Made by a program: the position numbers and the translations under genes. A stretch of DNA of 64,000 nt from Candidatus Latescibacterota bacterium (GTDB taxonomy: Bacteria > Latescibacterota > UBA2968 > GCA-2709665). Under the pieces are notes generated by a model that made no database searches, was not told where the DNA came from, and saw nothing but the letters and a program-made list of their open reading frames with translations. Shown here one piece after another: positions 1 through 64,000 of this stretch; positions within the stretch are counted from its first letter, which is position 1, and each line of letters starts with the position of its first letter. The stretch is taken from assembly GCA_965203805.1 (NCBI GenBank), contig OZ241917.1, forward strand, positions 4,512,001-4,576,000, given 5' to 3'.

Positions 1-2
1 TG

Positions 3-635
3 CTGGTCGGCACGGAGTACTACACGATCAACTGCCTGAACCCGGACGGGACGGCGCGGTGGCGGCGGAGCACGGGCTGCGTCTCACCGACCATTCTCGC
101 GGCCGATCTGGACGGCGACGGCTCAATCGAGGTGGTCTACGGGGACTGGCGGGCCGTCAACGCGGCGTCGAGCGGGGAGCTGTTCGGCCAGACCGGATTG
201 GGCGGCAGCGGCAAGTTCGCGGGGCCGGGGACCTACGGCAGCCGTCCCGGCAGGATGGGTGCCCTCTCATGGCGCGTGAATATGGGTGGCGAGGTGGAGG
301 ATATCGCCCTGGCGGACTTGGACGGCGACGGAAATCCGGAGGTGATCGCCGGCAGCGACGTGGGGCAACTGGTCTGCATCGCGGGCGACGGCAACGTCGT
401 CTGGCGGCGCGACCTGGTGGACAAGATCACGTGGCTGACAACCGTCGACCGCGGCACAGAGGTGAAGATCCTGGTGGGTTTCGAAACAGGGGAAATCCGG
501 ACGTTCGACGAGAATGGCGATCTTGCCGCCGTGGATCGGGTGGATGGGGAAGTCACGCATCTTCGAGCCGCCGGCGACACGGTCGTGTGTGCGACGTCCG
601 CGGGTACCGTGACGGCGTTCCGTCCGGTGTCGTGA
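3..635 (+). CDS. C-terminal part of FG-GAP/PQQ-like beta-propeller protein (runs off window start)
   Basis: Frame open from position 3; repeated ADLDGDGxxEV motifs and W-ending blade strands. Confidence 0.75.
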   Translation: MVGTEYYTINCLNPDGTARWRRSTGCVSPTILAADLDGDGSIEVVYGDWRAVNAASSGELFGQTGLGGSGKFAGPGTYGSRPGRMGALSWRVNMGGEVEDIALADLDGDGNPEVIAGSDVGQLVCIAGDGNVVWRRDLVDKITWLTTVDRGTEVKILVGFETGEIRTFDENGDLAAVDRVDGEVTHLRAAGDTVVCATSAGTVTAFRPVS

Positions 636-709
636 GTCAACGGCGACGGCGAATCCGTCGCTGAGTCAAGGCGTAACGGGAATCATGATCACGGCGTGAG
701 AGGCCGCAT

Positions 710-1573
710 ATGGCCGGGCTGAGCGATAGACAGCTTTCCACCTATCTCAACGACGGCTGCCTTCTGCTGGAAGACGTGCTGGCGCACGCGGACCTGCAGC
801 CGCTGATCGACGACATCAACGCGGGGATCGATCGGAAGGCGCGGGAGGCCGTTGTACTCGGTCTTCTGCGTGATCCGTTCGACGGCGCGCCCTTCGACCG
901 GAGGCTCGCACGCATCAGCGAGGCCATGGACGATTCGTCGGAGATCGAGCGGGGGGTAACGGGGAAGCGCCTGAAGACGGCAGGGATGTTTTCGCTGATC
1001 ACGCACCCGGCGATCCTGGACATCGTGGAGTCGATCATCGGGCCCGAGATCCTGGCCCATCCCCAGTTCAACTGCCAGGCGAAAATGCCCAACGAAACCC
1101 GGTCGCAGATCCCCTGGCACCAGGACCTGGGGTTCCTGCATCCCGAGGCGGAAGCGACGTTTATGGTCAACTTCTGGATTCCGCTGGTGGACGTAACCGT
1201 TGAAAACGGGTGCCTGGCGGTAATCCCGGGGAGCCATCGGGCCGGTCTGATGCCGCACGGAGCGGTCCGAGGTTATCCGAACGAGGGAATCCAGGAAGGG
1301 TACGTACCGGTCGGGCGGCAGGTCCCCTGTCCCGTGCGAAAGGGAGGCGTGGTGGTGTTCCAGCACAAGACCGCGCACCGCTCGTTCCCGAACCGGACGG
1401 ACCGAATCCGGTGGAGCGTGGACGTCCGTTATTCCGATCCTTCAATGCCAACGGGGCGTGACGAAGTGCCGGGATTTGTGGCGCGCAGCCATGCCCACCC
1501 CGAGCGTGCGGCGAAGTCCCACCTGGACTGGCAGAAACGGATGCAGGGGGTGGATGAGCTTCTCTACGAATAG
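710..1573 (+). CDS. Phytanoyl-CoA dioxygenase (PhyH)-family Fe(II)/2OG enzyme
   Basis: PWHQD, NFWIPL, ENGCL.VIPGSH, H.S.PN..R motifs. Confidence 0.9.
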   Translation: MAGLSDRQLSTYLNDGCLLLEDVLAHADLQPLIDDINAGIDRKAREAVVLGLLRDPFDGAPFDRRLARISEAMDDSSEIERGVTGKRLKTAGMFSLITHPAILDIVESIIGPEILAHPQFNCQAKMPNETRSQIPWHQDLGFLHPEAEATFMVNFWIPLVDVTVENGCLAVIPGSHRAGLMPHGAVRGYPNEGIQEGYVPVGRQVPCPVRKGGVVVFQHKTAHRSFPNRTDRIRWSVDVRYSDPSMPTGRDEVPGFVARSHAHPERAAKSHLDWQKRMQGVDELLYE

Positions 1574-1578
1574 CGCCG

Positions 1579-2412
1579 TTACGCGGGAACCGGAAAATCG
1601 GGCTTGCCATAAAACATATGGTGAAACGCCTGCCAGAAGGACTCGCCCCTGCACCGGATCGTAAAGTCGTCCACGCGCTCAATCCCTTCCCGCTCGGACC
1701 GTTGATTGGGTTCGGGACGCGTCATCTCTACCGCCACGGGGCTATTTGCAAGAAGCGGTTCGATGTTTTTCGCGACCGCCACGGCTTCCTGAACGCGCGC
1801 CTTGATCAGTTCGCGGGCATCTGCCGGCGCCATGTGGAGGGCGCATAATTCTCCCAGACCTTCCTTTACAGGCGCCGTGACAATGCCGCTGACCCAGCGC
1901 TCGGATTCGGCGCACGCGTGAAGATCGCCCGATGTAAAGACCCAGGGAATGCCCAGATGTCCGCACAGATACGCGGCCATTTCCATTTCGCCGACTTCGG
2001 CGCCATTGACGCGATAGATCGTATCGCGGCTCATCGAGTGGGCGAGGCATCCGCTGGGCGTGCCGGTCATCGCGTGCATGCCGACCTGGATCAATGCGTC
2101 AATTCCGGGCGATAGGCCCGGCAACCAGCACGGCCGATTGACACCCTGCACCAGTTTCACGCCCGAGACCAATTCTTCCGACAGAATTGTGCGGCCCGCC
2201 CCGTGCGCGTCATTGATGATCACTTCTTCGACACCGGCTGCAAACAGGCCGTCGGCTGCGGCGTTGACTTCGCCCGTCAACAGGCGCTGCATCTCGGCGC
2301 GGTCGTACACGCCTTTCGCCGTTGTGGCATCTTCCCGGTGCCTCGGGTCCCAGTCATCGACGCCTGCGACGCCTTCCAGATCGGTCATCATATATACGGA
2401 TTTCACGACCAT
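1579..2412 (-). CDS. M55 family D-aminopeptidase (DppA-like)
   Basis: N-terminal MTDLEGVAG, NDAHG, GMHA, LAHS, GEME, SGD motifs; start chosen after AGGAG RBS. Confidence 0.85.
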   Translation of the reverse strand: MVVKSVYMMTDLEGVAGVDDWDPRHREDATTAKGVYDRAEMQRLLTGEVNAAADGLFAAGVEEVIINDAHGAGRTILSEELVSGVKLVQGVNRPCWLPGLSPGIDALIQVGMHAMTGTPSGCLAHSMSRDTIYRVNGAEVGEMEMAAYLCGHLGIPWVFTSGDLHACAESERWVSGIVTAPVKEGLGELCALHMAPADARELIKARVQEAVAVAKNIEPLLANSPVAVEMTRPEPNQRSEREGIERVDDFTIRCRGESFWQAFHHMFYGKPDFPVPA

Positions 2413-2470
2413 TGGATTCTCCTGCTTTTTGGATTTCTCGGCGATCTCTTGCATTGGAGGGATGCGGTTG

Positions 2471-4291
2471 TCAGCCTCCCGCGTGCGCCAGGGCCTTGTC
2501 GACCCTTTCGGTCCAGGGGTCGGCGACGCGGGCTTCGTATCTCCCGTCGTTGAAGTAGGCGGACTTGGGCATATTGCGGTCTTCCAGGATCGCCCGGCGA
2601 TGCGACTTCCTGAGGCGCGGCCTGAGTCTACGAAGGCCGGCGGCCTTCCGGCTCGCTTCGGGCCCGGCAGACATTGCGCATACTTCGTCGGCGACATGCC
2701 AGCCGCGGATGAGGGTTGCGGGAAAGGGGAACCAGCGGCGGATGGTGGCGATTCTCAGCCGGACGAGCGGGTCCCGCGTGGCGTTATAGGCGCGGCCGAG
2801 GGTGGTTTCCAGGGTGTCCACGTCGTCGGTGGTGAAACAGTCGACCTGGTCGTAAAGTCCACGGAGTCCCTGGAACCACCGCCCCGGCCGGGGGCGGCGC
2901 CAGATGGTCTCGAGGCAATCGTAAAAGGCGCGGACTTCACCGGCGGCGCCCCGATACAGGCGCGTGAAGAATTCATCGAGGAGCTTTTCCGGGTCCTGGT
3001 CGGCGTTCCACCAGAGCTTGGATGCCAGCCAGATCTGCGGTCCGAAGCCGGGCCAGTGAGGGTAGGCTTCAGCGTAGAAGCCCTTGACCCCGGCCTGGTA
3101 CTGAAACTTGATGTCGTCGGCCATCAGGCCCGGGAAATAGCGCGGCAGCACCCAGCCCAGGCCGTAGTAGTCGTATTTGCAGACGTGGTCGCACTGCTTG
3201 AGCCATGAGAGGATGAACTCACGGTCTTTGTCCCGGTACTCCGGATCCAGGTGCTGCGCCGTGTCCTGCGTGAGATAGATGGCCGCGTTGGGCTCCAGGC
3301 GATCGATGCGCTTCGGAGTCTCCTCCACGTTGTGGTAGGCCAGGCACCCCACGAATTTTCCGGGGTGGGATTCCTGCAGGGCGCGGGCGACCGTGTTGAA
3401 ATAGGTGAACCACCGGTCGGAGTAGATCGGACGTCCCCGGAATTCCAGACCGGGAATATCCAGCGCGCGGCAGTTATCGCACAGGCAGAAGTTCCCGTTG
3501 TCGTTCATCCCCAGCGAGAAACAGTGCGCCTCGGGGTGTTCGTCAAAATAGGCTCGCGTGGCCCTGATCGTGATATCCACGACCTCGGGGTTGCTGGTGC
3601 AGGGCTGTCCGAACAGGCCGTTGCTCACGTTGTCGCTCTCGGGTACGAGGCGCTCCCCGTCGATGAGCGCGTAGTACTCCGGATTCGTCTTTCCATATCG
3701 GGCGACGGGAAAGATCTTGTACAGGGCGTGGTGGAAACCCGCATAGGGCAGTTCGTGCCGCCGGCTGGAGACGCGGTTGCGGCTCTCCCACCGATGTCCC
3801 TCCGATCCGGCGATTCCGCTGAACACGCGGAAGAGGAAGTGGGGCGTCTTCGTTTCGTCGACAGGCGCGATTTTGAGCGTGGTTTGCACCGGGACGTCTT
3901 CGAAGAGCTCGCCGGGCATGAACCAGCGTACGCCCAGGTGGTCTTCCAGAAAGCCGTATACGCCGTATACAGTGCCGGCTTCGCTGCCGCCGAGGATGAA
4001 AAGGTCCCTGCCGGCGGTATGGATGCGGTAGCCCTCCACGCCGGCGTCTCCGGCATCCAGGTTCAGCTTTCGAGCGTACGCGGTGGCTCCCACGTGAATG
4101 GCTGTTCTCCCGCGGGGCGCGGGTTTTCCGCTGTCGGTACCCATCGGGGGCGACATCCCGATGATTTTCTCCAGGATGGCCTGCAGGTCCGCGGCGGCGT
4201 CGCGAAGCGCGTCTCCGGCGCCATCGGGCACGACGATGGTGCTGCGTGGCTGACCGTTGTCCGCCAGGGTGAGGGTTCTGTATCGGCGCAT
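2471..4291 (-). CDS. DUF4838-type protein (GH20/GH67-like N-terminal domain)
   Basis: GYRI...GGS..GT.YGVY.FLE..LGVRWF.PG; PEYYAL.DG.R; QPCTSNPEV; SLGMND..FC.C..C. Confidence 0.8.
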   Translation of the reverse strand: MRRYRTLTLADNGQPRSTIVVPDGAGDALRDAAADLQAILEKIIGMSPPMGTDSGKPAPRGRTAIHVGATAYARKLNLDAGDAGVEGYRIHTAGRDLFILGGSEAGTVYGVYGFLEDHLGVRWFMPGELFEDVPVQTTLKIAPVDETKTPHFLFRVFSGIAGSEGHRWESRNRVSSRRHELPYAGFHHALYKIFPVARYGKTNPEYYALIDGERLVPESDNVSNGLFGQPCTSNPEVVDITIRATRAYFDEHPEAHCFSLGMNDNGNFCLCDNCRALDIPGLEFRGRPIYSDRWFTYFNTVARALQESHPGKFVGCLAYHNVEETPKRIDRLEPNAAIYLTQDTAQHLDPEYRDKDREFILSWLKQCDHVCKYDYYGLGWVLPRYFPGLMADDIKFQYQAGVKGFYAEAYPHWPGFGPQIWLASKLWWNADQDPEKLLDEFFTRLYRGAAGEVRAFYDCLETIWRRPRPGRWFQGLRGLYDQVDCFTTDDVDTLETTLGRAYNATRDPLVRLRIATIRRWFPFPATLIRGWHVADEVCAMSAGPEASRKAAGLRRLRPRLRKSHRRAILEDRNMPKSAYFNDGRYEARVADPWTERVDKALAHAGG

Positions 4292-4292
4292 G

Positions 4293-5543
4293 TCAGTTTC
4301 CCCCCTGCTGAGGTTGAGGATGGGGCGGTTTGTCTGTCTGAAGGAACCGTGGGGTCAGGCGACGGCTGATTTCCGGATAGACGGCGATGAAGTGGTCCCG
4401 CATGGTTGGAAACTGAAACGCCTCGGCGGTTTCGAATTCTGTTTCCAGATCCTGTTTCCGGGGCATGTGGCAGTCGATGCAGTTGGACTGCATCGCGTCA
4501 CCGAGTTCGGCCGACAACCCGCAGACGTGGGTCTGGTGGCATGCGGCGCAGCGCCCGGAGAACAGGGCCAGGTTTCCACGCTCCAGGGCGTGCGGGTCGT
4601 GGCAGGTGATGCACGTCATCGCCTTACTTTGCTGGAAACACTTCGATTTGGTCAGACGCGGCAGCTGGTTGGTGCTGTGGACGCCGATTCTGTTCTGTTC
4701 TTCGTGGGCTTCCAGTTCGAGATAATCGCTCAGACGCTCGCCGGGACGGAAGGAAAAGGGCCGCTGAAGCGGATTGCCCACGCCGGAATGGCACTGCGCG
4801 CAGAGGTCGATCAATCGCGGAGGGTCCAGCGTGCCGGGGTGCAGGATGTGGGGCATTTCCTTCGCATCGGGATTGGCGCGCTGATAGGCCGCGTGGTCCT
4901 CGCCGGGCCCGTGACACCGCTCGCATGAGACGCCAAGAACCAGGTGGTCCCTGTTGTATGCGTTACTGGAATAGGATTCCGATTCGGAATAGGTCGTATG
5001 ACATTCAAGGCATCGGGGGACAACGCCGCGTGAGAAGTTCACCTCGCCGTCCGGATAGCCCGGGCTGTTAATCCACCGGTGCTGCTGCGTGAAGTAGGAA
5101 ATGGGGAGTTGATAAAGGCGGTCGCCCTGCCAGAAGAGATAGGTCTGGCCGATTTTTCCGGATCCGGTGACAATGTCGATGCGTTCGGTCCGCCGGTAGG
5201 TACCGTCTCCCTGTCCGATAATCGCCGTCTGATAGAATCCATCTGCCGTGGCGGTGATTTCGAAGCGGAGATTGGGGTTCCGGGTCCGGACGATGGCGTG
5301 GTCGGGAGAGAAGCTGCCGAGAATCGCTTCGGCATGGGGCAGGCGTGAGGTGAGGTGGTGGGCGGTGCGCCGGAACGTCTCGAACCGGTCCCGGTGACAC
5401 TCCGCGCAGGCCTGCGCGCCGATGTAGCCAGGTGAACGGGTTTCGCCGCCCGCGTCTCCGGCGTTTCCGAAAAGTAACGGACCGCCCAGCCCCATGCATG
5501 CCGCAGAGGCGAGAAGCACCGATCTGAAGAGAACCCTTGCCAT
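4293..5543 (-). CDS. Multiheme c-type cytochrome (7 CxxCH)
   Basis: CAECH, CLECH, CERCH, CAQCH, CITCH, CAACH, CIDCH; signal-peptide-like N-terminus. Confidence 0.85.
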   Translation of the reverse strand: MARVLFRSVLLASAACMGLGGPLLFGNAGDAGGETRSPGYIGAQACAECHRDRFETFRRTAHHLTSRLPHAEAILGSFSPDHAIVRTRNPNLRFEITATADGFYQTAIIGQGDGTYRRTERIDIVTGSGKIGQTYLFWQGDRLYQLPISYFTQQHRWINSPGYPDGEVNFSRGVVPRCLECHTTYSESESYSSNAYNRDHLVLGVSCERCHGPGEDHAAYQRANPDAKEMPHILHPGTLDPPRLIDLCAQCHSGVGNPLQRPFSFRPGERLSDYLELEAHEEQNRIGVHSTNQLPRLTKSKCFQQSKAMTCITCHDPHALERGNLALFSGRCAACHQTHVCGLSAELGDAMQSNCIDCHMPRKQDLETEFETAEAFQFPTMRDHFIAVYPEISRRLTPRFLQTDKPPHPQPQQGGN

Positions 5544-5635
5544 CGCCCTGCCATTTCGATTGGAAGGTGGGAGGGTTTCTCAAACCGTACGCCTTCCACG
5601 TGCGGATGTCAAACGAAAACGCAAAAGGCGGCGTT

Positions 5636-6631
5636 ATGTCGAAGACACGGATTGCGAATCGACGGTCCTGCCGGGTCGCCACCGGCGTTCCCCTCGCGAA
5701 GGCGGTTGTCGTCGCCGCGCTGAGTTGGGTTGTAATCCCCCTGCCGTTGAACGCGCAGGGTCAGGACGGGTTCTATCTGCGGGGCGATTTTGGCGACTCG
5801 GACGCGCTGACCGTTCGGGGGAGCATCGAGGGCGTCGATCAGCCGACGCGTTGCGACCGGCTGCTGCATCCCGATGCGGCCACGATCCCGCGCGAGCCGG
5901 CATGCTCCGGAGTCGCATCCGGCGTGCTCGCGACAGTGGAATTTGATCAGGGCGCAGAGACGATGACCAGCGCAACCGCTCTCGCGGTGGGGTACTCCCG
6001 TGGTTGGCTCCGGCTGGAAGCCGAACTGAGCAATACGGTACTGGGCGCAACCTCGGCGCCGCTGTTGGACGTTGGCCGGCTGGCGCCGGAAAGAGTGAAT
6101 GAGTGGAGCGCGGTCGAACAACCTCGAGCCAGAATTTCGGGGTTCAACGTCACGGACATGTTCGTGAACGTACTCCTTGACTTCAACAATTCTTCGCGCT
6201 TCACCCCGTTCGTCGGCGGTGGAGGCGGCGTGTCCAATGTCATTCTCGTCTTTGACGGTTTGCGGGCGCGACGAACGCTCGCCAACGGATTCGCTCCGGC
6301 CGGCGGCGTCGATCCGTCCTCGGACGCCGCAATCCCCGCATGGCAGACACGGGCCGCGGGCACGACCGATGCCGCGTCGCTCCCATTGGCAGAATCGACG
6401 CAGGGATCGAATCTGATCGGCGGGGTGGCGTTTAAAGCGAACGAGCGATTCAGCATCGCGCTCCGGGGGCGCTATGCCCGTTACCGGGACGTCCGGAAGC
6501 AGGGAAAGTGGGACCTGGTGCGAAGTCACTCGCCGGTGCTCGCGGACGGGACGACGCCGGCGACTTTCGACCTGGTGCTCAGTGGCATCGTGTTCTATGC
6601 GGTCACCGTCTCGTTCGCGTATGACATCTGA
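5636..6631 (+). CDS. Outer-membrane beta-barrel (opacity/OmpA-like) protein
   Basis: Signal peptide, RLEAELS, FTPFVGGG, amphipathic C-terminal strand. Confidence 0.65.
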   Translation: MSKTRIANRRSCRVATGVPLAKAVVVAALSWVVIPLPLNAQGQDGFYLRGDFGDSDALTVRGSIEGVDQPTRCDRLLHPDAATIPREPACSGVASGVLATVEFDQGAETMTSATALAVGYSRGWLRLEAELSNTVLGATSAPLLDVGRLAPERVNEWSAVEQPRARISGFNVTDMFVNVLLDFNNSSRFTPFVGGGGGVSNVILVFDGLRARRTLANGFAPAGGVDPSSDAAIPAWQTRAAGTTDAASLPLAESTQGSNLIGGVAFKANERFSIALRGRYARYRDVRKQGKWDLVRSHSPVLADGTTPATFDLVLSGIVFYAVTVSFAYDI

Positions 6632-6874
6632 ACGGAGGTCCGTTTCCGGAAGAAGGTGTGGACGAACCAGACCCGAAATCGCCTGCGGGTCGAATAATTC
6701 GTCCGAGGGCCAGATAGGCTCACGGAGCCCGGCAGGAAGGTATCGGAGTTCGCTGGAAGTGGACTCCAAAATCGCGAAGGGAGTGCTACATGTTGAAAGT
6801 GCGAATTGTGGTTGCGTCGCGCCTGGTAACTATCGTGACGTCGGCTTGATTGCCATTTTGACCCTGAATATGGA

Positions 6875-7579
6875 TTGACTATGGCCCTGGAAGTACCGAT
6901 GAGGTTCGCCCGCGGCTTCTCGCCCGGTAGACTTCTGCGCGTTCTGTATTCTCCCAAGAGAGCCTTTACCGAAGCCCGCAGCCACCCCACGCAATTGGAT
7001 TGGATCGTCCCTGCCGCCGGCTTTTGGTGCATCGGGATCATTGCCGTGGTTGCGGTGCCTGCCGCAATTGTGATGGCCACTCCCGACTCTGGCGTCGGCG
7101 TCGACGATCTGATCGCGGCATTGAAGACGATGGGCGAGTTTCTGGCGCAACTTCTAATAACTGCAACGACGTTTGTCTTTTCGACCGTGGTTTCCATTTC
7201 TATTAAAGTGGTCTACCTGCTGGTCGTCTTCAATGTTTTCTTAGGCCGGGATATCCGATTCAAATGCGCATTGATCGTCCTTGGATACACGATGGTCCTT
7301 GATAGCCTTGAAATCGTCTCCATCGCAGTTGCTATGGTGATTGACAGCACATTTACACCCGATACCACGTTGAGCCCACTGATTCCCGATCATTGGAAGC
7401 ACACGGCGGCGGGATCCATCCTGGCAGCTGCGGATCTGAAGGACCTCTGGCAGAGCTTTCTGTTCGAAACTGGAACGACCGTTATGGCCGGCGAGCAAAA
7501 CAGACGGTGGGTTGTGGTTGTCGCACTGTGGGCCATTTGGACCGCCGCCAGAGCGTATGATCTCGAATTGACCTTCTGA
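6875..7579 (+). CDS. Yip1-like multi-pass membrane protein
   Basis: VLYSPKRAF N-terminal motif followed by about 5 hydrophobic segments. Confidence 0.55.
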   Translation: MTMALEVPMRFARGFSPGRLLRVLYSPKRAFTEARSHPTQLDWIVPAAGFWCIGIIAVVAVPAAIVMATPDSGVGVDDLIAALKTMGEFLAQLLITATTFVFSTVVSISIKVVYLLVVFNVFLGRDIRFKCALIVLGYTMVLDSLEIVSIAVAMVIDSTFTPDTTLSPLIPDHWKHTAAGSILAAADLKDLWQSFLFETGTTVMAGEQNRRWVVVVALWAIWTAARAYDLELTF

Positions 7580-7731
7580 GAAGCGCTAGAAGAATTGTCT
7601 GAACCATAGGCCGTTGGTATCCACGTATTGGCACGACCATCGCATTTTCGCGTAACGCGCCCGACTCGACTGTCGAGTCCGGATCGGACAAGAACTGCGC
7701 CATCGCATTTCACGGCACGTACGGAGCCAGG

Positions 7732-8022
7732 ATGAAGTCAACCACACGCTGGACACTCAGGGCGGTAATATTCATCCTTCTGGCCATGCTTATTCTGCCC
7801 GTCGATATTCCTTACTTTCGGCTGGAATCAACAGTTACGATACGTAAGCGTCAGCCGCCCCTGACGCGCCACGTCCAGGTTGCTAAGGACTCGGTCATTA
7901 CCACTTTACAATTCGGGGATGACTCGATTGCGTACTTTACGACCCGGATGGCGGCGCCGATCGAGCGGCCGCCACTTGTGGATGATGCGGGCGGACCAAC
8001 ATCGGATTCCGAACCTCCTTGA
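7732..8022 (+). CDS. Small hypothetical membrane-anchored protein
   Basis: GGAG upstream; N-terminal hydrophobic helix. Confidence 0.4.
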   Translation: MKSTTRWTLRAVIFILLAMLILPVDIPYFRLESTVTIRKRQPPLTRHVQVAKDSVITTLQFGDDSIAYFTTRMAAPIERPPLVDDAGGPTSDSEPP

Positions 8023-8117
8023 GGTGTTAGATTAAGGTTCAGGAAACCCGCCGTGGCCGTCGGGAAGGGTGCGGCGCTGGCGGATCATCGACTCGAAATC
8101 CAACATGGGAGTGCATA

Positions 8118-9119
8118 ATGTCGAAGAAGCGAATTGCCGTTGTCGGCGCTGGAAACATGGCCCGGGTACGCGGCCATGCGTTTCTGGAAACCGGCCGCGC
8201 GGAAATCTGCGGCGTAGCGGCGCGACGGCGGGAGACGGCCGAACGCTGCGCGGCGGAATTGAGGTGCGCGGTTTTCTTCGAAGACTACCGGCTGTTGGCC
8301 GAATCGCGCCCTGACGCGGTCCTGATCGAGGTCCCGCATCGCGTTCAGGACGAGGTCTCTCTGTGGGCGCTGGATGCCGGCTGCGACCTCCTCATCGGCG
8401 GTTGTCTCGCGTCATCTTTGGAGAACGGGAAGCGGATTGTGGAAATGGCGGACCGGTGGGGACGGATCGTGGAGGCCGGGTTTCAGCGCCGGTACGATCG
8501 GGCCTGGGAAGAGATCCGACGCATGGTGGCGGGTGGCGAACTCGGCGCGCCTGTGATGGCGGTGACCATGGCCCTGTGGAACGCGGATCCGGGCGCATGG
8601 TACTACGATCAGGAGGAGAGCGGGGGCATGCCGCTGACCCACATGAGCTATTGCTATCTGAATGCGGTTCGCTGGATTCTCGGAAGGCCGACCACCGTGT
8701 CCTCGATGGCCAATCGGATGCGGAATACCTCGCCCGTTCACGTTACGGAAGAGACCTGTGGGGCACTGATCGGGTTCGAAAACGGCGCCTTCGCTTCGGC
8801 CACGGCCAGCTATATCGGGCCGGATGGCATGCCCGATCCGCAGCCGCGATTTGTCTGCTCGGAGGGCGGTGTCATGCCCAATGCGGACAGCCCGCCCGGC
8901 AAGGATTCCATCACTGTCTACAGGGAGGGCCGCTCCGAGATCCGGGAATTCGAGAATGCGCCGTCGTTGATGGTCCGGCAGGTGCACGCCTTTCTGGATG
9001 CCATCGAGAACCGCCGCGAGGCCCGTAATCCTCCGGAAGACGCCCTGCTCGACGTCGCAATCGCCGAAGCCGTCGCAATCTCGGCCAGGGAACACAGGAC
9101 GGTTTCGCTGGCGGAGTAA
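8118..9119 (+). CDS. Gfo/Idh/MocA family oxidoreductase
   Basis: IAVVGAGNM Rossmann motif, GFQRRY, SGG motif; GGGAG RBS. Confidence 0.85.
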   Translation: MSKKRIAVVGAGNMARVRGHAFLETGRAEICGVAARRRETAERCAAELRCAVFFEDYRLLAESRPDAVLIEVPHRVQDEVSLWALDAGCDLLIGGCLASSLENGKRIVEMADRWGRIVEAGFQRRYDRAWEEIRRMVAGGELGAPVMAVTMALWNADPGAWYYDQEESGGMPLTHMSYCYLNAVRWILGRPTTVSSMANRMRNTSPVHVTEETCGALIGFENGAFASATASYIGPDGMPDPQPRFVCSEGGVMPNADSPPGKDSITVYREGRSEIREFENAPSLMVRQVHAFLDAIENRREARNPPEDALLDVAIAEAVAISAREHRTVSLAE

Positions 9120-9301
9120 CAACAGCGATCATCCATCAGTTTTCAGCAGTCAGAATGAAGCGAAAATCAGCTCACACGGAGACACAAAGGGAAACAAACA
9201 GGCAATCAGCGTTCATCGTGAAGCAAGAACAAGGGACAAACAGCAAAAGGCAAACCCATCGACGTCAGCGCCTTGAAGTGGCAGGATCAGACCGGCGCAG
9301 A

Positions 9302-9408
9302 CCTCTCCCCCCAACCCCCTCTCCCGGGGGGAGAGGGGGAGAAAACCAGGACGCCGAGAGAGGTTCACAGTTCCCCCCTTCCCCTCGGGAAGGGGGATAG
9401 GGGGTAGG
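9302..9408. repeat. Pair of oppositely oriented GC palindromes (CCCCCTCTCCC..GGGAGAGGGGG type), REP-like doublet
   Basis: CCCCCTCTCCCGGGGGGAGAGGGGG and CCCCCTTCCCCTCGGGAAGGGGG in an intergenic gap. Confidence 0.7.
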
Positions 9409-9450
9409 TTGGTGGATGTGATGCGATCGGGAAAACTGTAAGAAAGTATC

Positions 9451-12285
9451 GTGATGATCAGGGACTACTATAGAACACCGATCCCGTTGCGATGTCTGTT
9501 CGTCGCAATGCTTTTCATTGTCGTCTCAACAAACGCCGAGGAGATCCATGCCATGAAGACCGAAGAAGGTGCCAGCGCTCCTGCCGCATCCCGTATTTTT
9601 GCATTAAGCGGTCAGGTCGTCCTGCAGGCGGAGGACGCCGTCATCGACCCCGGCCGGGTGGAAATCGTCACGCAAGGCTCGTTCGCCAGTGAGAAAGGCG
9701 TTGCGCTCAAGGCCGGTCTGGCCACGAACGCGGGTTCGCCTGGGGCCGAACCGGATCTCGTATTCAAGGTGCGGGCCGCCAGGGCAGGGCGGTACGTGAT
9801 TCGCACGCACGCGGCCACGGACGCCCGGGGAGGTGAGGCGATGCGCAAGGCGGGGAGCAAGTTCGATTCGCTGTTCCTGACGATCGCCGTGGGCGACGGC
9901 CGTCCCACCCGGCGCGTGGTATTCGTGCCGTGGAGCCGACCGGAAAGCTGTACGCAGAGTACCGGAAAGTTCGATCTCAACGGACAGGAGCAGGAGATCC
10001 GCATCTGGCTGCCGGAGGGCGTGCGCCTCGATTACGTGGAGGTCGGCCCGTACACGCCGCCGGAAGTCCCATCGACGGCGACCGACTATCAGCCGTCCGT
10101 CGTTCCGCCGGCATCACGTCCGCGGATCTGGGTGAACGAGCAGTCGCTGCCGGGGGTTCGGGATAACCTGACGAAGGGTGAAAACGCGCCGCTTTGGGAT
10201 CAGGTCAGGGAAACGGCGGCCGAACCCTTCGAATTCAAGATTGGACCGGGTACGGAAGTCAGCTATAACGCGAAACTTGAAAAAGCGGCCGTCGCCAGGG
10301 CATTCGTCTACCTGATGACGGGTGAAGAGACGCCCGGCCGGGAAGCGGTGGCGCTGGTTCGCGACTATCTTGCCGCCGTGGAATTTGGAAACTTGCTGGA
10401 CATTACCCGGGAAATCGGCCGGGCCATCTACTCGGCCGCACTGGTTTACGACTGGTGCTATGCGCTGATGACATCCCGCGACCGGGAAAGCATCCGCGGC
10501 GACCTCATGCGTCTGGCCGACGACATGGAAATTGGCTGGCCGCCGTTCAAGCAGATCATCGTCAACGGCCACGGCAATGAGGCGCAGGTCAACCGCGACC
10601 TGCTCTGCATGGCCATCGCGATCTACGACGAAGATCCGGTACCCTACCAATACTGCGCCTACCGCATCCTGGAAGAACTGGCGCCCATGCGCCGGTTCGA
10701 ATACCAGTCCCCGCGCCACAACCAGGGCGTCAGTTACGGCCCGTACCGGTTCGCCTGGGACATGCACGCCGCCTGGCTCTTCTACCGCATGTCCGGCAAG
10801 CGGGTCTTCGACGACAACATCTCGGACGTTTGCAAGTTCTGGCTCTACATGCGCTTGCCGAACGGAGAGACCTTCCGGGACGGCGACGGATTTTCCGACG
10901 GCAGGCCCGCAAGCCTCGGAGCCACGGCACTGCTCAGCTACGCCTACAGCAACGATCCCGTCCTCAAGCGCGACTTCGAGCGGCAGGGCGGCCTGCCCTC
11001 CGACCCGATCCAGGTGCTGCTGCTGAACGACCCGAACCTGCAGGCGGCGGCAAATTTCGATTCATTGCCGCGGACCCTGGATTTCGGACCGATCATGGGT
11101 TCCATGGTTGCCCGGACCGGCTGGAACATGGGCCCGGGCGTGTCCGACGTGGTCGTGGAAATGAAGGGCGGGGGTTATCACTTCGGCAATCACCAGCATG
11201 CTGACGCGGGGAGTTTCCAGATCTACTACCGGGGGCTGCAGGCGGCGGACCTCGGGCAGTACCATTTCTATGGCACGCCCTACGACTTCAATTTCTGCAA
11301 ACGTTCGATTTCGCACAGCATGATGCTGGCGGTGGATCCGAATGAGACCTTCCTTCGCAATACGGCCAACGACGGAGGGGCCCGGTTCATTCAATCCTGC
11401 CCCACCACGCCGGAGCAGGCCCGTACGGATCCGACATTCGCCAACGGGGAGGTCCTGTCTGCCGATTTCGGCCCGTCGCCGCAGCGGCCGTTCTACAGCT
11501 ACTTCTCGGTGGACCTGACATCGGCGTACAGCGAGAAGATCGAGGGCTACGTCCGGACATTCTGCTTCCTGAACCTGGACAACGCGCAGACGCCCGCGGC
11601 GCTGATCGTGCTGGACAACATGACCACCGCCAGACCTGAGTTCAGGAAATACTGGCAGGTCAACACCCTCAACCCGCCTGAAGCCACGGCCGACGGCGTC
11701 ATTCTGAGCAACGGAAGCGACGACGTAACCGGCAAGGTTGTTCTCCGAATGCTGCGGCCGGAGGCGGGTGAGCGGAACCTGCAGGTCCTGAGCGGCAAGG
11801 ACGCAAACAGCGTGTTCGGACAGTTCTTCACACCGCCGAAACCGGATCGCCCGGAGGCGAACGGCCATCGTGTGATGTTCTCCCCAGCCAACGAGCAGGA
11901 AAACGACGTGTTTCTGACGGTGATGTCGATGTCCGGCGACCACGCGCCCGATCTGCCGGTCGATCTCGTGGAACTCCCGGAGGCATTTGTCGTCACCCTG
12001 GCCGACCGGGTGGTGGTCCTGGGCAGGACAGGCAAGCTCCTCACGCAGGCGCTGAGGGTAAACGTCGGGACCGATGTGAACTGCCAGTTGCTGCTGGCCG
12101 GTCTGGCGCCGGGCGTATGGAGTATCCGCGACGGAGACGGCAGGGTTCAGTTCAACTCGCGTGTCGACGCAAACAGAAACACCGCCTTTTTCGTGGTTCC
12201 GGGCGGGGCATATACGGTTCGGCCCGAAGCCATCCCCGGCGCACCCGAGTTCCACGCCGCATCGGATTTCATGCCCGCCCGTTGA
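9451..12285 (+). CDS. Heparinase II/III-like polysaccharide lyase
   Basis: GHGNE, HNQGVSY, ARTGW, NHQHADAGSFQIYY motifs; signal peptide. Confidence 0.8.
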   Translation: MMIRDYYRTPIPLRCLFVAMLFIVVSTNAEEIHAMKTEEGASAPAASRIFALSGQVVLQAEDAVIDPGRVEIVTQGSFASEKGVALKAGLATNAGSPGAEPDLVFKVRAARAGRYVIRTHAATDARGGEAMRKAGSKFDSLFLTIAVGDGRPTRRVVFVPWSRPESCTQSTGKFDLNGQEQEIRIWLPEGVRLDYVEVGPYTPPEVPSTATDYQPSVVPPASRPRIWVNEQSLPGVRDNLTKGENAPLWDQVRETAAEPFEFKIGPGTEVSYNAKLEKAAVARAFVYLMTGEETPGREAVALVRDYLAAVEFGNLLDITREIGRAIYSAALVYDWCYALMTSRDRESIRGDLMRLADDMEIGWPPFKQIIVNGHGNEAQVNRDLLCMAIAIYDEDPVPYQYCAYRILEELAPMRRFEYQSPRHNQGVSYGPYRFAWDMHAAWLFYRMSGKRVFDDNISDVCKFWLYMRLPNGETFRDGDGFSDGRPASLGATALLSYAYSNDPVLKRDFERQGGLPSDPIQVLLLNDPNLQAAANFDSLPRTLDFGPIMGSMVARTGWNMGPGVSDVVVEMKGGGYHFGNHQHADAGSFQIYYRGLQAADLGQYHFYGTPYDFNFCKRSISHSMMLAVDPNETFLRNTANDGGARFIQSCPTTPEQARTDPTFANGEVLSADFGPSPQRPFYSYFSVDLTSAYSEKIEGYVRTFCFLNLDNAQTPAALIVLDNMTTARPEFRKYWQVNTLNPPEATADGVILSNGSDDVTGKVVLRMLRPEAGERNLQVLSGKDANSVFGQFFTPPKPDRPEANGHRVMFSPANEQENDVFLTVMSMSGDHAPDLPVDLVELPEAFVVTLADRVVVLGRTGKLLTQALRVNVGTDVNCQLLLAGLAPGVWSIRDGDGRVQFNSRVDANRNTAFFVVPGGAYTVRPEAIPGAPEFHAASDFMPAR

Positions 12286-12731
12286 CGGGCGGCGGGCTGA
12301 GAGCAAGTGTGAAGGTGATATGCAGGGGTCTACGGATCTGAGTGCCAAAGAGCATCGCCGCGGAAGAGCAAATCCACCCGAGGATTCACTATCGGATCCC
12401 GAAAATGCCGCAGCCGGTTCCATCTTTACCAGGGAACAGAAGACGGTGTAACTGGCAGGTATTAAATGAAGGGAAGGGAAATGAAACGGCGGGACAGAAG
12501 GGTCATTTCGGTGGCCCGCGCTATAGGCAATGACTCTAAAATTCGGAAGCTGGCGGTAGATAACATATACCCCAGAACAACATCGAGGATCATAGTAATC
12601 CATATTATTTTCAAAATTCATTAAATCTTGAGTGAATATATACCAATTTAATGATAAAAATTTCATTAGAGTTCCCAATTTCTTAAACAATTAATAGCTC
12701 AACTCTATAAATAAATTAACCTAAGACAAAT

Positions 12732-12765
12732 AAAAAACCCTGAGCCAGAAACCAATGGTCCAGGG
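12732..12765 (-). terminator. Probable intrinsic terminator downstream of 12792-13616
   Basis: CCCTG...CAGGG stem followed by a T-run on the minus strand. Confidence 0.5.
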
Positions 12766-12791
12766 ATTCTTATGTGAAATTGCTCTAATGT

Positions 12792-13616
12792 CTAATCAGA
12801 AACTGATGGTAGTGAGGAAACCGCAACAGCATTAGAAATAAGATCAGGTAGAGTATTAGTGTCTATTTTCAATTCATCAGATAACATATACCCATAGGAT
12901 TTATTACTATATCCAAATGCCCATAAAAATAATTCGATACCCAGCGGTGAAGGAGTGACTATGGTGCCAGCAACTGGAAAAATTCTATTATATTGCTCTT
13001 GTAAAAAATCAGGAGGTCCAGTCGCCCAACCCATTTCGATAAGAGCTGTCGAACTTAACCCAAACCAAACATGTTTAGAAATTTGAGGATTTTTAATCTC
13101 TGCAATAGAAAACTCCATTGCGGCATTATATTCAGTCAAGGGTAAGTAAAGTTTCAATTGGTGACGATCTTTCGAAGTACCCAAATCCACAGATGAATTA
13201 GCAAAGACCCTAGATAAAGTAGCATATATAAGATAATGAGTTCTAATCTGATACGTCGAGAGACTATTCACAATTTTAGCCAACGAAGCACCACGATCAT
13301 CTCTTCCAGTTTTAGTTCTTGCAGAAGCCAATATTCCACCTAGATATTCCAAAACTATTGAATCTTCATTATAAGAACCTTCCTCAATTATAGTCCGCAA
13401 TACTCTTGGCGGTATTTGTCCTTCTTCATTAAGCCGATCTCCCATTTTTCTAATTGCATTACCAACCATACTTCCAACATTATTCATACGACGTTTAACC
13501 AGATCACGCATACCCTCACCTAAATAATCCGCTGTAGGCCCAAATAATCTCTTAATTGCATCCTTACTTACATGTGACGCTCCTGCAATTAATGCAATAG
13601 TTATTGGATCAGACAT
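12792..13616 (-). CDS. Hypothetical protein, Abi-alpha/DUF4393-like
   Basis: AT-rich ORF with GAGG RBS; LFGPTADYLG and PRVL..IIEEGSY.ED..L.Y..GILASA pattern. Confidence 0.55.
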   Translation of the reverse strand: MSDPITIALIAGASHVSKDAIKRLFGPTADYLGEGMRDLVKRRMNNVGSMVGNAIRKMGDRLNEEGQIPPRVLRTIIEEGSYNEDSIVLEYLGGILASARTKTGRDDRGASLAKIVNSLSTYQIRTHYLIYATLSRVFANSSVDLGTSKDRHQLKLYLPLTEYNAAMEFSIAEIKNPQISKHVWFGLSSTALIEMGWATGPPDFLQEQYNRIFPVAGTIVTPSPLGIELFLWAFGYSNKSYGYMLSDELKIDTNTLPDLISNAVAVSSLPSVSD

Positions 13617-13696
13617 AAACGTAACCTCTCTATTTAGTAATCATTTCGAATTCTCTATCATAAATCGTGCTTACAATCCTAGAACTCAATTATAAA

Positions 13697-13957
13697 TCAC
13701 TCACACACCCTCAAAAACGTATTCCGGATCTCTTGTATCTTCCCGCGAGCTACAAGTTGCGAGGAAAAGGAGCGTTGCCCCAATTCTACAGAGTTTTCAC
13801 GAATACGCTTTGCAACCCGGGTACGAATCTCCGGCGACAACGTATGAAGAATATCCATCATAGTTAAAGTCAACGCCACCGCCAATTCCTCTACCGTCCC
13901 ATCTATAGAACCATAATCCTTGATCTTCTGCTTTCGCCGACGTCCGAACATAAACAA
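13697..13957 (-). CDS. Small hypothetical protein
   Basis: GGGGAG RBS upstream; co-oriented with neighbours. Confidence 0.45.
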   Translation of the reverse strand: MFMFGRRRKQKIKDYGSIDGTVEELAVALTLTMMDILHTLSPEIRTRVAKRIRENSVELGQRSFSSQLVARGKIQEIRNTFLRVCE

Positions 13958-14020
13958 GTCTCCCCGCGTTGATGATGATTGGTAGCGTCATCAATTTAGG
14001 GAGGCACTAAGACGTCAACC

Positions 14021-14063
14021 AAAAATCCCCCTGGGCCTCTCTCTCCAATAGCCCAGGGGGATT
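14021..14063 (-). terminator. Intrinsic terminator
   Basis: AATCCCCCTGGGC...GCCCAGGGGGATT stem plus T-run on the minus strand. Confidence 0.65.
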
Positions 14064-14107
14064 CTCGCGCTCGATGCAGGGAGGGACACCTAACGCGCGA
14101 GTAGGGA

Positions 14108-14344
14108 TCAGGAATAAAACCGATGCACTGTCTTCGGTATCCCGTGTTCCTTACGGCAGTTCAAACAAGCGCGTTTATCACACAGCATACCGGGCCGATC
14201 CGGTTTGTAGCAACCGTCCCGGCATTTGAAGAAGACCTGGGCTTTCTTGTCACTGTAGCTGGTGTCGATGCACAGGATGCGGAGCAGGTAGCGACAGCAG
14301 AACCATTTGAATGAGGGTTGGTGTACTAGTGGGAGAGCAGACAT
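14108..14344 (-). CDS. Small Cys-rich hypothetical protein
   Basis: AAAGGGG RBS; 78 aa with 8 Cys; followed by hairpin and terminator. Confidence 0.45.
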   Translation of the reverse strand: MSALPLVHQPSFKWFCCRYLLRILCIDTSYSDKKAQVFFKCRDGCYKPDRPGMLCDKRACLNCRKEHGIPKTVHRFYS

Positions 14345-14370
14345 GTGAATCCCCTTTCAATGAAGATGGG

Positions 14371-14718
14371 TTATGGTGTCACGCCTCTCCGTCTGTACGC
14401 GTACGATATACCGTAATCGCCAACATACTTCTTATCAAATACGACCTCGATCACAGCCACCATCTCATCACTTATAGTTGTCAGTTGTCTTAATATATGC
14501 ATAAACTGTTCCTTATTCAACTCCTTTTCGAAATAATCAAAATTGCTCTGATGAATTCCATACTCTATTTGACGGAATCTCGCCCAGTCACATGAAAGCT
14601 CACTATCACAAAACAGCGAGGCAGGAATCTCCACTTGATCTTTCGGAAAGGCTTCGCTGCGACACCACCTGTATAATACCTCTCCGTTCGGAATTTCACT
14701 ACCGTGAGATGGAGGCAT
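14371..14718 (-). CDS. Hypothetical protein with ART/RES-like N-terminus, possibly chimeric or truncated
   Basis: EVLYR...F...LSCDW pattern; overlaps the upstream gene. Confidence 0.4.
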   Translation of the reverse strand: MPPSHGSEIPNGEVLYRWCRSEAFPKDQVEIPASLFCDSELSCDWARFRQIEYGIHQSNFDYFEKELNKEQFMHILRQLTTISDEMVAVIEVVFDKKYVGDYGISYAYRRRGVTP

Positions 14719-15295
14719 ATTGCGAGGTTACCGTACCGATCATTTCGTTTTCCGATAAGTTGACTTCAAAATAACAGCCACGATATTGCACCTCTAGTTC
14801 TACACGATCATCATTCGATATCGTCACGTTGATTGCATTATCGTCATCCGCATGAAGTTCAACGAGTATTCCTCCGCTTGGGATGGGCCCCATAACTATC
14901 CTCGGAATAAGACTGATTTCCTCACTAATTACCTTTTTTCTGATGTATGAAAGCAATGCTTGTGAAAGGAAAATCGCAGAGGAGGATGGCTTGACACCAC
15001 CTCCCGAAACCCAGTTTGCCCCTAGATTCTGCAACCCCGCGAGATAGCTGAATCTGTTGGACACGAGAATAGCGAAATTTCGAATCCCAGTTTCCTTCCA
15101 GTCGTCTGACCGGCTGCTACAAGGATAATTTACGGAGCCAAAATCGGAAAAGACCGACGTGTCGGGGTTACCGAAATTATCGCCGAAATCCGAAACAGGA
15201 GTCGCCTCTGGTAAATCGAATACTTCCTCTTTGGCATCGCTGTACACTGACGGCGAATCCATAGCGCGAGAGACTTCGACTGTTTTTAGGTCCAT
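14699..15295 (-). CDS. Hypothetical protein, middle gene of TIGR04255 operon
   Basis: Overlaps both neighbours; acidic N-terminus; L..L..NW...G..P and P.P.GGI..E pattern. Confidence 0.6.
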   Translation of the reverse strand: MDLKTVEVSRAMDSPSVYSDAKEEVFDLPEATPVSDFGDNFGNPDTSVFSDFGSVNYPCSSRSDDWKETGIRNFAILVSNRFSYLAGLQNLGANWVSGGGVKPSSSAIFLSQALLSYIRKKVISEEISLIPRIVMGPIPSGGILVELHADDDNAINVTISNDDRVELEVQYRGCYFEVNLSENEMIGTVTSQYASISR

Positions 15296-16047
15296 TGCTC
15301 GAGAATCTCCGGCCTAAAAATCCTGGTGAAATGATCGTACTGCACCTTGTGTGCAACGCTGAACCAGTCGTCCAACGATTGATGTGGATTGATACCGCGA
15401 AGGGTACTCTCAAGTTGAAGGACCTGTTTTCCCTCGGCAGCGGCCTGAGTTGCTGTGTTCACTGCAAAAATACCATATCCGCCTAATGGATCATAATTGT
15501 AAGTAAAGCGTGAGAATGAGTTGTTCAATCCCTCTGGAGTCACGATCTCTGGTGGTTTAAACCGCATGATCCTGTCGGCGTCACTCAGGCTGTCGATGTA
15601 CTCCTGCCACTCGAGACGATCGTGATAGCTGAGGTCGTAGTATTTAACTGAATCCGAGGTGATGTCTGGAGAATTGGTGCTCAGCGCACTAAGTACCTCT
15701 CCGAATCTGCGATATATGGCTGTGTAACCGGGGTAGTTGCCGACCGGTTCATGGTCCGGACGGATCCAGTTCAAGTAGAGCTTGTTCGCCTGAATTTGGC
15801 ACATCCATTTGCCGTCGTCGCTGCGCAGACGAATGAGGACAGCCCCTGTCCTCTCTTGATTCAATTCTTGGGTAATTTGGAATCCCGACATCCATTCGTC
15901 GGCAATGGGGGGACGGATCTCTACTCTCGGATATCTTTCAGACAAAGCGTGCTGGGCGTAAAACAACTGCCTTATGGATATGTGTTTCTCCAAAAAGGTC
16001 ACGCCAAAGATGACCTCGGATACTGGCGCCTTGGGGTATGTCTTCAT
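15286..16047 (-). CDS. TIGR04255 family protein
   Basis: YPKAPVSEVIFGV.F N-terminus; QIQ.N.L..NW; YPGY; L.Y.D; W...AH. Confidence 0.75.
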   Translation of the reverse strand: MKTYPKAPVSEVIFGVTFLEKHISIRQLFYAQHALSERYPRVEIRPPIADEWMSGFQITQELNQERTGAVLIRLRSDDGKWMCQIQANKLYLNWIRPDHEPVGNYPGYTAIYRRFGEVLSALSTNSPDITSDSVKYYDLSYHDRLEWQEYIDSLSDADRIMRFKPPEIVTPEGLNNSFSRFTYNYDPLGGYGIFAVNTATQAAAEGKQVLQLESTLRGINPHQSLDDWFSVAHKVQYDHFTRIFRPEILEQWT

Positions 16048-16772
16048 TTTGTCTGAATGAGATGAAGATCGTGCGATGTCTGTCGCGTCGCCCGACGTGG
16101 ATCGCTTTGCGTTTCAGTTAAGCATATCGCTGAATTGCTAATACTCAAGATTGCTGTACTGCACAATAGTAGAGCTGAGGGTTAAATGCAAAGCGGGCGC
16201 TCAATCCCGCTCGAAGTAGCCGCGAGAGAAATCCGGCCCTTCATTGCGCCGTTAGTTCGTCGAGTGTGCCCTGGTGAACTCCATGGAGGACAATCCACCA
16301 AGAGTCAGACTCTCGGCGTAAACCGAATCGTTGCTCTTGCCAGGAACGTCCAAACCGACTACAGGCATGGTTGTCTGCGCGAGCGCAAATGGCGAATTCT
16401 TCTGCACCTACGCTTCCGACGCTGCCCGATAGGCGAAGGTTCCCCAAGTTTGGGTCTAATAAAGTCCCATCTGAGTGTCTCTGTCAAGGCAATTTGCGCA
16501 GACCAGGATCCCTCACGCTACCATATATACATTCGCCGAAATTTCAATTGGGCTCCCAATTAGGTCTGGTTGACGTTCGGCGCGTAACGGTGGCAACCCA
16601 TTGCTCGTCGCGGCCATTCATCGCGCACACCCTGGTAGATTCGTCACTGGATACCTTCCAGATGACATTCACAAGGCGCGCTCACCCGGGTTTTCCGCAC
16701 CTGCCCCGACCTCTCCAGATGGCGGCGGACTGAGTCCAGGGTGGTCAGGCCGACGATGACTCTCAGACGGTC

Positions 16773-18029
16773 CTAATATTCCTGGATATCTGCCTTCTGC
16801 CGAAACGCTGCCAGGTCGAGGTCTCCTCGGCTGTAGGCATCCACGTCCCGCTTCTTTACCTTTAGCACAAGGCCACGCGGGTCGGACGTTCTCCTACGGA
16901 ATCCCCTCGGAAATCGCACCTCCACCACGATATATTCTTCGGGTTTGAGGGTGCGGATAGAGAAACCGTAATCTGCCACTACCTCAATCAGGTCTTCTTT
17001 GAGCCGATTTTCGGGTGCCTTATCTAACTTGACTGAGCGTCCCTGTCTTCCTCGGTCGGATAGCGATCTGGATGCCTTAATTATGGCTCTACGAATTTCC
17101 TTCAAATAGCTGGTCTGTGCTTTCACAAAGAATAGCGCGCCCAACCCTTCTTGGTATATGCCCAGGGTCTTGTTGGAATGCGGGACCGGATGGTCGGATT
17201 GTTTCAGGGCTTGGTCCAGGATTGCGGACATTACACCAATCTTTTTCATCAGGGACGCATCCGGCCGGTGGTCGAGAAAGGCAATTCGCTTGATGAACTC
17301 CTCGTCGTCGATTTGCTCCCGCCGATATGCAACGATATCGCCTTTTTTTACTGTTACTTCTGAGTAGACTTGATCTGATGTAACGGTGTAAAAAAGTGTG
17401 TCTGAGTCCAAACTTCGTTTGGCTCGAGCTGCGATACTATCTCGATTATCCTGTTTAATGGCACCCTGCAGCGCCATCAAATGGCGTCGAGGTACTGATT
17501 GTTTTGCCCATAACCACTCTGAATCCCCAACGACTGCGCTTTCCAGATCGAAACCATAAGGAGAAAGGCGTTGAAAAAAAATCAGGATTGAGATACGATC
17601 CGTGTCTTTCAACTGGCGTATCGCATCCGCGTAAGTGCCCAAGAATTCCGCGAGCCGATTCTGAATGTCGGCTCGTCGTTTCTCCACCTGTTCCTTGAAT
17701 TTCATCGTGACATCGCCTTCACTGTGCGTTTCGAACACCTTCGTGACCTTGTCGGGAAATCCCAGACCAGGAAGTGAATATCCTGCCGGACCTAGTTCTT
17801 CTATCAGAAAGATCACACCGTAGTTTTCGAAGTAAAAACCCCTCACCTGCGGTTCCCGGTGGACGCCGACAAGGTTGGACGTAGTCTGCTCGTGGAGGTT
17901 CTGCAGAATGCCTTCCATGATGTCCAGGTCCTGCTTCATCCGCTTCCGGTCGATTTCGGCTTCGACGGGGAATGCGGGAAGGGAGAGGCATATGGCGGTT
18001 GCGATGGCGAAAATGCGATGGGTCTTCAT
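16773..18029 (-). CDS. Exported hypothetical protein of ECF sigma operon
   Basis: Signal peptide; two internal repeats (G.Y.E..G..F ... DYG/TYA..IR.LK); GGGAG RBS. Confidence 0.7.
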   Translation of the reverse strand: MKTHRIFAIATAICLSLPAFPVEAEIDRKRMKQDLDIMEGILQNLHEQTTSNLVGVHREPQVRGFYFENYGVIFLIEELGPAGYSLPGLGFPDKVTKVFETHSEGDVTMKFKEQVEKRRADIQNRLAEFLGTYADAIRQLKDTDRISILIFFQRLSPYGFDLESAVVGDSEWLWAKQSVPRRHLMALQGAIKQDNRDSIAARAKRSLDSDTLFYTVTSDQVYSEVTVKKGDIVAYRREQIDDEEFIKRIAFLDHRPDASLMKKIGVMSAILDQALKQSDHPVPHSNKTLGIYQEGLGALFFVKAQTSYLKEIRRAIIKASRSLSDRGRQGRSVKLDKAPENRLKEDLIEVVADYGFSIRTLKPEEYIVVEVRFPRGFRRRTSDPRGLVLKVKKRDVDAYSRGDLDLAAFRQKADIQEY

Positions 18030-18053
18030 ATTTCAATCTCCCTCAGTTTATTA

Positions 18054-18764
18054 TTATTCGGTGGTGGGAGGTGTGTACGAATCCGCCTGCGCGTATGTCA
18101 CCGCCAGCAGGTGGTGCAACAGGTCTTCGGTCCGCATAAAGCGGCTTTCCGTCGATCCCTCTATTTCCTGCAAGCCCTGGCCTACGAGCACCAGGTCGCG
18201 ACGGCGTTGGGATTCCAGGTCCCGGGCGAACTGTTCTAGGATAAGACCGAGTTCCAGACGTTGACGGTTGTACCCGTCGTCGATCAACTCCTGAATCAGC
18301 GCCAGGGACTGATGTTGGACCTGGATCAACTCCGCCCGCGTGACCGGCGTTTCGCGAACCCCTTCAGAAGATTCGAGATCTTCGACTGCGGGGAGCCGCA
18401 GCGTCACGTGTAGACCCCCCTCCGCGTCATATCGCGCTTCGAAGTTCAAGACAGCGAAAACGAGAATGACCGCCGCCAGTCCCAGGCTAACGCCCGGCGC
18501 CACCCACCGCCGGTTGCCCGCGGGCAACCGGTGCGGCAGGATGGCCTTCCACCAGGGGGTTTTCTCGGGCACGAAGACCAGGCTCGCGGGCGGGACTTCA
18601 TCCGCCCAGGCGCGCATCAGGGTCCTGGTCCGCCCCAGCTTCTCCAGCGCCTGTGCACAGGCAGGGCAGGTGCTGATGTGGGATTCGATTCCGGCTTTCC
18701 CCTCGGCATCGACTTCGTCGTAGAGATAGCCTATGAGTTTCTCTCTTGGCAGTTCACATTTCAT
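18054..18764 (-). CDS. zf-HC2 anti-sigma factor
   Basis: HISTCPAC (HxxxCxxC) plus one TM helix; overlaps the sigma gene. Confidence 0.85.
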   Translation of the reverse strand: MKCELPREKLIGYLYDEVDAEGKAGIESHISTCPACAQALEKLGRTRTLMRAWADEVPPASLVFVPEKTPWWKAILPHRLPAGNRRWVAPGVSLGLAAVILVFAVLNFEARYDAEGGLHVTLRLPAVEDLESSEGVRETPVTRAELIQVQHQSLALIQELIDDGYNRQRLELGLILEQFARDLESQRRRDLVLVGQGLQEIEGSTESRFMRTEDLLHHLLAVTYAQADSYTPPTTE

Positions 18765-19344
18765 AGTCGATCGTCTCCCGGGTGATGTTCCATTGGTCCA
18801 TAACCTTTCTGAGATTTCCGAGGCCGTAGTAGAGTCGGGATTTTACCGTATTGACGGGCAGTTTCAGGATGGCGGCGATTTCGGTGAATTTCAGATGCTC
18901 GTATTCCTTCATGACGACGATTGTCCGTTGCTCCTGCGGAATGCACTGCAACGCCCGGTTGAGCAGATCGCGAAGTTCGCACTCATGAATTCCGGAATCT
19001 GTTTGCGGCGATGCTCTTACCATCCCGTCCGGCCGCTGGGCGACGCCGGTTTCCAGACTCTCCAGTGAGATCGTGGGATGCCTCTTCCTTCGCCTCAACT
19101 CGTCCCGGCACGTATTGACCGCGATCTGATAGATCCAGGTGGAGAACTTTTGCGGATCCCGCAGCCGACGGAGGTTTCGATGGGCTTTGACGAGGACCTT
19201 CTGGCTCAGGTCGTGCGCTTCCTCGCGGTCTCCGACCTGGCGCAGGATGAAGTTATAGAGCCTGCTTTGCCACCGTCCAACCAGTCCGTTAAAGGCATGC
19301 GACTCACCGTCGCGGAATCGCCTGATCAACTCGGCGTCCGTCAT
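18754..19344 (-). CDS. ECF RNA polymerase sigma factor
   Basis: D.ELI....G...AF; FSTWIYQIAVN; EIAAIL.LP.NTVKSRL. Confidence 0.9.
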   Translation of the reverse strand: MTDAELIRRFRDGESHAFNGLVGRWQSRLYNFILRQVGDREEAHDLSQKVLVKAHRNLRRLRDPQKFSTWIYQIAVNTCRDELRRRKRHPTISLESLETGVAQRPDGMVRASPQTDSGIHECELRDLLNRALQCIPQEQRTIVVMKEYEHLKFTEIAAILKLPVNTVKSRLYYGLGNLRKVMDQWNITRETIDYEM

Positions 19345-19825
19345 CTGTCCTCCGGTGCGAAAAATCGCGAATTCCTGAAGGCCTCTGCATGTGTGACGAC
19401 GAGATTGACTGAAAAGTTCTACGGTATACATCGACGCACCCATATTTCCGAAGGCTGACCGATCTGGTTGAGTTCGACAATTCGAACACTGTCGCTCAGG
19501 CGCCATGTTGTTTGTACGTCAGCCCAGACCCCTTGATCGGCGCCTGCTGTCTATCCAACGGACCGTCCGAACGCTTCAGTCCGTGAGTATGTGTCAGAAT
19601 TGCAATTGACATCATTGGGGAATTTGGCCATGGTGGAGTGGGGCGGAGGGGTGCGGTGAGCGTATGGGCGTCAAGGGTTTTCAAGCTGAATTCGGACAGG
19701 CGTGGACCGGCGCAACGTGATGGGCATGCGCCAGGTCGGGAACACAAAACAGGTGGCGTCAGGCCGAGAGGACTGCTTTGCTCAAGGCGGGTTCGCGGAG
19801 ATGAAAACGTACCAGGAGAGCCTTA

Positions 19826-20605
19826 ATGGACTCGACACTACAACAGGAATATGACGAGAAGGGTTACTGCATCGCCCGCTGGGCGATTGACGCGGGTCTG
19901 GCCGCCGAAACGGTCGAGCACGTGCAGTGGCTGGTTGAAAGGCATCCGGACACGCGCCCCGAGCGGTTCCACCACAACCTGCTGGTGAACGACCCGTTCA
20001 TGCACCGGCTGGTCTGCGACGACCGGCTGGTCGACCTCGCGGCGCAGTTCATCGGTCCGAACGTGGCCATGTTCGGCGCGCACTATATCGCCAAGAAACC
20101 CGAAACCGGCCAGGCCGTCCGGTGGCACCAGGATGGGTCGTACTGGCCGCTGGAGCCGATGGAGGTGACCACCCTGTGGGTCGCCGGCAACGACTCAACC
20201 GTGGAAAACGGGTGCATGCGCGTCCTGCCGGGAACGCACACCCGGCGTTTATTGAAGCGTTCGGAGATGGTGGACCTGGATCCGGACAAGTACGTGCTCG
20301 GCATCGGGATGCGTCCGGACCAGATCGACGAGGCCGACGCCGTGGACGTGGTACTCGAGGCCGGGGATATCTCCATCCACCACCCCAATATCATCCACGG
20401 CTCCAACAGCAATACGTCCGACAAGTGGCGGGTGGGGCTCACCCTGCGCTATATTCCCACCAGCACCCGGGTGACGCGGAAAGAACAGCGGTCCATCCTG
20501 TGCTGCGGGGAGGTGGTCCCCGAGGTCGGAAACCACTATGTGCCGAGGCCGAAATACGTCGAGGGCGAACACATGGCCTTCGCCGGGTGCGAAGACTGGG
20601 TGTAG
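19826..20605 (+). CDS. Phytanoyl-CoA dioxygenase (PhyH)-family enzyme
   Basis: WHQDGSYW, ENGCMRVLPGTH, HGS..N.S..R. Confidence 0.9.
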   Translation: MDSTLQQEYDEKGYCIARWAIDAGLAAETVEHVQWLVERHPDTRPERFHHNLLVNDPFMHRLVCDDRLVDLAAQFIGPNVAMFGAHYIAKKPETGQAVRWHQDGSYWPLEPMEVTTLWVAGNDSTVENGCMRVLPGTHTRRLLKRSEMVDLDPDKYVLGIGMRPDQIDEADAVDVVLEAGDISIHHPNIIHGSNSNTSDKWRVGLTLRYIPTSTRVTRKEQRSILCCGEVVPEVGNHYVPRPKYVEGEHMAFAGCEDWV

Positions 20606-20640
20606 GTAGGCCTTGGAGGGAGAACATCCTTCCCAAAATC

Positions 20641-21467
20641 GAGGGTTTCCCTGCCCTCGCCGGCAGATGCGTGAGGCCTTGCCGCCGTCATTTCCGATAT
20701 GGAATTGGATGCAAGGGAAGCAGAAGGCCCTTGATGTGGAGATTTGTAGGTCCTGCGAAGTTCGAGGGCAGGGATGCCCTCGTTCCGGTATCTGGTAGCT
20801 CATGAACTGAAGTAGGGCAGAATTTCCGTTTTGCAGGTATTGATCGGTCACCTGTCCTTACCGGGTAACACGCAGGGCGTGCAAGGTGGCCAGAGGAAAA
20901 AACCGCGCACCTGCGGGGGGTCAATTCGCAGTAGCGATTCACGCCAAACAGGTGTTATTGGCGCAGTAGCAACGAATGCCTTTCCCGGGAGCGAGGGCAT
21001 CCCTGCCCTCGCCGGCAGATGCGGGGGGCCGTGGCGCCGTCATTTCCGACACAGAATTGGCTGCAAAGGAAGCGGTAGGCCCTTGATGTAGATATTGGCG
21101 GGTTACGCGATGTTCGAGGGCAGGGATGCCCTCGGTCCGGACACTGGTGGATCATGAATTGATGTAGGGCAGAATCGGCTCGGTGTCAGGGATGGCATAT
21201 CCGGTGTGGTGCGGATTATCACGACCTGAAGCAATTCCCGCGGATCTCTTCGTGGGAACGAGGGTTCCCCGGGAGCGAGGGCATCCCTGCCCTCGCCGGC
21301 AGATGCGCGGAGCTGTGGCGCCGTCATTTTCGAAATGGAATTGGGTGCAAAGGAAGCTGAAGGCCCTTGATGCGGAGATTGGCGGGTTACGTGATGTTCG
21401 AGGGCAGGGATGCCCTCGGTCCGGTATCTGGTAGCTCATGAACTGATGTAGGGCAGGGATGCCCTCG
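20641..21467. repeat. REP/REPIN array upstream of RAYT: three ~141-bp units plus a half unit
   Basis: GAGGGCATCCCTGCCCTCG ... CGAGGGCAGGGATGCCCTC inverted arms at 20641-20781, 20993-21133, 21277-21417; lone right arm 21450-21467. Confidence 0.9.
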
Positions 21468-21511
21468 CTGTGGATACTGTTTAATCACGTGCTAATGTAG
21501 GGTAGGACACC

Positions 21512-22117
21512 TTGGGTTTCAGAGGACCGACATCACGCGTTAAGCCGTCAAGTAGACTTCACCGCACCCGTCTTCCGCACTTTGAAGCCGGGGAAGTTCC
21601 CCAACACGTTTGCTTTCGACTGGCGGACAGCTTGCCGCAACATCTGCTCCGACAATGGGAGCGAGACCTCGATAGACTTCAGGGAGCGGAACACCAGAAT
21701 CGTCGAAGGATCGAAGAGGCGCTGGATCAGGGCCATGGCGCCTGCTGGTTGCGCCTGCCTGCCATCGCCGCACTGGTGCGTGATGCCTTTCAGTACTTCG
21801 ATGGCCACCTGTATCATCTGCATGCATGGGTGGTCATGCCCAATCATGTCCACGTGTTGGCGACACCGCTTGGCAACCACTCGTTGTCTGGCATCGTACA
21901 CTCCTGGAAGTCGTACACTGCTAGCCATGCTAACAAGATGCTGAAACGCAAGGGGAAGTTCTGGCATGAGGACTACTTTGACCGGTTCATTCGCGACGAA
22001 GATCACTTCGGCGAAATTGTCAGATATATTCACTGGAACCCGGTGAAGGCAGGGTTGTGCACGGACCCTGAAGATTGGGAATGGAGCGATTTTTGCAATC
22101 GGTGTTCGCGGGATTGA
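21512..22117 (+). CDS. REP-associated tyrosine transposase (RAYT/TnpA-REP, Y1 HUH)
   Basis: LPH, FRLADSLP, MPNHVH (HUH), SWKSYT, W...YFDR.IR, YI..NPVKAGL; flanked by REPs on both sides. Confidence 0.9.
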   Translation: MGFRGPTSRVKPSSRLHRTRLPHFEAGEVPQHVCFRLADSLPQHLLRQWERDLDRLQGAEHQNRRRIEEALDQGHGACWLRLPAIAALVRDAFQYFDGHLYHLHAWVVMPNHVHVLATPLGNHSLSGIVHSWKSYTASHANKMLKRKGKFWHEDYFDRFIRDEDHFGEIVRYIHWNPVKAGLCTDPEDWEWSDFCNRCSRD

Positions 22118-22822
22118 TGGCACCCTGCCTGCGCCGAGTTCTGCTCGGCAGGCAGGTCCTGCCCTCGACGCGTAGCGCCAGGCGCGATCCGTTGGGTGCG
22201 AGGATGCCTTTCCCGGGACCGAGGGCATCCCTGCCCTCGCCGGCAGATGCGCGGTGCCGTGGCGCCGTCATTTCCGATATGGTTTCGGATGAATGGGAAC
22301 GATAAGCCCTTGATGTGGAAATTGGCGGGTTACGCGAAGTTCGAGGGCAGGGATGCCCTCGGTCCGGTATCTGGTAGATCATGAACTGATGTAGGGCAGG
22401 TGTGCCGTCGGTCCGGATACTGGTGGATCATGTATTGATGAAGGGCAGAATTGGCTCGTTGTCAGGGATGGCACATCCGGTGTGGTGCGGGTTTTCACGA
22501 CGTGAAGCAATTCCAGCGGATCTCGTCCCGGGATCGAGGGTTTCCCGGGAGCGAGGGCATCCCTGCCCTCGCCGGCAGATGCGCGGAGCTGTGGCGCCGT
22601 CATTTCCAAAATGGAATTGGACGAATGGGAGCGACAAGCCCTTGATGCGGAGATTGGCGGGTTACGCGAAGTTCGAGGGCAGGGATGCCCTCGGTCCGGT
22701 ATCTGGTAGCGCATGAACTGATGTAGGGCAGGGATGCCCTCGGTCCGGATACTGGAGGATCATGTACTGATGAAGGGCAGAACCGGCTCGGTGTCAGGGA
22801 TGGCACATCCGGGGTGCTGGCG
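22116..22822. repeat. REP/REPIN array downstream of RAYT: two ~140-bp units plus partial arms
   Basis: Units 22221-22360 and 22553-22692; degenerate or partial arms at ~22116-22167, ~22393 and 22724-22741. Confidence 0.9.
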
Positions 22823-22855
22823 AATTCGCATTCGTAACGTCGATATCAATCCCAA

Positions 22856-26428
<3,573 letters not shown>

Positions 26429-26468
26429 CGGGAGGAAAACCGTTTCGAGAGGATCGCCAAATCGGTTC

Positions 26469-26506
26469 TTGACACCGTCCACGAAAATCGTTACCTTTTA
26501 CGTAAT
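26469..26506 (+). promoter_or_regulatory. Sigma70-like promoter with operator-like GTTAC-N7-GTAA(T)
   Basis: TTGACA...AAATCGTTACCTTTTACGTAAT; near copy at 27207-27245. Confidence 0.55.
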
Positions 26507-26556
26507 GAAAATGGACATATTCACGCAGTTCCCGTCAAAACCGAAAGGTGGAACCG

Positions 26557-26814
26557 ATGCCGAAGAAAGAACGAGACACCGTCACATACGACCTCAAACA
26601 AGGCCGTGAAATAGTCTACCGTGGAACCACCAGCGATCCGGATGCGCGAGAGCGGAGCCACAGAGCAGAGGGTAAGGATTTCGATCAGCTGAAGGTAACA
26701 TCAAGACGAATGACGAGAGAGGGGGCGGAGAAGAAGGAAGCCGAGAATCTGGAGACGTACCGAAAGGGACACGGTGGAAGAAATCCAAAATACAACAAGG
26801 CGGAGGACGGATAG
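26557..26814 (+). CDS. Small stand-alone GIY-YIG-like protein
   Basis: TYDL.....VYRGTT.DP..R...H, later E..E and PKYN; AGGTGG RBS. Confidence 0.6.
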   Translation: MPKKERDTVTYDLKQGREIVYRGTTSDPDARERSHRAEGKDFDQLKVTSRRMTREGAEKKEAENLETYRKGHGGRNPKYNKAEDG

Positions 26815-26934
26815 ATCTTCTACAACTCTCCCAGCACGGCTTCGCCCTGTTCAGCCGTAACCGAATGGGTGGCAGTGAACGCGTGAGCCCGTTCGATGTA
26901 CCAATCAATTCCCCCTAGAGGTGGAGTCGCGAAG

Positions 26935-27001
26935 GCCGAGCCTGATCCCTGAGCCGGTGCCCTGAGCCTGTCGAAGGGTTGTCGAAGGGTCAGGCGACGG
27001 C
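26935..27001. repeat. Nested short palindromic elements
   Basis: GCCGAGCCTGA[TCCCTGAGCC(GGTG CCCTGAGCCTGTCGAAGGG)TTGTCGAAGGG]TCAGGCGACGGC. Confidence 0.75.
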
Positions 27002-27206
27002 TGATGCGGTAGTGGATTTCAACGCCTTATCGACATGAGAGCAGCGTGAATCGAGATGAACGCATTTTGCGTTATGATTACGCTATAAGACCCAGAAGGA
27101 CTGAAAGATCCCAAATCCAGACAGTTATGTAGCCCAAGTAACGAATCTTACCCCGCGCGATTTCTCAAACGAATCCTGTCCGCCAAATACCTATACCAAT
27201 CCTTCC

Positions 27207-27245
27207 TTGACGTACCCTCACCCAAATCGTTACCTTCCGCGTAAC
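27207..27245 (+). promoter_or_regulatory. higBA promoter/operator
   Basis: TTGACG...AAATCGTTACCTTCCGCGTAAC immediately before the ATG; palindrome GTTAC-N7-GTAAC. Confidence 0.6.
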
Positions 27246-27246
27246 G

Positions 27247-27582
27247 ATGACAGTCGCCTTCAAAACCCGAAAGCTCGAAAAGACCTTAAACTCCGGGAGC
27301 CTCCTTGAGAGGACGTACGGAAAGAGCAGGGCTCGGGCAATCATGATGCGGCTCGCCGTTCTTGCGAACGCGCCGACACTCGCCGCCGTTCCTCACACAC
27401 CCCCCGAACGACGACATCAGCTTACAGGTGATCGTGAAGGGCTGTACGCGGTAAATCTCGATGATCGCGCGCGGCTGATTCTTGCGCCGAATCACGACCC
27501 TGTACCCGTCCTGGACGACGGCGGAATCGACATCCAACGCGTCACGGCAATTACGATCATGGAGGTCACAGACTATCACTAA
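27247..27582 (+). CDS. higB: HigB/RelE-like toxin (plasmid maintenance killer type)
   Basis: F.T.KL.K, P..R.H.L.GDR.G..AV.L, C-terminal I.EV.DYH; toxin-first order. Confidence 0.85.
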   Translation: MTVAFKTRKLEKTLNSGSLLERTYGKSRARAIMMRLAVLANAPTLAAVPHTPPERRHQLTGDREGLYAVNLDDRARLILAPNHDPVPVLDDGGIDIQRVTAITIMEVTDYH

Positions 27583-27595
27583 AGGAGACCGAGTG

Positions 27596-28678
27596 ATGGC
27601 GACGAACCAGTACCGCCCCGACTACGCGGTTCCCCCTGGCTGGGTTCTCGCAGAGCGTCTCGAAGCCCAGGGCATTTCACATGCCGAGTTTGCAAGACGA
27701 TGCGACCGCTCGGGAAAGCTCATCAGCGAGATCGTTTCCGGAAAAGCCCCCATCGAGGCAAAGACTGCGCTTCAATTCGAGAGAGTACTTGGGGTCGATG
27801 CGGATATCTGGTTGGGAATTGAGAAGGACTATCAGTTGCACCAGATCAGGGAGTCTGAGGCCAGGCAAGCAGAAGCGTTAGCGGAGTGGGCGAAGACTTT
27901 CCCGCTCGGCGAATTGGCCAAACGAGGGGCGATTCGTACGCGCTCGGCCAGCAGAGAAGCGTATTCGGAACTGATGGCATTCTTTCGTGTGGCGTCGATC
28001 GACGCGTGGCATGTCAGATACGGGAAGGCGAACATCGCATACCGGCACTCGCCGAGTTTCAAAAGCGACGAAAACTCGCTCGCGACCTGGCTTCGACTCG
28101 CGGAGATCGACGCTGAAGCACAGAAGTGTAACGAATACGACAGGTCGGCCTTTATGGGTGCGTTGCGCCGGATCCGCAGGCTGACTCGCGCGCCATTCGA
28201 TGAGGCTCGTGATCAGACCCACGAGCTTTGCAACCACGCAGGCGTTGCGCTTGCGATGATCGAACCGCTACCAAAAGCCAGCCTTAGTGGCGCTGCGTGG
28301 TGGTTATCCCCCCGCAAACCCGTCATCGCCCTTAGCGCGCGCCACAGGACCGACGACCACCTCTGGTTCAGTCTGTTTCACGAGGCTGCACACATCCTTA
28401 TTCACAGCAAGAGAGACGTTTTCGTCGACGAAGCCAAACCCGGCGGGGCCGACCTCGAAACAGAGGCGAATGAATGGGCCTCGCACTTCCTTGTTTCGCA
28501 GTCGAACTGGCAGCAATTCGTAGATGAAGGGAGATTTACCAGTTTGGAGATTCGCGATTTTGCCGAAGAACAGGGAATCGCGCCGGGTATTGTTGTTGGA
28601 AGACTTCAACATGAAAGGCACATCGGGTGGGATCGTCTTAACGATCTCAAAGTGCGTTTGGAGTGGGTTGAGAATTGA
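27596..28678 (+). CDS. higA: HigA antitoxin fused to ImmA/IrrE-like metallopeptidase
   Basis: PPG..L...L HTH N-terminus; WFSLFHEAAH (HExxH); AAGGAG RBS. Confidence 0.85.
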   Translation: MATNQYRPDYAVPPGWVLAERLEAQGISHAEFARRCDRSGKLISEIVSGKAPIEAKTALQFERVLGVDADIWLGIEKDYQLHQIRESEARQAEALAEWAKTFPLGELAKRGAIRTRSASREAYSELMAFFRVASIDAWHVRYGKANIAYRHSPSFKSDENSLATWLRLAEIDAEAQKCNEYDRSAFMGALRRIRRLTRAPFDEARDQTHELCNHAGVALAMIEPLPKASLSGAAWWLSPRKPVIALSARHRTDDHLWFSLFHEAAHILIHSKRDVFVDEAKPGGADLETEANEWASHFLVSQSNWQQFVDEGRFTSLEIRDFAEEQGIAPGIVVGRLQHERHIGWDRLNDLKVRLEWVEN

Positions 28679-28973
28679 TGAGAGAGTCAATGAGAAACAC
28701 CTCTTGCAGTGCGCGGGACCGTAGCTCCGTTTTGGTTTATGGACTTCATCCCTCGCAGTTTTTATCAAACTGAACTTCGGAACTATGCTGAGGAACTTCC
28801 GTGTCTAAGCTGCGATTTCACACCGTCGATACGTCCGTCGGATAAAGCTATTATTCACATAGCAGTTCCTCTTCAGAAAACCAACTAAACTGTAAAATCT
28901 TGGTGTCTTCGTCTGTGGCCAGAGAGTGAAAGAAAAGCCGACAGTGCGGCTAGAGTTGGGTAAGAGGACAAGC

Positions 28974-29333
28974 ATGACGCGAGAAATTACAGTTCGAGTA
29001 TTTGACATCATTGGTGGTCCGCTTTGCGTATCTACCAGCGACGGCCAACGTCTGTACGACAGGATTGCTCCACTCTTGAGGACAGGGACGCCGGTCGTTC
29101 TTTCCTTCGAACGGATAGAGATTTTCGTCGCGGCCTTTCTCGACGCGGCGGTGGGTCAGCTTTACGGCGAGTTACCCGACGATAGCATCAGTGCATTGCT
29201 CTCGTTTCGCGATCTGGCGGATGACGACCGTGAGATGCTGGACCGTGTAATTGAAAACGCAAAACTGTACTTCAAGACCCCCGAAGATTTCGATCGCGTG
29301 TGGCATGAGGAGCTGGGCGTTGAAGAAGAATAA
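28974..29333 (+). CDS. STAS-like DUF4325 protein
   Basis: S..DG..LY..I, V.LSF..I....AFL..AVGQLY. Confidence 0.75.
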   Translation: MTREITVRVFDIIGGPLCVSTSDGQRLYDRIAPLLRTGTPVVLSFERIEIFVAAFLDAAVGQLYGELPDDSISALLSFRDLADDDREMLDRVIENAKLYFKTPEDFDRVWHEELGVEEE

Positions 29334-29384
29334 GGCGTACGACGTGGTTGCAAATCGGTTTAGCGGAAGTGAGACGTTTTTGCT

Positions 29385-29730
29385 CGATGCGAACGCTCGG
29401 CGAAACTCATCAGCGAGATCATCTCCGGGAAAGCTCCGATTGAGCCGAACACGGCCCTTCGGTTCGAAAGGGTGCTGGGGGTCAGTGCGGACATCTGGTT
29501 GGGTGTTGAAAAGGACTATCAGATACATCAAATCCGGGAAGCCGATCCGAGGGTAGTTTAGCGCATACCGGTGCCGAAGGTGCGTTCAGGAGTCCGGACG
29601 TATTTCGTTTTGCCGACGAGCGGAACATAGCGCCCGGTATCGTCATCGGAAGGCTCCAGCACGAACGGCATATCGGGTGGAACCGGCTGAACGATATGAA
29701 GGTGCGTTTGGAGTGGGTTGAAAATTGATG
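29385..29730 (+). pseudogene. Degenerate, internally deleted second copy of higA
   Basis: 29385-29541 resembles higA ~27700-27860; ~29603-29730 resembles the higA 3' end including GTGCGTTTGGAGTGGGTTGA.AATTGATG. Confidence 0.8.
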
Positions 29731-29741
29731 CCCGAATGAGC

Positions 29742-29800
29742 AAAAAGAAACGCCCCTTTCGGGGCGTCGGGCCGGAGATGCTATCTCCGGCGGGGTGATA
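29742..29800 (-). ncRNA. Candidate ~60-nt small RNA (hairpin plus terminator)
   Basis: GCCGGAGAT..ATCTCCGGC hairpin then ACGCCCC-GAAA-GGGGCGT-TTCTTTTT; directly downstream of TTGACA-17-TATTAT once the IS1595 is removed. Confidence 0.45.
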
Positions 29801-29909
29801 CCTAAATAATAGGGGATTATAACTTAAAGTGCCAAAAAGTTCTTGCCATCGCCTTTGGATATAGTTATATTTAACTGTAAACAATGACGATACGATAAGA
29901 GAAAGGTGG

Positions 29910-30860
29910 TTGGCGATGGCACATGAGGCACCTGGAAAGCATTATCGAGAGGGCTTGTCGTTGGTGAAACTGTTTGACATGTTTCCTGATGATGCATCTG
30001 CAGAAGCATTTTTCATGCAGGCAAGATGGCCTGATGGTCCTGTCTGTCCGCACTGCAATTCTGACAATATTCAGGTTGGCATTGCTCACAAAACCATGCC
30101 TATGCGGTGTAGGAGGAACGGTTGTCGGAAGCGTTTTAGTGTGAGAGTTGGTACGGCAATGGAGTCTTCAAAACTGGGATATAGGGTCTGGATTATAGCT
30201 ATTTATCTGATGACAACCAGTTTGAAGGGCGTGTCTTCTATGAAACTTCACAGAGACTTGGAAGTAGCTCAGAAGAGTGCCTGGCACCTGGCTCATAGAA
30301 TCAGGAAGGGTCTTGTTTCTGGTAGTGAGTTTTTCTCTGGACCGGTAGAGGTTGATGAAACGTACGTCGGGGGCAAAGAGTCGAACAAGCATGCCAGTGA
30401 GAAGTTGAGAGCAGGACGTGGGACTGTGGGGAAGGCCCCAGTCGTTGGAGCTAAGGATAGGGAGACAGGTCGTGTGAAAGCAGAGGTGTCTGAGAATGTT
30501 ACTGGTGAGAATATGAGAGACTTTATTCGCCGCAGTGTTCGGCAGGGTGCAGAGGTTTTTACTGACGAGTCTACTGTTTATAGAGGACTGTCAGGGGTAC
30601 ATCATAAGCAGGTAAAGCACAGTGCTGGTGAGTATGTAAATGACCTTTGCAGTACAAACGGCTTGGAAAGCTTTTGGTCTATGCTGAAGCGTGGTTATAA
30701 TGGTACGTATCACAAGATGTCTGTAAAGCATCTTGCAAGGTATGTAAATGAGTTTGCAGGTAGACACAACATCCGCGAGTTCGACACGCTGGCGCAGATG
30801 GAAAAGGTTGCTCAGGCTATGGTCGGCAAGCGACTCAAATACAAGGAACTGACAGCATGA
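29910..30860 (+). CDS. IS1595 (ISXO2-like) DDE transposase
   Basis: RWPDGPVCPHC zinc ribbon; VEVDETYVGG, TDE, NGLESFWS, Y.NEF..R.N. Confidence 0.93.
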   Translation: MAMAHEAPGKHYREGLSLVKLFDMFPDDASAEAFFMQARWPDGPVCPHCNSDNIQVGIAHKTMPMRCRRNGCRKRFSVRVGTAMESSKLGYRVWIIAIYLMTTSLKGVSSMKLHRDLEVAQKSAWHLAHRIRKGLVSGSEFFSGPVEVDETYVGGKESNKHASEKLRAGRGTVGKAPVVGAKDRETGRVKAEVSENVTGENMRDFIRRSVRQGAEVFTDESTVYRGLSGVHHKQVKHSAGEYVNDLCSTNGLESFWSMLKRGYNGTYHKMSVKHLARYVNEFAGRHNIREFDTLAQMEKVAQAMVGKRLKYKELTA

Positions 30861-31054
30861 CTAAGGTTGTTGAAGGTCGCGTAGATCCAATCGAATTTGA
30901 GAAAAGAGCAGTCGAACGAGATCTCGCTGCTTTGTCGAAAGCCCTGGCTGCGATCTTAAACGAGACTCGTGCTTCTTCATCTTTTCCAAAAAAGACTGTA
31001 TGGGGTCGAATATCTTCGTGGTTTCGTCACCCCCTTCGAGATCAGAAACTGTAA
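30857..31054 (+). CDS. Small hypothetical protein (antisense-overlap pair 1, plus strand)
   Basis: ATGA-coupled to transposase stop; similar to 31284-31475. Confidence 0.45.
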   Translation: MTKVVEGRVDPIEFEKRAVERDLAALSKALAAILNETRASSSFPKKTVWGRISSWFRHPLRDQKL

Positions 31055-31154
31055 GAGAGAGAGCCACATTATACCTTGAAAGAACTTCGGCAATATCGTC
31101 TATTTCGTAGTCCTCAAACTTAGACAACTGATTTTCAATTCTCCTTTTACTCAC
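30861..31154 (-). CDS. Hypothetical protein (pair 1, minus strand)
   Basis: AAAGGGG RBS before GTG; paralog of 31288-31560 (AL..TV, DP...FLE, LS..QRD). Confidence 0.6.
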   Translation of the reverse strand: MSKRRIENQLSKFEDYEIDDIAEVLSRYNVALSLTVSDLEGGDETTKIFDPIQSFLEKMKKHESRLRSQPGLSTKQRDLVRLLFSQIRLDLRDLQQP

Positions 31155-31283
31155 GAGGTTTTCCCCTTTCATGAAAAAAGCCCTGAGGGCGTAGCATACC
31201 AGTCTCCTTGTAGTTTAAACTCTAACGAAGAAAGTAGGCGGCGTGCTTTTCCAGACTCCGCAGGAACGAAGGGAGTTGATAGC

Positions 31284-31475
31284 GTGGTCAAGACTGTCGA
31301 TGACCGTCAAGAACGCCGGCGCGAAGTGTTGAATGCAGAGTTTTTAAAAAATCGCGCTGCGGTGAAGAAAGGGCTTGAACAGTTTGTATCTCATCTACCT
31401 GAAAGTCCAACTCTTCAAGAAACGCCTTTACGGGATCTGGTTTCTGAGATATATCGTCGAGTTCTAAGACGGTAA
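31284..31475 (+). CDS. Small hypothetical protein (pair 2, plus strand)
   Basis: AAGGGAG RBS; similar to 30857-31054. Confidence 0.45.
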   Translation: MVKTVDDRQERRREVLNAEFLKNRAAVKKGLEQFVSHLPESPTLQETPLRDLVSEIYRRVLRR

Positions 31476-31560
31476 ACTGTAGGGCGGTGACGAACGCTCC
31501 TATAGAGTCCTCAATGCCTCTGAATAGATCATCGAATTTGGGACCCTGTTTTCTGGCCAT
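31288..31560 (-). CDS. Hypothetical protein (pair 2, minus strand)
   Basis: AGGAG RBS; paralog of 30861-31154. Confidence 0.6.
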   Translation of the reverse strand: MARKQGPKFDDLFRGIEDSIGAFVTALQFTVLELDDISQKPDPVKAFLEELDFQVDEIQTVQALSSPQRDFLKTLHSTLRAGVLDGHRQS

Positions 31561-31629
31561 TGAGGCTCCTCTGGGTAGAAAGAAGGGAAGAGAAGTGGAT
31601 TTTCCGGAGGAAGTTTACTGGATTGATTG

Positions 31630-32022
31630 TTACCTCAGTGTATCAATCCTGTCAGTAAACCTGCTTCTGGCCTTATTATGAGCCAGGATTCTGGAATAAT
31701 CGCCACCACCTCTGTAAGAATACATGTTCGCTCTGCTTCTTATCCTATTTCTCGCATCTCTTGGAAGGTGGTTAGTAATTTCTGCAACAATAGTTTCCAG
31801 AAATACAACCTGACCCTCCAGCTCTGTTATTCTTTGCTGGTCAGAAGCATTTGAAGCTCTTCCCGGACCGGCAAGAATAAGTACAGAAACCAAAAGGACA
31901 ACGAGAGTAATACCTACAATGCTTTTGAGGAGAGTGCCGAACCCTTCCATCGCAAGCCTCCTAACGATGATGTGGACATTTTTGGTACCTGGCAAAAGGT
32001 GCCGGGCAGTGTCCACAATCAC
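31630..32022 (-). CDS. Membrane-anchored hypothetical protein (IS cargo; true start probably at MEGFG)
   Basis: AGGAGG before internal Met; TM helix then coiled coil. Confidence 0.55.
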   Translation of the reverse strand: MIVDTARHLLPGTKNVHIIVRRLAMEGFGTLLKSIVGITLVVLLVSVLILAGPGRASNASDQQRITELEGQVVFLETIVAEITNHLPRDARNRIRSRANMYSYRGGGDYSRILAHNKARSRFTDRIDTLR

Positions 32023-32167
32023 GCAAAGAGTATGCGGGAAGGTTCCTGCTTATTCGCCAGAGATCAGGGAGCTACCCTTCTCTCGTGGTTTTCGGCTGTT
32101 GTATTTGGCAGGCTACCCGACATGCGGGCTTTGCCTGATTGCGGACATTTGGAGTATATGTTATTAG

Positions 32168-32196
32168 TTGACAAAACGCAAGAGGAAAAATAAATT
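32168..32196 (+). promoter_or_regulatory. Sigma70-like promoter in IS cargo
   Basis: TTGACA-17-TAAATT followed by GGAGG RBS and ATG at 32214. Confidence 0.6.
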
Positions 32197-32213
32197 TATA
32201 CTGGAGGCTGGTT

Positions 32214-32384
32214 ATGCAGAACGAATTGAGACAGCAAATGATACAGGAAGTTCTTGACGGGAAGGATGCCAAGGAGGTAGTTCGTGCATCGTTTACAGAA
32301 GACGAGCCAGAGACAGAACCAGAGGAAGACAACAGTTTGGAAAACAGAGCAAAGAGGTTCCTTGAAAAACAACTGTCAAGTTAA
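32214..32384 (+). CDS. 56-aa acidic hypothetical protein (below ORF-track cut-off)
   Basis: MQNELRQQMIQEVLDGKDAK...LEKQLSS*; GGAGG RBS. Confidence 0.5.
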   Translation: MQNELRQQMIQEVLDGKDAKEVVRASFTEDEPETEPEEDNSLENRAKRFLEKQLSS

Positions 32385-32405
32385 GGGGAAATAAAGGGAG
32401 ATTGT

Positions 32406-32624
32406 ATGGCTGCTAAGAGAGGAAGACCCAGAAAAAACACAGAGGTTGGCAGTAGTGGTTACCACCCTACAGAAGAAGAGTTGAATGAGGACGTCAGTAT
32501 CAATGCCTCTCCAGAGGAAGTTATACAGTCCCTGTTCCCCAAAAACCAACCAGTCGAGAAGTCCGGAAAAGGAGAACAGGTGAAAAAAGAATGGGACGAA
32601 TGGCTCAAGAGTTTAAGAGCCTGA
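32406..32624 (+). CDS. Small hypothetical protein at the IS1595 right end
   Basis: AGGGAG RBS; KRGRPRK AT-hook-like N-terminus. Confidence 0.6.
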   Translation: MAAKRGRPRKNTEVGSSGYHPTEEELNEDVSINASPEEVIQSLFPKNQPVEKSGKGEQVKKEWDEWLKSLRA

Positions 32625-32680
32625 CTACAGAAAAACCCCTTTTATTCTTAGATTTTGGCACTTTAAGTTATAATCCCCAA

Positions 32681-32709
32681 ATAATAACATCTTCCATGGA
32701 AATTGTCAA
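32681..32709 (-). promoter_or_regulatory. Near-consensus sigma70 promoter whose -10 box lies within the IS1595 target duplication
   Basis: Minus strand TTGACA (32709-32704), 17 nt, TATTAT (32686-32681). Confidence 0.65.
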
Positions 32710-32810
32710 TGGCAAAAAGTGCAGTCGAAAGAAAACATAAAACCACGTCGAACCGGGTTATTGTGTACGTAGACGGCTTCGTCCTGCGCCGACCGGTCAA
32801 GTGGAATTGA
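32709..32810 (+). pseudogene. Collapsed NYN-domain gene (N- and C-termini only)
   Basis: Reads MAK...NRVIVYVDGF-VLRRPVKWN*; RVIVYVDGF is a typical NYN first strand. Confidence 0.55.
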
Positions 32811-33010
32811 GACTGTAAGGAAACGTTGTCGTACAGCGAGAAACTGATTCAGATTGTCCGAGCGCGCGACGTTGCAAAGGTGGTGTCCGCCGGAGAAGAG
32901 CCGACCTGACGCGGCCGTTCAAATGTAACGCTGGTCTTGGAACCAGCGCGTCCGTAGAGCCGAAATGAGCTGAGAAACTGAAAGACATTTCCGCACCGGG
33001 GATAAGCGAA

Positions 33011-34543
33011 ATGGCCGACCCAACAGCACACGACTCGCTTGAACTCGAAGTGAACGATTTTGGACCGATAGTCAAGGCTAAAGTCGATTTACGTCCGCTG
33101 ACGGTATTCGTCGGCCCTAGCAATACTGGGAAATCGTATCTGGCGACATTAATCTATGCGCTGCATATGTATTTTACGGGTAGATCGATCACTTCTCGGT
33201 TCTTCTTGACCTATGAGAGGCTTCTTAATCTTGGTCCAACTTTTGTGGACAGGGAAACTCTCAACGCGCTTAACGAGTTTCTGATGGAAGTGACAAACTG
33301 GACGGGAGATATGTGGAGTAAAAAGGAAGTGGTTTTACCCATCCCAATTGTCAAGGCCATTTGTTCAATGTTTGAGTTACAGAACGATCAACTCCACAGT
33401 GAAATCGAGAGGTGCTTTGGCATCGACAGTGCCAGCGCACTCATCCGGAAAGGCAACAGGCGATGCGCGCGGATTGTATTGCGGAAATCTATTTCAGGGG
33501 AATCGGCATCGTTTGAACACGAACTGACACTGAAGTCGAACGCACCTGAATTCGTGACGGCGATGCGCAATGTGGAACAACTGAGGATTAAACTCGACGA
33601 CAGGAAAGAGTTCGTTGAGTACTACGACCGACTGAAGAGTACGTTTTTAATACCTGATAAAATGAGCCAGGATTCGTATCGACAAGCGCTGGGGCCAATC
33701 AACCATTTGCTTGGACTCGCGCTACCTTACCTATTGGGTTCGCTTTATCGCGCAGCATACTATCTCCCCGCCGATCGAACCGGCGTGATGAATAGCCATC
33801 AGGTCGTGGTGAGCGCGTTGATACAGAACGCTACAACTGCCGGGCTACGTCCCGATGAAGAAATTCCAATGCTGTCGGGTGTTTTGGGTGATTTTCTGCA
33901 AAACTTGCTCGTCTTGCCCAGCGCGGCAAATCGTCAACGCACGCCCAAGAAACATCTGGGTGCGCGAATTGAAGATCTGATTCTCGGCGGATCGATTCAA
34001 GTCGAGAGGTCGGAGTTGATCAGCTACCCGCACTTCACCTATACACCCGAGGGATGGAAACATCCGATGCCTTTGATGAATGCCTCTTCAATGGTATCGG
34101 AAATCGCGCCGGTCGTGATGTTTCTTCGCCATCTGGTTAACCCCGGCACTATGCTCGTAATCGAAGAACCCGAATCACACATGCATCCGGCGATGCAGGT
34201 GGAATTCACTCGTCAAATCGCCACGCTGGTTAGGGCGGGCGTCAGGGTAATCGTCACCACGCACAGCGAGTGGGTTCTGGAGGAACTCGCGAACATCGTG
34301 CGACGCTCCGAACTTCCCAAGTCTCGTCGAAAGGAGATGCGCCACGGCGAATTTGCCCTTCGTCCCGATCAGGTGGGGGCATGGCTGTTCAAGCCGAAGC
34401 GCCGACCAAAGGGATCGGTCGTCGAAGAAATTCGATTCGACCCCGATGCAGGTGGGCTTGAAAGCGATTTCAACGAAGTTGGCCGACAATTATACAATGA
34501 TTGGGCGACGATCGGTAACCGTATTGCAGGAAACACCGAATAA
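33011..34543 (+). CDS. ABC-type (AAA_15/21) ATPase
   Basis: FGPI, GPSNTGKS, PADR, IEEPESHMHP, TTHS. Confidence 0.88.
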   Translation: MADPTAHDSLELEVNDFGPIVKAKVDLRPLTVFVGPSNTGKSYLATLIYALHMYFTGRSITSRFFLTYERLLNLGPTFVDRETLNALNEFLMEVTNWTGDMWSKKEVVLPIPIVKAICSMFELQNDQLHSEIERCFGIDSASALIRKGNRRCARIVLRKSISGESASFEHELTLKSNAPEFVTAMRNVEQLRIKLDDRKEFVEYYDRLKSTFLIPDKMSQDSYRQALGPINHLLGLALPYLLGSLYRAAYYLPADRTGVMNSHQVVVSALIQNATTAGLRPDEEIPMLSGVLGDFLQNLLVLPSAANRQRTPKKHLGARIEDLILGGSIQVERSELISYPHFTYTPEGWKHPMPLMNASSMVSEIAPVVMFLRHLVNPGTMLVIEEPESHMHPAMQVEFTRQIATLVRAGVRVIVTTHSEWVLEELANIVRRSELPKSRRKEMRHGEFALRPDQVGAWLFKPKRRPKGSVVEEIRFDPDAGGLESDFNEVGRQLYNDWATIGNRIAGNTE

Positions 34544-35010
34544 TGTGTCGCGTGGTCGACCGGTTGAAAGACGGACTTCCTGAAGGGGCCATCGTTAAGA
34601 GATGCTCGGCCGAGGGGTGCGCTGTTCCGTTGAAAGATGCCCCTGCGCCGCATCTGATTATGGATCTGGATCACCCTTTTTTCCGGCTGAAGGACAAGAT
34701 CCATTGCGATTTTCTGTTTATCAGTTGTGACTGCAATGTTGGATACAACTGGGTTGTTCCTCTGGAACTGAAAGGTGGCAGTCCTGATGCAACAGAAATG
34801 GTATCGCAGCTAATGGCAGGGTCAAATTTCGCGCAAGCCTGGATACCGGAAGATCACAAGATCCAGTTCCGCCCCGTGGGCGTCTTTGGTGGCCGCTTGC
34901 ATAAATTCCAAAGAGACAAGCTTAGAAGGGCTCGCATTTTGTATCGAAGGAAACGGTACGAAGTCAAACTCATACGATGTGGGACGCCGTTAGTTGTTGC
35001 TCTTGCGTAA
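34543..35010 (+). CDS. Hypothetical partner protein, PD-(D/E)XK-like
   Basis: TAATG coupling to ATPase; CDFLF...ELK...QL pattern. Confidence 0.6.
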   Translation: MCRVVDRLKDGLPEGAIVKRCSAEGCAVPLKDAPAPHLIMDLDHPFFRLKDKIHCDFLFISCDCNVGYNWVVPLELKGGSPDATEMVSQLMAGSNFAQAWIPEDHKIQFRPVGVFGGRLHKFQRDKLRRARILYRRKRYEVKLIRCGTPLVVALA

Positions 35011-35021
35011 GAGAAAACCAT

Positions 35022-38000
35022 ATGACTGTTACTAGAAAGAAACTCATCGAAGTCGCCCTGCCGCTTGACGCGATCAACGCTGCGTCGGCTCGAGAAAAGT
35101 CGATCCGCCACGGCCACCCCAGCACCCTGCACCTCTGGTGGGCGCGACGGCCATTGGCGGCGGCGCGCGCTGTAATCTTCGCGCAGATAGTGGACGATCC
35201 GTCGGCCTGTCCGGAGGAGTTTCCAACTGAAGCGGACCAGGAAAAGGAGCGGCAGCGCCTGTTCCGGCTCATCGGGGAACTGGTAAAGTGGGAAAACACC
35301 ACCAACGAGGCCGTGTTGGAACGGGCACGTAAGGAAATCCGAAGGAGTTGGCGGAGGACGTGCGCAGACAATCGGGACCATCCACGCGCCGATGAGTTGT
35401 TCGACCCGGACAAGCTACCGGCCTTCCACGATCCTTTCGCCGGCGGCGGCGCGTTGCCGCTGGAAGCCCAGCGCCTTGGCCTGGAAGCCCACGCCAGCGA
35501 CCTCAATCCGGTGGCTGTGCTTATCAACAAAGCAATGATCGAAATTCCGCCGAAATTTGCGGGCAGACCGCCGGTCAACCCGGAGGCACGGGAGAAGTAT
35601 CTCGGCGCAGGGACATCCCATTCGACGAAACCCTTGCTGGGAGCGCGGGCGCCTGCCTGTGCGTTGCACGCAGACAGGTCCCGCCCGCATAGGGTCTGGC
35701 ACAGCCGCGGATATCTTCCTCATTTGGATCAATCCGAAATCATACAATGCATCACATTTCGCTTGGCGGATTCAATTCCAGCCAATGTTATTGCCGCCTG
35801 GAAGAGCGAATTGGCGCTTTCGGGTGAGGAACCAGCGAGCGATCCGCGTTGTGTGGAATTACGAAAAAAGATCGAACGATACGCCGGTCAGGGACACGGC
35901 GCTTGCTGGCTACAGGACGAGCGGATAGCAGATCAAGTCGAAAGGGCGCTATTGCACTTCGACGGCGTACGGTATCGCTTACTATCGTGGGCCATTATGC
36001 CCAATCACGTGCACGCATTGATCGAAACGACGGCCGGCTTTCCACTTGAAGGCGTCATTCATTCGTGGAAGTCTTACACAGCCAAGCAAATTAACAAGAT
36101 TCTCGGACGGCGCGGCCAGGTCTGGGAAGAGGATTACTTCGATCGTTATATCCGCGATCAGAAACATCTCGCTAACGAAATAGACTATATTGAGCAGAAC
36201 CCCGTGAAAGCCGGGCTTGTTGACAAGGCAACTGAATGGCCGTGGAGCAGTGCTGCAAGGAATGCGGAAGGAGCGAAATTTACGGGAGTTACAGAGGAAC
36301 ATGCGGACGGGACGGTGCTTGACGGAGTAAGAAAAAAGCATGCGGACGGGACGTCCGCGCTCCCAGGATTATGGACCGGTGCGAAGGGACTTGCGGAGGA
36401 CGTCCGTTACTACGGTCAGTGGATGCGCGACGAAGCCGAGAAACGTATAGGGCATCTTTATCCGAAGGTCGAAGTAACTCCTGAAATGGCGCAGGAACGT
36501 CCAGACCTTAAACAATACGAGGGCCGAAAGTTGACGGTGATTGCGTGGCTGTGGGCGCGTACGGTCAAGAGTCCGAATCCGGCATTTGCGGATGTCAATG
36601 TACCGCTCGTATCGACGTTCAGGCTATCGACAAAGAAAGGAAAAGAGGCATACGTCGAGCCGGAGATAGAGGGGCGCAGTTATCGGTTTGCGGTTCGGGT
36701 TGGGAGTCCAACGGACCCTGAGGCGGCCAAGCGGGGCACGACAGCGGGTAAACGTCAGGCATTTCGTTGCCTGATGTCTGGTGTGCCGGTACCGTACGAC
36801 CACGTTCGAAACGAGGGTAAGGCCGGACGAATGGACGCGCGATTGATGGCTGTTGTAGCCGAGGGTGATAGGGGAAGAGTATATCTGTCGCCGACAAGAG
36901 AACATGAATCAATCGCGAGAAAAGCAAACCCCGAATGGAAGCCTGAGTTGGCTCTTCCCAACAACCCGCGGGACTTCAAAACCCCGAATTACGGTCTTCC
37001 CACTTTCGCAGACCTATTCACCGACCGCCAACTCGTTGCGTTGATCACCTTTTCCGATCTCGTAGGGGAGGCATTGAAGCGAGTCAAGCGCGATTACCTT
37101 GCCGCGCGGGTCCCCGACAGACATCTGGTCGGGACACCAAAGTCACCGGATAATAACGCGCGCCTGCGTGAGGGAGGTAACGGCGCGTCAGCGTACGCGC
37201 AGGCAGTTGGTACGTATCTCAGTCTTGGGGTAAGCAAATTGTCCGACGCTCAATCATCGCTATGCCGATGGAAAGCCACAATGAATCAGTCGATTGCTAC
37301 GTTTGGACGACAGGCATTGCCCATGGTCTGGGACTACTCTGAGGCGAATGTGTTTGCTGGAATGGCCGGCGATCCTCTCGTGTCGATCAATAACATGATG
37401 CGCGTGGTTGACGAATTGCCGACTTCGATAGGTGGGCGGGCAAATCAGGGACCCGCACAATCTCTGGTACGTGATGATTCTCCCGTCGTCTCTACTGACC
37501 CCCCGTACTACGATAATGTCGGTTATGCCGATTTATCGGACTACTTTTACGTCTGGTTACGGCATTCGATTAGATCGAAATATCCAGAATTGTTCGCCAC
37601 ACTTGCGGTTCCTAAGACTGAAGAACTGGTCGCAACACCTTATCGTCACGGAAGCAAAGAAAAGGCGGAGACGTTTTTTCTGGACGGCATGGTTCAGGCT
37701 ATGAAATGCCTCGCTGAACAGTCGCATCCAGGCTTCCCGGTTTCGATTTACTACGCCTTCAAGCAGTCCGAAACAAAAGGTGAATTTGGTACATCCAGCA
37801 CCGGCTGGGAGACATTTTTGGATGCGGTAATCCGAGCCGGATTCACCGTCACAGGCACTTGGCCGATACGGACCGAGTTAAGCAATCGTATGATCGGATC
37901 AGGAAAAAACGCTCTCGCTTCCAGCATTGTCCTCGTCTGTCGCAAGCGTTTGGCTGGGGCTCCACTGGCAACCCGTCGAGAATTCGCAGCCGCATTGCGG

Positions 38001-38684
38001 GAAGAGCTTCCCGGTGCTATTGCGCAATTGCAAAGCGGTAACATTGCGCCAGTAGACCTTGCCCAGTCGGCAATTGGACCTGGGATGGCAGTGTATACTC
38101 GGTACTCCAAAGTGCTTGACGCGCAGGGCAACCGCGTATCGGTGGGCGATGCTCTTGCGCTGATCAATCAGACTCTGGACGAAGTACTCGCCGAACAGGA
38201 AGGAGAATTTGACTCTGACACCCGTTGGGCACTCGCCTGGTTCGAGCAGAACGGGTTCGATGAGGGGGAGTTTGGCGTGGCAGAGACCCTGTCCAAAGCA
38301 AAAAACACTAGCATCGACGGCATCGTTGAAGGAGGAATTCTCGCCTCACGCGCGGGCAGGGTTCGACTGTTGCGCCCAAACGAGTTGGCACGTGATTGGG
38401 AGCCAACCACGGACAAACGTCTCACTGTGTGGGAAGCAGTCCAATATCTGGTCCACGCCCTCGAATCCAGCGGCGAATTCGCCGCTGCTAAGCTGGTTCA
38501 TCAACTCGGCGGTCTCGCCGAAACCGCGCGCGAATTGGCTTATCGACTATATACGATATGTGAGCGCAAGAATCGCGCCGATGAAGCCCGATCCTACAAT
38601 GGCCTCGTGCAGAGTTGGCCGGAAATCGCTAGATTGGCGCGGGAACGGGCACCGGCGGAGCAAAGCGAGTTGTTTGGGGATTGA
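35022..38684 (+). CDS. DUF1156 adenine DNA methyltransferase carrying an in-frame RAYT insert
   Basis: KKLIEVALPL, LHLWWARRPL, DPFAGGG (motif I), TDPPYYDN (motif IV). Confidence 0.9.
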   Translation: MTVTRKKLIEVALPLDAINAASAREKSIRHGHPSTLHLWWARRPLAAARAVIFAQIVDDPSACPEEFPTEADQEKERQRLFRLIGELVKWENTTNEAVLERARKEIRRSWRRTCADNRDHPRADELFDPDKLPAFHDPFAGGGALPLEAQRLGLEAHASDLNPVAVLINKAMIEIPPKFAGRPPVNPEAREKYLGAGTSHSTKPLLGARAPACALHADRSRPHRVWHSRGYLPHLDQSEIIQCITFRLADSIPANVIAAWKSELALSGEEPASDPRCVELRKKIERYAGQGHGACWLQDERIADQVERALLHFDGVRYRLLSWAIMPNHVHALIETTAGFPLEGVIHSWKSYTAKQINKILGRRGQVWEEDYFDRYIRDQKHLANEIDYIEQNPVKAGLVDKATEWPWSSAARNAEGAKFTGVTEEHADGTVLDGVRKKHADGTSALPGLWTGAKGLAEDVRYYGQWMRDEAEKRIGHLYPKVEVTPEMAQERPDLKQYEGRKLTVIAWLWARTVKSPNPAFADVNVPLVSTFRLSTKKGKEAYVEPEIEGRSYRFAVRVGSPTDPEAAKRGTTAGKRQAFRCLMSGVPVPYDHVRNEGKAGRMDARLMAVVAEGDRGRVYLSPTREHESIARKANPEWKPELALPNNPRDFKTPNYGLPTFADLFTDRQLVALITFSDLVGEALKRVKRDYLAARVPDRHLVGTPKSPDNNARLREGGNGASAYAQAVGTYLSLGVSKLSDAQSSLCRWKATMNQSIATFGRQALPMVWDYSEANVFAGMAGDPLVSINNMMRVVDELPTSIGGRANQGPAQSLVRDDSPVVSTDPPYYDNVGYADLSDYFYVWLRHSIRSKYPELFATLAVPKTEELVATPYRHGSKEKAETFFLDGMVQAMKCLAEQSHPGFPVSIYYAFKQSETKGEFGTSSTGWETFLDAVIRAGFTVTGTWPIRTELSNRMIGSGKNALASSIVLVCRKRLAGAPLATRREFAAALREELPGAIAQLQSGNIAPVDLAQSAIGPGMAVYTRYSKVLDAQGNRVSVGDALALINQTLDEVLAEQEGEFDSDTRWALAWFEQNGFDEGEFGVAETLSKAKNTSIDGIVEGGILASRAGRVRLLRPNELARDWEPTTDKRLTVWEAVQYLVHALESSGEFAAAKLVHQLGGLAETARELAYRLYTICERKNRADEARSYNGLVQSWPEIARLARERAPAEQSELFGD
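35637..36366 (+). mobile_element. REP-flanked RAYT module embedded in frame in the methylase
   Basis: Inverted ends CTGGGAGCGCGG / CCGCGCTCCCAG; RGYLPH, TFRLADS, MPNHVH, SWKSYT, YFDRYIR, YI..NPVKAGL. Confidence 0.88.
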
Positions 38685-38838
38685 GGCTGGAAACGCTTCG
38701 CGAAGAGTCGGACACCTGGAAGCGTAAACGCCATTCGTACAAGTGTAAGAGAAGCATGCCCACAATCTTAGCCCTCTAGCGTTTCCATTCGACCTGCGGT
38801 CTGAATGCAATGCAGAGTTTACGTATCGGGTCTGCAGC

Positions 38839-41485
38839 ATGAGCATTTTGCAAAGTCTACGCCGGATTCGTCGGACCGGCCAGCGTGTGAGGAGAGAGGC
38901 TCGAAATTGGGGCCGTGAGTCCATAGGGTTCATCAATCTCAATTGGCGCCATCTTGTGATTTCTGTCACGTTGATGGCTATTTTGTGGATCGGCACCTCG
39001 AGGCTTATAGATATCTGGAACTGGCTAGCCACCGACTTCTGGACTTGGCTGCGAATGGGCTCGAATGGGACCGAAACCCACAGCACGACCCTTCGCAATG
39101 TCGGTTTGCTCTTTGGCGGGGTATTGGCCTTACTGGTTGCGTTGTGGCGCAGTTGGGTAGCAGAGCGGCAAGCCAGAATTGCACAGCGAAATCTATTGAA
39201 CGAACGCTATCGACAAGGTGCCGAAATGCTTGACAGCAAAGTCTTGGCAGTTCGCTTGGGTGGGATCTACGCACTACAGCGTCTCGCAGCGGACAATCCG
39301 AAGAAATATCACATACAAATCATGCAGCTATTGTGTGCATTTGTACGTCATCCACCTGCCGTCGACGGCGAGAAGAATGAACCGTTTGCAGGCAACCAAA
39401 CCGATCTCGAATTGCGCAATGACGTGCAAGATGCCATAAACTCAATCAGCACATGCCATGCGCGACAGACCAAACTGGAGGTTGCAGCGGGCTTTCGACT
39501 AGTGGTCCATTTCGGAAGTATGTATCAGGTTAGGCAGCGATCTTGAGTTCGCGGAGCCTTTCTTCAAGGTCGCATTTGGTGAATCGCCATTTGAAGGGTC
39601 TCGAAGTTTGGTTATAGCGACGCTGAAATCCGAGGATGCGGTCTTCCATTTGCTTTCTGGTTGCGAGGTCGTTGGGCGTGAGCGCCTTTCTTTGAAGGAT
39701 GGAGAAGTAGATCTCGATCTGGTTGAGCCCTGCCTGCGGCAGGCAGGCAGCTTGCGTGGACGGGAAGATGGATGGCGATCAGGTTCGGGTAGGCGTTTTT
39801 GAGTCGTGCAGGGGAGGTCGACGGGTGATGGGAAGGCCCATTGTCGAGGATCCAGAACACGCGTTGTGCCGAAGCATAGGGTTCCTGCTTCATCACGAGG
39901 TCGACCAGCCTCTGAAAGGGTTCGATACCCGTGGTTTGATCCACACGACCAAAGACCCTTCCGCTCCTGATATCGAGTGCGGCCAGGTAGGCCACGGTCC
40001 CGTGGCGCTTGTAGTCGGACTCACAGTGAATCGGTTTTCCCGGTCCCGGAGGTGAAGAAGGGAACTCCCGCTCCAGGATCTGGAGCTGCGATTTCTCGTC
40101 CGCACTGAGAACGTAGTCTTTGGGCCCCAGGGGCGCGCCCTCATAATCCCCTTGATACAGATCCAAAACAGGGCCCGCTTTTTCCAGAAAGCGTGGATCT
40201 TTGATCGAGATCCACGATCGGTGAAACCAGGGACGAATGGCGTCCCGTTTGAGGAGACGCCACAGCGTGCTTTTAGAGATCGACAGGCTTGTCTCGGAAC
40301 GGATTTCCTGAAGCAGTTCCGCGAGGCTGAAGCGGGATAGCGGGATCTCCCGCACGGCTGGCAATTGGCAGGCGATGGCCTTAATTTCAGCGACGCGTTC
40401 GGGGGGGAAAAACCGGAGGCCTTCCACTACGAGGCCGATCCAGCAGTGAAAAACCCTCTGTAGCCCAGCGCTTTCGCCATTTCATCACCGTTCTGGGGTG
40501 CACGCCAACTGCTTGCGCAAGACGCTCGTGCGAGATATCCGGATGCTCCCACAAAACCAAGACCATCTTGGCCCTGTAAACAAGGGCGCTGGGGGCCGTT
40601 CGTTGTCGGGCTATCCTACCCGCTTCCGCGATATCCTGTGTCTCAAACTGCGGTTGATACTTCGGCTTCGGTCCAGGCATCGGTTACCTCCCAACACGGG
40701 CGGGGAGACAACCCTATTATAAGAACGCTACCGGCTACAGACAACATTATACCAATTTCTGAAATCGACCACTAGATCTGCGTGGCGTGAATCTGCGCGG
40801 TGCGGTTTTGCTCAAAGCACGGCTCAGCAAAGCGAATCTATCCAAAGCTGACCTAACCGGGGCGGCGCTAAGCGATGCCGATTTGGCTGGTGCAATCTTT
40901 GGCCACGCGATTTTAAACGATGCACGGCTTAACGGTGCAGACTTAAGCGGTAGCAAATTCAACAATGCACAAATGTGCAGAACCCAACTCCCCGGTGCGA
41001 ACCTGGCTAAATCGGACCTCTCGAACGCAGAACTCGAAGGTGCCCGAGTGTCCGAAGCGAAATTGTCAAAGGCAAACCTCTACAGAGCGAACCTAACCGG
41101 TGCATTCCTCCAGAACTCCGATTTGTCGGAGGCAAGGCTTCAATGCGCGAATTTGACCGCCGCATGGCTATATAATGCTAAGTTGGCAGGGGTGAATCTT
41201 TCAAACGCAATATTAAGCGAAGCGGACTTTAGTGGGTCAGATCTTTTGAATGCGAACCTCTCCAATGCCAATGTGTCCAACACACGGCTTTTCCCATTGC
41301 GACCTACATCGCCCCGAGTAGGCGAGAGACCGATTCGACGAGAGATCCCGACGAAACTCACTCAGGCTCAGCTTGATGTCGCCTGCGCAGAACCTGAGAA
41401 ACCACCAAAGCTGGGTGATGCCGTGGATGCGGAAACTGGCAATCCACTGGTCTGGCGTGGCAAGTCTCTGAACAGGCAAAGGTAG
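38839..41485 (+). pseudogene. Membrane-anchored pentapeptide-repeat protein split by IS630
   Basis: N-part RY..G.EML...VRLGGIYAL.RLA; C-part A(D/N)Lxx repeats; removing the IS restores GFRLDLRGVNL. Confidence 0.88.
39502..40772 (-). mobile_element. IS630-family element (orfA 40387-40680, orfB ending at 39530); transposase disrupted by 19-bp palindrome
   Basis: Imperfect TIRs GTGGTC.ATTTC.GAA; TA (CTAG) at both ends; HTH orfA; DEK, DNG, (W)LNQIE DDE motifs; TTTTTCCCCCCC slippery junction. Confidence 0.9.
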
Positions 41486-41761
41486 ACGTATGAAAGTGCG
41501 CGATCTTTATTGTAGCCTGCGTCTGAGCTTGCAGTGACCCATAATTAAAATAAGTATCTCGTATCAAATGAATGTTTGGATGTCTGGGGATGGCGCGTCT
41601 GGCGACGTTCTCTACATTCTGCACCGAGCCGGTCGCCGCAACGTGTGCTGCACGAACAGTTCGGGTTGTTCGGTGAAGGAACCGACAAGCAATTGAGAAA
41701 AAGACGTAGTCGCTATCGAATTTCGTGCGGCAAATCTACGGGTGAGAAGGGAGAAAAAATC

Positions 41762-44593
41762 GTGACGTCAGATCGAACAAGGAGTTGGCGTTACCCGGGC
41801 GCTCGTTGGTGGAAATTCGACTTCCACACCCACACCCCCGAGTCGAAGGACTATGGTCAAGGACCCAACCAAACAGCCCTAAGGCAGATTAAACCGAAAG
41901 AATGGTTGTTAGCCGTTATGCGTGTTGGCGTAGATTGTGTGGCGATAACGGATCACAACTCGGGCGATTGGACTGACAGGCTTAAAGAGGCACTCCAGGA
42001 ACTAGAGTGTGAATCTCATCCGGATTTTAGACCGCTTTACCTGTTTCCTGGTGTTGAAATTACCGCCAACGGTGGAACCCATATATTGGCGATACTGGAT
42101 ACAAGCAAGTCGTCTGCCGATGTGGCGACGCTTCTTGGCGCAGTTGAGTACCACGGTGAACGCGGCGCTTGTGAAGTCACTGCAAACAAATCGCCAATTG
42201 GCGTCGTCGAAGCTATTGTTGACTTTGGTGGTATTCCAATTTTGGCACATGTGGACGAGCCAAGTGGAGCCTGGAAGCTTAAGGGAAACACGCTTAGCCC
42301 GCTGCTCGAATTCGATGGTTTGTTTGCAATGGAAGTTGTCGATCCGAACGCAAAAAAACCCGCAAAGTACCGACAGATGAAGCTAAAATGGGCAGAAGTT
42401 CTTGGATCGGACTCACACGACCACACCGGTAAGACTGGATCCCGTGTTCTTGGTTCCGACTACACATGGGTAAAGATGGCGGAACCGTCTCTCGAGGGAC
42501 TGCGCCTGGCATTGCTGGACGGCGGTGGGTTTTCAATTCGGCGTAGTGATGATTTGAGTCCTTTCGATCCTTTTAGATTGCCCGATCACTTCGTCGAGGC
42601 TTTGGAAATTGAAGATGCGCAATATATGGGACGAGGCGAATCGGCAAAACTCAGCTTTAGTCCGTGGTTAAACGCTATGGTAGGTGGACGAGGGACGGGA
42701 AAATCAACAGTAATTCATGGAATAAGGCTTGCTTCAAGACGAGAGCAGGAGTTGTCGAAATTTGAAGAAAACTGCGAGCCCCGCTTGATCTTCGAGCAAT
42801 TTAACCGGGTGCCTGGGGACCGCACGGACCGTGGCGGCTTGACAGATTCGACGGAAATCAGGTGGACCGTAATGCGAAACGAAGTTCGGTATCGCGTGCG
42901 TTGGCGGCGCGACGGCTGCGGGACAGTGGTAGAGGAGAACGCAGGCGAAAACTGGGTTCCGTCAAGCATTCAAAGTGTTACGCCCGAGCGCTTTCCAATC
43001 CGGATTTTTAGCCAGGGACAGATTGCGGCGTTGGCCGGCGAGAACCAACAGGCATTGTTGCAGGTGATTGACGATGCCGCTGGAGTGGTTAGGCTACAAA
43101 GGCAACTCAATGATGCTATAAGCGAATTCTATGCGGCGCGGACGCGGATTCGCGAGATGGATGGAAAATTAGTTCGTTGGGACGATCTAAAAGTTGATAT
43201 GCAGGATGTGGAGAGGAAACTGGCTCGTTTTGAGGAAGCCCGCCATGGGGAAGTTCTGACGAGCTACCAACGCCGAAGCCGACAGAAAAGGGAAATGGAA
43301 CGTCAGTTCGAAGCCGCCGATGGCACCGTACGGGTTATTGAAGATACAATTGCTGTGCTGCAATCCGAGGATGTTCCAGACAGGTTGTTCGACACGGATT
43401 CCGACGAAGACCGCGAAGCCATCGCCACCATCGATGCACTGGCTTCCGCAGTCCGCACGGCAGGCGAAACCCTTAAAGGAGCCGCGGAGAGTCTCCGAGT
43501 CGTCATCAACACACAACGGGACGAATTGTCAAAAAGCAAATGGCAGAGGGCTGTAAATCAAATCGTGTCTGAATACAAGCAACTGGTCGAAACACTTCAA
43601 TCGGAGGGTGTCTCCGATCCGAGCGAATACGGCCGACTCGTGCAGGAAAGGCAGCGACTCGATAGCGAAATCGAACTTCTGGAGTCGTTAAGTAAAGAAC
43701 GGGACGAGCTGAATGAGCGATCCCGAACGTTGCTCGGGCACGTACAAGAAGCTCGGCGCGCTGTGAGTGCTGCACGAGAGGACTTCCTTGAAGATGCACT
43801 GGCGCAGAACAACTTTGTAAGAATCCGAAACCTTTCATACGGCGATGACCCCCGTGTTATCGAGGGTGGGTTGCGCGAGGCATTAGGCGTTCTCGACGAT
43901 CGATTTCAGCTTGACATTTTGGATATGGATGACGAGTCGCGGGTGAAAGGAATCGTTGCAGAACTGCTGAATGACTTGCCGGACGAGTCTGCCCAACGCC
44001 GTTCTGAACTGGAACGCCGTATTGACAATCTAAAAGACCGCTTTGACTCTGCTTGTAAGGGTCGCGGAGACTTTGGAGGTCACTTCAACAACTATCTGGC
44101 GCGTGAATTTAACAATAAGCCGGAATTCCTTGACCGATTGCTTGCCTGGTTCCCGGAGGATTCGTTAAGGGTGGAATACAGCCGTCAAGGAGACGGTAGA
44201 GACTTCAGGCCTATTACGCAGGCTTCGTCCGGACAGCGGTCGGCGGCGATGCTGGCATTCCTACTCGCACACGGCGAGGAACCGCTGGTGCTGGACCAGC
44301 CGGAGGACGATTTGGACAATCACTTGATCTATGACCTGGTAGTACGCCAGATCCGCGAAAACAAACTGAGGAGACAAATCACAGTTGTGACACACAACCC
44401 GAACATTGTGGTAAACGGAGATGCCGAGATGTTGCATGCGCTTGAATTTGTGAGCGGACAGTGCATTGTGCAGCAATCTGGGTCTTTGCAGCAGGAGGCC
44501 ATGAGGGAGGAGGTCTGCCGCGTAATGGAGGGCGGGCGCGAAGCGTTCGAGCGCCGCTATCGCAGACTTGGACCGGAGCCAACCCATGTTTGA
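41762..44593 (+). CDS. PHP phosphoesterase fused to ABC ATPase (TrlF/Ppl-like defence protein)
   Basis: DFHTHTP, ITDHN, GVEI, GSDSH; GGRGTGKS, SSGQ, LDQPEDDLDN, THN. Confidence 0.85.
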   Translation: MTSDRTRSWRYPGARWWKFDFHTHTPESKDYGQGPNQTALRQIKPKEWLLAVMRVGVDCVAITDHNSGDWTDRLKEALQELECESHPDFRPLYLFPGVEITANGGTHILAILDTSKSSADVATLLGAVEYHGERGACEVTANKSPIGVVEAIVDFGGIPILAHVDEPSGAWKLKGNTLSPLLEFDGLFAMEVVDPNAKKPAKYRQMKLKWAEVLGSDSHDHTGKTGSRVLGSDYTWVKMAEPSLEGLRLALLDGGGFSIRRSDDLSPFDPFRLPDHFVEALEIEDAQYMGRGESAKLSFSPWLNAMVGGRGTGKSTVIHGIRLASRREQELSKFEENCEPRLIFEQFNRVPGDRTDRGGLTDSTEIRWTVMRNEVRYRVRWRRDGCGTVVEENAGENWVPSSIQSVTPERFPIRIFSQGQIAALAGENQQALLQVIDDAAGVVRLQRQLNDAISEFYAARTRIREMDGKLVRWDDLKVDMQDVERKLARFEEARHGEVLTSYQRRSRQKREMERQFEAADGTVRVIEDTIAVLQSEDVPDRLFDTDSDEDREAIATIDALASAVRTAGETLKGAAESLRVVINTQRDELSKSKWQRAVNQIVSEYKQLVETLQSEGVSDPSEYGRLVQERQRLDSEIELLESLSKERDELNERSRTLLGHVQEARRAVSAAREDFLEDALAQNNFVRIRNLSYGDDPRVIEGGLREALGVLDDRFQLDILDMDDESRVKGIVAELLNDLPDESAQRRSELERRIDNLKDRFDSACKGRGDFGGHFNNYLAREFNNKPEFLDRLLAWFPEDSLRVEYSRQGDGRDFRPITQASSGQRSAAMLAFLLAHGEEPLVLDQPEDDLDNHLIYDLVVRQIRENKLRRQITVVTHNPNIVVNGDAEMLHALEFVSGQCIVQQSGSLQQEAMREEVCRVMEGGREAFERRYRRLGPEPTHV

Positions 44594-45845
44594 TAGTCAA
44601 AAGGAACTGCTTGACAAGATTCAACTGGGCGAAGACACGTTTCTGGAATGCAAGGAGGTCCGGTTTTCGGGAAAACGTGTTTCCGACCCACATCGCGACT
44701 CTCTCGCCGACTCCCTTGCCGCCTTTGCAAACAGCCAGGGAGGAATCTTGGTGATGGGCGTGGAAGATGAATCACGTGAGATCCTGGGTATTCCCCTTGC
44801 ACGTCTCGATCTGGTGGAGCGATTCGTTCATGAGATTTGCCAGGACTCCGTCGATCCACCCCTTTCGCCGACTATAGAACGGCTAAGGCTGCCAGCGACC
44901 ATCGGAGAGGAGGTAGCGGTCATCAAGATAGATGTGCGCCCCAGTCTGTTTGTGCATCGAAGTCCGGGTGGTTACCTGCATCGAGTCGGAAGCGCCAAAC
45001 GGGTTATGCCCTCTGACTTTCTGGCTCGTCTATTTCAACACCGTAGTCAGATTAGCGTCATTCGCTTTGATGATCAGGCGGTTCCTCAAGCCGAACTGGA
45101 CGACTTGAACGATGATTTGTGGCAGCGGTTTTTAACTTCCCGGTCGCGCAATCAGCGCGACGACTTTCTTTTTAAGCTGGGCATGGCGCGAATGGAATCC
45201 AACGGCTCGATCCGTCCAACGGTAGCGGGCGTCCTGATGGCAGCCCGTGATTCCCGGACTTGGCTGCCTAATGCCTACATTCAGGCTGTCGCCTATCGGG
45301 GCGAGCAAATCCGAGTGGAGCAATCGGGTGACCCGTATCAGATTGATGCTGCCGATATCTACGGTCCGTTGGATACCCAGGTTACCGATGCCTGTCGATT
45401 CGTAATTAAGAATATGAAAACAGCCGCAGATAAGGAACTAGGGAGGCGTGACCGCCCGCAGTTCGACATTACGGCAGTTTTTGAGGCATTGGTCAATGCA
45501 GTCGCCCATCGTGATTACTCCATTCACGGCTCCAAGATCCGACTCAGGATATTTTCCAACCGGCTAGAATTGTATTCACCTGGGGCGCTACCAAATACGT
45601 TGACAGTCGAAAGTCTCCCATACAGACAGTCAGCTCGCAATGACGCGATATGCAGCCTGCTCGCCCGATGTACAGTGCCCGCAGACGTGCCCTGGCTTGT
45701 CACCGACCGTGAAACGCTTATGGACAAGCGGGGCGAAGGCGTGCGCATTATCTATGACAATAGTGAAACGCTTTCGGGACGATTACCTGAATACAGTTTG
45801 ATCGACGATAGTGAGTTGCGGCTCGTAATCTGGGCCGCGAAATAG
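44586..45845 (+). CDS. AlbA_2/Schlafen domain plus HATPase_c_4 (RecG C-terminal-like) protein
   Basis: GED..LECK, AFANS.GG.L..GV.D, EALVNAVAHRDY, SPG.L. Confidence 0.85.
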   Translation: MFDSQKELLDKIQLGEDTFLECKEVRFSGKRVSDPHRDSLADSLAAFANSQGGILVMGVEDESREILGIPLARLDLVERFVHEICQDSVDPPLSPTIERLRLPATIGEEVAVIKIDVRPSLFVHRSPGGYLHRVGSAKRVMPSDFLARLFQHRSQISVIRFDDQAVPQAELDDLNDDLWQRFLTSRSRNQRDDFLFKLGMARMESNGSIRPTVAGVLMAARDSRTWLPNAYIQAVAYRGEQIRVEQSGDPYQIDAADIYGPLDTQVTDACRFVIKNMKTAADKELGRRDRPQFDITAVFEALVNAVAHRDYSIHGSKIRLRIFSNRLELYSPGALPNTLTVESLPYRQSARNDAICSLLARCTVPADVPWLVTDRETLMDKRGEGVRIIYDNSETLSGRLPEYSLIDDSELRLVIWAAK

Positions 45846-45889
45846 CTCGTTGGCTCGCAGGCGACGTTGATTTCCGATGAATCAATCCA

Positions 45890-46327
45890 ATGAATATCTC
45901 AACCATCGGCTTTACGAGAAAGCCCGCAAGCCGTTTCTTCGGCTTGCTGATGCAGTCAGGCGCAAGGCGCGTCGTCGACGTTCGGCTAAACAACGCGTCG
46001 CAATTGGCCGGCTTTGCGAAGAAGGACGACCTGGCGTATTTCCTGCGGGAACTCTGTGGGATGGACTCCATCCATCTGCCCGAATTGGCGCCGACGAAGG
46101 AATTGCTGGACGATTACAGGAAACGGCGGTTTGACTGGGAGACCTGCGAGAACCGTTTCAACGGGCTGATGTGCGAGCGGCGGATCGAGGAGACGGTTCC
46201 GATTGAGATCGTCGCGGATGGTTGTCTGCTGTGCAGCAAGGATAAGCCGCACCGCTGCCATAGGCGGCTCGTGGCCGAGTATCTGAAACACCATTGGGGC
46301 GACGTGGAAATCGTCTACCTCGGATAG
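45890..46327 (+). CDS. DUF488 family protein
   Basis: TIGFT, VDVRL, LAPT, LLC....P..CHRR. Confidence 0.85.
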   Translation: MNISTIGFTRKPASRFFGLLMQSGARRVVDVRLNNASQLAGFAKKDDLAYFLRELCGMDSIHLPELAPTKELLDDYRKRRFDWETCENRFNGLMCERRIEETVPIEIVADGCLLCSKDKPHRCHRRLVAEYLKHHWGDVEIVYLG

Positions 46328-46337
46328 TTGGTTAAGC

Positions 46338-46663
46338 ATGGATGTGCCGGCCTCGGAGACATTCATACCGATCATGGTAGACCGAATTGTAGAAGGCTTC
46401 CAGCCTTCTCGGCTCGTTCTCTTCGGTCCCATGCACATGGCACGGCCACCGACACAAGTGACGTAGACTTGCTGGTAATTCTGCCCAATGGGTCTGACAA
46501 GCGGGATACGGCTATCGAGGTCCGCCGCGCCCTGGGAGATCTCCCGGTTTGCAAGGAAATAGTGATTGCCACTCCCGGGGAAGTCACTCGTCGCGGTCAT
46601 CTTGTTGGTACCTTGTTGCGTTCAGCACTCCGCGAAGGAAAGGTACTGTATGAGCGATCCTGA
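46338..46663 (+). pseudogene. Minimal nucleotidyltransferase (MNT), frameshifted at LFGS
   Basis: Paralog of 49691-50029; 1-nt loss at TTCGGTCCCATG; SDVDLLV in the shifted frame. Confidence 0.8.
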
Positions 46664-46760
46664 ACACGTTGACCGAACTCGCCGATGGCTTCGTTTCGCC
46701 ATGGAGGATCTCGACGTTGCCCAATGCTTGCTGGCGACGGATGGCTCACGACCTCGCCCT
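46650..46760 (+). pseudogene. HEPN toxin N-terminal fragment
   Basis: RRWL.FA.EDL..A..LL; similarity ends at a REP-like sequence (46758). Confidence 0.65.
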
Positions 46761-46907
46761 GGAAGCGCGGACGTCTCGCTCACATGTCCCGTAGAATCCA
46801 CCGACTTTGGCGATTTTGTCTTAAGATTGTGACAGACACATTACCAATATTCGCCTCCCTATTTCGCTACTCCAACACGGTCACTCTCAAAAGAAGGTAC
46901 GGACGCC

Positions 46908-48044
46908 ATGTCTGAAGAACGCCCGGGCACCTGCCTGCATCTTCCGGATCTGTCGATAACCGGATTTCGGGGAATCGCGTCGCTAACCATTAAGCGGTTG
47001 GGTCGCGTTACGCTGCTTGCGGGAAAGAACAGCGTCGGCAAGACAACCGTTTTGGATGCCGTCCGGGTCTACGCGGCGCGCGGTCGCCCTTTCATTCTGT
47101 CCGACGTGTTGAAGAGCCACGAAGAGGTGGCTGCCGCTACGTATCGCGGTGACAAAGAGGGAATTGACCCTCATCTGGAGGCGCTCTTCCACGGACGGGA
47201 CGCTTCCGGGGAGGCGTCCTTCTCGATCGGCCCGGATAACGGTTGGGACCAGCTTAGAGTTGAAGCGATTCCCCCAGATAAAGCCACTCGTCCTAGTCAT
47301 GGACATCCCCCCGATTTTTTCGTGGCGCCAACAAGATTGCTTAAAATCGTCAGTCAAGACACTGAGCAGATAATTCCCTGGTATTTCTCTCCCTATGCGT
47401 TGAGTACCAAATTGGCCAAAAGTCGCCGTATATATCAGTATCTCTTGAATACGTCTGCAGATTACGACCTACCAGCCGCAATCGACTGCCGGTCCATGGG
47501 TCCGGCCCTGTTGAGCAAGGACGAAGTCGTGGTCTTTTGGGATGACATCGCGCTGACCGACGATGAGGAATGGGTGGTCAATTCCCTGCAGCCTGTTCTC
47601 GGCGACCAGGTACAGCGCATTGGGACAATCGGAGATAACAGTAACGGACGACGGGTGATCGCCAGAGTCCGGGGGCAGTCCTTTCCGGTCCCTCTCGAAA
47701 GCTTTGGTGATGGGGCCCTGCGCCTGTTCGGCACTGCCCTGATGCTGGTCAACAGCCGGGACGGCTTCCTGCTCATCGACGAAGCGGAAAACGGCATTCA
47801 CCATACCGTCCAACGCGATTTCTGGCGCATGGTACTTGAGACCGCGGACCAAAACAACGTGCAGGTTCTCGCGACAACGCACAGCTATGACTGTGTGCGA
47901 GGTTTTGCGCAGGCGGTTAACGAATGCGAGGGAATCGACGGGGGGCTTGTGCGTCTCGAACGTAGCGACAGGGAAATGTGGGCAGTTGAGTATTCGGAAG
48001 ATGATCTCAAGGTCGTTGCTGATCAACACATTGAAGTGAGGTAA
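46908..48044 (+). CDS. ABC-type (AAA_21) ATPase
   Basis: FRGI, GKNSVGKT, FGDG, IDEAENGIH, TTHS; ends EVR. Confidence 0.88.
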   Translation: MSEERPGTCLHLPDLSITGFRGIASLTIKRLGRVTLLAGKNSVGKTTVLDAVRVYAARGRPFILSDVLKSHEEVAAATYRGDKEGIDPHLEALFHGRDASGEASFSIGPDNGWDQLRVEAIPPDKATRPSHGHPPDFFVAPTRLLKIVSQDTEQIIPWYFSPYALSTKLAKSRRIYQYLLNTSADYDLPAAIDCRSMGPALLSKDEVVVFWDDIALTDDEEWVVNSLQPVLGDQVQRIGTIGDNSNGRRVIARVRGQSFPVPLESFGDGALRLFGTALMLVNSRDGFLLIDEAENGIHHTVQRDFWRMVLETADQNNVQVLATTHSYDCVRGFAQAVNECEGIDGGLVRLERSDREMWAVEYSEDDLKVVADQHIEVR

Positions 48045-48045
48045 A

Positions 48046-48663
48046 TTGATGGATAATGGTGACCGTGTCCTGCTTGTTGAAGGACAAGCCGACAAGCACG
48101 TCGTCTCACATCTATGCTCAAGATTTCAGCCAATGCCCCAATTCCATATAGAAGATAAGGGCGGTATCCAAAAGCTCTTTGATTCGATTATTCAGGAAGC
48201 CAGAGTTTCCGACCGCAAAGCCCTCGGTATTCTCTTAGACGTAATCGACGATTTGAACGCCCGATGGAGTGCCGTGACTGATCGGCTTCAAAAAGAGAAT
48301 ATCGAGGTTCCTCGTACCCCTGAACCAACCGGTACCTTAATCGACGGCACCGTCCGTACCCCTCGAGTTGGCATCTGGTTGATGCCCGACAATTCATCAC
48401 CCGGCGAACTCGAAGACTTCGTTGCGGAAATGGTTCCAGACGATGATCCAATATGGCCGCGAGCCCGCCGTTACATCGACTGCATTCCAGAGGCGGATCG
48501 TAAGTTTACTGAGAAAAAGATACAGCGAGCCAGGATCCACGCCTGGTTAGCGACTAGAAAGGAACCCAGGAAGATTGGCACCGCCATTTATACGGGAGAT
48601 TTGCGCGTTGATGGAAGACTCAGCACAGAATTCGCGGAGTGGCTAAGGGAATTGTTTAAATGA
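48046..48663 (+). CDS. DUF3226-type (TOPRIM-like) partner protein
   Basis: LLVEG..D, GIWLMPDN.SPGELEDF, WLA. Confidence 0.75.
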   Translation: MMDNGDRVLLVEGQADKHVVSHLCSRFQPMPQFHIEDKGGIQKLFDSIIQEARVSDRKALGILLDVIDDLNARWSAVTDRLQKENIEVPRTPEPTGTLIDGTVRTPRVGIWLMPDNSSPGELEDFVAEMVPDDDPIWPRARRYIDCIPEADRKFTEKKIQRARIHAWLATRKEPRKIGTAIYTGDLRVDGRLSTEFAEWLRELFK

Positions 48664-48667
48664 GCGA

Positions 48668-49501
48668 ATGGAAGATATTTTGACTCCTGCTGAACAAATC
48701 GCAAAGGACACCTGGGAACGATTGAAACAGTCACGCGAACTCCAGACCCGGTTGGGAGAGGTAACCCTTACTGATTTGCTCGTTTTGGATTTCGTGCGTT
48801 TCATGGATGGTCGCGCCAGGTTATTTCAAAGTACCAACAAACAGGAATCGAAACGGGGGACCGATCTCGAGATCCGGATTCACGCCGGATGCAATCGAGC
48901 CGTCGCGTTTGCACTGCAAGCCAAGAAGCTGTATCCAGATGAAGGGTATCGTGAATTAAAGACCACGGTGAAGTCATCGAACTCTCTTCAATTGGACATA
49001 CTTGAGGATTATGCTGAATCAGTGTGCGCTGTCCCACTCTATCTACTGTACAACTACGTGTGCTGGGATGATTTACAGCCATATTGGCATTGCCGTGAGC
49101 GCCTCAACGTAGACATCGAACAACTGGGTTGTACCGTGGTACCAAGTCGGATAATTCGGCGTGCGATTTGTAAACGCGGACGCAGGAACTTCGAGTGGAT
49201 CCACAGATCCAACCATGTATTGCCGTGGCGTTGTCTTTTCAACTGCCCGCACCAATGCACGCAGCGCTATGACAGCGAGTACATTGAACCAGTTGATGGC
49301 GGGTGGCCTGACTGGCTTTGGTCTCGAAATAGCACGACGTTTTCTGACGAAGACGTGGACAGATTGCGTGAGGAGATTTCAAACCGAGAGATATCGAGGC
49401 GGAAATTGGAACAGTCCGATATTCCAGACGGATTTGGACATACCGACGAGATTGGCGAACTGCCAAGTTACCTCATCTTGGTCAAGGAGAAGACCGGATA
49501 A
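48668..49501 (+). CDS. DUF6615-like putative nuclease
   Basis: GE.TLTD, E...G.D.E, LQAKKL, PLYLLYN. Confidence 0.65.
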   Translation: MEDILTPAEQIAKDTWERLKQSRELQTRLGEVTLTDLLVLDFVRFMDGRARLFQSTNKQESKRGTDLEIRIHAGCNRAVAFALQAKKLYPDEGYRELKTTVKSSNSLQLDILEDYAESVCAVPLYLLYNYVCWDDLQPYWHCRERLNVDIEQLGCTVVPSRIIRRAICKRGRRNFEWIHRSNHVLPWRCLFNCPHQCTQRYDSEYIEPVDGGWPDWLWSRNSTTFSDEDVDRLREEISNREISRRKLEQSDIPDGFGHTDEIGELPSYLILVKEKTG

Positions 49502-49565
49502 ACAGATCGAATGTAGCACGACGCTAATCCCGCGGTGCCTCGGCAACCGTTCCGAACAAACTACT

Positions 49566-49731
49566 CGCGGACGGTTGTCTGCTGTGCAGCGAAGATAAAC
49601 CGCACCACTGCCGTAGGCGGCTCGTGGCCGAATATCTAAAACACCATTGGGGCGACGTGGAAATCGCCCACCTCGGATAGTGGGTTAAGCATGGATGTGC
49701 CGGTCTCGGAGACATTCATACCGATCATGGT
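49566..49731 (+). repeat. Direct repeat of DUF488 3' end plus MNT 5' end (copy of ~46213-46378)
   Basis: Near-identical stretch GGTTGTCTGCTGTGCAGC...CATACCGATCATGGT. Confidence 0.9.
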
Positions 49732-50029
49732 CGATCGGATCGTCTCGCGGTTCACACCCTATCGCGTGATTCTGTTCGGATCGCATGCACGTGAAAGGGC
49801 CGGCAAGTGGAGCGATATAGACTTCCTCGTGGTGTTGCCGAACGGCACTGATCGACGTCACGCGGCTGTTGAAATTTATCGGGCGCTGGGAGATTTGCCC
49901 GTGGCCAAAGACATTGTCGTGACCACGCCAGAGGAGATCGAACGTCGCGGTCACGTCGTCGGTGGTGTGCTGTACGAAGCGCTTCGTAATGGAAAAACCA
50001 TCTATGAACGACCCCGTGCGCCTTCGTGA
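49691..50029 (+). CDS. Minimal nucleotidyltransferase (MNT antitoxin-like)
   Basis: LFGSHAR...SDIDFLVV. Confidence 0.85.
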   Translation: MDVPVSETFIPIMVDRIVSRFTPYRVILFGSHARERAGKWSDIDFLVVLPNGTDRRHAAVEIYRALGDLPVAKDIVVTTPEEIERRGHVVGGVLYEALRNGKTIYERPRAPS

Positions 50030-50235
50030 AGCGCGTCGCTTGTTTCATTTCGAGACGGGAGATCTCGTTTTCGGACAACGCTTCTTGTCGGCCAACGGCG
50101 CTTGACGTCGGCACACCCGATCCGTCGTCTAACAAATTGACAGATCGCCAATATCCGTCAGCGGTACTACGACGCGAACTTCGAGACCCAGGACATCCCG
50201 CATTTGATAGCGAGCTCGGTATCTATTTCGAATGA
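50004..50235 (+). pseudogene. Decayed HEPN gene
   Basis: MNDP...ARR...F...DL parallels the 46650 fragment; premature stop. Confidence 0.45.
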
Positions 50236-50456
50236 ACTGTGTCAGAGGAGCGATTGCATTGTGACAAGCGATGACACAAATTTCGGCGCAATGCCCGAAA
50301 CAAGGAAATTCAACGAGCTTGCTTCGCGCGAAGCGTTGCTTATCTGGACTATGGATTGCACGCAACTACTGTGAAGTTCTGTCAGGCGTGACCTCAAACG
50401 TCGGCTTCACCAGGAGACCTTGCCGCCTTGTCTTTGACAGATAGGGGAATTGAACC

Positions 50457-51632
50457 ATGCAAATTGAGCAGATTGAGATCAAAAACTACCGTCCCTTCCG
50501 CCACGCGGTCCTCGGAGCTCTGCCGCGCATGGTCGTAGTTGTCGGTGCAAACGGCTCGGGCAAATCAACGCTCTATGATGTATTCAGCTTTCTAAAGGAT
50601 GCGCTGACCCAAAATGTAGCCACGGCGGTCGCCAGGCGAGGCGGATTCCAGGAGCTTGTCAGTCGTGGAGAAAACGGCCCGATCGGTATTACGATTAAAT
50701 TTCGAGAGAAAGGCGGGCGGCTGGCCACATATGTCCTTCAAGTGGCCGAAGATAGTGGACGTGTCGTCGTCCACCGCGAGATTCTACGCTACCGGCGGGG
50801 GCAGTATGGAAAGCCCTGGCATTTCGTTGATTTTTCGCGCGGTACGGGAACTGCGATCACAAATGAGTCCGTGTACGGCCAAAAAGGCGTCGTCGAAGAA
50901 CGGGAAGAGTATGAGCTCGACGATCCAAGCATCCTGGCGATAAAGGGTTTGGGCCAATTCCGTGAATTCCGTGTTGTATCGGAGTATCGTAGCCTGGTTG
51001 AGAACTGGCACGTGTCGAATTTCCACATTGCCGACGCCCGGCCGAGTGTCGACGCTGGCTTCGCCGAACATCTGTCCAGCCGAGGTGACAATGTCGCCCA
51101 AGTCGCCCACTATCTTTACGAGAATCACCGCGACTCGTTCGACCGAATTCTAAGGGCGATGAGTCACCGCGTTCCAGGTGTTAGTAGAGTAGAAGCCAAA
51201 CCCACGGAGGACGGACGTCTGGTTTTACGCTTTCAGGATGGAAGCTTCAAGGATCCATTCATCGCCCGCTACGTCTCCGACGGCACCATAAAGATGTTTG
51301 CATATCTCGTAATGCTCTATGACCCCAGACCTCATCCCTTGTTGGCAGTCGAAAAACCTGAAAACCAACTGTACCCCGAGCTGTTGGTTGAGCTAGCTGA
51401 GGAGTTTCGCGACTACGCCCAGCGAGGAGGTCAAGTGTTTATTTCAACACACTCACCTGATTTCCTGAACGGTGTGGAACTCGAAGAGATCTTCTATTTG
51501 GTCAAGAAAAACGGCTTCACGACTGTGCGCCGAGCATCCGAGAGCGAGTTGCTACGCAACCTCGTCGACGAAGGGGATTTACCAGGTTCTCTCTGGAAGC
51601 AAAGGCTGTTTGAGGGAGTCGGACTACAATGA
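50457..51632 (+). CDS. ABC-type (AAA_21) ATPase
   Basis: NYR, GANGSGKS, SDGT, E(K)PENQLYP, STHS. Confidence 0.88.
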   Translation: MQIEQIEIKNYRPFRHAVLGALPRMVVVVGANGSGKSTLYDVFSFLKDALTQNVATAVARRGGFQELVSRGENGPIGITIKFREKGGRLATYVLQVAEDSGRVVVHREILRYRRGQYGKPWHFVDFSRGTGTAITNESVYGQKGVVEEREEYELDDPSILAIKGLGQFREFRVVSEYRSLVENWHVSNFHIADARPSVDAGFAEHLSSRGDNVAQVAHYLYENHRDSFDRILRAMSHRVPGVSRVEAKPTEDGRLVLRFQDGSFKDPFIARYVSDGTIKMFAYLVMLYDPRPHPLLAVEKPENQLYPELLVELAEEFRDYAQRGGQVFISTHSPDFLNGVELEEIFYLVKKNGFTTVRRASESELLRNLVDEGDLPGSLWKQRLFEGVGLQ

Positions 51633-53475
51633 GGCACATTGTTTTCCTTCTGGAGGAGTTCTCAATGGGCGGCTTTCTGGATGTCTTGCTGCCGAGAATT
51701 TTTCCGGATCTGTCCTTTCAGTGCGTGCCCCACGAGGGTAAACAAGACCTTGAGAAGAGTATCCCTCGCAAATTAAGGGCGTGGCGCGAGCCGGGTGTAC
51801 ATTTCTGCGTGATTCGGGATAACGATAGTGGCGATTGTCACGCACTGAAGGAAAGGCTTATCGCACTATGCGAGTCGGGCGGCCGGGATGACACCTTGAT
51901 CCGCATCGCTTGCCAAGAGTTGGAGGCCTGGTATCTGGGAGAACCGGATGCAATCGCGGAGGCGTTCGCTAACGACAAGCTGCGGATGATCGGAAAAAAA
52001 GCGCGATTTCGCGATCCAGACGCCGTCGTCAGACCATCTGCCGAAGTCCGAAAGCTCGTACCTGAATTCCAAAAGGTTTCGGGTGCTCGCCGCATTGCCT
52101 GCTATTTGACCCGCGACAGGAATAGGTCGGCTAGTTTCCGAAATCTTCTAGTACCCAATGACGGCTAAAGAGCCTCGTAGTCTGGATACAGTTTTTTCAG
52201 TTTGATGCGAGCATCGTTGGTCGTGAACCGCCAATTGACAGCCTTGCTTTTGTTGTTGCGGTCGTTTGTCCAGGCGGAGACCTGCTCTTTGAGGGATTCG
52301 ATATCGGGGATGCGTTCCTTCAAGCATTGGTTGCTCAAGACGCTCATTTCGATCTCGGCAATGTTGAGCCAGCTTCCGTGTTTGGGCGTGTAGTGGATTT
52401 CGAGACGCCTGGCCAGACGGCGCGCCTCTTCGGGTGGGAACGCCTTGTAGAGTGCCGCCTGCCTGCCGGCAGGCAGGCGGGCGTGTGCGTGTTGAGGTTA
52501 TCACACACCAACACGACGGTTTCAGCTTTTGGGTAGTCCGTATTCAGGAGATCCTTGATCTCCTGGGCCCAGTCCAGTGCGGTCTTGCGTTGTCTTACAC
52601 ACACCTTGCGCCAGCCCGAAAGCGGTTCGGTGAACATGAAGTTCACGGCGGTTCCGTTCCGTTCATACTCGTAGTCGTAGCGTTCAGGTTGGCCCCGACG
52701 TGTTGTGAGGGGAACACGCGTCTCCTTGACCAACTGCACCGGGTGTTCGTCCATATTGACCACGGGCCTCAAGGCGTCGTAGGGCCGCTGATAGACGTCC
52801 AGGATATCCTCCATCGCGGCGACAAACGCGGCGTTCTGCTTGGGCGGAATCACCCAGCACCTTCTCAGGTGAGGCTTAAGTTTGTTTTTTTTAGCGTCCG
52901 TTGCACCGTTCGATAGGAGATGCTATCGACGATCTCTAAAGCCACGAGTTCATCGGCTAAAAGCTTCAGCGTCCACCGCTTACGTCCCTTTGGAGGTTCA
53001 CTGCAAGCCAACGCGATCAATCGGGCTTCCTTCGCACCATCGAGCTTTCTTGGTGTGGGAGGATGCGCGCGCTTCTTTCGCTCGAGGGCCGAATCCAGGC
53101 CCTCCAGCACATAACGCTTCCGGATGTTCTCGACCGTTGACCGATTGAACGAAAAGGCCTCCGTGATCTGTCGATCCAACCAGGACGGACCCTCTGCATC
53201 GGCCTTGAGAAGCACGTGGGCGTGCCTGATTCGGAAGGCTTGTGTCTTGCCTTTGCTTACCAGATCCTGCAGTTGCTCGCGTTCTTCGGGACTCAGACGG
53301 ACAATGTATTTCTTCGGCATGCCGATGGCTCCTTTGTCTTCAGGGGAGACATCGAACTATAAGCACGTGCAGTCTTAGAAGTCAATAGGTACTAGACGGA
53401 ATCGAGCAATTATGGCAAGATTGCCTTTTCGAGAGTGAGTGTCGTCCATCAACCTTCGATGAGGGAAAGGGATAA
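51629..53475 (+). pseudogene. DUF4276-type (TOPRIM-like) partner with 3' end displaced by IS630
   Basis: LEE.S, EGK.DL, RDND, ELEAWYLG, NRS.SF; without the IS the frame continues LLDGIEQLW...GKG* overlapping the DUF499 ATG. Confidence 0.8.
52151..53392 (-). mobile_element. IS630-family element (orfA 52865-53320, orfB ending at 52165); transposase disrupted by 20-bp palindrome
   Basis: Imperfect TIRs GTACC.A.TGAC; TA (CTAG) at both ends; MDE, DNLNTH, SWLNIAEIE motifs; A-run frameshift site. Confidence 0.9.
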
Positions 53476-56400
53476 TGGCCGTTACCAACCGTGAACGCGT
53501 CGAAAAGGCGCTCGATCTATTGAAGGCGGGATTGGGTCCATTCGTCGATCGCGAAGTCAAAAGTGCATTCAAAGCAAAGCGATTGGACCAATACGGCTTC
53601 CACCATTATCAGGATGACGCAAAACTCAAAGGCAAGCCCGTTACCGAGTGGGATGCGGCCGCTTTGTTGAAGTTGATGTGGTCCACGTGGAACGACGTGT
53701 TCAAGTATACGCTCGGGCATATCGAACGTAGTCTCGTCTCCGAACTTCGCGACTGGCGCAATAAATGGGCGCACCAGGAACACTTTTCGAGCGACGATAC
53801 GGACCGGACCCTCGACTCCGCGGAGCGGCTGCTTACAGCGGTTTCGGCATCCCAGGCGGACCAGGTCAATCGAATGAAGGTGGAACTTCGCCGTCTGGTA
53901 TTTGACGAACAGGTCCGGGGGGAACAACGCAAGGCGGGGGCGCTTGTCGAGTCCCCGGGCGCACGCGCGTTGAAACCCTGGCGCGAGGTGGCAATGCCGC
54001 ACAAGGACGTCGCTACGGGCGGGTACCAGCAGGCGGAGTTCGCAGCGGATTTATGGCAGGTTCATCTTGGAGAGGGTTCGGACGAGTATCGCGACCCACA
54101 GGAGTTCTTCCGCCGCACGTATCTCACAGAAAGCCTGAGACGTCTGCTGGAAGGAGCGGCGAGACGTCTGGCAGGTACGGGAGGCGACCCGGTGGTGCAG
54201 TTGCAGACCAACTTCGGCGGCGGCAAAACGCACTCGATGTTGGCGCTTTACCATCTTTTTTCCGGAATAGCGTCCGGAGAGCTCGAGGGCATGGACGAGG
54301 TGCTGGCGGGCGCTGCGGTCGAAACGCCCCCGTCCGTACGGCGCGTGGTGCTGGTTGGAAACCGAATCTCACCGGGGAATCCAGTGGAAAAATCGGACGG
54401 CACGGTGGTGCGTACGTTGTGGGGCGAACTTGCGTACCAGCTTGGCGGTCGCGATGCGTTCGAGCGCCTCCGCGCGGATGACGAGAAGGCCACAAATCCT
54501 GGCGATACGCTGCGGGAATTGTTCAACGACTACGGACCTTGCGTGGTGCTCATCGATGAGTGGGTGTCATACGCGCGGCAACTGCACGATGAAGGCGACC
54601 TGCCCGGCGGCAGTTTCGAGACGCAGTTCACGTTCGCGCAGGCCCTCACCGAGTCGGTAAAACTCACGGGCAACTGCCTGCTGGTGATTTCGCTGCCGGC
54701 TTCGGACACGTCGGATTCGGGTTCGCCGCATACGGAGGCTGACGATGCGGAGGTGGGCGGTATTCGGGGCCGAAGCGCCCTCGAACGCTTGCGAAATGTA
54801 CTCGGGCGTGTGGATTCGCCCTGGCGTCCGGCGAGCGCCGAGGAAAGCTTTGAAATCGTACGGCGCAGGCTGTTCGAGCCGCTCGCGGGGACGGACGCCT
54901 TTAAGCAGCGCGATGTGACCGCGCGCGCTTTCGCGGATCTTTATCGCGTACAGCACGGGAATTTTCCGGCTGAGTGCCGCGCCATGGATTATCAGAAGCG
55001 CATGATGGCCGCGTACCCTATCCATCCCGAGATATTCGACAGGCTTTACACGGACTGGTCCGCGCTCGCCAGGTTCCAACGGACTCGCGGCGTTTTGCGA
55101 CTGATGGCCACGGTCATCCACAGTCTTTGGGAGAGTGGCGACCGAAATCCACTCATTCTGCCGTCCACCATACCCATTGACGATCAGCGGGTGCAGAATG
55201 AACTGACGCGGTATCTGCCCGAGAATTGGACGCCCGTTATCGAAAAAGACGTTGACGGTCCGGGCGCATTGCCGCTCAGGATCGACGCCGAAGTACCGCA
55301 TCTCGGGAAGCTTTCTGCTGCAAGGCGCGTGGCACGTACGGTCTATATCGGATCGGCGCCGACCCGTGCGGCGGCTCAGCGGGGTATCGACGACGCGCGG
55401 GTCAAACTGGGTTGCGCCATGCCGGGGGAGACGCCAGCGGTTTTTACGGACGCGCTTCGCCGGCTTGCGACGGCGGCAACCTATCTGTACCAGGACGGAC
55501 CGCGCGTGTGGTACGACACGCAACCGACGGTTACCAAGCTGGCCGAAGACCGCGCCGAGCAGTTGAGGACCCATCCCGACGAGGTGGCGGGCGAACTGGA
55601 AAAGCGACTCGAATCGGACTTGCGCACGGCCGGAGATTTCGAGCGTATCCACTCACTCCCCCGTTCGGGGGCGGACGTGCCCGACGATCTGGACGCGCGG
55701 CTGGTCGTGCTATCAGCGGAGCAACCGTATTCGAGAGAGCCGGACAACGTAGCGGAAGCCGCCGCAAAAGAGATCCTGGAGATGCGCGGCAACACGCCGC
55801 GGCTTTACCGGAATACGCTGGTTTTCCTCGCGGTGGACAAAGTGCGGTGGCAGGATATGGATGAAGCGCTTCGCAAGTATCTGGCGTGGAAGTCGATTGT
55901 CGAAGACAGGGTCGAACTCAATCTGGATCCGCATCAAGGCCGCCAGGCCGAGACTCAAAGGAATGCAGCTGACGACACCGTGACCGCTAGACTGCCAGAG
56001 GCGTATCAATGGCTGCTTGTGCCCGAGCAGTCCGACCCGCAGGCGGCGATGTCATGGAATGCGATCCGTCTGACGGCGTCTGGAGGGCTCGCCGAACGGG
56101 CTTCGAAGCGTCTGCGCAGCGACGAGATGCTGGTAATGGGGCTCGGTGCGAGTGTGCTGCGCAAGCATCTGGACGATGTGCCACTCTGGCGTGGCGATCA
56201 TGTCGAGGTACGGCAACTCGTTCGGGATTTTGGTCAGTTTCTCTACCTGCCGCGCCTGGCTGGGCCGGATGTGCTAATGCGCGCTATAGAGAACGGCGTG
56301 AATACCACTGACTGGAAAATGTACGGCTGCGCTGTTGCGGAGAGTTACGACGATAGCGAGAGCCGCTATATTGGGCTCCGGCACGCCGAAACGCTCAGTG

Positions 56401-56798
56401 TCTTACCGGAGAGCAGGCAACTGGTCGTGAAGCCAATAGTTGCTGAACAACAAATAGACGCGGAGAGAATAATAGAAGAAGGACCGGTGACGCCGGGCGG
56501 AGGTGGGGAAGAAAACGGAGGCGAAGATGATCCACATGTTCCGGATCAGCCACCCGAGCAGAAAGCCCGGCGGTACCATGGCTCCGTGACACTGAATCAC
56601 CAGCGCGTGGGTCGTGACGCGAGCCAGATCGCAGACGAGGTGATCGCACATCTGTCGGGGATCGTGGGTGCGGACGTGACGGTTACGCTGGAGATCCACG
56701 CGGAAATACCCGATGGAGCCCCTGAAAACGTGGTGCGGACCGTTACCGAGAACAGCCAGACCCTCAAATTCGAGAGCCACGGGTTTGAGGAGTCGTAA
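53475..56798 (+). CDS. Swt1-like HEPN plus DUF499 AAA+ ATPase (restriction-like system core gene)
   Basis: RNKWAH; PWREV..PH.DV, EFAADL, QTNFGGGKTH, IDEW, YPIHP, FQRTRGVLR. Confidence 0.9.
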   Translation: MAVTNRERVEKALDLLKAGLGPFVDREVKSAFKAKRLDQYGFHHYQDDAKLKGKPVTEWDAAALLKLMWSTWNDVFKYTLGHIERSLVSELRDWRNKWAHQEHFSSDDTDRTLDSAERLLTAVSASQADQVNRMKVELRRLVFDEQVRGEQRKAGALVESPGARALKPWREVAMPHKDVATGGYQQAEFAADLWQVHLGEGSDEYRDPQEFFRRTYLTESLRRLLEGAARRLAGTGGDPVVQLQTNFGGGKTHSMLALYHLFSGIASGELEGMDEVLAGAAVETPPSVRRVVLVGNRISPGNPVEKSDGTVVRTLWGELAYQLGGRDAFERLRADDEKATNPGDTLRELFNDYGPCVVLIDEWVSYARQLHDEGDLPGGSFETQFTFAQALTESVKLTGNCLLVISLPASDTSDSGSPHTEADDAEVGGIRGRSALERLRNVLGRVDSPWRPASAEESFEIVRRRLFEPLAGTDAFKQRDVTARAFADLYRVQHGNFPAECRAMDYQKRMMAAYPIHPEIFDRLYTDWSALARFQRTRGVLRLMATVIHSLWESGDRNPLILPSTIPIDDQRVQNELTRYLPENWTPVIEKDVDGPGALPLRIDAEVPHLGKLSAARRVARTVYIGSAPTRAAAQRGIDDARVKLGCAMPGETPAVFTDALRRLATAATYLYQDGPRVWYDTQPTVTKLAEDRAEQLRTHPDEVAGELEKRLESDLRTAGDFERIHSLPRSGADVPDDLDARLVVLSAEQPYSREPDNVAEAAAKEILEMRGNTPRLYRNTLVFLAVDKVRWQDMDEALRKYLAWKSIVEDRVELNLDPHQGRQAETQRNAADDTVTARLPEAYQWLLVPEQSDPQAAMSWNAIRLTASGGLAERASKRLRSDEMLVMGLGASVLRKHLDDVPLWRGDHVEVRQLVRDFGQFLYLPRLAGPDVLMRAIENGVNTTDWKMYGCAVAESYDDSESRYIGLRHAETLSVLPESRQLVVKPIVAEQQIDAERIIEEGPVTPGGGGEENGGEDDPHVPDQPPEQKARRYHGSVTLNHQRVGRDASQIADEVIAHLSGIVGADVTVTLEIHAEIPDGAPENVVRTVTENSQTLKFESHGFEES

Positions 56799-56861
56799 AG
56801 AGGCCAGCGGCGATGCGGTCTGGACGCCTATGCCGGCGAAGGCGAGGTTATTCCCGGGAAC

Positions 56862-57232
56862 GAGGGCATCCCTGCCCTCGCCGGCAGATGCGCGGAGCCG
56901 CGGTGCCGTCATTTCCGAAATGGAATTGGATGCAAAAGAAGCAGCAGGCCCTTGATATAGATATTGGTAGGTCCTGCGAAGTTCGAGGGCAGGGATGCCC
57001 TCGGTCCGGATACTGGTGGATCATGTACTGATGTAGGGCAGAATTCCCGTTTTGCGGGTAATGATCGGTCGATTGTCTTGGCCGGGTAACACGCAGGGCG
57101 TGCAAGGTGGCCGGAGGAAAAAACCGCGCACCTGCGGGAGGTCAATTCGAAGTAGCGATTCACGCCAAACAGGTGTTATTGGCGCAGTAGCAACGAATGC
57201 CATTCCCGGGAGCGAGGGCATCCCTGCCCTCG
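56862..57232 (+). repeat. ~370-bp direct repeat of 20641-21011 (REPIN unit, linker, REP arm)
   Basis: Colinear, including the non-REP linker CCGGGTAACACGCAGGGCGTGCAAGGTGGCC...GCAACGAATGCC. Confidence 0.92.
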
Positions 57233-57269
57233 ACACGTGACTCGAGGCCTGCAAATAGGAGGATAACTG

Positions 57270-57500
57270 ATGCCAGGGCAAGGATCAGCCGGCAATGTAC
57301 TTGCAGCCCTATGTAGCTTATTTGTACCCGGCTTGGGTCAGTTGCTTCAGGGACGATTCCTAATAGCCCTCATCCAGTTTTGCCTGGCGGCCGTACTTTG
57401 GATTTTCCTGTTGGGGTGGGTGATTCACCTGTGGTCAATTCTGGACGCGACTCGGTGGAAGCCGCCGGACAATTCAACTCGTGCGAGCAGCCCGGGTTGA
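57270..57500 (+). CDS. Small TM2-like membrane protein
   Basis: GGAGG RBS; AALCSLFVPGLGQL. Confidence 0.75.
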   Translation: MPGQGSAGNVLAALCSLFVPGLGQLLQGRFLIALIQFCLAAVLWIFLLGWVIHLWSILDATRWKPPDNSTRASSPG

Positions 57501-57630
57501 CTGCCCAATGCTCGACGGGCGGCCTGTGATCGAGGCGATGGTCACTGTGGTCGCCCAACACGACCGTTCAACTTCGGGGTCGCGGATTCAAGAGGGCAAG
57601 CGACGGTGCGGGCAGGACGCCGGTGGGGTG

Positions 57631-57657
57631 GGGGCTCTACGGGGTGCCCCTTTTTTT
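57631..57657 (+). terminator. Probable intrinsic terminator
   Basis: GGGGC...GCCCC followed by T7. Confidence 0.55.
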
Positions 57658-57677
57658 AGATGTGGGGGTGAACGCAT

Positions 57678-60600
57678 ATCGAATTCACCATTGGCCAAAT
57701 CGTACACCTTGTGTCCGACCCCTTGGTTAAAGGCGCGGTTATCAAGGTGTTGACCGGATTTCCAGAACCCCGTGTCGAGGTTTTCGTAAATGGAAAAACG
57801 CAGACTTTCTATGCCTCGCAACTTCAGGCAGAGAAAGAAACGGGAGATGATTTCCAGTTTCTTTCCTGTGATACGTTTCACGCCCATCTCACAGCACTTC
57901 AGATTCGCCATCCCAGCCTGTCAACTCTATATTCGCTGAATGCTGCAAGGGTTGATTTCATCCCCTACCAGTTTCGACCGGTGCTCAAGTTTATCCGCGC
58001 TGACCGTCCCCGGCTACTGATTGCCGATGGTGTCGGCGTAGGAAAGACAATTGAGGCAGGCCTGATTCTGCGGGAATTGCAGGCGAGGCGAGACATCCAA
58101 TCCGTTCTGATTATCTGTCCCCGACCATTGGTAACCGAGCGCAAATGGCAGAATGAGATGAAACGATTTGATGAGCGATTCACACATCTGGATGGTCCGA
58201 CCCTGAGATATTGCATCAATGAGACGCATCTGGAAGGCGTGTGGCCCCAGCAGCATCAGCGGACGATTCTGCCATATTCGCTGTTCGACGAGGCGCTACT
58301 TCACGGCTCGACGGGTAGAGTCAGCCCAAGGCACTTCAAGGGTTTATTGGATTTGGACCCGCCTCCACGATTCGACGTCGTAATCGTCGATGAAGCCCAT
58401 CACATCCGCAATCAGAGTACATACTCTCACCAGGCAGTGCGTTTCTTCTGTGACCACGCAGAGGCCGCGATTTTCTTAACCGCCACCCCAATTCAGCTTG
58501 GCAGCCATGACCTGTTCGTGTTGCTGAATGTGCTTCGGCCCGATCTCATCCGTGACTTCGAGAGCTTTCAACATATGGCGGAGCCGAACCCGTTTATCAA
58601 TCAAGCCGTCAATTACATTAGGGAACATGAGCCGGATTGGACGCGGCGCACTTCCGGAGCCCTTGAGCAGGCAGGTTCCACACAGTGGGGACAGGCAATC
58701 CTCAGCAGTAATCCTGAATTCAACAGGATTAAAGAACGACTTGCTGATGGACTATTTCCACCGGATGAGAGAGTGCAACTCATCTCGGACATTGAGGGAT
58801 TGCATACGTTTTCTGGTATAATCAACAGAACACGCCGTCGTGATATCGGCGCGTTCACAATAAGGAAACCCGATACCGTAGTTGTTGAATTTACTGCCGA
58901 GCAAAAACAGCTTCACGACGAGTTGCTCCAGGTTCAGGCGGAGAAACTCCGTATGCTGCACGGGGATATTAACGTCAAGTTTCTGATGTCGATGATAAGA
59001 CGTCAAGCCGCAAGTTGCCTCCATGGATTGGCGCCGTTTCTTGAAGATATCCTCAGCCGTCATTTAGACGAATTGGAATGGATCGAAGCCGACAATTCGG
59101 CGCAGATCCCATCAGAATTTGCAGTGGACTCGATAGAATCGCAGATCCAGGAGATACTTAAGAATGCACGATCTCTAGATCCTTATGATCCAAAGCTGGA
59201 AGCCCTTCGAAAGATCATCCTGGACAAGCAGAAGCTACCAAACAACAAGGTGATGCTGTTCAGCAGCTTTCGCCATACCCTCCGCTATCTTTATGCACAT
59301 CTGAGTGGAGACGACTTTCGCGTCGGTTTGATTCACGGTGGGACCCCCGATGAAGAACGAGTCGAACTACGCAGACGATTCGAAGGACCGCGCGGTGAAA
59401 GGGGCAGTCTCGATGTTCTACTGTTCTCGGAAATTGGCTGCGAAGGGCTGGATTACCAGTTTTGCGATTGCATCGTGAACTACGACCTTCCATGGAATCC
59501 TATGCGAGTCGAACAGCGGATTGGTCGTATAGACAGAGTCGGTCAGAAGAGTGAGACCGTCGCTATTGTAAACCTGATTACACCCGGAACCGTGGACGCG
59601 GACATCTATGAGCGCTGCCTTGTACGCATCGGCGTGTTCAATAGTGCCCTCGGCGCCAGTGAGGAAATACTAGGAGACATTACCAGAGAGATCCGGAATA
59701 TCGCGGAGAACTTCACACTTAGTGATTCAGACCGACATGCGCAGTTTCAACAATTGGCGGATAACAAGATCCGCACGATTCAGGAACAAGAAAAACTGGA
59801 AGAGAAGCAATTGGAACTCTTCGGAATTCGACTCCCCGAAGACCGAATGAAGCGGGAGATTGAAGACGCTTCCAGCTTCTGGCTGACTCCAACGTCTATT
59901 CAAAGGCTCGTAACGGTCTATTTGCAGAACGCTTGCGGTACGGATCACGAGTTCATTCTCGGTGAGAATCCCCTGAAAACGCTCCGTCTCTCTCAGGATG
60001 CGCGCAGCGCGATCCTGCGCGATTTTAGCCGAATCTCCAGAAAACGAGACTCTGTTTATCGGGAATGGGAGACATGGTTAAAGGGCGGAGATCCTCATTT
60101 GTCCATCACATTCGAATCGAATTGTGCAATCCAGAATCCCAATGCTGCATTCATAATGCCACTTCACCCTCTGGTGAAGCAGGCGGCTTTCTCGTTGGGC
60201 GGAAACGACCGGGTCTTTGTGAGCCTTGAGGTAAGAGATGACAAAGCGCCCGTTGGTAACAATAGTTTCGCCATCTACGAGTGGAGATTCCACGGCATAA
60301 GAGAAGACCTGAAGCTCAAAGCGGTCGCCTCATCAGAGGGTGTGACGACTCATTTGGATCGCTTGCTCGAAAAGGCGGTGGACGGCTCATCCACGAAGGC
60401 GCTAGCTAATGGCTCGCAAGACTGGGATGCACTCGATGCGCAGCACTATTCATTCTGGAATGACGCCCGGGCGAAGCACCGCGTACAGACGCAAGAACTC
60501 GTGGCATATAGGAGAGAAAGCCTGGCAGTAAGTCATAGAGCTCGACTAACGCTTCTTGAAGAACAGCTTGAAAAGGCGGAGGATGAAAGATTGCGACGCA

Positions 60601-60734
60601 TGCGGCGGTCGCAGATCGCTGCCGCGAATGCAGACTTCGCTCGGCACGAGGAAGAACTGAAGAATGCGTCTAAGCGGGTGGATATTACCGCGGAACCGGT
60701 GGCGTATGGGGTTTTGAACATATCGGGAGGTTAA
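57678..60734 (+). CDS. SNF2-family helicase (start uncertain: ATC 57678 or GTG 57711)
   Basis: LIADGVGVGKT, DEAH, TATP, EGLD, NYDLPWNP.RVEQRIGR. Confidence 0.88.
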   Translation: MEFTIGQIVHLVSDPLVKGAVIKVLTGFPEPRVEVFVNGKTQTFYASQLQAEKETGDDFQFLSCDTFHAHLTALQIRHPSLSTLYSLNAARVDFIPYQFRPVLKFIRADRPRLLIADGVGVGKTIEAGLILRELQARRDIQSVLIICPRPLVTERKWQNEMKRFDERFTHLDGPTLRYCINETHLEGVWPQQHQRTILPYSLFDEALLHGSTGRVSPRHFKGLLDLDPPPRFDVVIVDEAHHIRNQSTYSHQAVRFFCDHAEAAIFLTATPIQLGSHDLFVLLNVLRPDLIRDFESFQHMAEPNPFINQAVNYIREHEPDWTRRTSGALEQAGSTQWGQAILSSNPEFNRIKERLADGLFPPDERVQLISDIEGLHTFSGIINRTRRRDIGAFTIRKPDTVVVEFTAEQKQLHDELLQVQAEKLRMLHGDINVKFLMSMIRRQAASCLHGLAPFLEDILSRHLDELEWIEADNSAQIPSEFAVDSIESQIQEILKNARSLDPYDPKLEALRKIILDKQKLPNNKVMLFSSFRHTLRYLYAHLSGDDFRVGLIHGGTPDEERVELRRRFEGPRGERGSLDVLLFSEIGCEGLDYQFCDCIVNYDLPWNPMRVEQRIGRIDRVGQKSETVAIVNLITPGTVDADIYERCLVRIGVFNSALGASEEILGDITREIRNIAENFTLSDSDRHAQFQQLADNKIRTIQEQEKLEEKQLELFGIRLPEDRMKREIEDASSFWLTPTSIQRLVTVYLQNACGTDHEFILGENPLKTLRLSQDARSAILRDFSRISRKRDSVYREWETWLKGGDPHLSITFESNCAIQNPNAAFIMPLHPLVKQAAFSLGGNDRVFVSLEVRDDKAPVGNNSFAIYEWRFHGIREDLKLKAVASSEGVTTHLDRLLEKAVDGSSTKALANGSQDWDALDAQHYSFWNDARAKHRVQTQELVAYRRESLAVSHRARLTLLEEQLEKAEDERLRRMRRSQIAAANADFARHEEELKNASKRVDITAEPVAYGVLNISGG

Positions 60735-60737
60735 AGG

Positions 60738-61250
60738 TTGGGGAAGCTTATTGCGGAGAGGGAGTCGGTTGATCGCCCTGTCGTGTACCTGGAGACGACA
60801 GTCGTCAGTTACGTCACTGCCGAACCGAGCCGCGACGTTGTCATAGCGGGACATCAGCAATCGAGCCGGGAATGGTGGGCGTATGGAAGACAGAATTGTA
60901 GAGTTGTCGCATCCCAACTCGTACTCCAGGAAGCCGGTAAGGGCGATACACTGGCAATTCAGCGGAGAATGGACGTCTTGAAGGGCGTGGAATTGCTTGA
61001 GATCACTCAGGACGCGACGAACTTAGCGCGCGATCTGGTAGAGCATGGCGTCGTTCCTGGGACTTCCGTGGAGGATGCTTTACATGTTGCCGTCGCTGTG
61101 GTCAACGGTTGTAATTATCTGGTGACGTGGAACTATCGCCACCTGGCCGGTGCAGCAGTGAGGGCGCGAATAGAGGCGTTCTGTCGACATGAAGGACACG
61201 AACCGGCGATCATTTGTACGCCTGAGGAACTATTGGAGGATGAAATATGA
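60738..61250 (+). CDS. PIN-domain (VapC-like) toxin
   Basis: VYLETTVVSY, DALHVA.A, TWN.RH, ICTPEEL. Confidence 0.85.
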   Translation: MGKLIAERESVDRPVVYLETTVVSYVTAEPSRDVVIAGHQQSSREWWAYGRQNCRVVASQLVLQEAGKGDTLAIQRRMDVLKGVELLEITQDATNLARDLVEHGVVPGTSVEDALHVAVAVVNGCNYLVTWNYRHLAGAAVRARIEAFCRHEGHEPAIICTPEELLEDEI

Positions 61251-61444
61251 AAGGCGATCCCATTGTCGCAGAAGTGCGGCAAATCAGACATGAGCATGCG
61301 GCACGGTTCAAGTACAATCTGGATTTGATTGTGGAAGATCTGAAAGCGCAGGAACAGGCAAGCGGCCGACTTTACGTCAGATTGCCACCGCGTCCTCTTG
61401 TCGGTAAGCAGCCAATGCCACCAGGCGCCGCCAGTGCAACTTGA
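61247..61444 (+). CDS. Putative antitoxin of the PIN toxin
   Basis: ATGA coupling; DPIV.EVR.IR...A..F. Confidence 0.7.
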   Translation: MKGDPIVAEVRQIRHEHAARFKYNLDLIVEDLKAQEQASGRLYVRLPPRPLVGKQPMPPGAASAT

Positions 61445-61603
61445 GGAACAGCTCGAATAAGCGCGCGATGGAAAGCTGCAACAAATGCGGCTGCGAAGGT
61501 CGACTACGCTCGGCGAAACCAGGAACTCGAGGCTGCGATGGATCGAGTTGACATTACCGCGGAACCGGTAAGGTATGGGGTCGTGGAAATCAAGGAGATG
61601 TGA
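61440..61603 (+). pseudogene. Degenerate copy of the 3' end of the 57678-60734 helicase
   Basis: CTTGA.GAACAGCT.GAA and ATTACCGCGGAACCGGT..GTATGGGGT shared with ~60555-60734. Confidence 0.75.
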
Positions 61604-61604
61604 A

Positions 61605-62222
61605 ATGGACAATTACGATCCGTTTCAGGCGGTCCATCAGTTACGTGCGTGGATTAAACAAACGGTTTCAGCTGCGAATGAAAGTGCCTCCGCCGACGCG
61701 AGAAAAAGATACGGTAGAATAACGAAGGCTATTGAGGAGCTACAAGGTCTGGACATATCCGTACCAGAAGAATTAATTTCTGAAAAACGAGCGATTAAAG
61801 AATTCATCGCCGCATCCCGTGAAACAAAATCGCTGACGAAATTGGCAGATGAACTCTCGATATTGGCAAGAGAAGTGGATCGCCATCTGAGAAGTCTCGA
61901 AATCAAACGGTCAAAAGCCCCTGCCCAAAAGCTGCGAGTTAGGTTTCCAGATGGAACGGTTATATTTGAGAAGAAAGCCGTAGAGACTTTCGTGAAGTCA
62001 ATCCAATATGTTGGCTTAGATCGTGTTTCGGAATTGACGTCAATCAAGAGCCACGGTGGACATCCGATTGTATCACGAAGAAAAAATGAGTCAGCGGGAA
62101 TGGTGCGAGAAATAAACGGATATTATATTGAAACGAAATCCAGCACCGAACTGAAGGCAAGACATATTCAGGAAATTGCGCGTGGACTAAGTGTCGAGAT
62201 TTCGGTTGAGTGCGTAGATTGA
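61605..62222 (+). CDS. Hypothetical protein
   Basis: AAGGAG RBS; coiled N-terminus, L.V.FPDG.VI C-terminal domain. Confidence 0.7.
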   Translation: MDNYDPFQAVHQLRAWIKQTVSAANESASADARKRYGRITKAIEELQGLDISVPEELISEKRAIKEFIAASRETKSLTKLADELSILAREVDRHLRSLEIKRSKAPAQKLRVRFPDGTVIFEKKAVETFVKSIQYVGLDRVSELTSIKSHGGHPIVSRRKNESAGMVREINGYYIETKSSTELKARHIQEIARGLSVEISVECVD

Positions 62223-62270
62223 ACGCTGCCCGTTGGAACTGCTAACGGCTTGATATTTCTGGGAGACACC

Positions 62271-64000
62271 ATGCCGAGTGACTACGAAAAAATCTGCAAC
62301 GATAACATACGTCGCCGAGGCGAGGAATTCGACGACATTGGACGGCTTATCTCAGAACAGTTATACAGCGACAGATCCCACTTCATATACGAACTGCTAC
62401 AGAATGCCGAAGATGCGTTGGCTAGACGCTTCAACAAACATCCAGGCGACACTTCTCGTTGTGCAGTTCAATTTCGACTCTTCAGTGACAGACTGGAATT
62501 CAGGCATTTGGGGGTCCCGTTCGACGAGGATGATGTAAGAGGCGTATCCGATGTACTGAGAGGAACCAAGGAAGAAGACTTCTCTCAGATCGGCAAATTC
62601 GGGATCGGCTTCAAGTCAGTTTACGCTTTTACTGCATCCCCTGAAATCCATTCCGGGGACGAACACTTTGTAGTCAAACGATTTATCCGCCCTGAAGCAA
62701 AAAACCCAGATCATGGTCTTTCAATAGCACCTGACGAGACTGTCTTCGTTTTTCCTTTCGATCACGAAGTTCTGTCATCCGCTAAGGCCTATAGTCTCAT
62801 TTTGGAAAAGTTGCGGCGACTCGGTCCAGGAGTATTGCTGTTCTTAAGACGGATTGACGAAATCGCATGGACAGTTGAACCAGGTGAGGAAGAGGGTCAC
62901 TATCTTAAGGAAACGGCACAAGCCGCGATGACGGGAAACGCACGCCGAATTACCGTGGTTGGTCAGAAAAACGGTGCGGAGGACGAGGAGAATTGGATTG
63001 TCTTTGAACGGCTAGTGGCGGTACCAGATAAGAGTGGTCAGATACCCGTTGAAATAGGATATCGGATCGATACTAACAAAAAAGATGGGAAAGAAAGCAT
63101 CGTAGCGATCGATCGATCACCGCTGGTTGTCTATTTCCCGACACAAAAAGATACAAGTTTCGGTTTCCTGATCCAGGGTCCTTACCAGCCGACAACCGCA
63201 CGTGACAATATCCTTAGTGATGATAATTGGAACGAAAAGCTAATTGCGGAAACTGCCGAGTTGGTCGTCGAGTCGCTTCAACATTTGAAGGAGATGGGTT
63301 TGCTATCGGTATCGGCATTAACAGCGTTGCCGATTAAGTTTTCAGATTCGTATTACATCTATAGTGATGGTCATTATTACAACGAATTCCATTCCGTCTA
63401 TACGAGAGTGCGGGATGCATTCAAGGAAGGAGACCTACTCCCAGCTAATGACGGCACGTCTGTCTCTGCGCGTAATGCCAAGCTCGCCCGCGGGTCAGCA
63501 CTACTGAAGATTCTGAATCAAGCACAACTCAGTGAATTGTTCCAGTCTAACGGTAATATTAAGTGGCTGTCAGATGAGATCACACAAGACCGCACGCCTG
63601 ATCTACGTTCCTATTTGATGCAAGAACTCAATGTTGAGGAAGTTGACCCGGAAGTGTTCGCTCGAAATCTATCCAGACGATTTCTCGCGAGTCAGGATGA
63701 CGAATGGTTGATTGAACTCTATAAGTTCCTGGTTGAACAGGAAGCACTGTGGCGTACCCCTCGATGGGAGAACGATGAAGGTGGCATTCTTCGCAAGAAG
63801 CCTATATTGCGTCTTCAGGACGGATCACATGTCAATCCGTTTCGAAATGACGGCTCGCCAAATGCCTACTTGCCAATAGGAGAAGATTCGGAGACCTCTC
63901 TACCGATTGTGAAAGTAGAGTTGGCTCAGAATAATGTAGCAAAGGATTTCTTGCAACAGCTTGGCATCCCGGTACTGGATATTGTTGCAGAGGTTGTTGA
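62271..64000 (+). CDS. Sacsin-like N-terminal HATPase (GHKL) protein, partial (runs off window end)
   Basis: GGGAG RBS; HFIYELLQNAEDA, IGKFGIGFKSVY, YFPT, FLIQGPY; not in the ORF track because no stop is reached. Confidence 0.85.
   Translation, partial: MPSDYEKICNDNIRRRGEEFDDIGRLISEQLYSDRSHFIYELLQNAEDALARRFNKHPGDTSRCAVQFRLFSDRLEFRHLGVPFDEDDVRGVSDVLRGTKEEDFSQIGKFGIGFKSVYAFTASPEIHSGDEHFVVKRFIRPEAKNPDHGLSIAPDETVFVFPFDHEVLSSAKAYSLILEKLRRLGPGVLLFLRRIDEIAWTVEPGEEEGHYLKETAQAAMTGNARRITVVGQKNGAEDEENWIVFERLVAVPDKSGQIPVEIGYRIDTNKKDGKESIVAIDRSPLVVYFPTQKDTSFGFLIQGPYQPTTARDNILSDDNWNEKLIAETAELVVESLQHLKEMGLLSVSALTALPIKFSDSYYIYSDGHYYNEFHSVYTRVRDAFKEGDLLPANDGTSVSARNAKLARGSALLKILNQAQLSELFQSNGNIKWLSDEITQDRTPDLRSYLMQELNVEEVDPEVFARNLSRRFLASQDDEWLIELYKFLVEQEALWRTPRWENDEGGILRKKPILRLQDGSHVNPFRNDGSPNAYLPIGEDSETSLPIVKVELAQNNVAKDFLQQLGIPVLDIVAEVV

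Follow-up and report, generated by a model that had tools for sequence, protein, structure and literature searches.

A complete IS1595-family transporter IS in a Latescibacterota genome with two paralogous passenger genes and probably non-coding ORFs on their opposite strand

The element and its genes

The window (the whole stretch of 64,000 nucleotides that was analysed, from contig OZ241917.1 of a Candidatus Latescibacterota bacterium) holds a complete IS1595-family transporter IS (tIS) that has been recently mobile (Table 1). The placement of the locus in IS1595 cargo by the initial annotation agrees with the perfect 26-nt inverted repeats at its ends and with the direct repeat that flanks them, whose length of 8 bp is typical of the target-site duplications of this family. 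The corresponding empty site is found in a sponge-metagenome contig (run X4) which joins position 29799 to position 32695, skipping 2895 nt and carrying 20 other letters between them. The type of transposase, the inverted repeats with their duplication, the five passenger ORFs between the transposase gene and the right inverted repeat and the insertion as a unit are those of a tIS. The region from 29800 to 32800 has 44–48% GC versus 59% for the genome, in line with its earlier description as fairly AT-rich. The tIS sits in a defence-gene neighbourhood. A second IS1595 copy of the same genome features a weak ParE-like ORF (E 0.0015, under the Pfam cutoff).

Table 1. Features of the element and of the ORFs opposite genes A and B
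Feature	Position	Strand	Description
IS1595-family transporter IS (tIS), complete	29812..32678	+	2867 bp; transposase and ~1.8 kb of passenger genes
Left terminal inverted repeat, 26 nt	29812..29837	+	Reverse complement of 32653-32678 (100% match)
Right terminal inverted repeat, 26 nt	32653..32678	-	Perfect pair with 29812-29837
Target-site duplication AAATAATA, 8 bp	29804..29811 (left copy), 32679-32686 (right copy)		Direct repeat
IS1595-family transposase	29910..30860	+	316 aa if the start is TTG
Plus A, antisense to A	30857..31054	+	65 codons; ATG overlaps the transposase TGA; probably non-coding
Passenger gene A	30861..31172	-	103 aa; helical-bundle protein of an unnamed family
Plus B, antisense to B	31284..31475	+	63 codons; GTG start; probably non-coding
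Passenger gene B	31288..31560	-	90 aa; paralogue of A; GAGGAG upstream
Passenger gene C	31630..31950	-	106 aa; ATG at 31950; AGGAGG upstream; N-terminal hydrophobic segment
Passenger gene D	32214..32384	+	56 aa; acidic (pI 4.4); GGAGG upstream
Passenger gene E	32406..32624	+	72 aa; AT-hook-like N-terminus; GGGAG upstream

The transposase is identified by its DDE_Tnp_IS1595 domain (PF12762, 4.6e-40), by an amino-terminal Zn_ribbon_IS1595 (PF12760, 2.5e-09) and by the NCBIfam model transpos_IS1595 (NF033547, 4.3e-55). Its translation starts more likely at the ATG at 29916, which has AAAGGTGG upstream, than at the TTG, and a promoter-like TTGCCA-17-TATATT is found ahead of the gene (29843–29871). 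Another promoter-like sequence, TTGACA-17-TAAATT at 32168–32196, precedes gene D. None of the five passenger genes A to E has a family at threshold in Pfam, NCBIfam, PADLOC or PHROGs, C having no match in them and E showing only an AT_hook similarity under the Pfam cutoff (E 0.048). The exact C protein is encoded on two contigs of the public collection, in which D and E are also present. In the X4 copy of the element, gene C has one listed difference over its 321 nt, which is synonymous, while 16 of the 18 differences in gene D fall at codon position 3, 14 of these 16 being synonymous.

Passenger genes A and B and their family

Genes A and B are real genes and genuine tandem paralogues. Their products share 25 of 85 residues (29%; BLASTP E 2e-9), which upholds the paralogy of the minus-strand proteins claimed in the initial annotation. 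Together with C they form on the minus strand what appears to be a C-B-A gene set that would run head-on into the transposase gene; the stop codons of A and of the transposase gene are convergent and abut with 0 nt between them. The A protein is found as such in the public protein collection (P0001), where it has one homologue (P0002, 74% identical) and where B has four homologues of 66–85% identity. Both proteins are acidic to neutral (pI 5.8 for A, 4.8 for B). The AlphaFold2 model of A features four helices (mean pLDDT 83.5). A Foldseek search of the PDB with this fold returned nothing at E<=0.001 (best 0.81), a wide search with VIA-align gave a best Z of 7.5, which lies within the range common for helical models, and a sequence-profile search of the PDB with A found nothing below E 0.25. 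The best score of B in the ESM Atlas, 0.80, is a mere lead. Pfam, NCBIfam, PADLOC and PHROGs assign no family at threshold to A, B or the proteins of the two plus ORFs, the sole row obtained for the four being a match of B to TRPM_tetra at 15 bits for a cutoff of 26.6. The toxin/antitoxin pair suggested by the initial annotation thus finds no toxin or antitoxin domain in these collections. As a guess, A and B may be partner small helical proteins that serve the element, in regulation of transposition or in anti-defence/addiction.

The A/B family, composed of helical proteins of roughly 80–100 aa, is very rare and travels with IS1595 transposases. Eight other small members (P0002, P0004–P0009 and P0013, of which P0005 is NCBI MCY3764053.1) were found among 1.84 billion representative proteins: the homologue of A, the four of B and three more detected by exhaustive profile search. 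Three of the eight matches of that search (P0010–P0012, 770–1653 aa) are repeat artefacts which align through 4–8 short repeated stretches. A further member, named here H, is the third one known in an IS1595 element; it is the first gene of another cargo-bearing IS1595 (L017) in a genome of the same genus (G014) and is similar to B (BLASTP E 1e-6). A, B and H are 21–29% identical. Across 168 genomes of the phylum, profile A1 matched two, including that of the window, and profile A3 matched five at E<=0.05; three of these five matches were set aside, being weak (E 0.01–0.025) and lying within open frames of 298–825 aa. Metagenome contigs gave two loci, L007, whose match is found inside a LacI-family regulator, and L008, which has equal match statistics; both were dropped as false for this reason. 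DNA of further homologues was found neither in genome contigs, searched with protein patterns and with a 22-nt inverted-repeat pattern, nor in viral contigs, nor in plasmids, searched at the DNA level and by tblastn with P0005, A and H, nor in phages, searched by tblastn with P0005.

The ORFs antisense to A and B

Plus A and plus B were proposed in the initial annotation to form, with A and B, two modules of overlapping genes. Their coordinates and those of the minus-strand stops at 30861 and 31288 are as stated there. The geometry is also correctly described: in both modules the minus stop begins exactly 4 nt after the plus start (ATG-A-CTA in A, GTG-G-TCA in B), and the coordinates place both overlaps in the pos1:pos1 phase. 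RBS-like motifs precede the plus starts as well, AAGGA 9 nt upstream of plus A, whose ATG overlaps the transposase TGA, and GGAG, within AAGGGAG, 8 nt upstream of plus B. The plus ORFs end at a homologous spot, at Phe-Thr in B, which always makes a stop in the pos1:pos1 phase, and at the CTT-ACA coding Leu-Thr in A. The encoded proteins would be basic (pI 10.3 and 10.1) and hydrophilic (GRAVY -0.42 and -0.80), neither being the small hydrophobic membrane-active peptide of type I toxins. Extension of the transposase into plus A by frameshifting was considered and rejected: although this frame stays free of stops back to 30764, the transposase has its full domains without any extension and no slippery run is seen by eye.

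Gene H has a pos1:pos1 antisense ORF of its own, of 85 codons, that begins with ATG, is preceded by AAGGAG and spans nearly the whole gene. It starts 22 nt past the sense stop, versus 4 nt in A and B, and points away from the transposase gene. H is an independent replicate since it was found through its sense protein. The pos1:pos1 frame is therefore open in all three family members whose DNA was read. Each of the three antisense ORFs is preceded at 6–9 nt by an SD-like motif (AAGGA, GGAG, AAGGAG); the base rates among 26,171 small ORFs are ~4% (5-mer) and ~10% (at least a 4-mer), and five of the six real genes of the element have such a motif upstream.

The open antisense frames are only modestly beyond chance expectation. 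Among control segments of this genome matched for GC, 13.0% (n=682) and 14.3% (n=774) contain a phase-1 antisense open run as large as these, and 56% and 54%, respectively, contain one in some antisense phase. Antisense open runs of 54–74 codons also lie over C, D and E. The probability of a run at least as long as observed is 0.083 for A, 0.049 for B and 0.043 for H under within-gene synonymous shuffling (Fisher 0.008), 0.008, 0.057 and 0.064 under the pooled codon usage of the element (Fisher 0.002), and 0.30, 0.18 and 0.21 with a context-aware codon model, for which 158 low-GC ORFs of the same genome served as training set. Depending on the null, the same data thus give a combined p for the open frames anywhere between 0.002 and 0.18. 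Of 2153 control pseudo-genes, 5 have the composite feature of a phase-1 ORF that starts 0–40 nt past the 3' end, runs at least 50 codons inward and carries an SD-like motif. A codon-usage log-odds model trained on the other genes of the element was discarded as uninformative, the best score in module B going to a frame without ORF.

Conservation of the plus proteins is lacking. They had been reported to align with each other, which is contradicted by BLASTP: none of the three pairs formed by plus A, plus B and the H antisense protein gives an alignment at E<=100, while the sense pairs A-B and B-H do align. When plus A and plus B are set in the register of the minus alignment, they are 16% identical and score -0.06 BLOSUM per site, less than the other two antisense frames (28% and 0.41; 24% and 0.58), both of which contain stops. 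The in-register excess is not specific to the plus frame because most alternative frames and pairs also lie slightly above the synonymous-shuffle null. Replacements between A and P0002 affect 9 of 41 residues outside the overlap and 17 of 61 inside, and those between B and its four homologues 32 of 120 and 64 of 228, respectively. Extra constraint is not seen in the overlap: first-position replacements are not depleted there and the position-1/position-2 ratio is equal inside and outside it (Fisher p = 1.0 for each of the two comparisons). Plus A, plus B and the H antisense ORF are absent from ~15 billion called proteins, in which A, B, C, D, E and H are all present, and a search for homologues of plus B found none.

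The X4 copy of the element gives a closer comparison. Of the five differences listed in B, four are silent in the minus frame, and those in the N-terminal part of the gene are all at minus-frame third positions. The one difference listed within the overlap, at 31469, changes a residue of B and leaves that of plus B unchanged. The beginning of plus B, from its SD through the start to codon 12, lies in a stretch of X4 that does not align at 80%, the rest being ~96.5% identical. No difference is listed within 31320–31468, with 32 of the 37 differences of the contig piece listed; this low variation in the overlap is uninformative because the element is mosaic and because C, which was not flagged as dual-coding, also has just its one listed difference. 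No RNA sequencing run is listed as carrying the region.

Readings of the overlap and their meaning

The favoured reading, to which we give a probability of about 0.6, is that A and B are real passenger genes and that the plus ORFs are probably non-coding shadows that would not be translated to any purpose. The amino-acid sequences of the A/B family would provide few codon pairs able to make a pos1:pos1 stop, and both plus ORFs end at the conserved ‘T-V’ motif, by which a stop of this kind is either imposed or permitted. The converse arrangement, in which the plus ORFs are the genes and A and B their shadows, is scarcely credible: starts and SD-like motifs are all that speak for it, homologues, conserved motifs and a confident fold exist for the minus proteins only, and the third-position pattern of X4 in the N-terminal part of B follows the minus frame. 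Functional translation of the antisense strand is, taken as a whole, doubtful. One form of it, judged unlikely, holds that the antisense ORF is translated in the pos1:pos1 phase and kept across family members only 21–29% identical, what is conserved being translation as such or else a basic peptide that evolves fast, and that it couples expression of the cargo and of the transposase.

True dual coding, in which a helical minus protein and a basic plus protein of 63–65 aa would work as a toxin/antitoxin-like or regulator pair, is very unlikely. It gains from the recurrence in A, B and the independent H of same-phase antisense ORFs that have a start and an SD-like motif and begin just past the sense stop, from the scarcity of the composite feature among control pseudo-genes and from open-frame p values of 0.04–0.08 each under synonymous shuffling, as well as from the basic pI of the plus proteins as opposed to the acidic to neutral A and B and the X4 difference at 31469 that is silent for the plus ORF alone. 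It is opposed by the dissimilarity of the three antisense proteins, whose in-register likeness falls below that of stop-containing frames, by replacement patterns that carry no plus-frame constraint and by the different geometry of H, in distance from the stop and in length. The loss of alignment at the beginning of plus B in X4, the lack of toxin or antitoxin family matches, the failure of any annotation in the protein collection to call the plus ORFs and the comparable antisense run found in some phase in 54–56% of GC-matched controls weigh on the same side. Of the conserved overlapping pairs proposed by the initial annotation, the two paralogous cargo modules stand and the plus ORFs as conserved genes do not. 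The retention of both frames that it proposed to check in homologues is seen in H, the one homologue read, and since H keeps a same-phase antisense ORF dual coding is unproven rather than refuted.

A regulatory role of the antisense strand, in which transcription or translation through the cargo from the transposase side matters and the peptide does not, is also quite unlikely. In such a scheme, and at the same low likelihood, ribosomes restarting at the ATGA could keep a 3' extension of the transposase mRNA translated, tying expression of the transposase to that of the cargo. The abutting convergent stops and the ATG overlapping the TGA are in its favour, and none of the three terminator-like sites of the 29700–32800 region separates the transposase gene from A or B. 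The mRNAs of the transposase gene and of A would therefore have to overlap. Open frames and SD-like motifs without peptide conservation would also fit a role independent of sequence. The arrangement of H nevertheless differs, with an antisense ORF that faces away from the transposase gene, and a minus-strand promoter-like site is absent within positions 1500–2400 of L017. The RNA folds of the B-A and H-transposase spacers, considered as anti-SD hairpins to account for pyrimidine motifs that follow the sense stops, were rejected as no stabler than shuffles (z +0.80 and +0.93).

Several known systems offer points of comparison. Control of a transposase by antisense RNA is known from the RNA-OUT type of IS10; overlapping convergent or antisense transcription within the IS could likewise couple gene expression here, but the overlap would lie at the 3' end of the transposase gene and involve passenger genes. 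Type II toxin-antitoxin cargo resembles A and B in being a small two-gene module on a mobile element, but A and B are paralogous to each other, unlike a toxin-antitoxin pair. Passenger-bearing members are known in named IS1595 subgroups, among them ISPna2 and ISNwi1. The present element shares with IS1595 tIS its passenger genes inside the inverted repeats and its DDE transposase with zinc ribbon, and differs in that the five passenger genes match no family at threshold and that two of them are paralogues from a family of handful size. Experimentally supported antisense overlapping genes are described, in the available text of the reports, for E. coli O157:H7 and Pseudomonas aeruginosa (PMC5960689, PMC7103648, PMC9927249, PMC8850804). 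Like plus A and plus B, they are ORFs embedded antisense in an annotated gene with their own start and an RBS-like motif; according to that text they rest on RNA-seq, ribosome profiling or phenotypes, whereas the ORFs described here are known from sequence alone. The available part of a preprint (bioRxiv 10.1101/724807) holds that essential proteins are unlikely to come from long antiparallel ORFs.

This locus illustrates that the codon null chosen weighs heavily on how significant an antisense ORF appears. If the plus ORFs were translated, they would be among the very few antisense overlapping genes retained across deeply diverged paralogues. They would then represent a family-wide heritable antisense overlapping gene on a mobile element, whose 2.9 kb are easily moved to a laboratory host. 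The solid result is a complete IS1595 tIS with five unnamed passenger genes, together with a new family of small helical proteins seen more than once in IS1595 elements.

The IS1595 element and its passenger genes

The transposase gene and its cargo are enclosed by terminal inverted repeats, detected by searching the window's own genome at the DNA level, and the identical eight bases AAATAATA flank them at either end. These repeats and flanking duplicates together define an element of 2867 bp, whose GC content is 44–48% vs 59% for the genome. The same site without the element is found in a 6168-nt contig of X4, a sponge-metagenome sequencing run, in which position 29799 is joined to 32695 via 20 other letters. 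The setting, initially annotated as IS1595 cargo, is thus confirmed by the transposase domains, both sets of repeats and the element-free site. It is a complete transporter IS, the name given in the TnCentral preprint to IS-like elements with passenger genes; that preprint describes them as confined so far to the IS1595 and IS66 families.

Features of the element and its surroundings (window positions unless a locus is given)
Feature	Position	Strand	Remarks
PD-Lambda-2_B-like	27482-28678		7.5e-38
DUF4325 STAS-like protein	28926-29333
Terminal inverted repeats	29812-29837 / 32653-32678		26 nt, perfect
IS1595-family transposase ORF	29910-30860		Pfam DDE_Tnp_IS1595 4.6e-40; zinc ribbon 2.5e-09; NCBIfam 4.3e-55
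Plus ORF A	30857-31054	+	65 aa, ATG start
A	30861-31172	-	103 aa
Upstream ORF	31147-31198	-	16 codons
Plus ORF B	31284-31475	+	63 aa, GTG start
B	31288-31560	-	90 aa
Imperfect inverted repeat	31608-31665		26 nt, 73% complementary, 6-nt spacer
C	31630-31950	-	106 aa from ATG with AGGAGG ahead
D	32214-32384	+
E	32406-32624	+
PD-T4-4_A-like ATPase	33011-34543		5.3e-33
HmaB-like methylase	34977-38684		E 0; also Y1_Tnp (IS200-like) Pfam match, residues 332-408
H-bearing cargo IS1595 (G014)	L017 1593-4352		about 2760 bp; 25-nt inverted repeats

The minus-strand cargo genes are read in the order C, B, A. The stop codons of A and the transposase gene adjoin with 0 nt between them, and the TGA of the transposase gene is overlapped by the ATG of plus ORF A. 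Gene A has no SD-like motif of its own. The 16-codon upstream ORF, whose ATG is preceded at 6 nt by a strong SD-like motif (AAGGAG, 31204-31209), overlaps the start of A in a different frame and could act as a leader of this gene or couple its translation. The imperfect inverted repeat covers the 3' end of C together with sequence upstream of B, and a minus-strand promoter-like site (31655-31626) overlaps it. The amino terminus of protein E carries KRGRPRK, which resembles an AT-hook (Pfam AT_hook E 0.048, below cutoff), and E may bind AT-rich DNA. The neighbourhood of the element looks like a defence island.

A diverged copy, in a 5010-nt contig of X4, is a mosaic. It matches 31320-32386 with 37 differences and is about 75% identical at the 3' end of the transposase gene. 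In B, 4 of the 5 listed differences are synonymous in the minus frame; C has one listed difference, and D has 18 in 171 nt, 16 of them at third positions. The segment 30861-31319 is replaced by 307 unalignable letters, so that the slot of gene A seems exchangeable between element copies.

The A/B protein family and its third member H

The minus-strand proteins A and B align over 25/85 identities (E 2e-9), in agreement with their initial description as paralogous modules. They have few homologs. Besides the window's own proteins, a word-indexed search found one for A (P0002, 74%) and four for B (66–85%), while a profile search of all 1.84 billion representative proteins gave 8 matches at E<=0.001. 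Five of these are small proteins (P0005, P0002, P0008, P0009 and P0013); the other three, long repeat proteins, were not retained as family members. The conserved pattern is T-V, F-L and L-S..Q-R-D. AlphaFold2 predicts a fold of four helices (mean pLDDT 83.5) without informative PDB match by fold or by sequence, and Pfam, NCBIfam, PADLOC and PHROGs give no family assignment at threshold.

Among 168 genomes of the phylum the only member besides those of the window is H, in the same-genus genome G014. It has 84 aa, is 26% identical to B (E 1e-6) and is the first gene within a different cargo IS1595, immediately upstream of the transposase gene. The left end there contains a promoter-like site, followed by H, a hairpin resembling a terminator (1923-1940), the transposase gene and a convergent gene for an N6/N4 DNA methylase (440 aa, Pfam 6.8e-54) with a restriction-endonuclease-like carboxyl terminus. 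Since H lies inside another cargo IS1595, the family recurs in these elements with a varying position relative to the transposase gene. The minus-strand genes A and B are real, and they may form a partner pair serving the element. Note that the window's own genome has a second IS1595 transposase gene (L002, G000:C1:2208619-2212279; 69% DNA identity), with two minus-strand ORFs 183 nt downstream: one of 101 aa that weakly matches ParE_toxin (E 0.0015, below cutoff), the other of 171 aa and helical.

Antisense reading frames over A, B and H

The initial annotation proposed conserved overlapping gene pairs. Its four ORFs lie exactly where it placed them, the minus stop codon starts 4 nt past the plus start in both modules, and the pos1:pos1 phase (phase 1) is correct because the coordinates set plus codon position 1 against minus position 1. 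The IS1595 cargo and the paralogous modules also stood; the alignment of the plus proteins was not confirmed. BLASTP aligns neither plus A with plus B nor either of them with the antisense protein of H (0/3 pairs, E<=100). Over gene A, another antisense phase (plus position 1 against minus position 2) stays free of stops for 69 codons, more than the flagged plus ORF A; no ORF of at least 40 aa is listed in that frame.

Functional antisense translation, be it for the peptide or for regulation, appears unlikely, and it keeps a minor share of the probability mainly because of H and the three SD-like motifs. H was found via its sense protein and is therefore an independent replicate: it carries an antisense ORF of 85 codons in the same phase. 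The antisense starts lie 4, 4 and 22 nt past the sense stops of A, B and H, with SD-like motifs 6-9 nt upstream (AAGGA, GGAG within AAGGGAG, and AAGGAG, respectively). Base rates in a set of 26,171 small ORFs from the genome are about 4% for a 5-mer and about 10% for a 4-mer or better, and comparable strong motifs are found at 5/6 real genes of the element. A phase-1 ORF starting 0-40 nt beyond the 3' end, reaching at least 50 codons in and preceded by an SD-like motif occurs in 5/2153 control pseudo-genes (89/2153 when no motif is required), under a definition chosen after H was known; H does not fit the tighter 4-nt arrangement seen in A and B. Other results speak against conservation of a second protein. 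Threaded on the sense alignment, plus A and plus B reach 16% identity and -0.06 BLOSUM62 per site, less than the two antisense frames interrupted by stops (28%, 0.41; 24%, 0.58). Similar margins over the synonymous-shuffle null are seen in most alternative frames and pairs, so the small similarity excess reflects shared codon choice rather than selection on the plus frame. Protein divergence is equal in the overlapped zone and beyond, both for A vs P0002 (17/61 residue differences inside, 9/41 outside) and for B vs its four homologs (64/228 and 32/120). First-position replacements, which alter the plus protein, are not depleted in the overlap relative to second-position ones, mostly silent there (B 15:22 vs 8:12; A 7:2 vs 5:2; Fisher p = 1.0 for both sets). 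In the diverged X4 copy the start of plus B, its SD-like motif and its first 12 codons fall in the non-aligning part. Plus A, plus B and the H antisense ORF are absent from about 15 billion called proteins, a collection that includes proteins A to E and H, and no homolog of plus B is found there. Near the H antisense ORF, no site resembling a promoter was found on the minus strand to drive it.

Long open runs on the antisense strand are nothing unusual in this DNA. Of GC-matched control segments from this genome, 56% and 54% have a run of the size found over A and B, respectively, in one antisense phase or another; for phase 1 alone the figures are 13.0% (n=682) and 14.3% (n=774). Antisense runs of 54-74 codons also lie over C, D and E. 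For a stop to arise in phase 1, a sense codon with TT, CT or TC as its last two bases must be followed by one beginning with A; only Phe before Ile, Met, Thr, Asn or Lys makes a stop unavoidable. Both plus ORFs terminate at a homologous spot, the residue just ahead of the Thr that is invariant in the T-V motif (Phe-Thr in B, CTT-ACA in A). How probable a phase-1 run of the observed length or longer is, given the amino-acid sequences, varies with the null. For A, B and H the probability is 0.083, 0.049 and 0.043 under within-gene synonymous shuffling, which is mildly anti-conservative (p<=0.05 in 6.8% of 250 control segments); 0.008, 0.057 and 0.064 under pooled element codon usage with no stop in the zone; and 0.30, 0.18 and 0.21 under a context-aware codon model built on 158 low-GC ORFs of the genome. 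The respective Fisher combinations are 0.008, 0.002 and 0.18.

The most likely reading, with a probability of about 0.6, is that A and B are true cargo genes belonging to a new, rare family of helical proteins linked to IS1595 elements, and that the plus ORFs are shadow frames, which the family's own sequence would favour.

Follow-up and report, generated by a model that had tools for sequence, protein, structure and literature searches.

An HmaB methylase gene with an in-frame RAYT insert

The DNA analysed here, a stretch of 64 kb (the window), carries an open frame at 34977-38684 that encodes 1235 aa without a change of frame; positions are those of the window, and the genes and insert features described are on the forward strand unless stated otherwise. 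Because relatives begin with MTxxRKKLIE, translation probably starts at the ATG at 35022, which sets the gene for this DUF1156-type N6-adenine DNA methylase at 35022..38684. Its N-terminal domain scores 111 bits against Pfam DUF1156 (PF06634). The PADLOC HmaB profile scores 1506.5 bits and matches in two stretches on either side of an insert, the best of which aligns residues 464-1232 with profile positions 210-965. Methylase motif I (DPFAGGG) is at 35430-35450 and motif IV (DPPY) at 37497-37508, and the corresponding columns (FxGxG and DPPY) are invariant in the 44 sequences of alignment A1, with and without inserts. By profile and motif, the methylase is HmaB of Hma, the DUF499-centred, BREX-related type 1 defence system. 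Two further components lie in the window: HmaA, an SNF2 helicase with a DUF3883 (NOV_C) domain identified by PADLOC (HmaA, 1654 bits) and Pfam at 22856..26428, and HmaC, a DUF499 AAA+ ATPase at 53475..56798 (PADLOC HmaC, 1123.9 bits). They are 8.6 kb and 14.8 kb from HmaB, respectively, and other defence genes and transposases intervene.

A preliminary description had noted a RAYT in frame between motifs I and IV, and this is borne out. The whole insert, at the position that we call site A, spans 35598..36368 and supplies residues 208-464 of the 1235-aa frame (some 257 residues). Read codon by codon, it begins with KYLG and finishes with ALPG, followed by L, and it is free of stops and frameshifts. 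The RAYT catalytic core (WHSRGYLPH...WPWSSAA, 35697..36257) is defined by NF047646, phmmer, AlphaFold and Foldseek. Both active-site motifs are present, as first reported: MPNHVH (35997-36014), with the HUH histidines within PNHVH (36000-36014), and YIEQNP (36186-36203), the Tyr of which (Y404, 36186-36188, of the Y..NP helix) we take to be the catalytic one. The insert alone reaches 90.7 bits against NCBIfam REP_Tyr_transpos (NF047646; cut-off 80) and 30.7 bits against Pfam Y1_Tnp (PF01797; cut-off 23). In a phmmer comparison the best match is 4er8_A (PDB 4ER8), with E 4.1e-9 and with PNHVH aligned to PEHMH and YIEQNP to YIYINP.

Structure prediction agrees with this assignment. The AlphaFold model of the insert alone has a mean pLDDT of 79.3, with residues 41-225 at 85-97, and 4er8_A is the top Foldseek match (E 1.8e-8, TM 0.62 normalised to the target); the RAYT is predicted to fold as a separate domain. 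The full-length AlphaFold2 model (1200 residues, 46 sequences) has a mean pLDDT of 51.9 and a pTM of 0.27, too poor for placement of the loops on the methylase; within it the RAYT is predicted better than the rest, and its linkers have values below 50. The G+C-rich ends of the insert are translated as these disordered linkers. The insert has no stop of its own and no evident start, with no Met from its left end to the HUH motif. It is an intact RAYT that is read through as an internal domain, unlike the stand-alone genes of this family.

The assembly is sound at this position. Contigs of three runs (X1-X3, one study and possibly the source of the window) cross both insert junctions with 0 differences, and a contig about 93% identical, from another study (run X4), has the same insert in the same place, which contradicts a chimeric assembly.

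Hairpin ends, site B and the free RAYT

The insert is bounded by inverted ends (35637-35651 and 36352-36366) of 15 nt that are 93% complementary and are translated through as linkers, in agreement with the preliminary description. Their exact 12-mer occurs twice in the 64-kb window, both times at these ends; with up to one mismatch there are three matches in the window, compared with 0.67 expected from shuffles, and three were reached in 4 of 100 shuffles. As DNA, each end folds into a hairpin (z-scores of -2.3 to -2.9). On the left, the terminal inverted repeat and hairpin (GCGGGCG...CGCCCGC, 35637..35688, translated LGARAPACALHADRSRP) fold with -20.6 kcal/mol (z -2.3), and a 27-nt palindrome (35651-35677) is nested in the loop; the palindrome is absent from relatives G055, G057 and G040 and from one X4 contig. 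Outside this hairpin is a decayed left-end copy (35598..35624), translated YLGAGTSHS, that aligns with the YLGARASRPH-type left end of relatives. On the right, the terminal hairpin (GCGGACG GGA CGTCCGC) and its inverted-repeat tail GCTCCCAG occupy 36342..36366 and are translated ADGTSALP. Inside it is a partial right-end duplicate (HADGTVLDGVRKK, 36300..36338), a direct repeat of CATGCGGACGGGACG, the 39 nt of which are missing in G057 and skipped in the related X4 contig.

Comparison with other inserts indicates what is kept at these ends. The right-end stem differs from that of G139 and L001 (GCGGGCG...CGCCCGC) by two paired changes. Left and right ends of inserts are mutual reverse complements (LGARASRP and AGGTPALP in translation), some inserts have their ends read in other frames, and the two ends co-vary within one element in G139 and in L001 (Gemmatimonadales). 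On these patterns the inverted hairpin ends are conserved as DNA. The ends had been called REP-type. Their architecture of inverted hairpins fits that term; their copy number does not, as the 25-nt end has only one to three copies in 5.87 Mb with up to four mismatches and is not a repeated family.

A second loop of the same methylase, site B (37089..37160), has an 11-residue surplus (RDYLAARVPDRHLVGTPKSPDNNA). Empty alleles have 20 residues here (RDAxxAGLPDD), and less decayed alleles of 31 residues read RDYLGSRASRP..DAL.. or RDILGTRASGPLAGGTPAPP. From these alleles, and from three genes compared at the DNA level, the surplus looks like the decayed remains, or footprint, of a hairpin element of the same kind.

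The window also contains a free-standing RAYT paralogue with its own stop codon (21512..22117; NF047646, 104 bits). Its homology to the insert had been pointed out before and amounts to 44% identity over 205 columns (E 4e-58). The free RAYT nests inside the clade of site-B inserts and is 78% identical to the site-B insert of protein P0003. On both sides of it are arrays of 190-280-nt repeats with hairpin doublets (GGAGCGAGGGCATCCCTGCCCTCG; 20629..22819, no strand assigned). The doublet-bearing repeats have 17-19 genome copies, mostly in these arrays, and match the end type of many site-B inserts (ERGHPAL...EGETPSLPG).

Distribution, age and selection of the inserts

The protein sample comprised 121 rows, the query and its best 120 matches, and is biased towards RAYT-bearing methylases because the query contained the insert. 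Within it a RAYT is present at site A only in 44 rows, at site B only in 43, at both in three and at neither in 31 (totals of 47 for site A and 46 for site B). Empty-site alleles and recurrent insertion, both anticipated in the preliminary description, are therefore found among the homologues, with two loops occupied. Site A has 24-30 residues in empty alleles and 194-279 in occupied ones. Occupancy of both sites is scattered over the tree of the methylase core (loop columns removed), which requires at least 24 changes at site A and at least 20 at site B; the tree of the inserts requires three changes of site label (FastTree was the only program used for trees). Footprints that lack a RAYT also occur, as the 31-residue alleles at site B and as hairpin doublets at site A; the latter are seen in P0049 and P0068, both of which carry at site B a RAYT with ends of the same type. 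Among species-representative genomes, the best 80 of 591 DUF1156 loci include one site-A RAYT (L001) and one weak, marginal match (L041), so the RAYT-bearing methylase is a minority state.

Of the pair P0006 and P0054, the first (1219 aa) has the insert and the second (978 aa) lacks it; the two are near-identical across the whole core, which points to a recent gain or loss. Near-identical genes with and without the insert would also be expected of a programmed switch, in which excision and re-insertion of the RAYT at its hairpins toggles the specificity or activity of the methylase in the manner of phase variation. Site A would be a suitable place, lying just after core strand 2, where a target-recognition insert is reported for BREX-related methylases in a preprint (bioRxiv 10.1101/2025.10.09.681413). 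We consider such a switch highly improbable. The X1-X4 contigs, in which rare variants are invisible, contain no insert-skipping joints, excision products, circle junctions or empty-site variants, and the earlier suggestion that excision toggles methylase alleles finds no counterpart in them. Between occupied and empty alleles the loop is replaced and not cleanly interrupted, with flanking substitutions, unlike the outcome of reversible excision, and no second copy of the ends is nearby for exchange. Comparison of occupied and empty alleles revealed no shared target motif except a Tyr codon, which precedes the left end at site A and site B alike.

Several inserts are far younger than the genes that contain them, to judge from sequence divergence. 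In 36 pairs among nine proteins the inserts are 93-99% identical and the cores 71-84%. Synonymous divergence of the RAYT is 10 to 100 times below that of the surrounding gene in two relatives: the G057 paralogues (a and b) have a dS of 0.008 for the RAYT and 0.5-1.0 for the core, and G055 and G057 have 0.10 and 0.9-1.5, respectively. The G057 paralogues, 5.7 kb apart, are 98-100% identical in DNA over the insert and about 100 nt of flank and mostly 44-93% identical elsewhere, with a second stretch of 96-99% near the 3' end. The high-identity tract exceeds the element in G057a/b and stops inside the element in G055/G057. The recent events that can be resolved thus look like homologous recombination or gene conversion and not like clean transposition, and because their borders are of this kind they do not demonstrate RAYT-catalysed movement. 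A scan for flank conversion at the protein level was uninformative, since the N-terminal 270 residues are more than 90% conserved in all alleles. The insert of the window behaves differently from these young copies: its dS to relatives is 1.1-1.5 and that of the flanking N-terminal part of the gene 1.0-1.4, values that above 1 are near saturation. By this measure the window copy is old, co-diverges vertically with its gene, is still intact and bears no sign of recent movement.

Selection on the insert is purifying. The dN/dS of the RAYT is 0.06-0.10 (G000 compared with G055, G057 and G040), equal to that of the methylase: the insert is constrained as strongly as its host. HUH and Tyr are both kept in 91 of 93 RAYT inserts, with two real losses. 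The possibility raised at the outset, that the insert is always decayed and the methylase dead, is contradicted by these counts and by the invariant methylase motifs. A neutral relic, that is, a one-off insertion staying open by chance, or an assembly artefact would be in keeping with the partial decay of the ends in the window (the outer left copy, the inner right copy and the 27-nt insertion in the left hairpin). This explanation is barely credible in view of ninety further distinct proteins with a RAYT at one or both sites, the purifying selection on the insert and the independent contigs, one from another study, that carry it.

The RAYT clade is also read through in other hosts. The insert matches 644 proteins of at least 449 aa, and 17 of the best 120 of these are not DUF1156 proteins: seven N6_N4 methylases, four N6/MmeI-type methylases, two MttB, two class II aldolases, one MiaB-like protein and one DUF3883 helicase. 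Their linkers are hairpin-derived or repeat-like peptides, not always of the type seen in HmaB. Further hosts are PriA, a creatininase, a 4Fe-4S protein and an AAA_21 ATPase.

These data bear on the choice between a selfish module and a domesticated fusion, the two possibilities named in the preliminary description. In a domesticated fusion, Hma would have co-opted the HUH/Tyr nuclease, for instance as a nickase against invading DNA that is single-stranded or forms hairpins, or as a regulator of the methylase, and the domain would be retained for its service to the host. A co-opted function fits the selection data equally well, because the purifying selection on the RAYT matches that on the methylase, and the retention of HUH and Tyr agrees with it. 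DNA methylases and other defence proteins are strikingly over-represented among the hosts, and the insert of the window has co-diverged with its gene as a fixed, vertically inherited domain would. Domestication is nonetheless unlikely, because the insert is patchy on the methylase tree, with close alleles that lack it, and occupies site A in one of the best 80 of 591 species-representative loci; inserts are much younger than their hosts; DNA-level inverted hairpins, needless for a protein domain, are conserved; and the same clade occurs in housekeeping enzymes and as free genes. The comparative evidence (recurrence at two loops, patchiness, young inserts, hairpins conserved as DNA, footprints and unrelated hosts) favours the selfish module.

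A probable selfish element carried by translation

In the reading that we consider probable, the insert is a selfish element of the RAYT type. It would be maintained, and expressed, through its translation as part of permissive loops, and would spread by recombination with occasional transposition. Passenger behaviour of this intein-like, selfish kind is suggested by the repeated occupation of two fixed loops of the enzyme and by the recent spread of the insert from one diverged copy to another. The element would consist of a Y1 HUH single-strand-DNA transposase between two inverted hairpins and would live as a translated, unspliced passenger in a surface loop of HmaB, with no transposase produced except as part of the host protein. 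Its first arrival at the loops may have been by hairpin-dependent single-strand transposition. Only copies that are in frame, free of stops and in permissive loops would have survived, since loss of a working methylase from a restriction-like system would presumably kill the cell. The highly conserved flanks would then allow further spread between methylase alleles and paralogues, for the most part by homologous recombination. A broader proposal, to which we give somewhat less than an even chance, is that this RAYT clade has adopted a lifestyle new to bacterial transposons, as a stop-free element, end hairpins included, that is read through as a host domain, prefers methylases of restriction-like systems (loss of which is lethal), rides on defence islands and recombination, and is still an active nickase/transposase.

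Inteins are the textbook selfish element hidden in frame in an indispensable gene, and RAYTs are usually treated as single-copy, stand-alone, possibly domesticated genes. Like inteins with homing endonucleases, the insert appears selfish, lies in frame within a gene that the cell cannot lose, occupies conserved sites in a patchy manner, spreads from allele to allele together with converted flanks and encodes what is predicted to be a DNA-cleaving enzyme. Unlike them, it has no Hint domain (Pfam, E up to 0.01) and, by the rule for intein splice-junction residues, no such residues at its ends, in accordance with the first inspection of the sequence; the insert probably stays in the mature protein for this reason. 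A further difference is that the predicted HUH/Tyr single-strand nuclease would recognise the hairpins of the element itself and not the empty site.

The nearest relative by enzyme is the REPtron (E. coli TnpA_REP, PDB 4ER8), which has the same enzyme family, the HUH and Tyr motifs and bounding inverted hairpins. Unlike the REPtron, the insert is not stand-alone, lacks a stop and is embedded in another protein as an internal domain; its hairpins are not multi-copy in the genome; and it recurs at fixed sites of one protein family with recent spread between alleles. Bertels et al. describe RAYTs as typically single-copy, with self-copying ended. Elements of the IS200/IS605 and TIRYT types share the Y1 HUH transposase, the hairpin or inverted-repeat ends and the low copy number, and have related folds (Foldseek ranks 2-29). 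The insert differs from both in that it has no tnpB and no recognisable target tetranucleotide and is in frame in a host gene, and from IS200/IS605 also by its score against NF033573 (21.9 bits, cut-off 55).

Intragenic REPs and Rickettsia palindromic elements (RPE) are similar in that palindromes rich in G+C add translated peptide to proteins that probably remain functional. The site-B footprints of 11 residues and the site-A doublets belong to this class. The accessible text of Di Nocera et al. 2013 (PMC3733652) describes REPs and REP dimers within ORFs; the translation of a whole transposase gene together with its hairpins, as here, is not mentioned in that text. We found no description of a RAYT read through inside a methylase in the open literature; the supplements of PMC3733652 and PMC6006769 may list fused forms. 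An earlier survey discarded "unexpectedly long" Y1 proteins as fusions or annotation errors (PMC6006769), and these proteins would be explained if the embedded enzyme is active.

The locus and roughly 90 relatives connect RAYTs with an intein-type lifestyle: translation would let a DNA transposon survive within coding sequence, here in two repeatedly occupied loops of a defence methylase and with signs of recent spread from allele to allele. The two HmaB loops appear permissive for large insertions, which may help engineering and the structural interpretation of a little-studied system. If the embedded enzyme is active, it would be a natural case of an HUH nickase that a large enzyme accommodates as an internal domain, and it would provide a new way for mobile elements to move together with defence islands.

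An in-frame RAYT in the HmaB methylase

The open frame at 34977-38684 on the forward strand (1235 codons) encodes the HmaB methylase of the Hma system, and translation probably begins at the ATG at 35022, since relatives start with MTxxRKKLIE. The PADLOC HmaB model scores 1506.5 bits in two stretches around an insert, the best one from profile position 210, and Pfam DUF1156 scores 111 bits. Methylase motifs I (35430-35450) and IV (37497-37508) are invariant across 44 aligned methylases with and without inserts. The in-frame insert that a preliminary description had placed between these motifs was recovered at bases 35598-36368 (257 residues), and its core (35697-36257) is identified by sequence as a RAYT, with NF047646 at 90.7 bits against a cut-off of 80. 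An IS200 identity was rejected (21.9 bits, cut-off 55). phmmer matches the insert to E. coli TnpA_REP (4er8_A, E 4.1e-9), and the alignment pairs the HUH and Y..NP motifs. Modelled by itself in AlphaFold, the insert reaches pLDDT 85-97 at residues 41-225 and stays below 50 in both linkers; Foldseek ranks 4er8_A first (E 1.8e-8), followed by IS200, IS608 and ISDra2 transposases. The proposed homology to the free RAYT at 21512-22117 also held, at 44% identity.

RAYTs flanked by REPs or inverted repeats are already known. The inverted ends claimed for this insert are present (35637-35651 and 36352-36366, 14 of 15 nt), and each end contains a hairpin. The left hairpin has a 27-nt palindrome (35651-35677) nested within its loop, which lengthens the stem; this palindrome is absent from three related genomes (G055, G057, G040) and from the X4 contig described below. 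It may represent a very small hairpin that moves or recombines; its peptide, PACALHADR, also occurs in P0007 and P0023, of another insert clade. A 39-nt partial duplicate that precedes the right end is missing from relatives. The linkers of relatives, LGARASRP and AGGTPALP, are encoded by DNAs that are reverse complements of each other, and the two peptides are in effect one sequence read on its two strands. In another phylum (locus L001) the end hairpins are conserved as DNA, left and right ends co-vary within elements, and the right stem of the window shows two paired changes relative to the G139/L001 type.

The assembly stood up to a check on reads-derived contigs. Those of runs X1-X3, from one study that may be the source of the window, span both junctions with 0 differences over 35117-38174 or further. 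A 1829-nt contig from a separate study (X4, labelled sponge metagenome) covers 35175-36689 at about 93% identity and carries the same insert, minus only the 27-nt and 39-nt extras.

Between the genome of the window (G000) and G055, G057 (both copies, a and b) and G040, dN/dS of the RAYT is 0.06-0.08, and that of the methylase in the same pairs is 0.06-0.10 (N-terminal part) and 0.08-0.09 (C-terminal part), at dS values of 1.1-1.5 that are near saturation. The insert and the flanking part of the gene are of the same age, and the dS comparison with these genomes gave no sign of its recent movement. Both motif patterns matched in 90 of the 95 rows examined, 94 of them inserts and one the free RAYT; among the five misses, P0062 and P0080 are pattern misses, P0037 is not a RAYT, and the real losses are in the site-B inserts of P0004 (HUH) and P0098 (Tyr).

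The Hma locus and the free RAYT

HmaA (22856-26428, PADLOC 1654 bits) and HmaC (53475-56798, 1124 bits) complete the system, with other defence genes and transposases lying between HmaA, HmaB and HmaC. A 2025 preprint (bioRxiv 10.1101/2025.10.09.681413) names the three-gene system a 'type-1 DUF499-centred BREX-related system' and places a target-recognition insert after core strand 2 of the methylase; a Halomonas paper (PMC11232893) gives HmaA/B/C under the same domain names. Across 26500-53400 the system is interrupted by nested defence-type genes and transposases: a PD-Lambda-2_B-like HTH/M78 protein (27482-28678), an IS1595 transposase (29910-30860), a PD-T4-4_A-like AAA_15 ATPase (33011-34543) with its small partner (34543-35010), a DDE transposase remnant (39612-40427, minus strand), a pentapeptide protein (40787-41485), a Ppl-like ATPase (41576-44593), a Schlafen/AlbA_2 protein (44568-45845), a PDC-M38A/AbiLi-like protein (46908-48044) and a HEC-01-like protein (50457-51632). 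Downstream, a DrmD-like helicase occupies 57711-60734, and a TmtA-like frame runs from 62250 to the end of the window.

On both sides the free RAYT is bordered by arrays of hairpin doublets like those found at the ends of many site-B inserts. At 20629-22819 the gene is embedded in at least 5 copies of a 190-280-nt repeat, each containing a doublet of the hairpin GGAGCGAGGGCATCCCTGCCCTCG. This hairpin has 17-19 copies in the genome, mostly in that interval, and one just 3' of HmaC, at about 56984. In an intergenic stretch elsewhere in the genome (G000:C1, about 4168190-4168240), one free-RAYT-type hairpin and one site-A-type hairpin adjoin.

Occupancy of two loops and spread among relatives

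RAYTs occupy two loops of the methylase, site A (that of the window) and site B, about 250 core residues downstream. A whole-protein query, of which the best 120 of 8000 scored candidates were kept, favours proteins sharing the insert; in the resulting 121 rows, query included, 44 carry a RAYT at site A only, 43 at site B only and 3 at both. The empty-site alleles sought among DUF1156 homologues were found, 31 of the 121 rows having a RAYT at neither site. An 11-residue surplus at site B, resembling one or two hairpins without transposase, is present in 16 site-A carriers (the protein of the window included) and 9 RAYT-free proteins, while P0049 and P0068 combine a hairpin doublet at site A with a site-B RAYT of the same end type. 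Carrier names in the sources include Defluviicoccus, Nitrosomonadales, Myxococcota, Blastocatellales, Methylococcaceae, Kapaibacterium, Binatia, Planctomycetes, Chloroflexales and Anaerolineae.

The insert is rare in less biased samples. In species-representative genomes, one of the best 80 of 591 DUF1156 loci has a site-A RAYT (L001, Gemmatimonadales), and a second has a weak, marginal match. Within the phylum of the window, 9 of 168 genomes carry a RAYT in a methylase frame (G000, G055, G057 twice, G040 at both sites, G139, G135, G117, G138 and G039); four genomes of the same genus (G050, G051, G052, G058) have empty site-A alleles. The G039 frame (L122, G039:C53, 1350 aa) encodes a more distantly related methylase, which has motif I and DPPY; its RAYT sits at residue ~500 and has different terminal repeats. 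Loci L015, L058, L070, L048 and L021 include over-long tblastn methylase matches (up to 5.4 kb) or a site B with 50-80 further residues. Translated insertions in general seem to favour site A, because in the DUF1156 genes of L030, L034 and L042 and in P0037 this loop holds a different in-frame insert that is not a RAYT. These inserts (~105-150 residues) are low-complexity and mutually related, with no match to that of the window.

A FastTree tree built from the methylase core without the loop columns requires 24 or more changes in site-A occupancy and 20 or more in site-B occupancy. P0006 (with insert) and P0054 (without) are near-identical over the entire core, differing in the loop and in a few substitutions up to ~100 residues downstream. 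In one insert clade of 9 proteins, all 36 pairs have inserts 93-99% and cores 71-84% identical. The insert tree groups mostly by site, with 3 label changes needed and one site-B clade nested inside the site-A clade of the window's insert; the free RAYT branches with site-B inserts and shares 78% identity with the one in P0003.

The recent events look, at sequence level, like gene conversion or allelic recombination, as argued by two tract patterns. G057 has two insert-bearing HmaB paralogues 5.7 kb apart (L112/L113, G057:C2, about 163400-172700), whose DNA identity is 98-100% across the insert and ~100 nt on either side of it; upstream of this tract it is 86-93%, and downstream mostly 44-81%, rising again to 96-99% in a second tract close to the 3' end (nt about 3100-3370). 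Their dS is 0.008 in the RAYT versus 0.5 and 1.0 in the two core parts. Between G055 and G057 the RAYT core has 96-100% DNA identity and dS 0.10, the surrounding gene dS 0.9-1.5, and the identical tract stops inside the element. These recent events do not resemble clean transposition.

Other hosts and the proposed life of the element

A search with the insert, restricted to longer proteins, gave 644 matches of 449-2000 aa (E up to 0.001). PF06634 is present in 92 of the best 120; 17 are other proteins, and the remaining 11 are mostly truncated DUF1156 proteins. The 17 comprise 7 PF01555 and 4 PF02384/MmeI-type methylases, 2 MttB, 2 class II aldolases, 1 MiaB-like radical-SAM enzyme and 1 DUF3883 helicase, whose flanks are HmaA-like. 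The RAYT is internal, N-terminal or C-terminal, bordered in these other hosts by hairpin-derived or repeat-like linker peptides, sometimes of a type other than that of the window. A 50%-identity representative library holds 17,886 homologues (E up to 0.001), and 20 of the best 150 are at least 450 aa long, so that most relatives are ordinary free RAYTs and read-through forms a recurring minority. A Pfam scan of 10 of these 20 gave 2 DUF1156, 2 MmeI-type, PriA, creatininase, a 4Fe-4S protein, an AAA_21 ATPase and 2 with no other domain. Same-clade RAYTs are read through in housekeeping proteins (P0268, P0202, P0172/P0183, P0146, P0141/P0142): PriA, where the RAYT is internal and separates the 3'-binding domain from the helicase core; creatininase; class II fructose-bisphosphate aldolase, at the C-terminus; a MiaB-like enzyme; and MttB, at the N-terminus.

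Our literature searches turned up no description of a complete RAYT element translated within a host protein, of the two hot spots of HmaB or of this spread. REPs and REP dimers in frame within genes are already described in PMC3733652. The simplest account, and one we consider probable, is a selfish RAYT carried as a translated insert in tolerant loops and spread by recombination with occasional transposition. Co-option of the insert for a function seems unlikely. Being stop-free and seated in tolerant loops, the selfish element would survive within coding sequence, and it would be produced as part of the host protein. Carriage from allele to allele would proceed mainly via recombination through the highly conserved flanks, and occasional true, if putative, transposition would account for the two sites, the several end types, the free copies and the unrelated hosts.

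Follow-up and report, generated by a model that had tools for sequence, protein, structure and literature searches.

Short palindromes within two IS630-like transposase genes of a Latescibacterota bacterium are probably the shortest representatives of a REP-like family of mobile hairpins

Introduction

Two IS630-like elements lie in the window analysed here, a stretch of 64,000 nt from the 5.87-Mb genome of a Candidatus Latescibacterota bacterium, and in each of them the transposase gene changes its reading frame at a short palindrome. The locus raises the question of what such palindromes are, how they enter DNA, and whether transposase genes are their preferred targets or a place where they can persist. 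The initial annotation regarded them as inserted micro-elements preferentially deposited in mobile DNA, a possible anti-transposon mechanism that might be driven by a RAYT or a small nuclease encoded nearby, and named as its alternative an insertion that is kept only where it is tolerated.

Results

Two palindromes in two IS630-like genes

The host elements and their palindromes occupy the following positions in the window:

39530–40680, minus strand: coding region of IS630-like element 1 (HTH_29/HTH_23, DDE_3)
40387–40680, minus strand: OrfA of element 1 (HTH domains)
39612–40427, minus strand: N-terminal part of OrfB of element 1, broken at the palindrome, with the C-terminal remainder in another frame down to 39530
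39729–39747, no strand assigned: 19-nt palindrome CCTGCCTGCGGCAGGCAGG with 9-bp arms and a 1-nt centre, assigned to the CCTGCCTG hairpin family as one of its minimal members
52165–53320, minus strand: coding region of IS630-like element 2 (HTH domains, DDE_3)
52865–53320, minus strand: OrfA of element 2 (HTH domains)
52344–52853, minus strand: N-terminal part of OrfB of element 2, broken at the palindrome, with the C-terminal part in another frame down to 52165
52458–52477, no strand assigned: 20-nt perfect palindrome CCTGCCTGCCGGCAGGCAGG, likewise assigned as a minimal member of the hairpin family

Pfam matches to HTH_29, HTH_23 and HTH_32 fall in both OrfA parts, and DDE_3 is found in both OrfB parts (E 1.8e-5, a value that misses the curated threshold in the broken gene, and E 9.3e-8), so that a DDE_3 catalytic domain preceded by HTH domains, a trait of the IS630 family, is present in both host elements. 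The hallmarks of this family also include a TA target duplication and terminal inverted repeats. In element 1 the DDE_3 match breaks off after 117 of the 146 profile positions and in element 2 after 94, each time at the palindrome; in an intact relative, L002, it covers positions 23–145 (E 1.5e-13). The 19-nt palindrome interrupts the Trp codon of HASWLNQIE in element 1, and the 20-nt palindrome lies 3' of the DNLNTHTP codons in element 2, where the junction is G^C. Judged from the motifs DNxxxH and WLNxxE on the translations, which we take to mark the second Asp and the Glu among the catalytic DDE residues of IS630 transposases, both frames are shifted between these two residues, and both genes would be inactive as encoded. 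Together CCTGCCTGCGGCAGGCAGG and CCTGCCTGCCGGCAGGCAGG have exactly two matches in the window and none in 100 dinucleotide-preserving shuffles; as single-stranded DNA they fold with −9.8 kcal/mol (19 nt) and −16 kcal/mol (20 nt; z −3.99).

Relatives supply the empty sites. For element 1, the junction CACGCAAGCT|GGCTCAACC occurs without the 19 nt in L001, L002, L003 and L008, copies from two related genomes with 90–93% protein identity, and for element 2, GTAGAGTGCC|GCGGGCG occurs without the 20 nt in 90%-identical copies of G013 and G003. Compared with these, neither insertion point has a target duplication, and the annotation was right on both counts, the frameshifting of two IS630 transposases by palindromes of 19–20 bp and their insertion without duplication. 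Because the overlap of OrfA and OrfB in element 1 is also present in the intact L002, the palindrome is the only visible lesion in that element.

The other copies of each element, whose inspection the annotation had suggested, were compared as well. Element 1 is single-copy and has no paralogue elsewhere in the genome. Element 2 has paralogues at genome positions 1663337–1664502 and 2176012–2177470, in which ~88 nt between the site of the 20-nt hairpin and the WLN site are gone and one 19-nt palindrome stands at the junction, a deletion form that is also present in G001. The site GTTGAGC^CAGCTT has been used in element 1 and in the ancestor of this deletion form.

Since the genome is a single long contig of metagenome-type assembly, and basecalling can suffer at palindromes, an artefact of assembly or sequencing at hairpin-forming sites might be suspected; its probability is negligible. 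An independent contig from run X3 matches 39621–39811, 19-mer included, with 0 differences, a 1060-nt contig from run X4 (another study, of an unrelated metagenome) is missing precisely these 19 nt, the same insert recurs in five copies of another IS, and the family is present in 18 of 31 genomes, which together rule it out.

A lineage-restricted family of hairpins

A pattern search of the genome recovered ~262 elements in 226 blocks, 19–45 nt long but mostly 27–36 nt, with 94 distinct sequences; they share the outer stem CCTG(C/T)CTG...CAG(G/A)CAGG and vary in the inner stem and loop. They are nested within one another, within REP loops and within MITE-like repeats, and 35 of the 262 were found solely once an inner element had been excised. 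The pattern occurs in 18 of the 31 related genomes, the copy number ranging from 0 to 191, and the exact short form in seven; the reversed pattern, used as a control, had no match outside G016 (one per strand). The 36-mer of family C, an IS5-like element, recurs at 94–100% identity in G011, G013 and G015.

Clean junctions were obtained in 86 of 138 comparisons with empty paralogues, and the 52 gapped ones are mostly due to regex overshoot by flanking CCTG or to divergent MITE subfamilies. G^C is the target at 46 of 84 independent sites, and with symmetrised flanks G stands at −1 in 71% and C at +1 in 71%; flanks −10 to −2 and +2 to +10 of these sites hold no conserved motif and no palindromic context. 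No orientation bias relative to replication direction was seen, in small numbers. Family members thus enter DNA precisely, without target duplication, and favour G^C. The view of the palindromes as inserted micro-elements is upheld by precise, duplication-free insertions in both IS630-like elements, in IS families A and C, in a TolC-like gene and in a DUF1156 open reading frame (ORF).

Longer members lie in the window too, beside or within two candidate enzyme genes:

21512–22117, plus strand: free-standing RAYT-like (Y1_Tnp) gene, 201 aa, a candidate enzyme only
22124–22156, no strand assigned: 33-nt family member in a REP hairpin loop, the hairpin following immediately 3' of that gene's stop codon
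34977–38684, plus strand: 1235-aa ORF with DUF1156, a weak D12 methyltransferase match and an embedded RAYT-like Y1_Tnp domain (Pfam residues 332–408), a candidate enzyme only
35652–35678, no strand assigned: 27-nt family member in frame in the 1235-aa ORF, encoding the 9 aa PACALHADR

The statement that no other gene holds a full copy is therefore correct for the exact 19- and 20-mers in the window but not for the family, whose 27-nt member is read in frame. Its nine residues are absent from the homologues in G008, G011 (two) and G016, and it occupies the loop of a REP-like hairpin preceding the embedded RAYT-like domain.

How the shortest forms arise is a separate matter. They might be immobile, if hairpins of 27–36 nt inserted and then lost their inner stem-loop in place through palindrome instability, which we regard as a serious possibility, although not the favoured one. 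The 19-mers with A or G at the centre and the 20-mer each equal an abundant 33-nt type minus 13–14 inner nt, that is, one internal deletion. Moreover, the MITE site acggcgttg^cgctccctcc holds 33-mers in G000 (eight members of that target cluster; 10 of 30 paralogues carry a hairpin inside the 300 nt compared) and 19-mers in G001 (34 of 50 copies examined) with A or G at the centre; occupied and empty sites in these comparisons are compatible with gain and precise loss alike. On the other hand, the same exact short forms stand at three, two and three independent sites in G000, which random collapse would rarely be expected to produce, and no long intermediate was seen at the IS630 sites.

The palindromes could also be what a larger transposon left behind, two tips of terminal inverted repeats starting CCTGCCTGC. 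Some types of transposon footprint are palindromic, variable in length and without duplication, as here; yet solitary half-sites are about as numerous (722) as reversed control motifs (670), and the arm does not begin any family of larger elements, its most frequent extension occurring in eight copies in the interior of an IS. Inner sequences, moreover, are conserved from genome to genome, and the elements are nested in one another. An origin as footprints is highly improbable.

RAYT-like genes and the enzyme question

The only two Y1_Tnp matches in the 5.87-Mb genome both lie in the window, and both RAYT-like genes are within 31 kb of the two IS630 hits. So far the supposition of a RAYT nearby is correct, but the proposed drive by it found no backing in the relatives. 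Across the 31 genomes, which are kin and some of them fragmented, Y1/RAYT matches do not appear to track hairpin abundance: G015 has 140 hairpins with only IS200-type Y1 matches and none that is RAYT-like, G012 has 20 hairpins but lacks any Y1 match, and G017 has 32 Y1 matches and no hairpin. RAYT-like matches do occur in the hairpin-rich G000, G001, G011 and G016, and also in G013 and G008, which have few hairpins. Around the Y1/RAYT-like loci of relatives, 13 of 18 stretches fetched around the match contain no CCTG hairpin. The REPs that bracket both RAYT-like genes are different, GTAG-tagged hairpins (GTAGGGCAGGGATGCCCTCG in the REPIN-like units around the free-standing gene), and it is in their loops that the CCTG hairpins are found.

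Where the hairpins are retained

Of the 84 independent target sites, unique DNA accounts for 32, short MITE/REP-like repeats for 20, long IS-like repeats for another 20, and other hairpins, in which the insert is nested, for 12. After hand correction of this list (one duplicate and one deletion junction removed, and the single-copy IS630 element 1 moved to the IS class), 19 of 70 non-nested events fall in the IS-like 3.5% of the genome, a 7.8-fold enrichment. Short repeats are enriched ~15-fold per base. If non-coding DNA is assumed to make up ~10% of the genome, IS-like DNA may have ~2 times as many events per base as unique non-coding DNA. At least six IS lineages have been struck (two IS630-like, two IS1380-like, IS5-like, DUF772/IS1182-like and Mu-C-like), with Pfam transposase matches for families A, B, C, L166 and L168/L172; the four insertion sites in the IS1380-like family A are clean against paralogues and the three in family C against G002/G013 homologues. 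In this genome the bias towards IS is stronger for short forms (9 of 15) than for long forms (10 of 55; Fisher p 0.003). The sister genome G001 contains 64 short palindromes, and among the 50 examined 46 are at MITE/REP-like sites, one is in an IS630 remnant and three are unclassified.

Preferential deposition in mobile DNA, for which the annotation had suggested an enrichment test, is supported as regards the roughly eightfold excess but unsupported as regards specificity, in view of the sites in unique DNA and the in-frame copies in ordinary genes. A dedicated device, by which a host or selfish enzyme places the palindrome in transposase genes and disables them, would gain from that excess, from the number of lineages struck and the IS bias of the short forms, from the repeated use of GTTGAGC^CAGCTT and from the closeness of both RAYT-like genes. 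We nevertheless hold it to be very unlikely: short repeats are more enriched than IS, the short copies of G001 almost all lie elsewhere, the target offers nothing beyond G^C, and no co-occurrence with Y1 genes was apparent across the genomes compared. Family C also speaks against it. All five copies carry a frameshifting 19-mer and each has its own flanking direct repeat, for which reason the family has transposed at least four times since the hit, and an anti-transposon function is unsupported.

The same family, of which the genome holds no intact, 19-mer-free copy, invites the view that the hairpins are reversible or bypassed interrupters, with precise excision from DNA, or skipping in RNA or translation, keeping transposases conditionally active. 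As insertion leaves no scar, a gene would be repaired by exact loss of the hairpin, and the in-frame hairpin of a conserved TolC-like gene, which has orthologues with an empty site, is present in G000 and the non-sister G007 and absent from closer relatives. But family C is more simply explained by supply in trans from a since-lost copy or by gene conversion among copies, and ordinary genes carry no frameshifting hairpin, as expected if the inserts are simply translated, which leaves such interrupters quite improbable. In a further version, the hairpin of 19–36 nt would itself be transposable, the smallest such element known, entering scar-free at G^C through a single-strand enzyme, leaving exactly, and acting as a reversible off-switch in transposases. 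It would explain both the new copies of family C and the same TolC-like nucleotide being occupied in two non-sister genomes and empty between, and we consider it unlikely.

Inside reading frames, the frameshifting lengths of 19 and 20 nt were found in IS genes only, and the hairpins found in ordinary genes, including the TolC-like and the DUF1156 methyltransferase-like gene (whose homologues lack it), all have lengths that are a multiple of three. The annotation's own alternative, insertion kept only where tolerated, fits this pattern best.

Discussion

The palindromes are probably the shortest members of a mobile, REP-like hairpin family that is restricted to this lineage and retained where tolerated. 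Two such insertions struck two different IS630-like transposase genes; judging from the distribution, frameshifting forms within coding sequence would survive in IS genes alone, since the host pays no price for a broken transposase, and ordinary genes would keep only in-frame copies. Most copies are intergenic or in other repeats. The 19- and 20-mers may be mobile in their own right or may be what is left of longer inserts that collapsed where they stood. The most likely chemistry would be single-strand cutting and joining at the hairpin foot by an HUH/Y1 (RAYT-like) enzyme, as for REPs, a tentative proposal suggested by the absent duplication and the hairpin form. Several observations count against the preferred reading: the IS bias of the short forms is more than tolerance alone predicts, IS-like DNA may exceed unique non-coding DNA about twofold in events per base, the REPs around both RAYT-like genes are of another kind, no orientation bias emerged from the small numbers at hand, and no enzyme could be linked to the hairpins.

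The mobile GC clusters and 'byp' elements of yeast mitochondria are, like some CCTG hairpins, tiny GC-rich palindromes inserted within coding sequence, but they are organellar, and byps are skipped by the ribosome, a behaviour of which the CCTG hairpins gave no sign. The SDR of heterocyst-forming cyanobacteria, described by Elhai et al. in 2008, are reported to be repeats of 21–27 nt, some with hairpins, that lie within one another or within MITE-like elements and are present or absent between otherwise matching sequences, and no enzyme is known to move them. Nesting and residence in MITEs are seen here as well; the CCTG hairpins belong to another phylum, have no sequence relation, form a whole unit of one palindrome with a constant outer stem, and come with a documented G^C target and frameshifted transposases. 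Rickettsia palindromic elements (RPE) are ~100–150 bp long, belong to an obligate intracellular lineage, and are in frame in protein genes and translated. In-frame, translated palindromes are common to both, but nesting and IS hits are not RPE hallmarks. A PATE has distinct subterminal hairpins at its two ends and inserts 3' of a fixed 4–5-nt target; derivation from IS200/IS605 as a PATE was rejected, the unit here being a single hairpin with G^C as its sole target preference. A MITE of the cut-and-paste DDE type was rejected too, as no junction checked has a target-site duplication.

Among the closest known systems are the REP/BIME/REPIN elements with their RAYT (TnpA_REP) Y1 transposases (Nunvar 2010, PMC2817692; Bertels & Rainey 2011, PMC3116915; Di Nocera 2013, PMC3733652; Corneloup 2021, PMC8266576). 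They are likewise GC-rich palindromes of 20–40 nt, at high copy number and confined to lineages. The 262 copies of 19–45 nt, against a reversed control of 0 except in G016, agree with this, and RAYT-like genes are likewise present in the hairpin-bearing genome. Di Nocera et al. (PMC3733652) mention RPE, report in-frame REP copies inside genes of Opitutus terrae and Rickettsia conorii, with which the occasional in-frame copies in genes are shared, and describe CGTC-type REPs without an associated transposase gene, which the CCTG hairpins resemble in that respect. Unlike the tagged REPs in the same text (PMC3733652), they have no GTAG or CGTC tag at the stem end, the flanks being target alone. 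Nor do they flank a RAYT in inverted orientation as in REPtrons and REPIN-RAYT systems, and they are single and often nested rather than the regularly spaced inverted doublets of REPINs (spacing judged informally). They further differ from REPs in including forms of 19–21 nt and many copies inside transposase genes, some frameshifting.

Should the family prove truly mobile, the lower size limit of REP-like elements would drop to 19 nt. The family is unusually clean material, combining scar-free insertions with matching empty sites, nesting, in-frame copies in conserved genes and frameshifted transposases. For annotation, the inserts account for transposases that look 'frameshifted' and for odd low-complexity peptides (PACA...HADR, LPA...AQAG) in the proteins of this lineage. 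Two side effects on genome evolution are visible: insertion sequences decay silently, and deletions from hairpin to hairpin, seen twice, make internally deleted, MITE-like derivatives of full IS copies.

Palindromic inserts in two IS630-like genes

The 19-nt palindrome at 39729-39747 and the 20-nt palindrome at 52458-52477, whose positions in the initial annotation agreed with a sequence check, lie in two minus-strand IS630-like genes, here IS630 #1 and IS630 #2, with HTH domains in OrfA and DDE_3 in OrfB (Pfam). As had been claimed, both genes are split, since the DDE_3 match stops and the frame changes at each palindrome. The pattern CCTGCCTGC-N0-3-GCAGGCAGG has only two matches in the window and none in 100 shuffles, and Rfam at the gathering threshold gave no match across the whole window.

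Empty sites are available for both genes. The four nearest relatives of IS630 #1, from two Candidatus Latescibacterota genomes and with 90-93% protein identity, all carry CACGCAAGCT followed without interruption by GGCTCAACC; moreover, the 19-mer is the sole visible lesion of this gene, because these relatives have the OrfA/OrfB overlap as well. Among IS630 #1 relatives of other genomes (loci L001-L080), no hairpin was found. Copies of IS630 #2 in two related genomes, G013 (n = 5) and G003 (n = 4), are shorter by 20 nt, and alignment of representative loci from both gives the empty site as GTAGAGTGCC followed directly by GCGGGCG. Judged against the empty-site relatives, neither IS630 insertion has a target duplication, as the initial annotation had stated. 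Read from their frames, both genes would be disabled as encoded.

An assembly artefact has been rejected as the source of the 19-mer, because both alleles of IS630 #1 are found in contigs from independent sequencing runs: a contig of run X3 contains the exact 19-mer, and one of run X4, which belongs to a different study, is missing precisely 19 nt at 39729. The comparison is one of contigs rather than reads, in which uncovered parts carry no information, and 39729 is where many contigs end, since the WLN region is common to other IS630 relatives. Parts of 39300-40700, much of it conserved IS630 core, occur in runs labelled as coral, sponge and marine metagenomes (X3-X6 compared), and these labels give at most an indication of habitat. 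IS630 #1 is adjoined by a 232-aa ORF of pentapeptide-type repeats (ANLSKADLTGA..., read from the translation) at 40787-41485 (+).

A genome-wide family of CCTG hairpins

A genome-wide search for the palindrome, as suggested in the initial annotation, yielded 15 exact 19/20-mers, all but one (14) in repeated DNA; paralogue alignments then revealed a wider family, of 262 elements. The census pattern was an outer stem CCTG(C/T)CTG ... CAG(G/A)CAGG enclosing up to 30 nt, applied to the whole genome with iterative excision; the elements fall into 226 blocks and 94 distinct sequences, chiefly of 33, 31, 30, 27 and 36 nt. Thirty-five are classed as nested because they were found only once an inner element had been excised, and the usual composites have a hairpin placed at the tip of a second one or within the loop of either a GTAG-type REP or a MITE-like repeat. 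The matches at 3455127 and 1693540 look like chance matches of the loose regex. A larger element bounded by hairpin arms was considered and rejected, as solitary half-sites number 722 in the genome versus 670 for reversed control motifs. The window holds two more members, listed here with its two RAYT-like loci:

Window, REP loop directly after the stop of the RAYT-like gene: family member, 33 nt
Window, within the DUF1156-like ORF: family member, 27 nt, translated in frame
21512-22117: free-standing RAYT-like gene, 201 aa, flanked by GTAG-tagged REPIN-like units
34977-38684, + strand: DUF1156 / D12-methyltransferase-like ORF, 1235 aa, which contains an in-frame RAYT-like Y1_Tnp domain

The two 19-mers, which differ from each other only at the centre base, and the 20-mer each correspond to an abundant 33-nt type minus its inner 13-14 nt. 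The short forms may be mobile as such, because identical ones occur at two to three independent sites each; they may also be collapsed long inserts, because one MITE site is long in the source genome and short in the sister genome, G001. Both processes may hold together.

Insertion junctions and repeated use of sites

Junctions between occupied copies and their empty paralogues were gap-free in 86 of 138 comparisons; most of the other 52 are explained by the regex running on into an adjacent CCTG or by MITE subfamilies that have diverged. When paralogous flanks are merged, 84 independent target sites remain, 46 of which have a G^C junction (symmetrised, G at -1 and C at +1 are each at 71%), with no conservation beyond -1/+1. 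That the targets are centres of local palindromes was rejected, as pairing outside the G^C pair is no greater than at random G^C sites. Asymmetric hairpin types had no orientation bias relative to the direction of replication as deduced from cumulative GC skew (Fisher p 0.26-0.47 for all copies; singletons are very few).

The same nucleotide has been used more than once as an insertion point. In addition, two hairpins within one element can recombine: one copy of family A, an IS1380-like family, lacks everything from its 33-mer site to its 19-mer site, and two IS630 #2 paralogues have lost ~88 nt from the THTP site (within DNLNTHTP) to the WLN site, with one 19-mer remaining. The right deletion junction in these paralogues is the very site struck in IS630 #1, GTTGAGC^CAGCTT, and the deletion form is also found in G001. 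One of the deletion derivatives carries an inserted 289-bp repeat (genome 2176318-2176606), probably a MITE, with five further copies at 97.6-100% identity.

Distribution between mobile and other DNA

Repeat classes were defined by self-comparison of the hairpin-free genome, with IS-like DNA taken as that having a paralogue of at least 600 bp; this class makes up 3.5% of bases and short-only repeats 1.8%. By context, the 84 sites divide into 32 unique, 20 short-repeat, 20 IS-like and 12 nested. Hand corrections concerned a family A site counted twice, one "site" that is a deletion junction, and the single-copy IS630 #1, which was moved to the IS class. After correction, 19 of 70 non-nested events fall in IS-like DNA, a 7.8-fold enrichment, with ~15-fold for short repeats and 0.45-fold for unique DNA, all approximate because other over-splitting of MITE sites remains. 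The preference for mobile DNA proposed in the initial annotation is thus borne out for IS-like DNA, but it is not exclusive, as short repeats are enriched more strongly and 32 of the 84 sites are unique. Transposases confirmed by Pfam include families A, B and C, a Mu-C-like ORF and DUF772-type ORFs. In family A (Pfam DDE_Tnp_1_4; eight copies), inserts of 21, 21, 33 and 19 nt occupy four sites, and paralogue alignment finds each of them occupied in some copies and cleanly missing in others.

In the source genome, the IS bias is stronger in short forms (9/15) than in long ones (10/55; p 0.003), but this does not hold in G001, where 50 of the 64 short palindromes present were examined. There, 34 of the 50 lie at one MITE site, which carries 33-mers in the source genome, 12 at other MITE or REP-loop sites used in the source genome too, and one in the IS630 #2 deletion form; three are unclassified.

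Spread of an insertion sequence with a broken gene

Family C (IS5-like, 1310 bp) comprises five copies that are 99.8-100% identical, one of them at genome 1308656-1309965, outside the window. All five carry inserts of 27, 19 and 36 nt, each of which is missing in the homologous IS of the related genomes G002 and G013; for the first of these, the homologues indicate a simple 27-nt insert rather than one with a duplication of 3 nt. The frameshifting 19-mer, which parts DVESMR from FAGVN, is present in all five copies, and every one of them is bounded by a distinct direct repeat of 4-5 nt; therefore, at least four transpositions took place after the hit. No intact family C copy was found in the genome, and transposase may have been supplied in trans by a copy since lost; gene conversion, exact excision of the hairpin, or its bypass are also possible. 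Family C argues against the hairpin as an effective brake on transposition. The hairpin thus disables the two IS630 genes as encoded, yet family C spread on after its frameshift, and the anti-transposon mechanism considered in the initial annotation is not supported.

Hairpins in ordinary genes

Two intragenic cases were verified against orthologues, a TolC-like efflux gene and the DUF1156 ORF. The former has a nested 60-nt insert in the source genome and a 30-nt insert at the identical nucleotide in G007; G001, G003, G004, G005, G006 and G010 have an empty site, and G002 and G009 could be aligned on one side only. The 27-nt insert of the DUF1156 ORF has four empty homologues. Intragenic hairpins in non-IS genes have a length that is a multiple of three in every case, and 19-/20-mers inside reading frames occur in IS genes only. 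Several long spanning ORFs were dismissed as antisense or upstream artefacts, as was dnaE, whose site is upstream of the PHP domain, and the 20-mer at 529646, which coincides with the 5' margin of a glycosyltransferase-4 ORF and probably precedes its start.

RAYT-like genes and the candidate enzyme

The initial annotation had suggested a RAYT encoded nearby as the driver, and the only two Y1_Tnp matches in the genome are indeed both in the window. Around the free-standing gene (20600-22800) there are at least five REPIN-like units with 24-nt inverted arms ~102 nt apart, whose GTAG-tagged hairpin is GTAGGGCAGGGATGCCCTCG; intact hairpins of this type number ~29 genome-wide, far below the 262 CCTG hairpins. 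The domain embedded in the DUF1156 ORF is flanked by inverted REP-like hairpins, which are translated too. The same architecture is present at the matching position in G008, two G011 paralogues and G016, a member of another genus whose homologue has a second, more downstream RAYT-like domain. Such an arrangement suggests, within a defence-type gene, either a conserved fusion or a REPtron that has been domesticated. Large ORFs around the methyltransferase-like gene (helicase-like, 1190 aa, 22856-26428; ATPase-like, 510 aa, 33011-34543; 1107 aa, 53475-56798; from translations) suggest a defence island through which IS and REP elements are scattered.

The cognate repeats of both RAYT-like units are a different hairpin, and CCTG hairpins only occupy their loops, which often act as hosts (at least four REPs occupied by the strict pattern versus 29 intact). 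Hairpin counts and Y1 matches do not track each other over 31 related genomes, some of them fragmented: the family pattern occurs in 18, with 0 to 191 copies, and Y1 matches in 20. For example, G015 has 140 hairpins and Y1 matches of the IS200 type only, G012, with 20 hairpins, lacks Y1 matches altogether, and G017 has 32 IS200-type matches and no hairpin. Within the stretch around the match, no hairpin was found at 13 of 18 Y1/RAYT-like loci of relatives. Scar-free hairpin insertion is characteristic of HUH/Y1 chemistry, as known from work on IS200/IS605 and TnpA_REP (Corneloup 2021, PMC8266576), and by analogy we infer, as a best guess, that such chemistry lies behind the insertions.

Relationship to known repeat systems

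The hairpin family resembles REPs in being small, GC-rich, palindromic, high-copy, lineage-restricted and sometimes translated in frame. Di Nocera et al. (2013, PMC3733652) document REPs that lie within genes, as well as a REP superfamily to which no transposase is linked. The CCTG hairpins, however, carry neither the GTAG nor the CGTC tag by which the REP superfamilies are defined, and the family does not have the arrangement of a REPtron. The small dispersed repeats of Elhai are reportedly similar in nesting and tiny size. Literature searches yielded no description of the CCTG hairpin family, nor of any REP-like repeats from Latescibacterota. The family is REP-like in kind, and the points that call for explanation are the same nucleotide struck repeatedly, the IS-biased short forms in the source genome, and an IS that spread despite a broken transposase gene.
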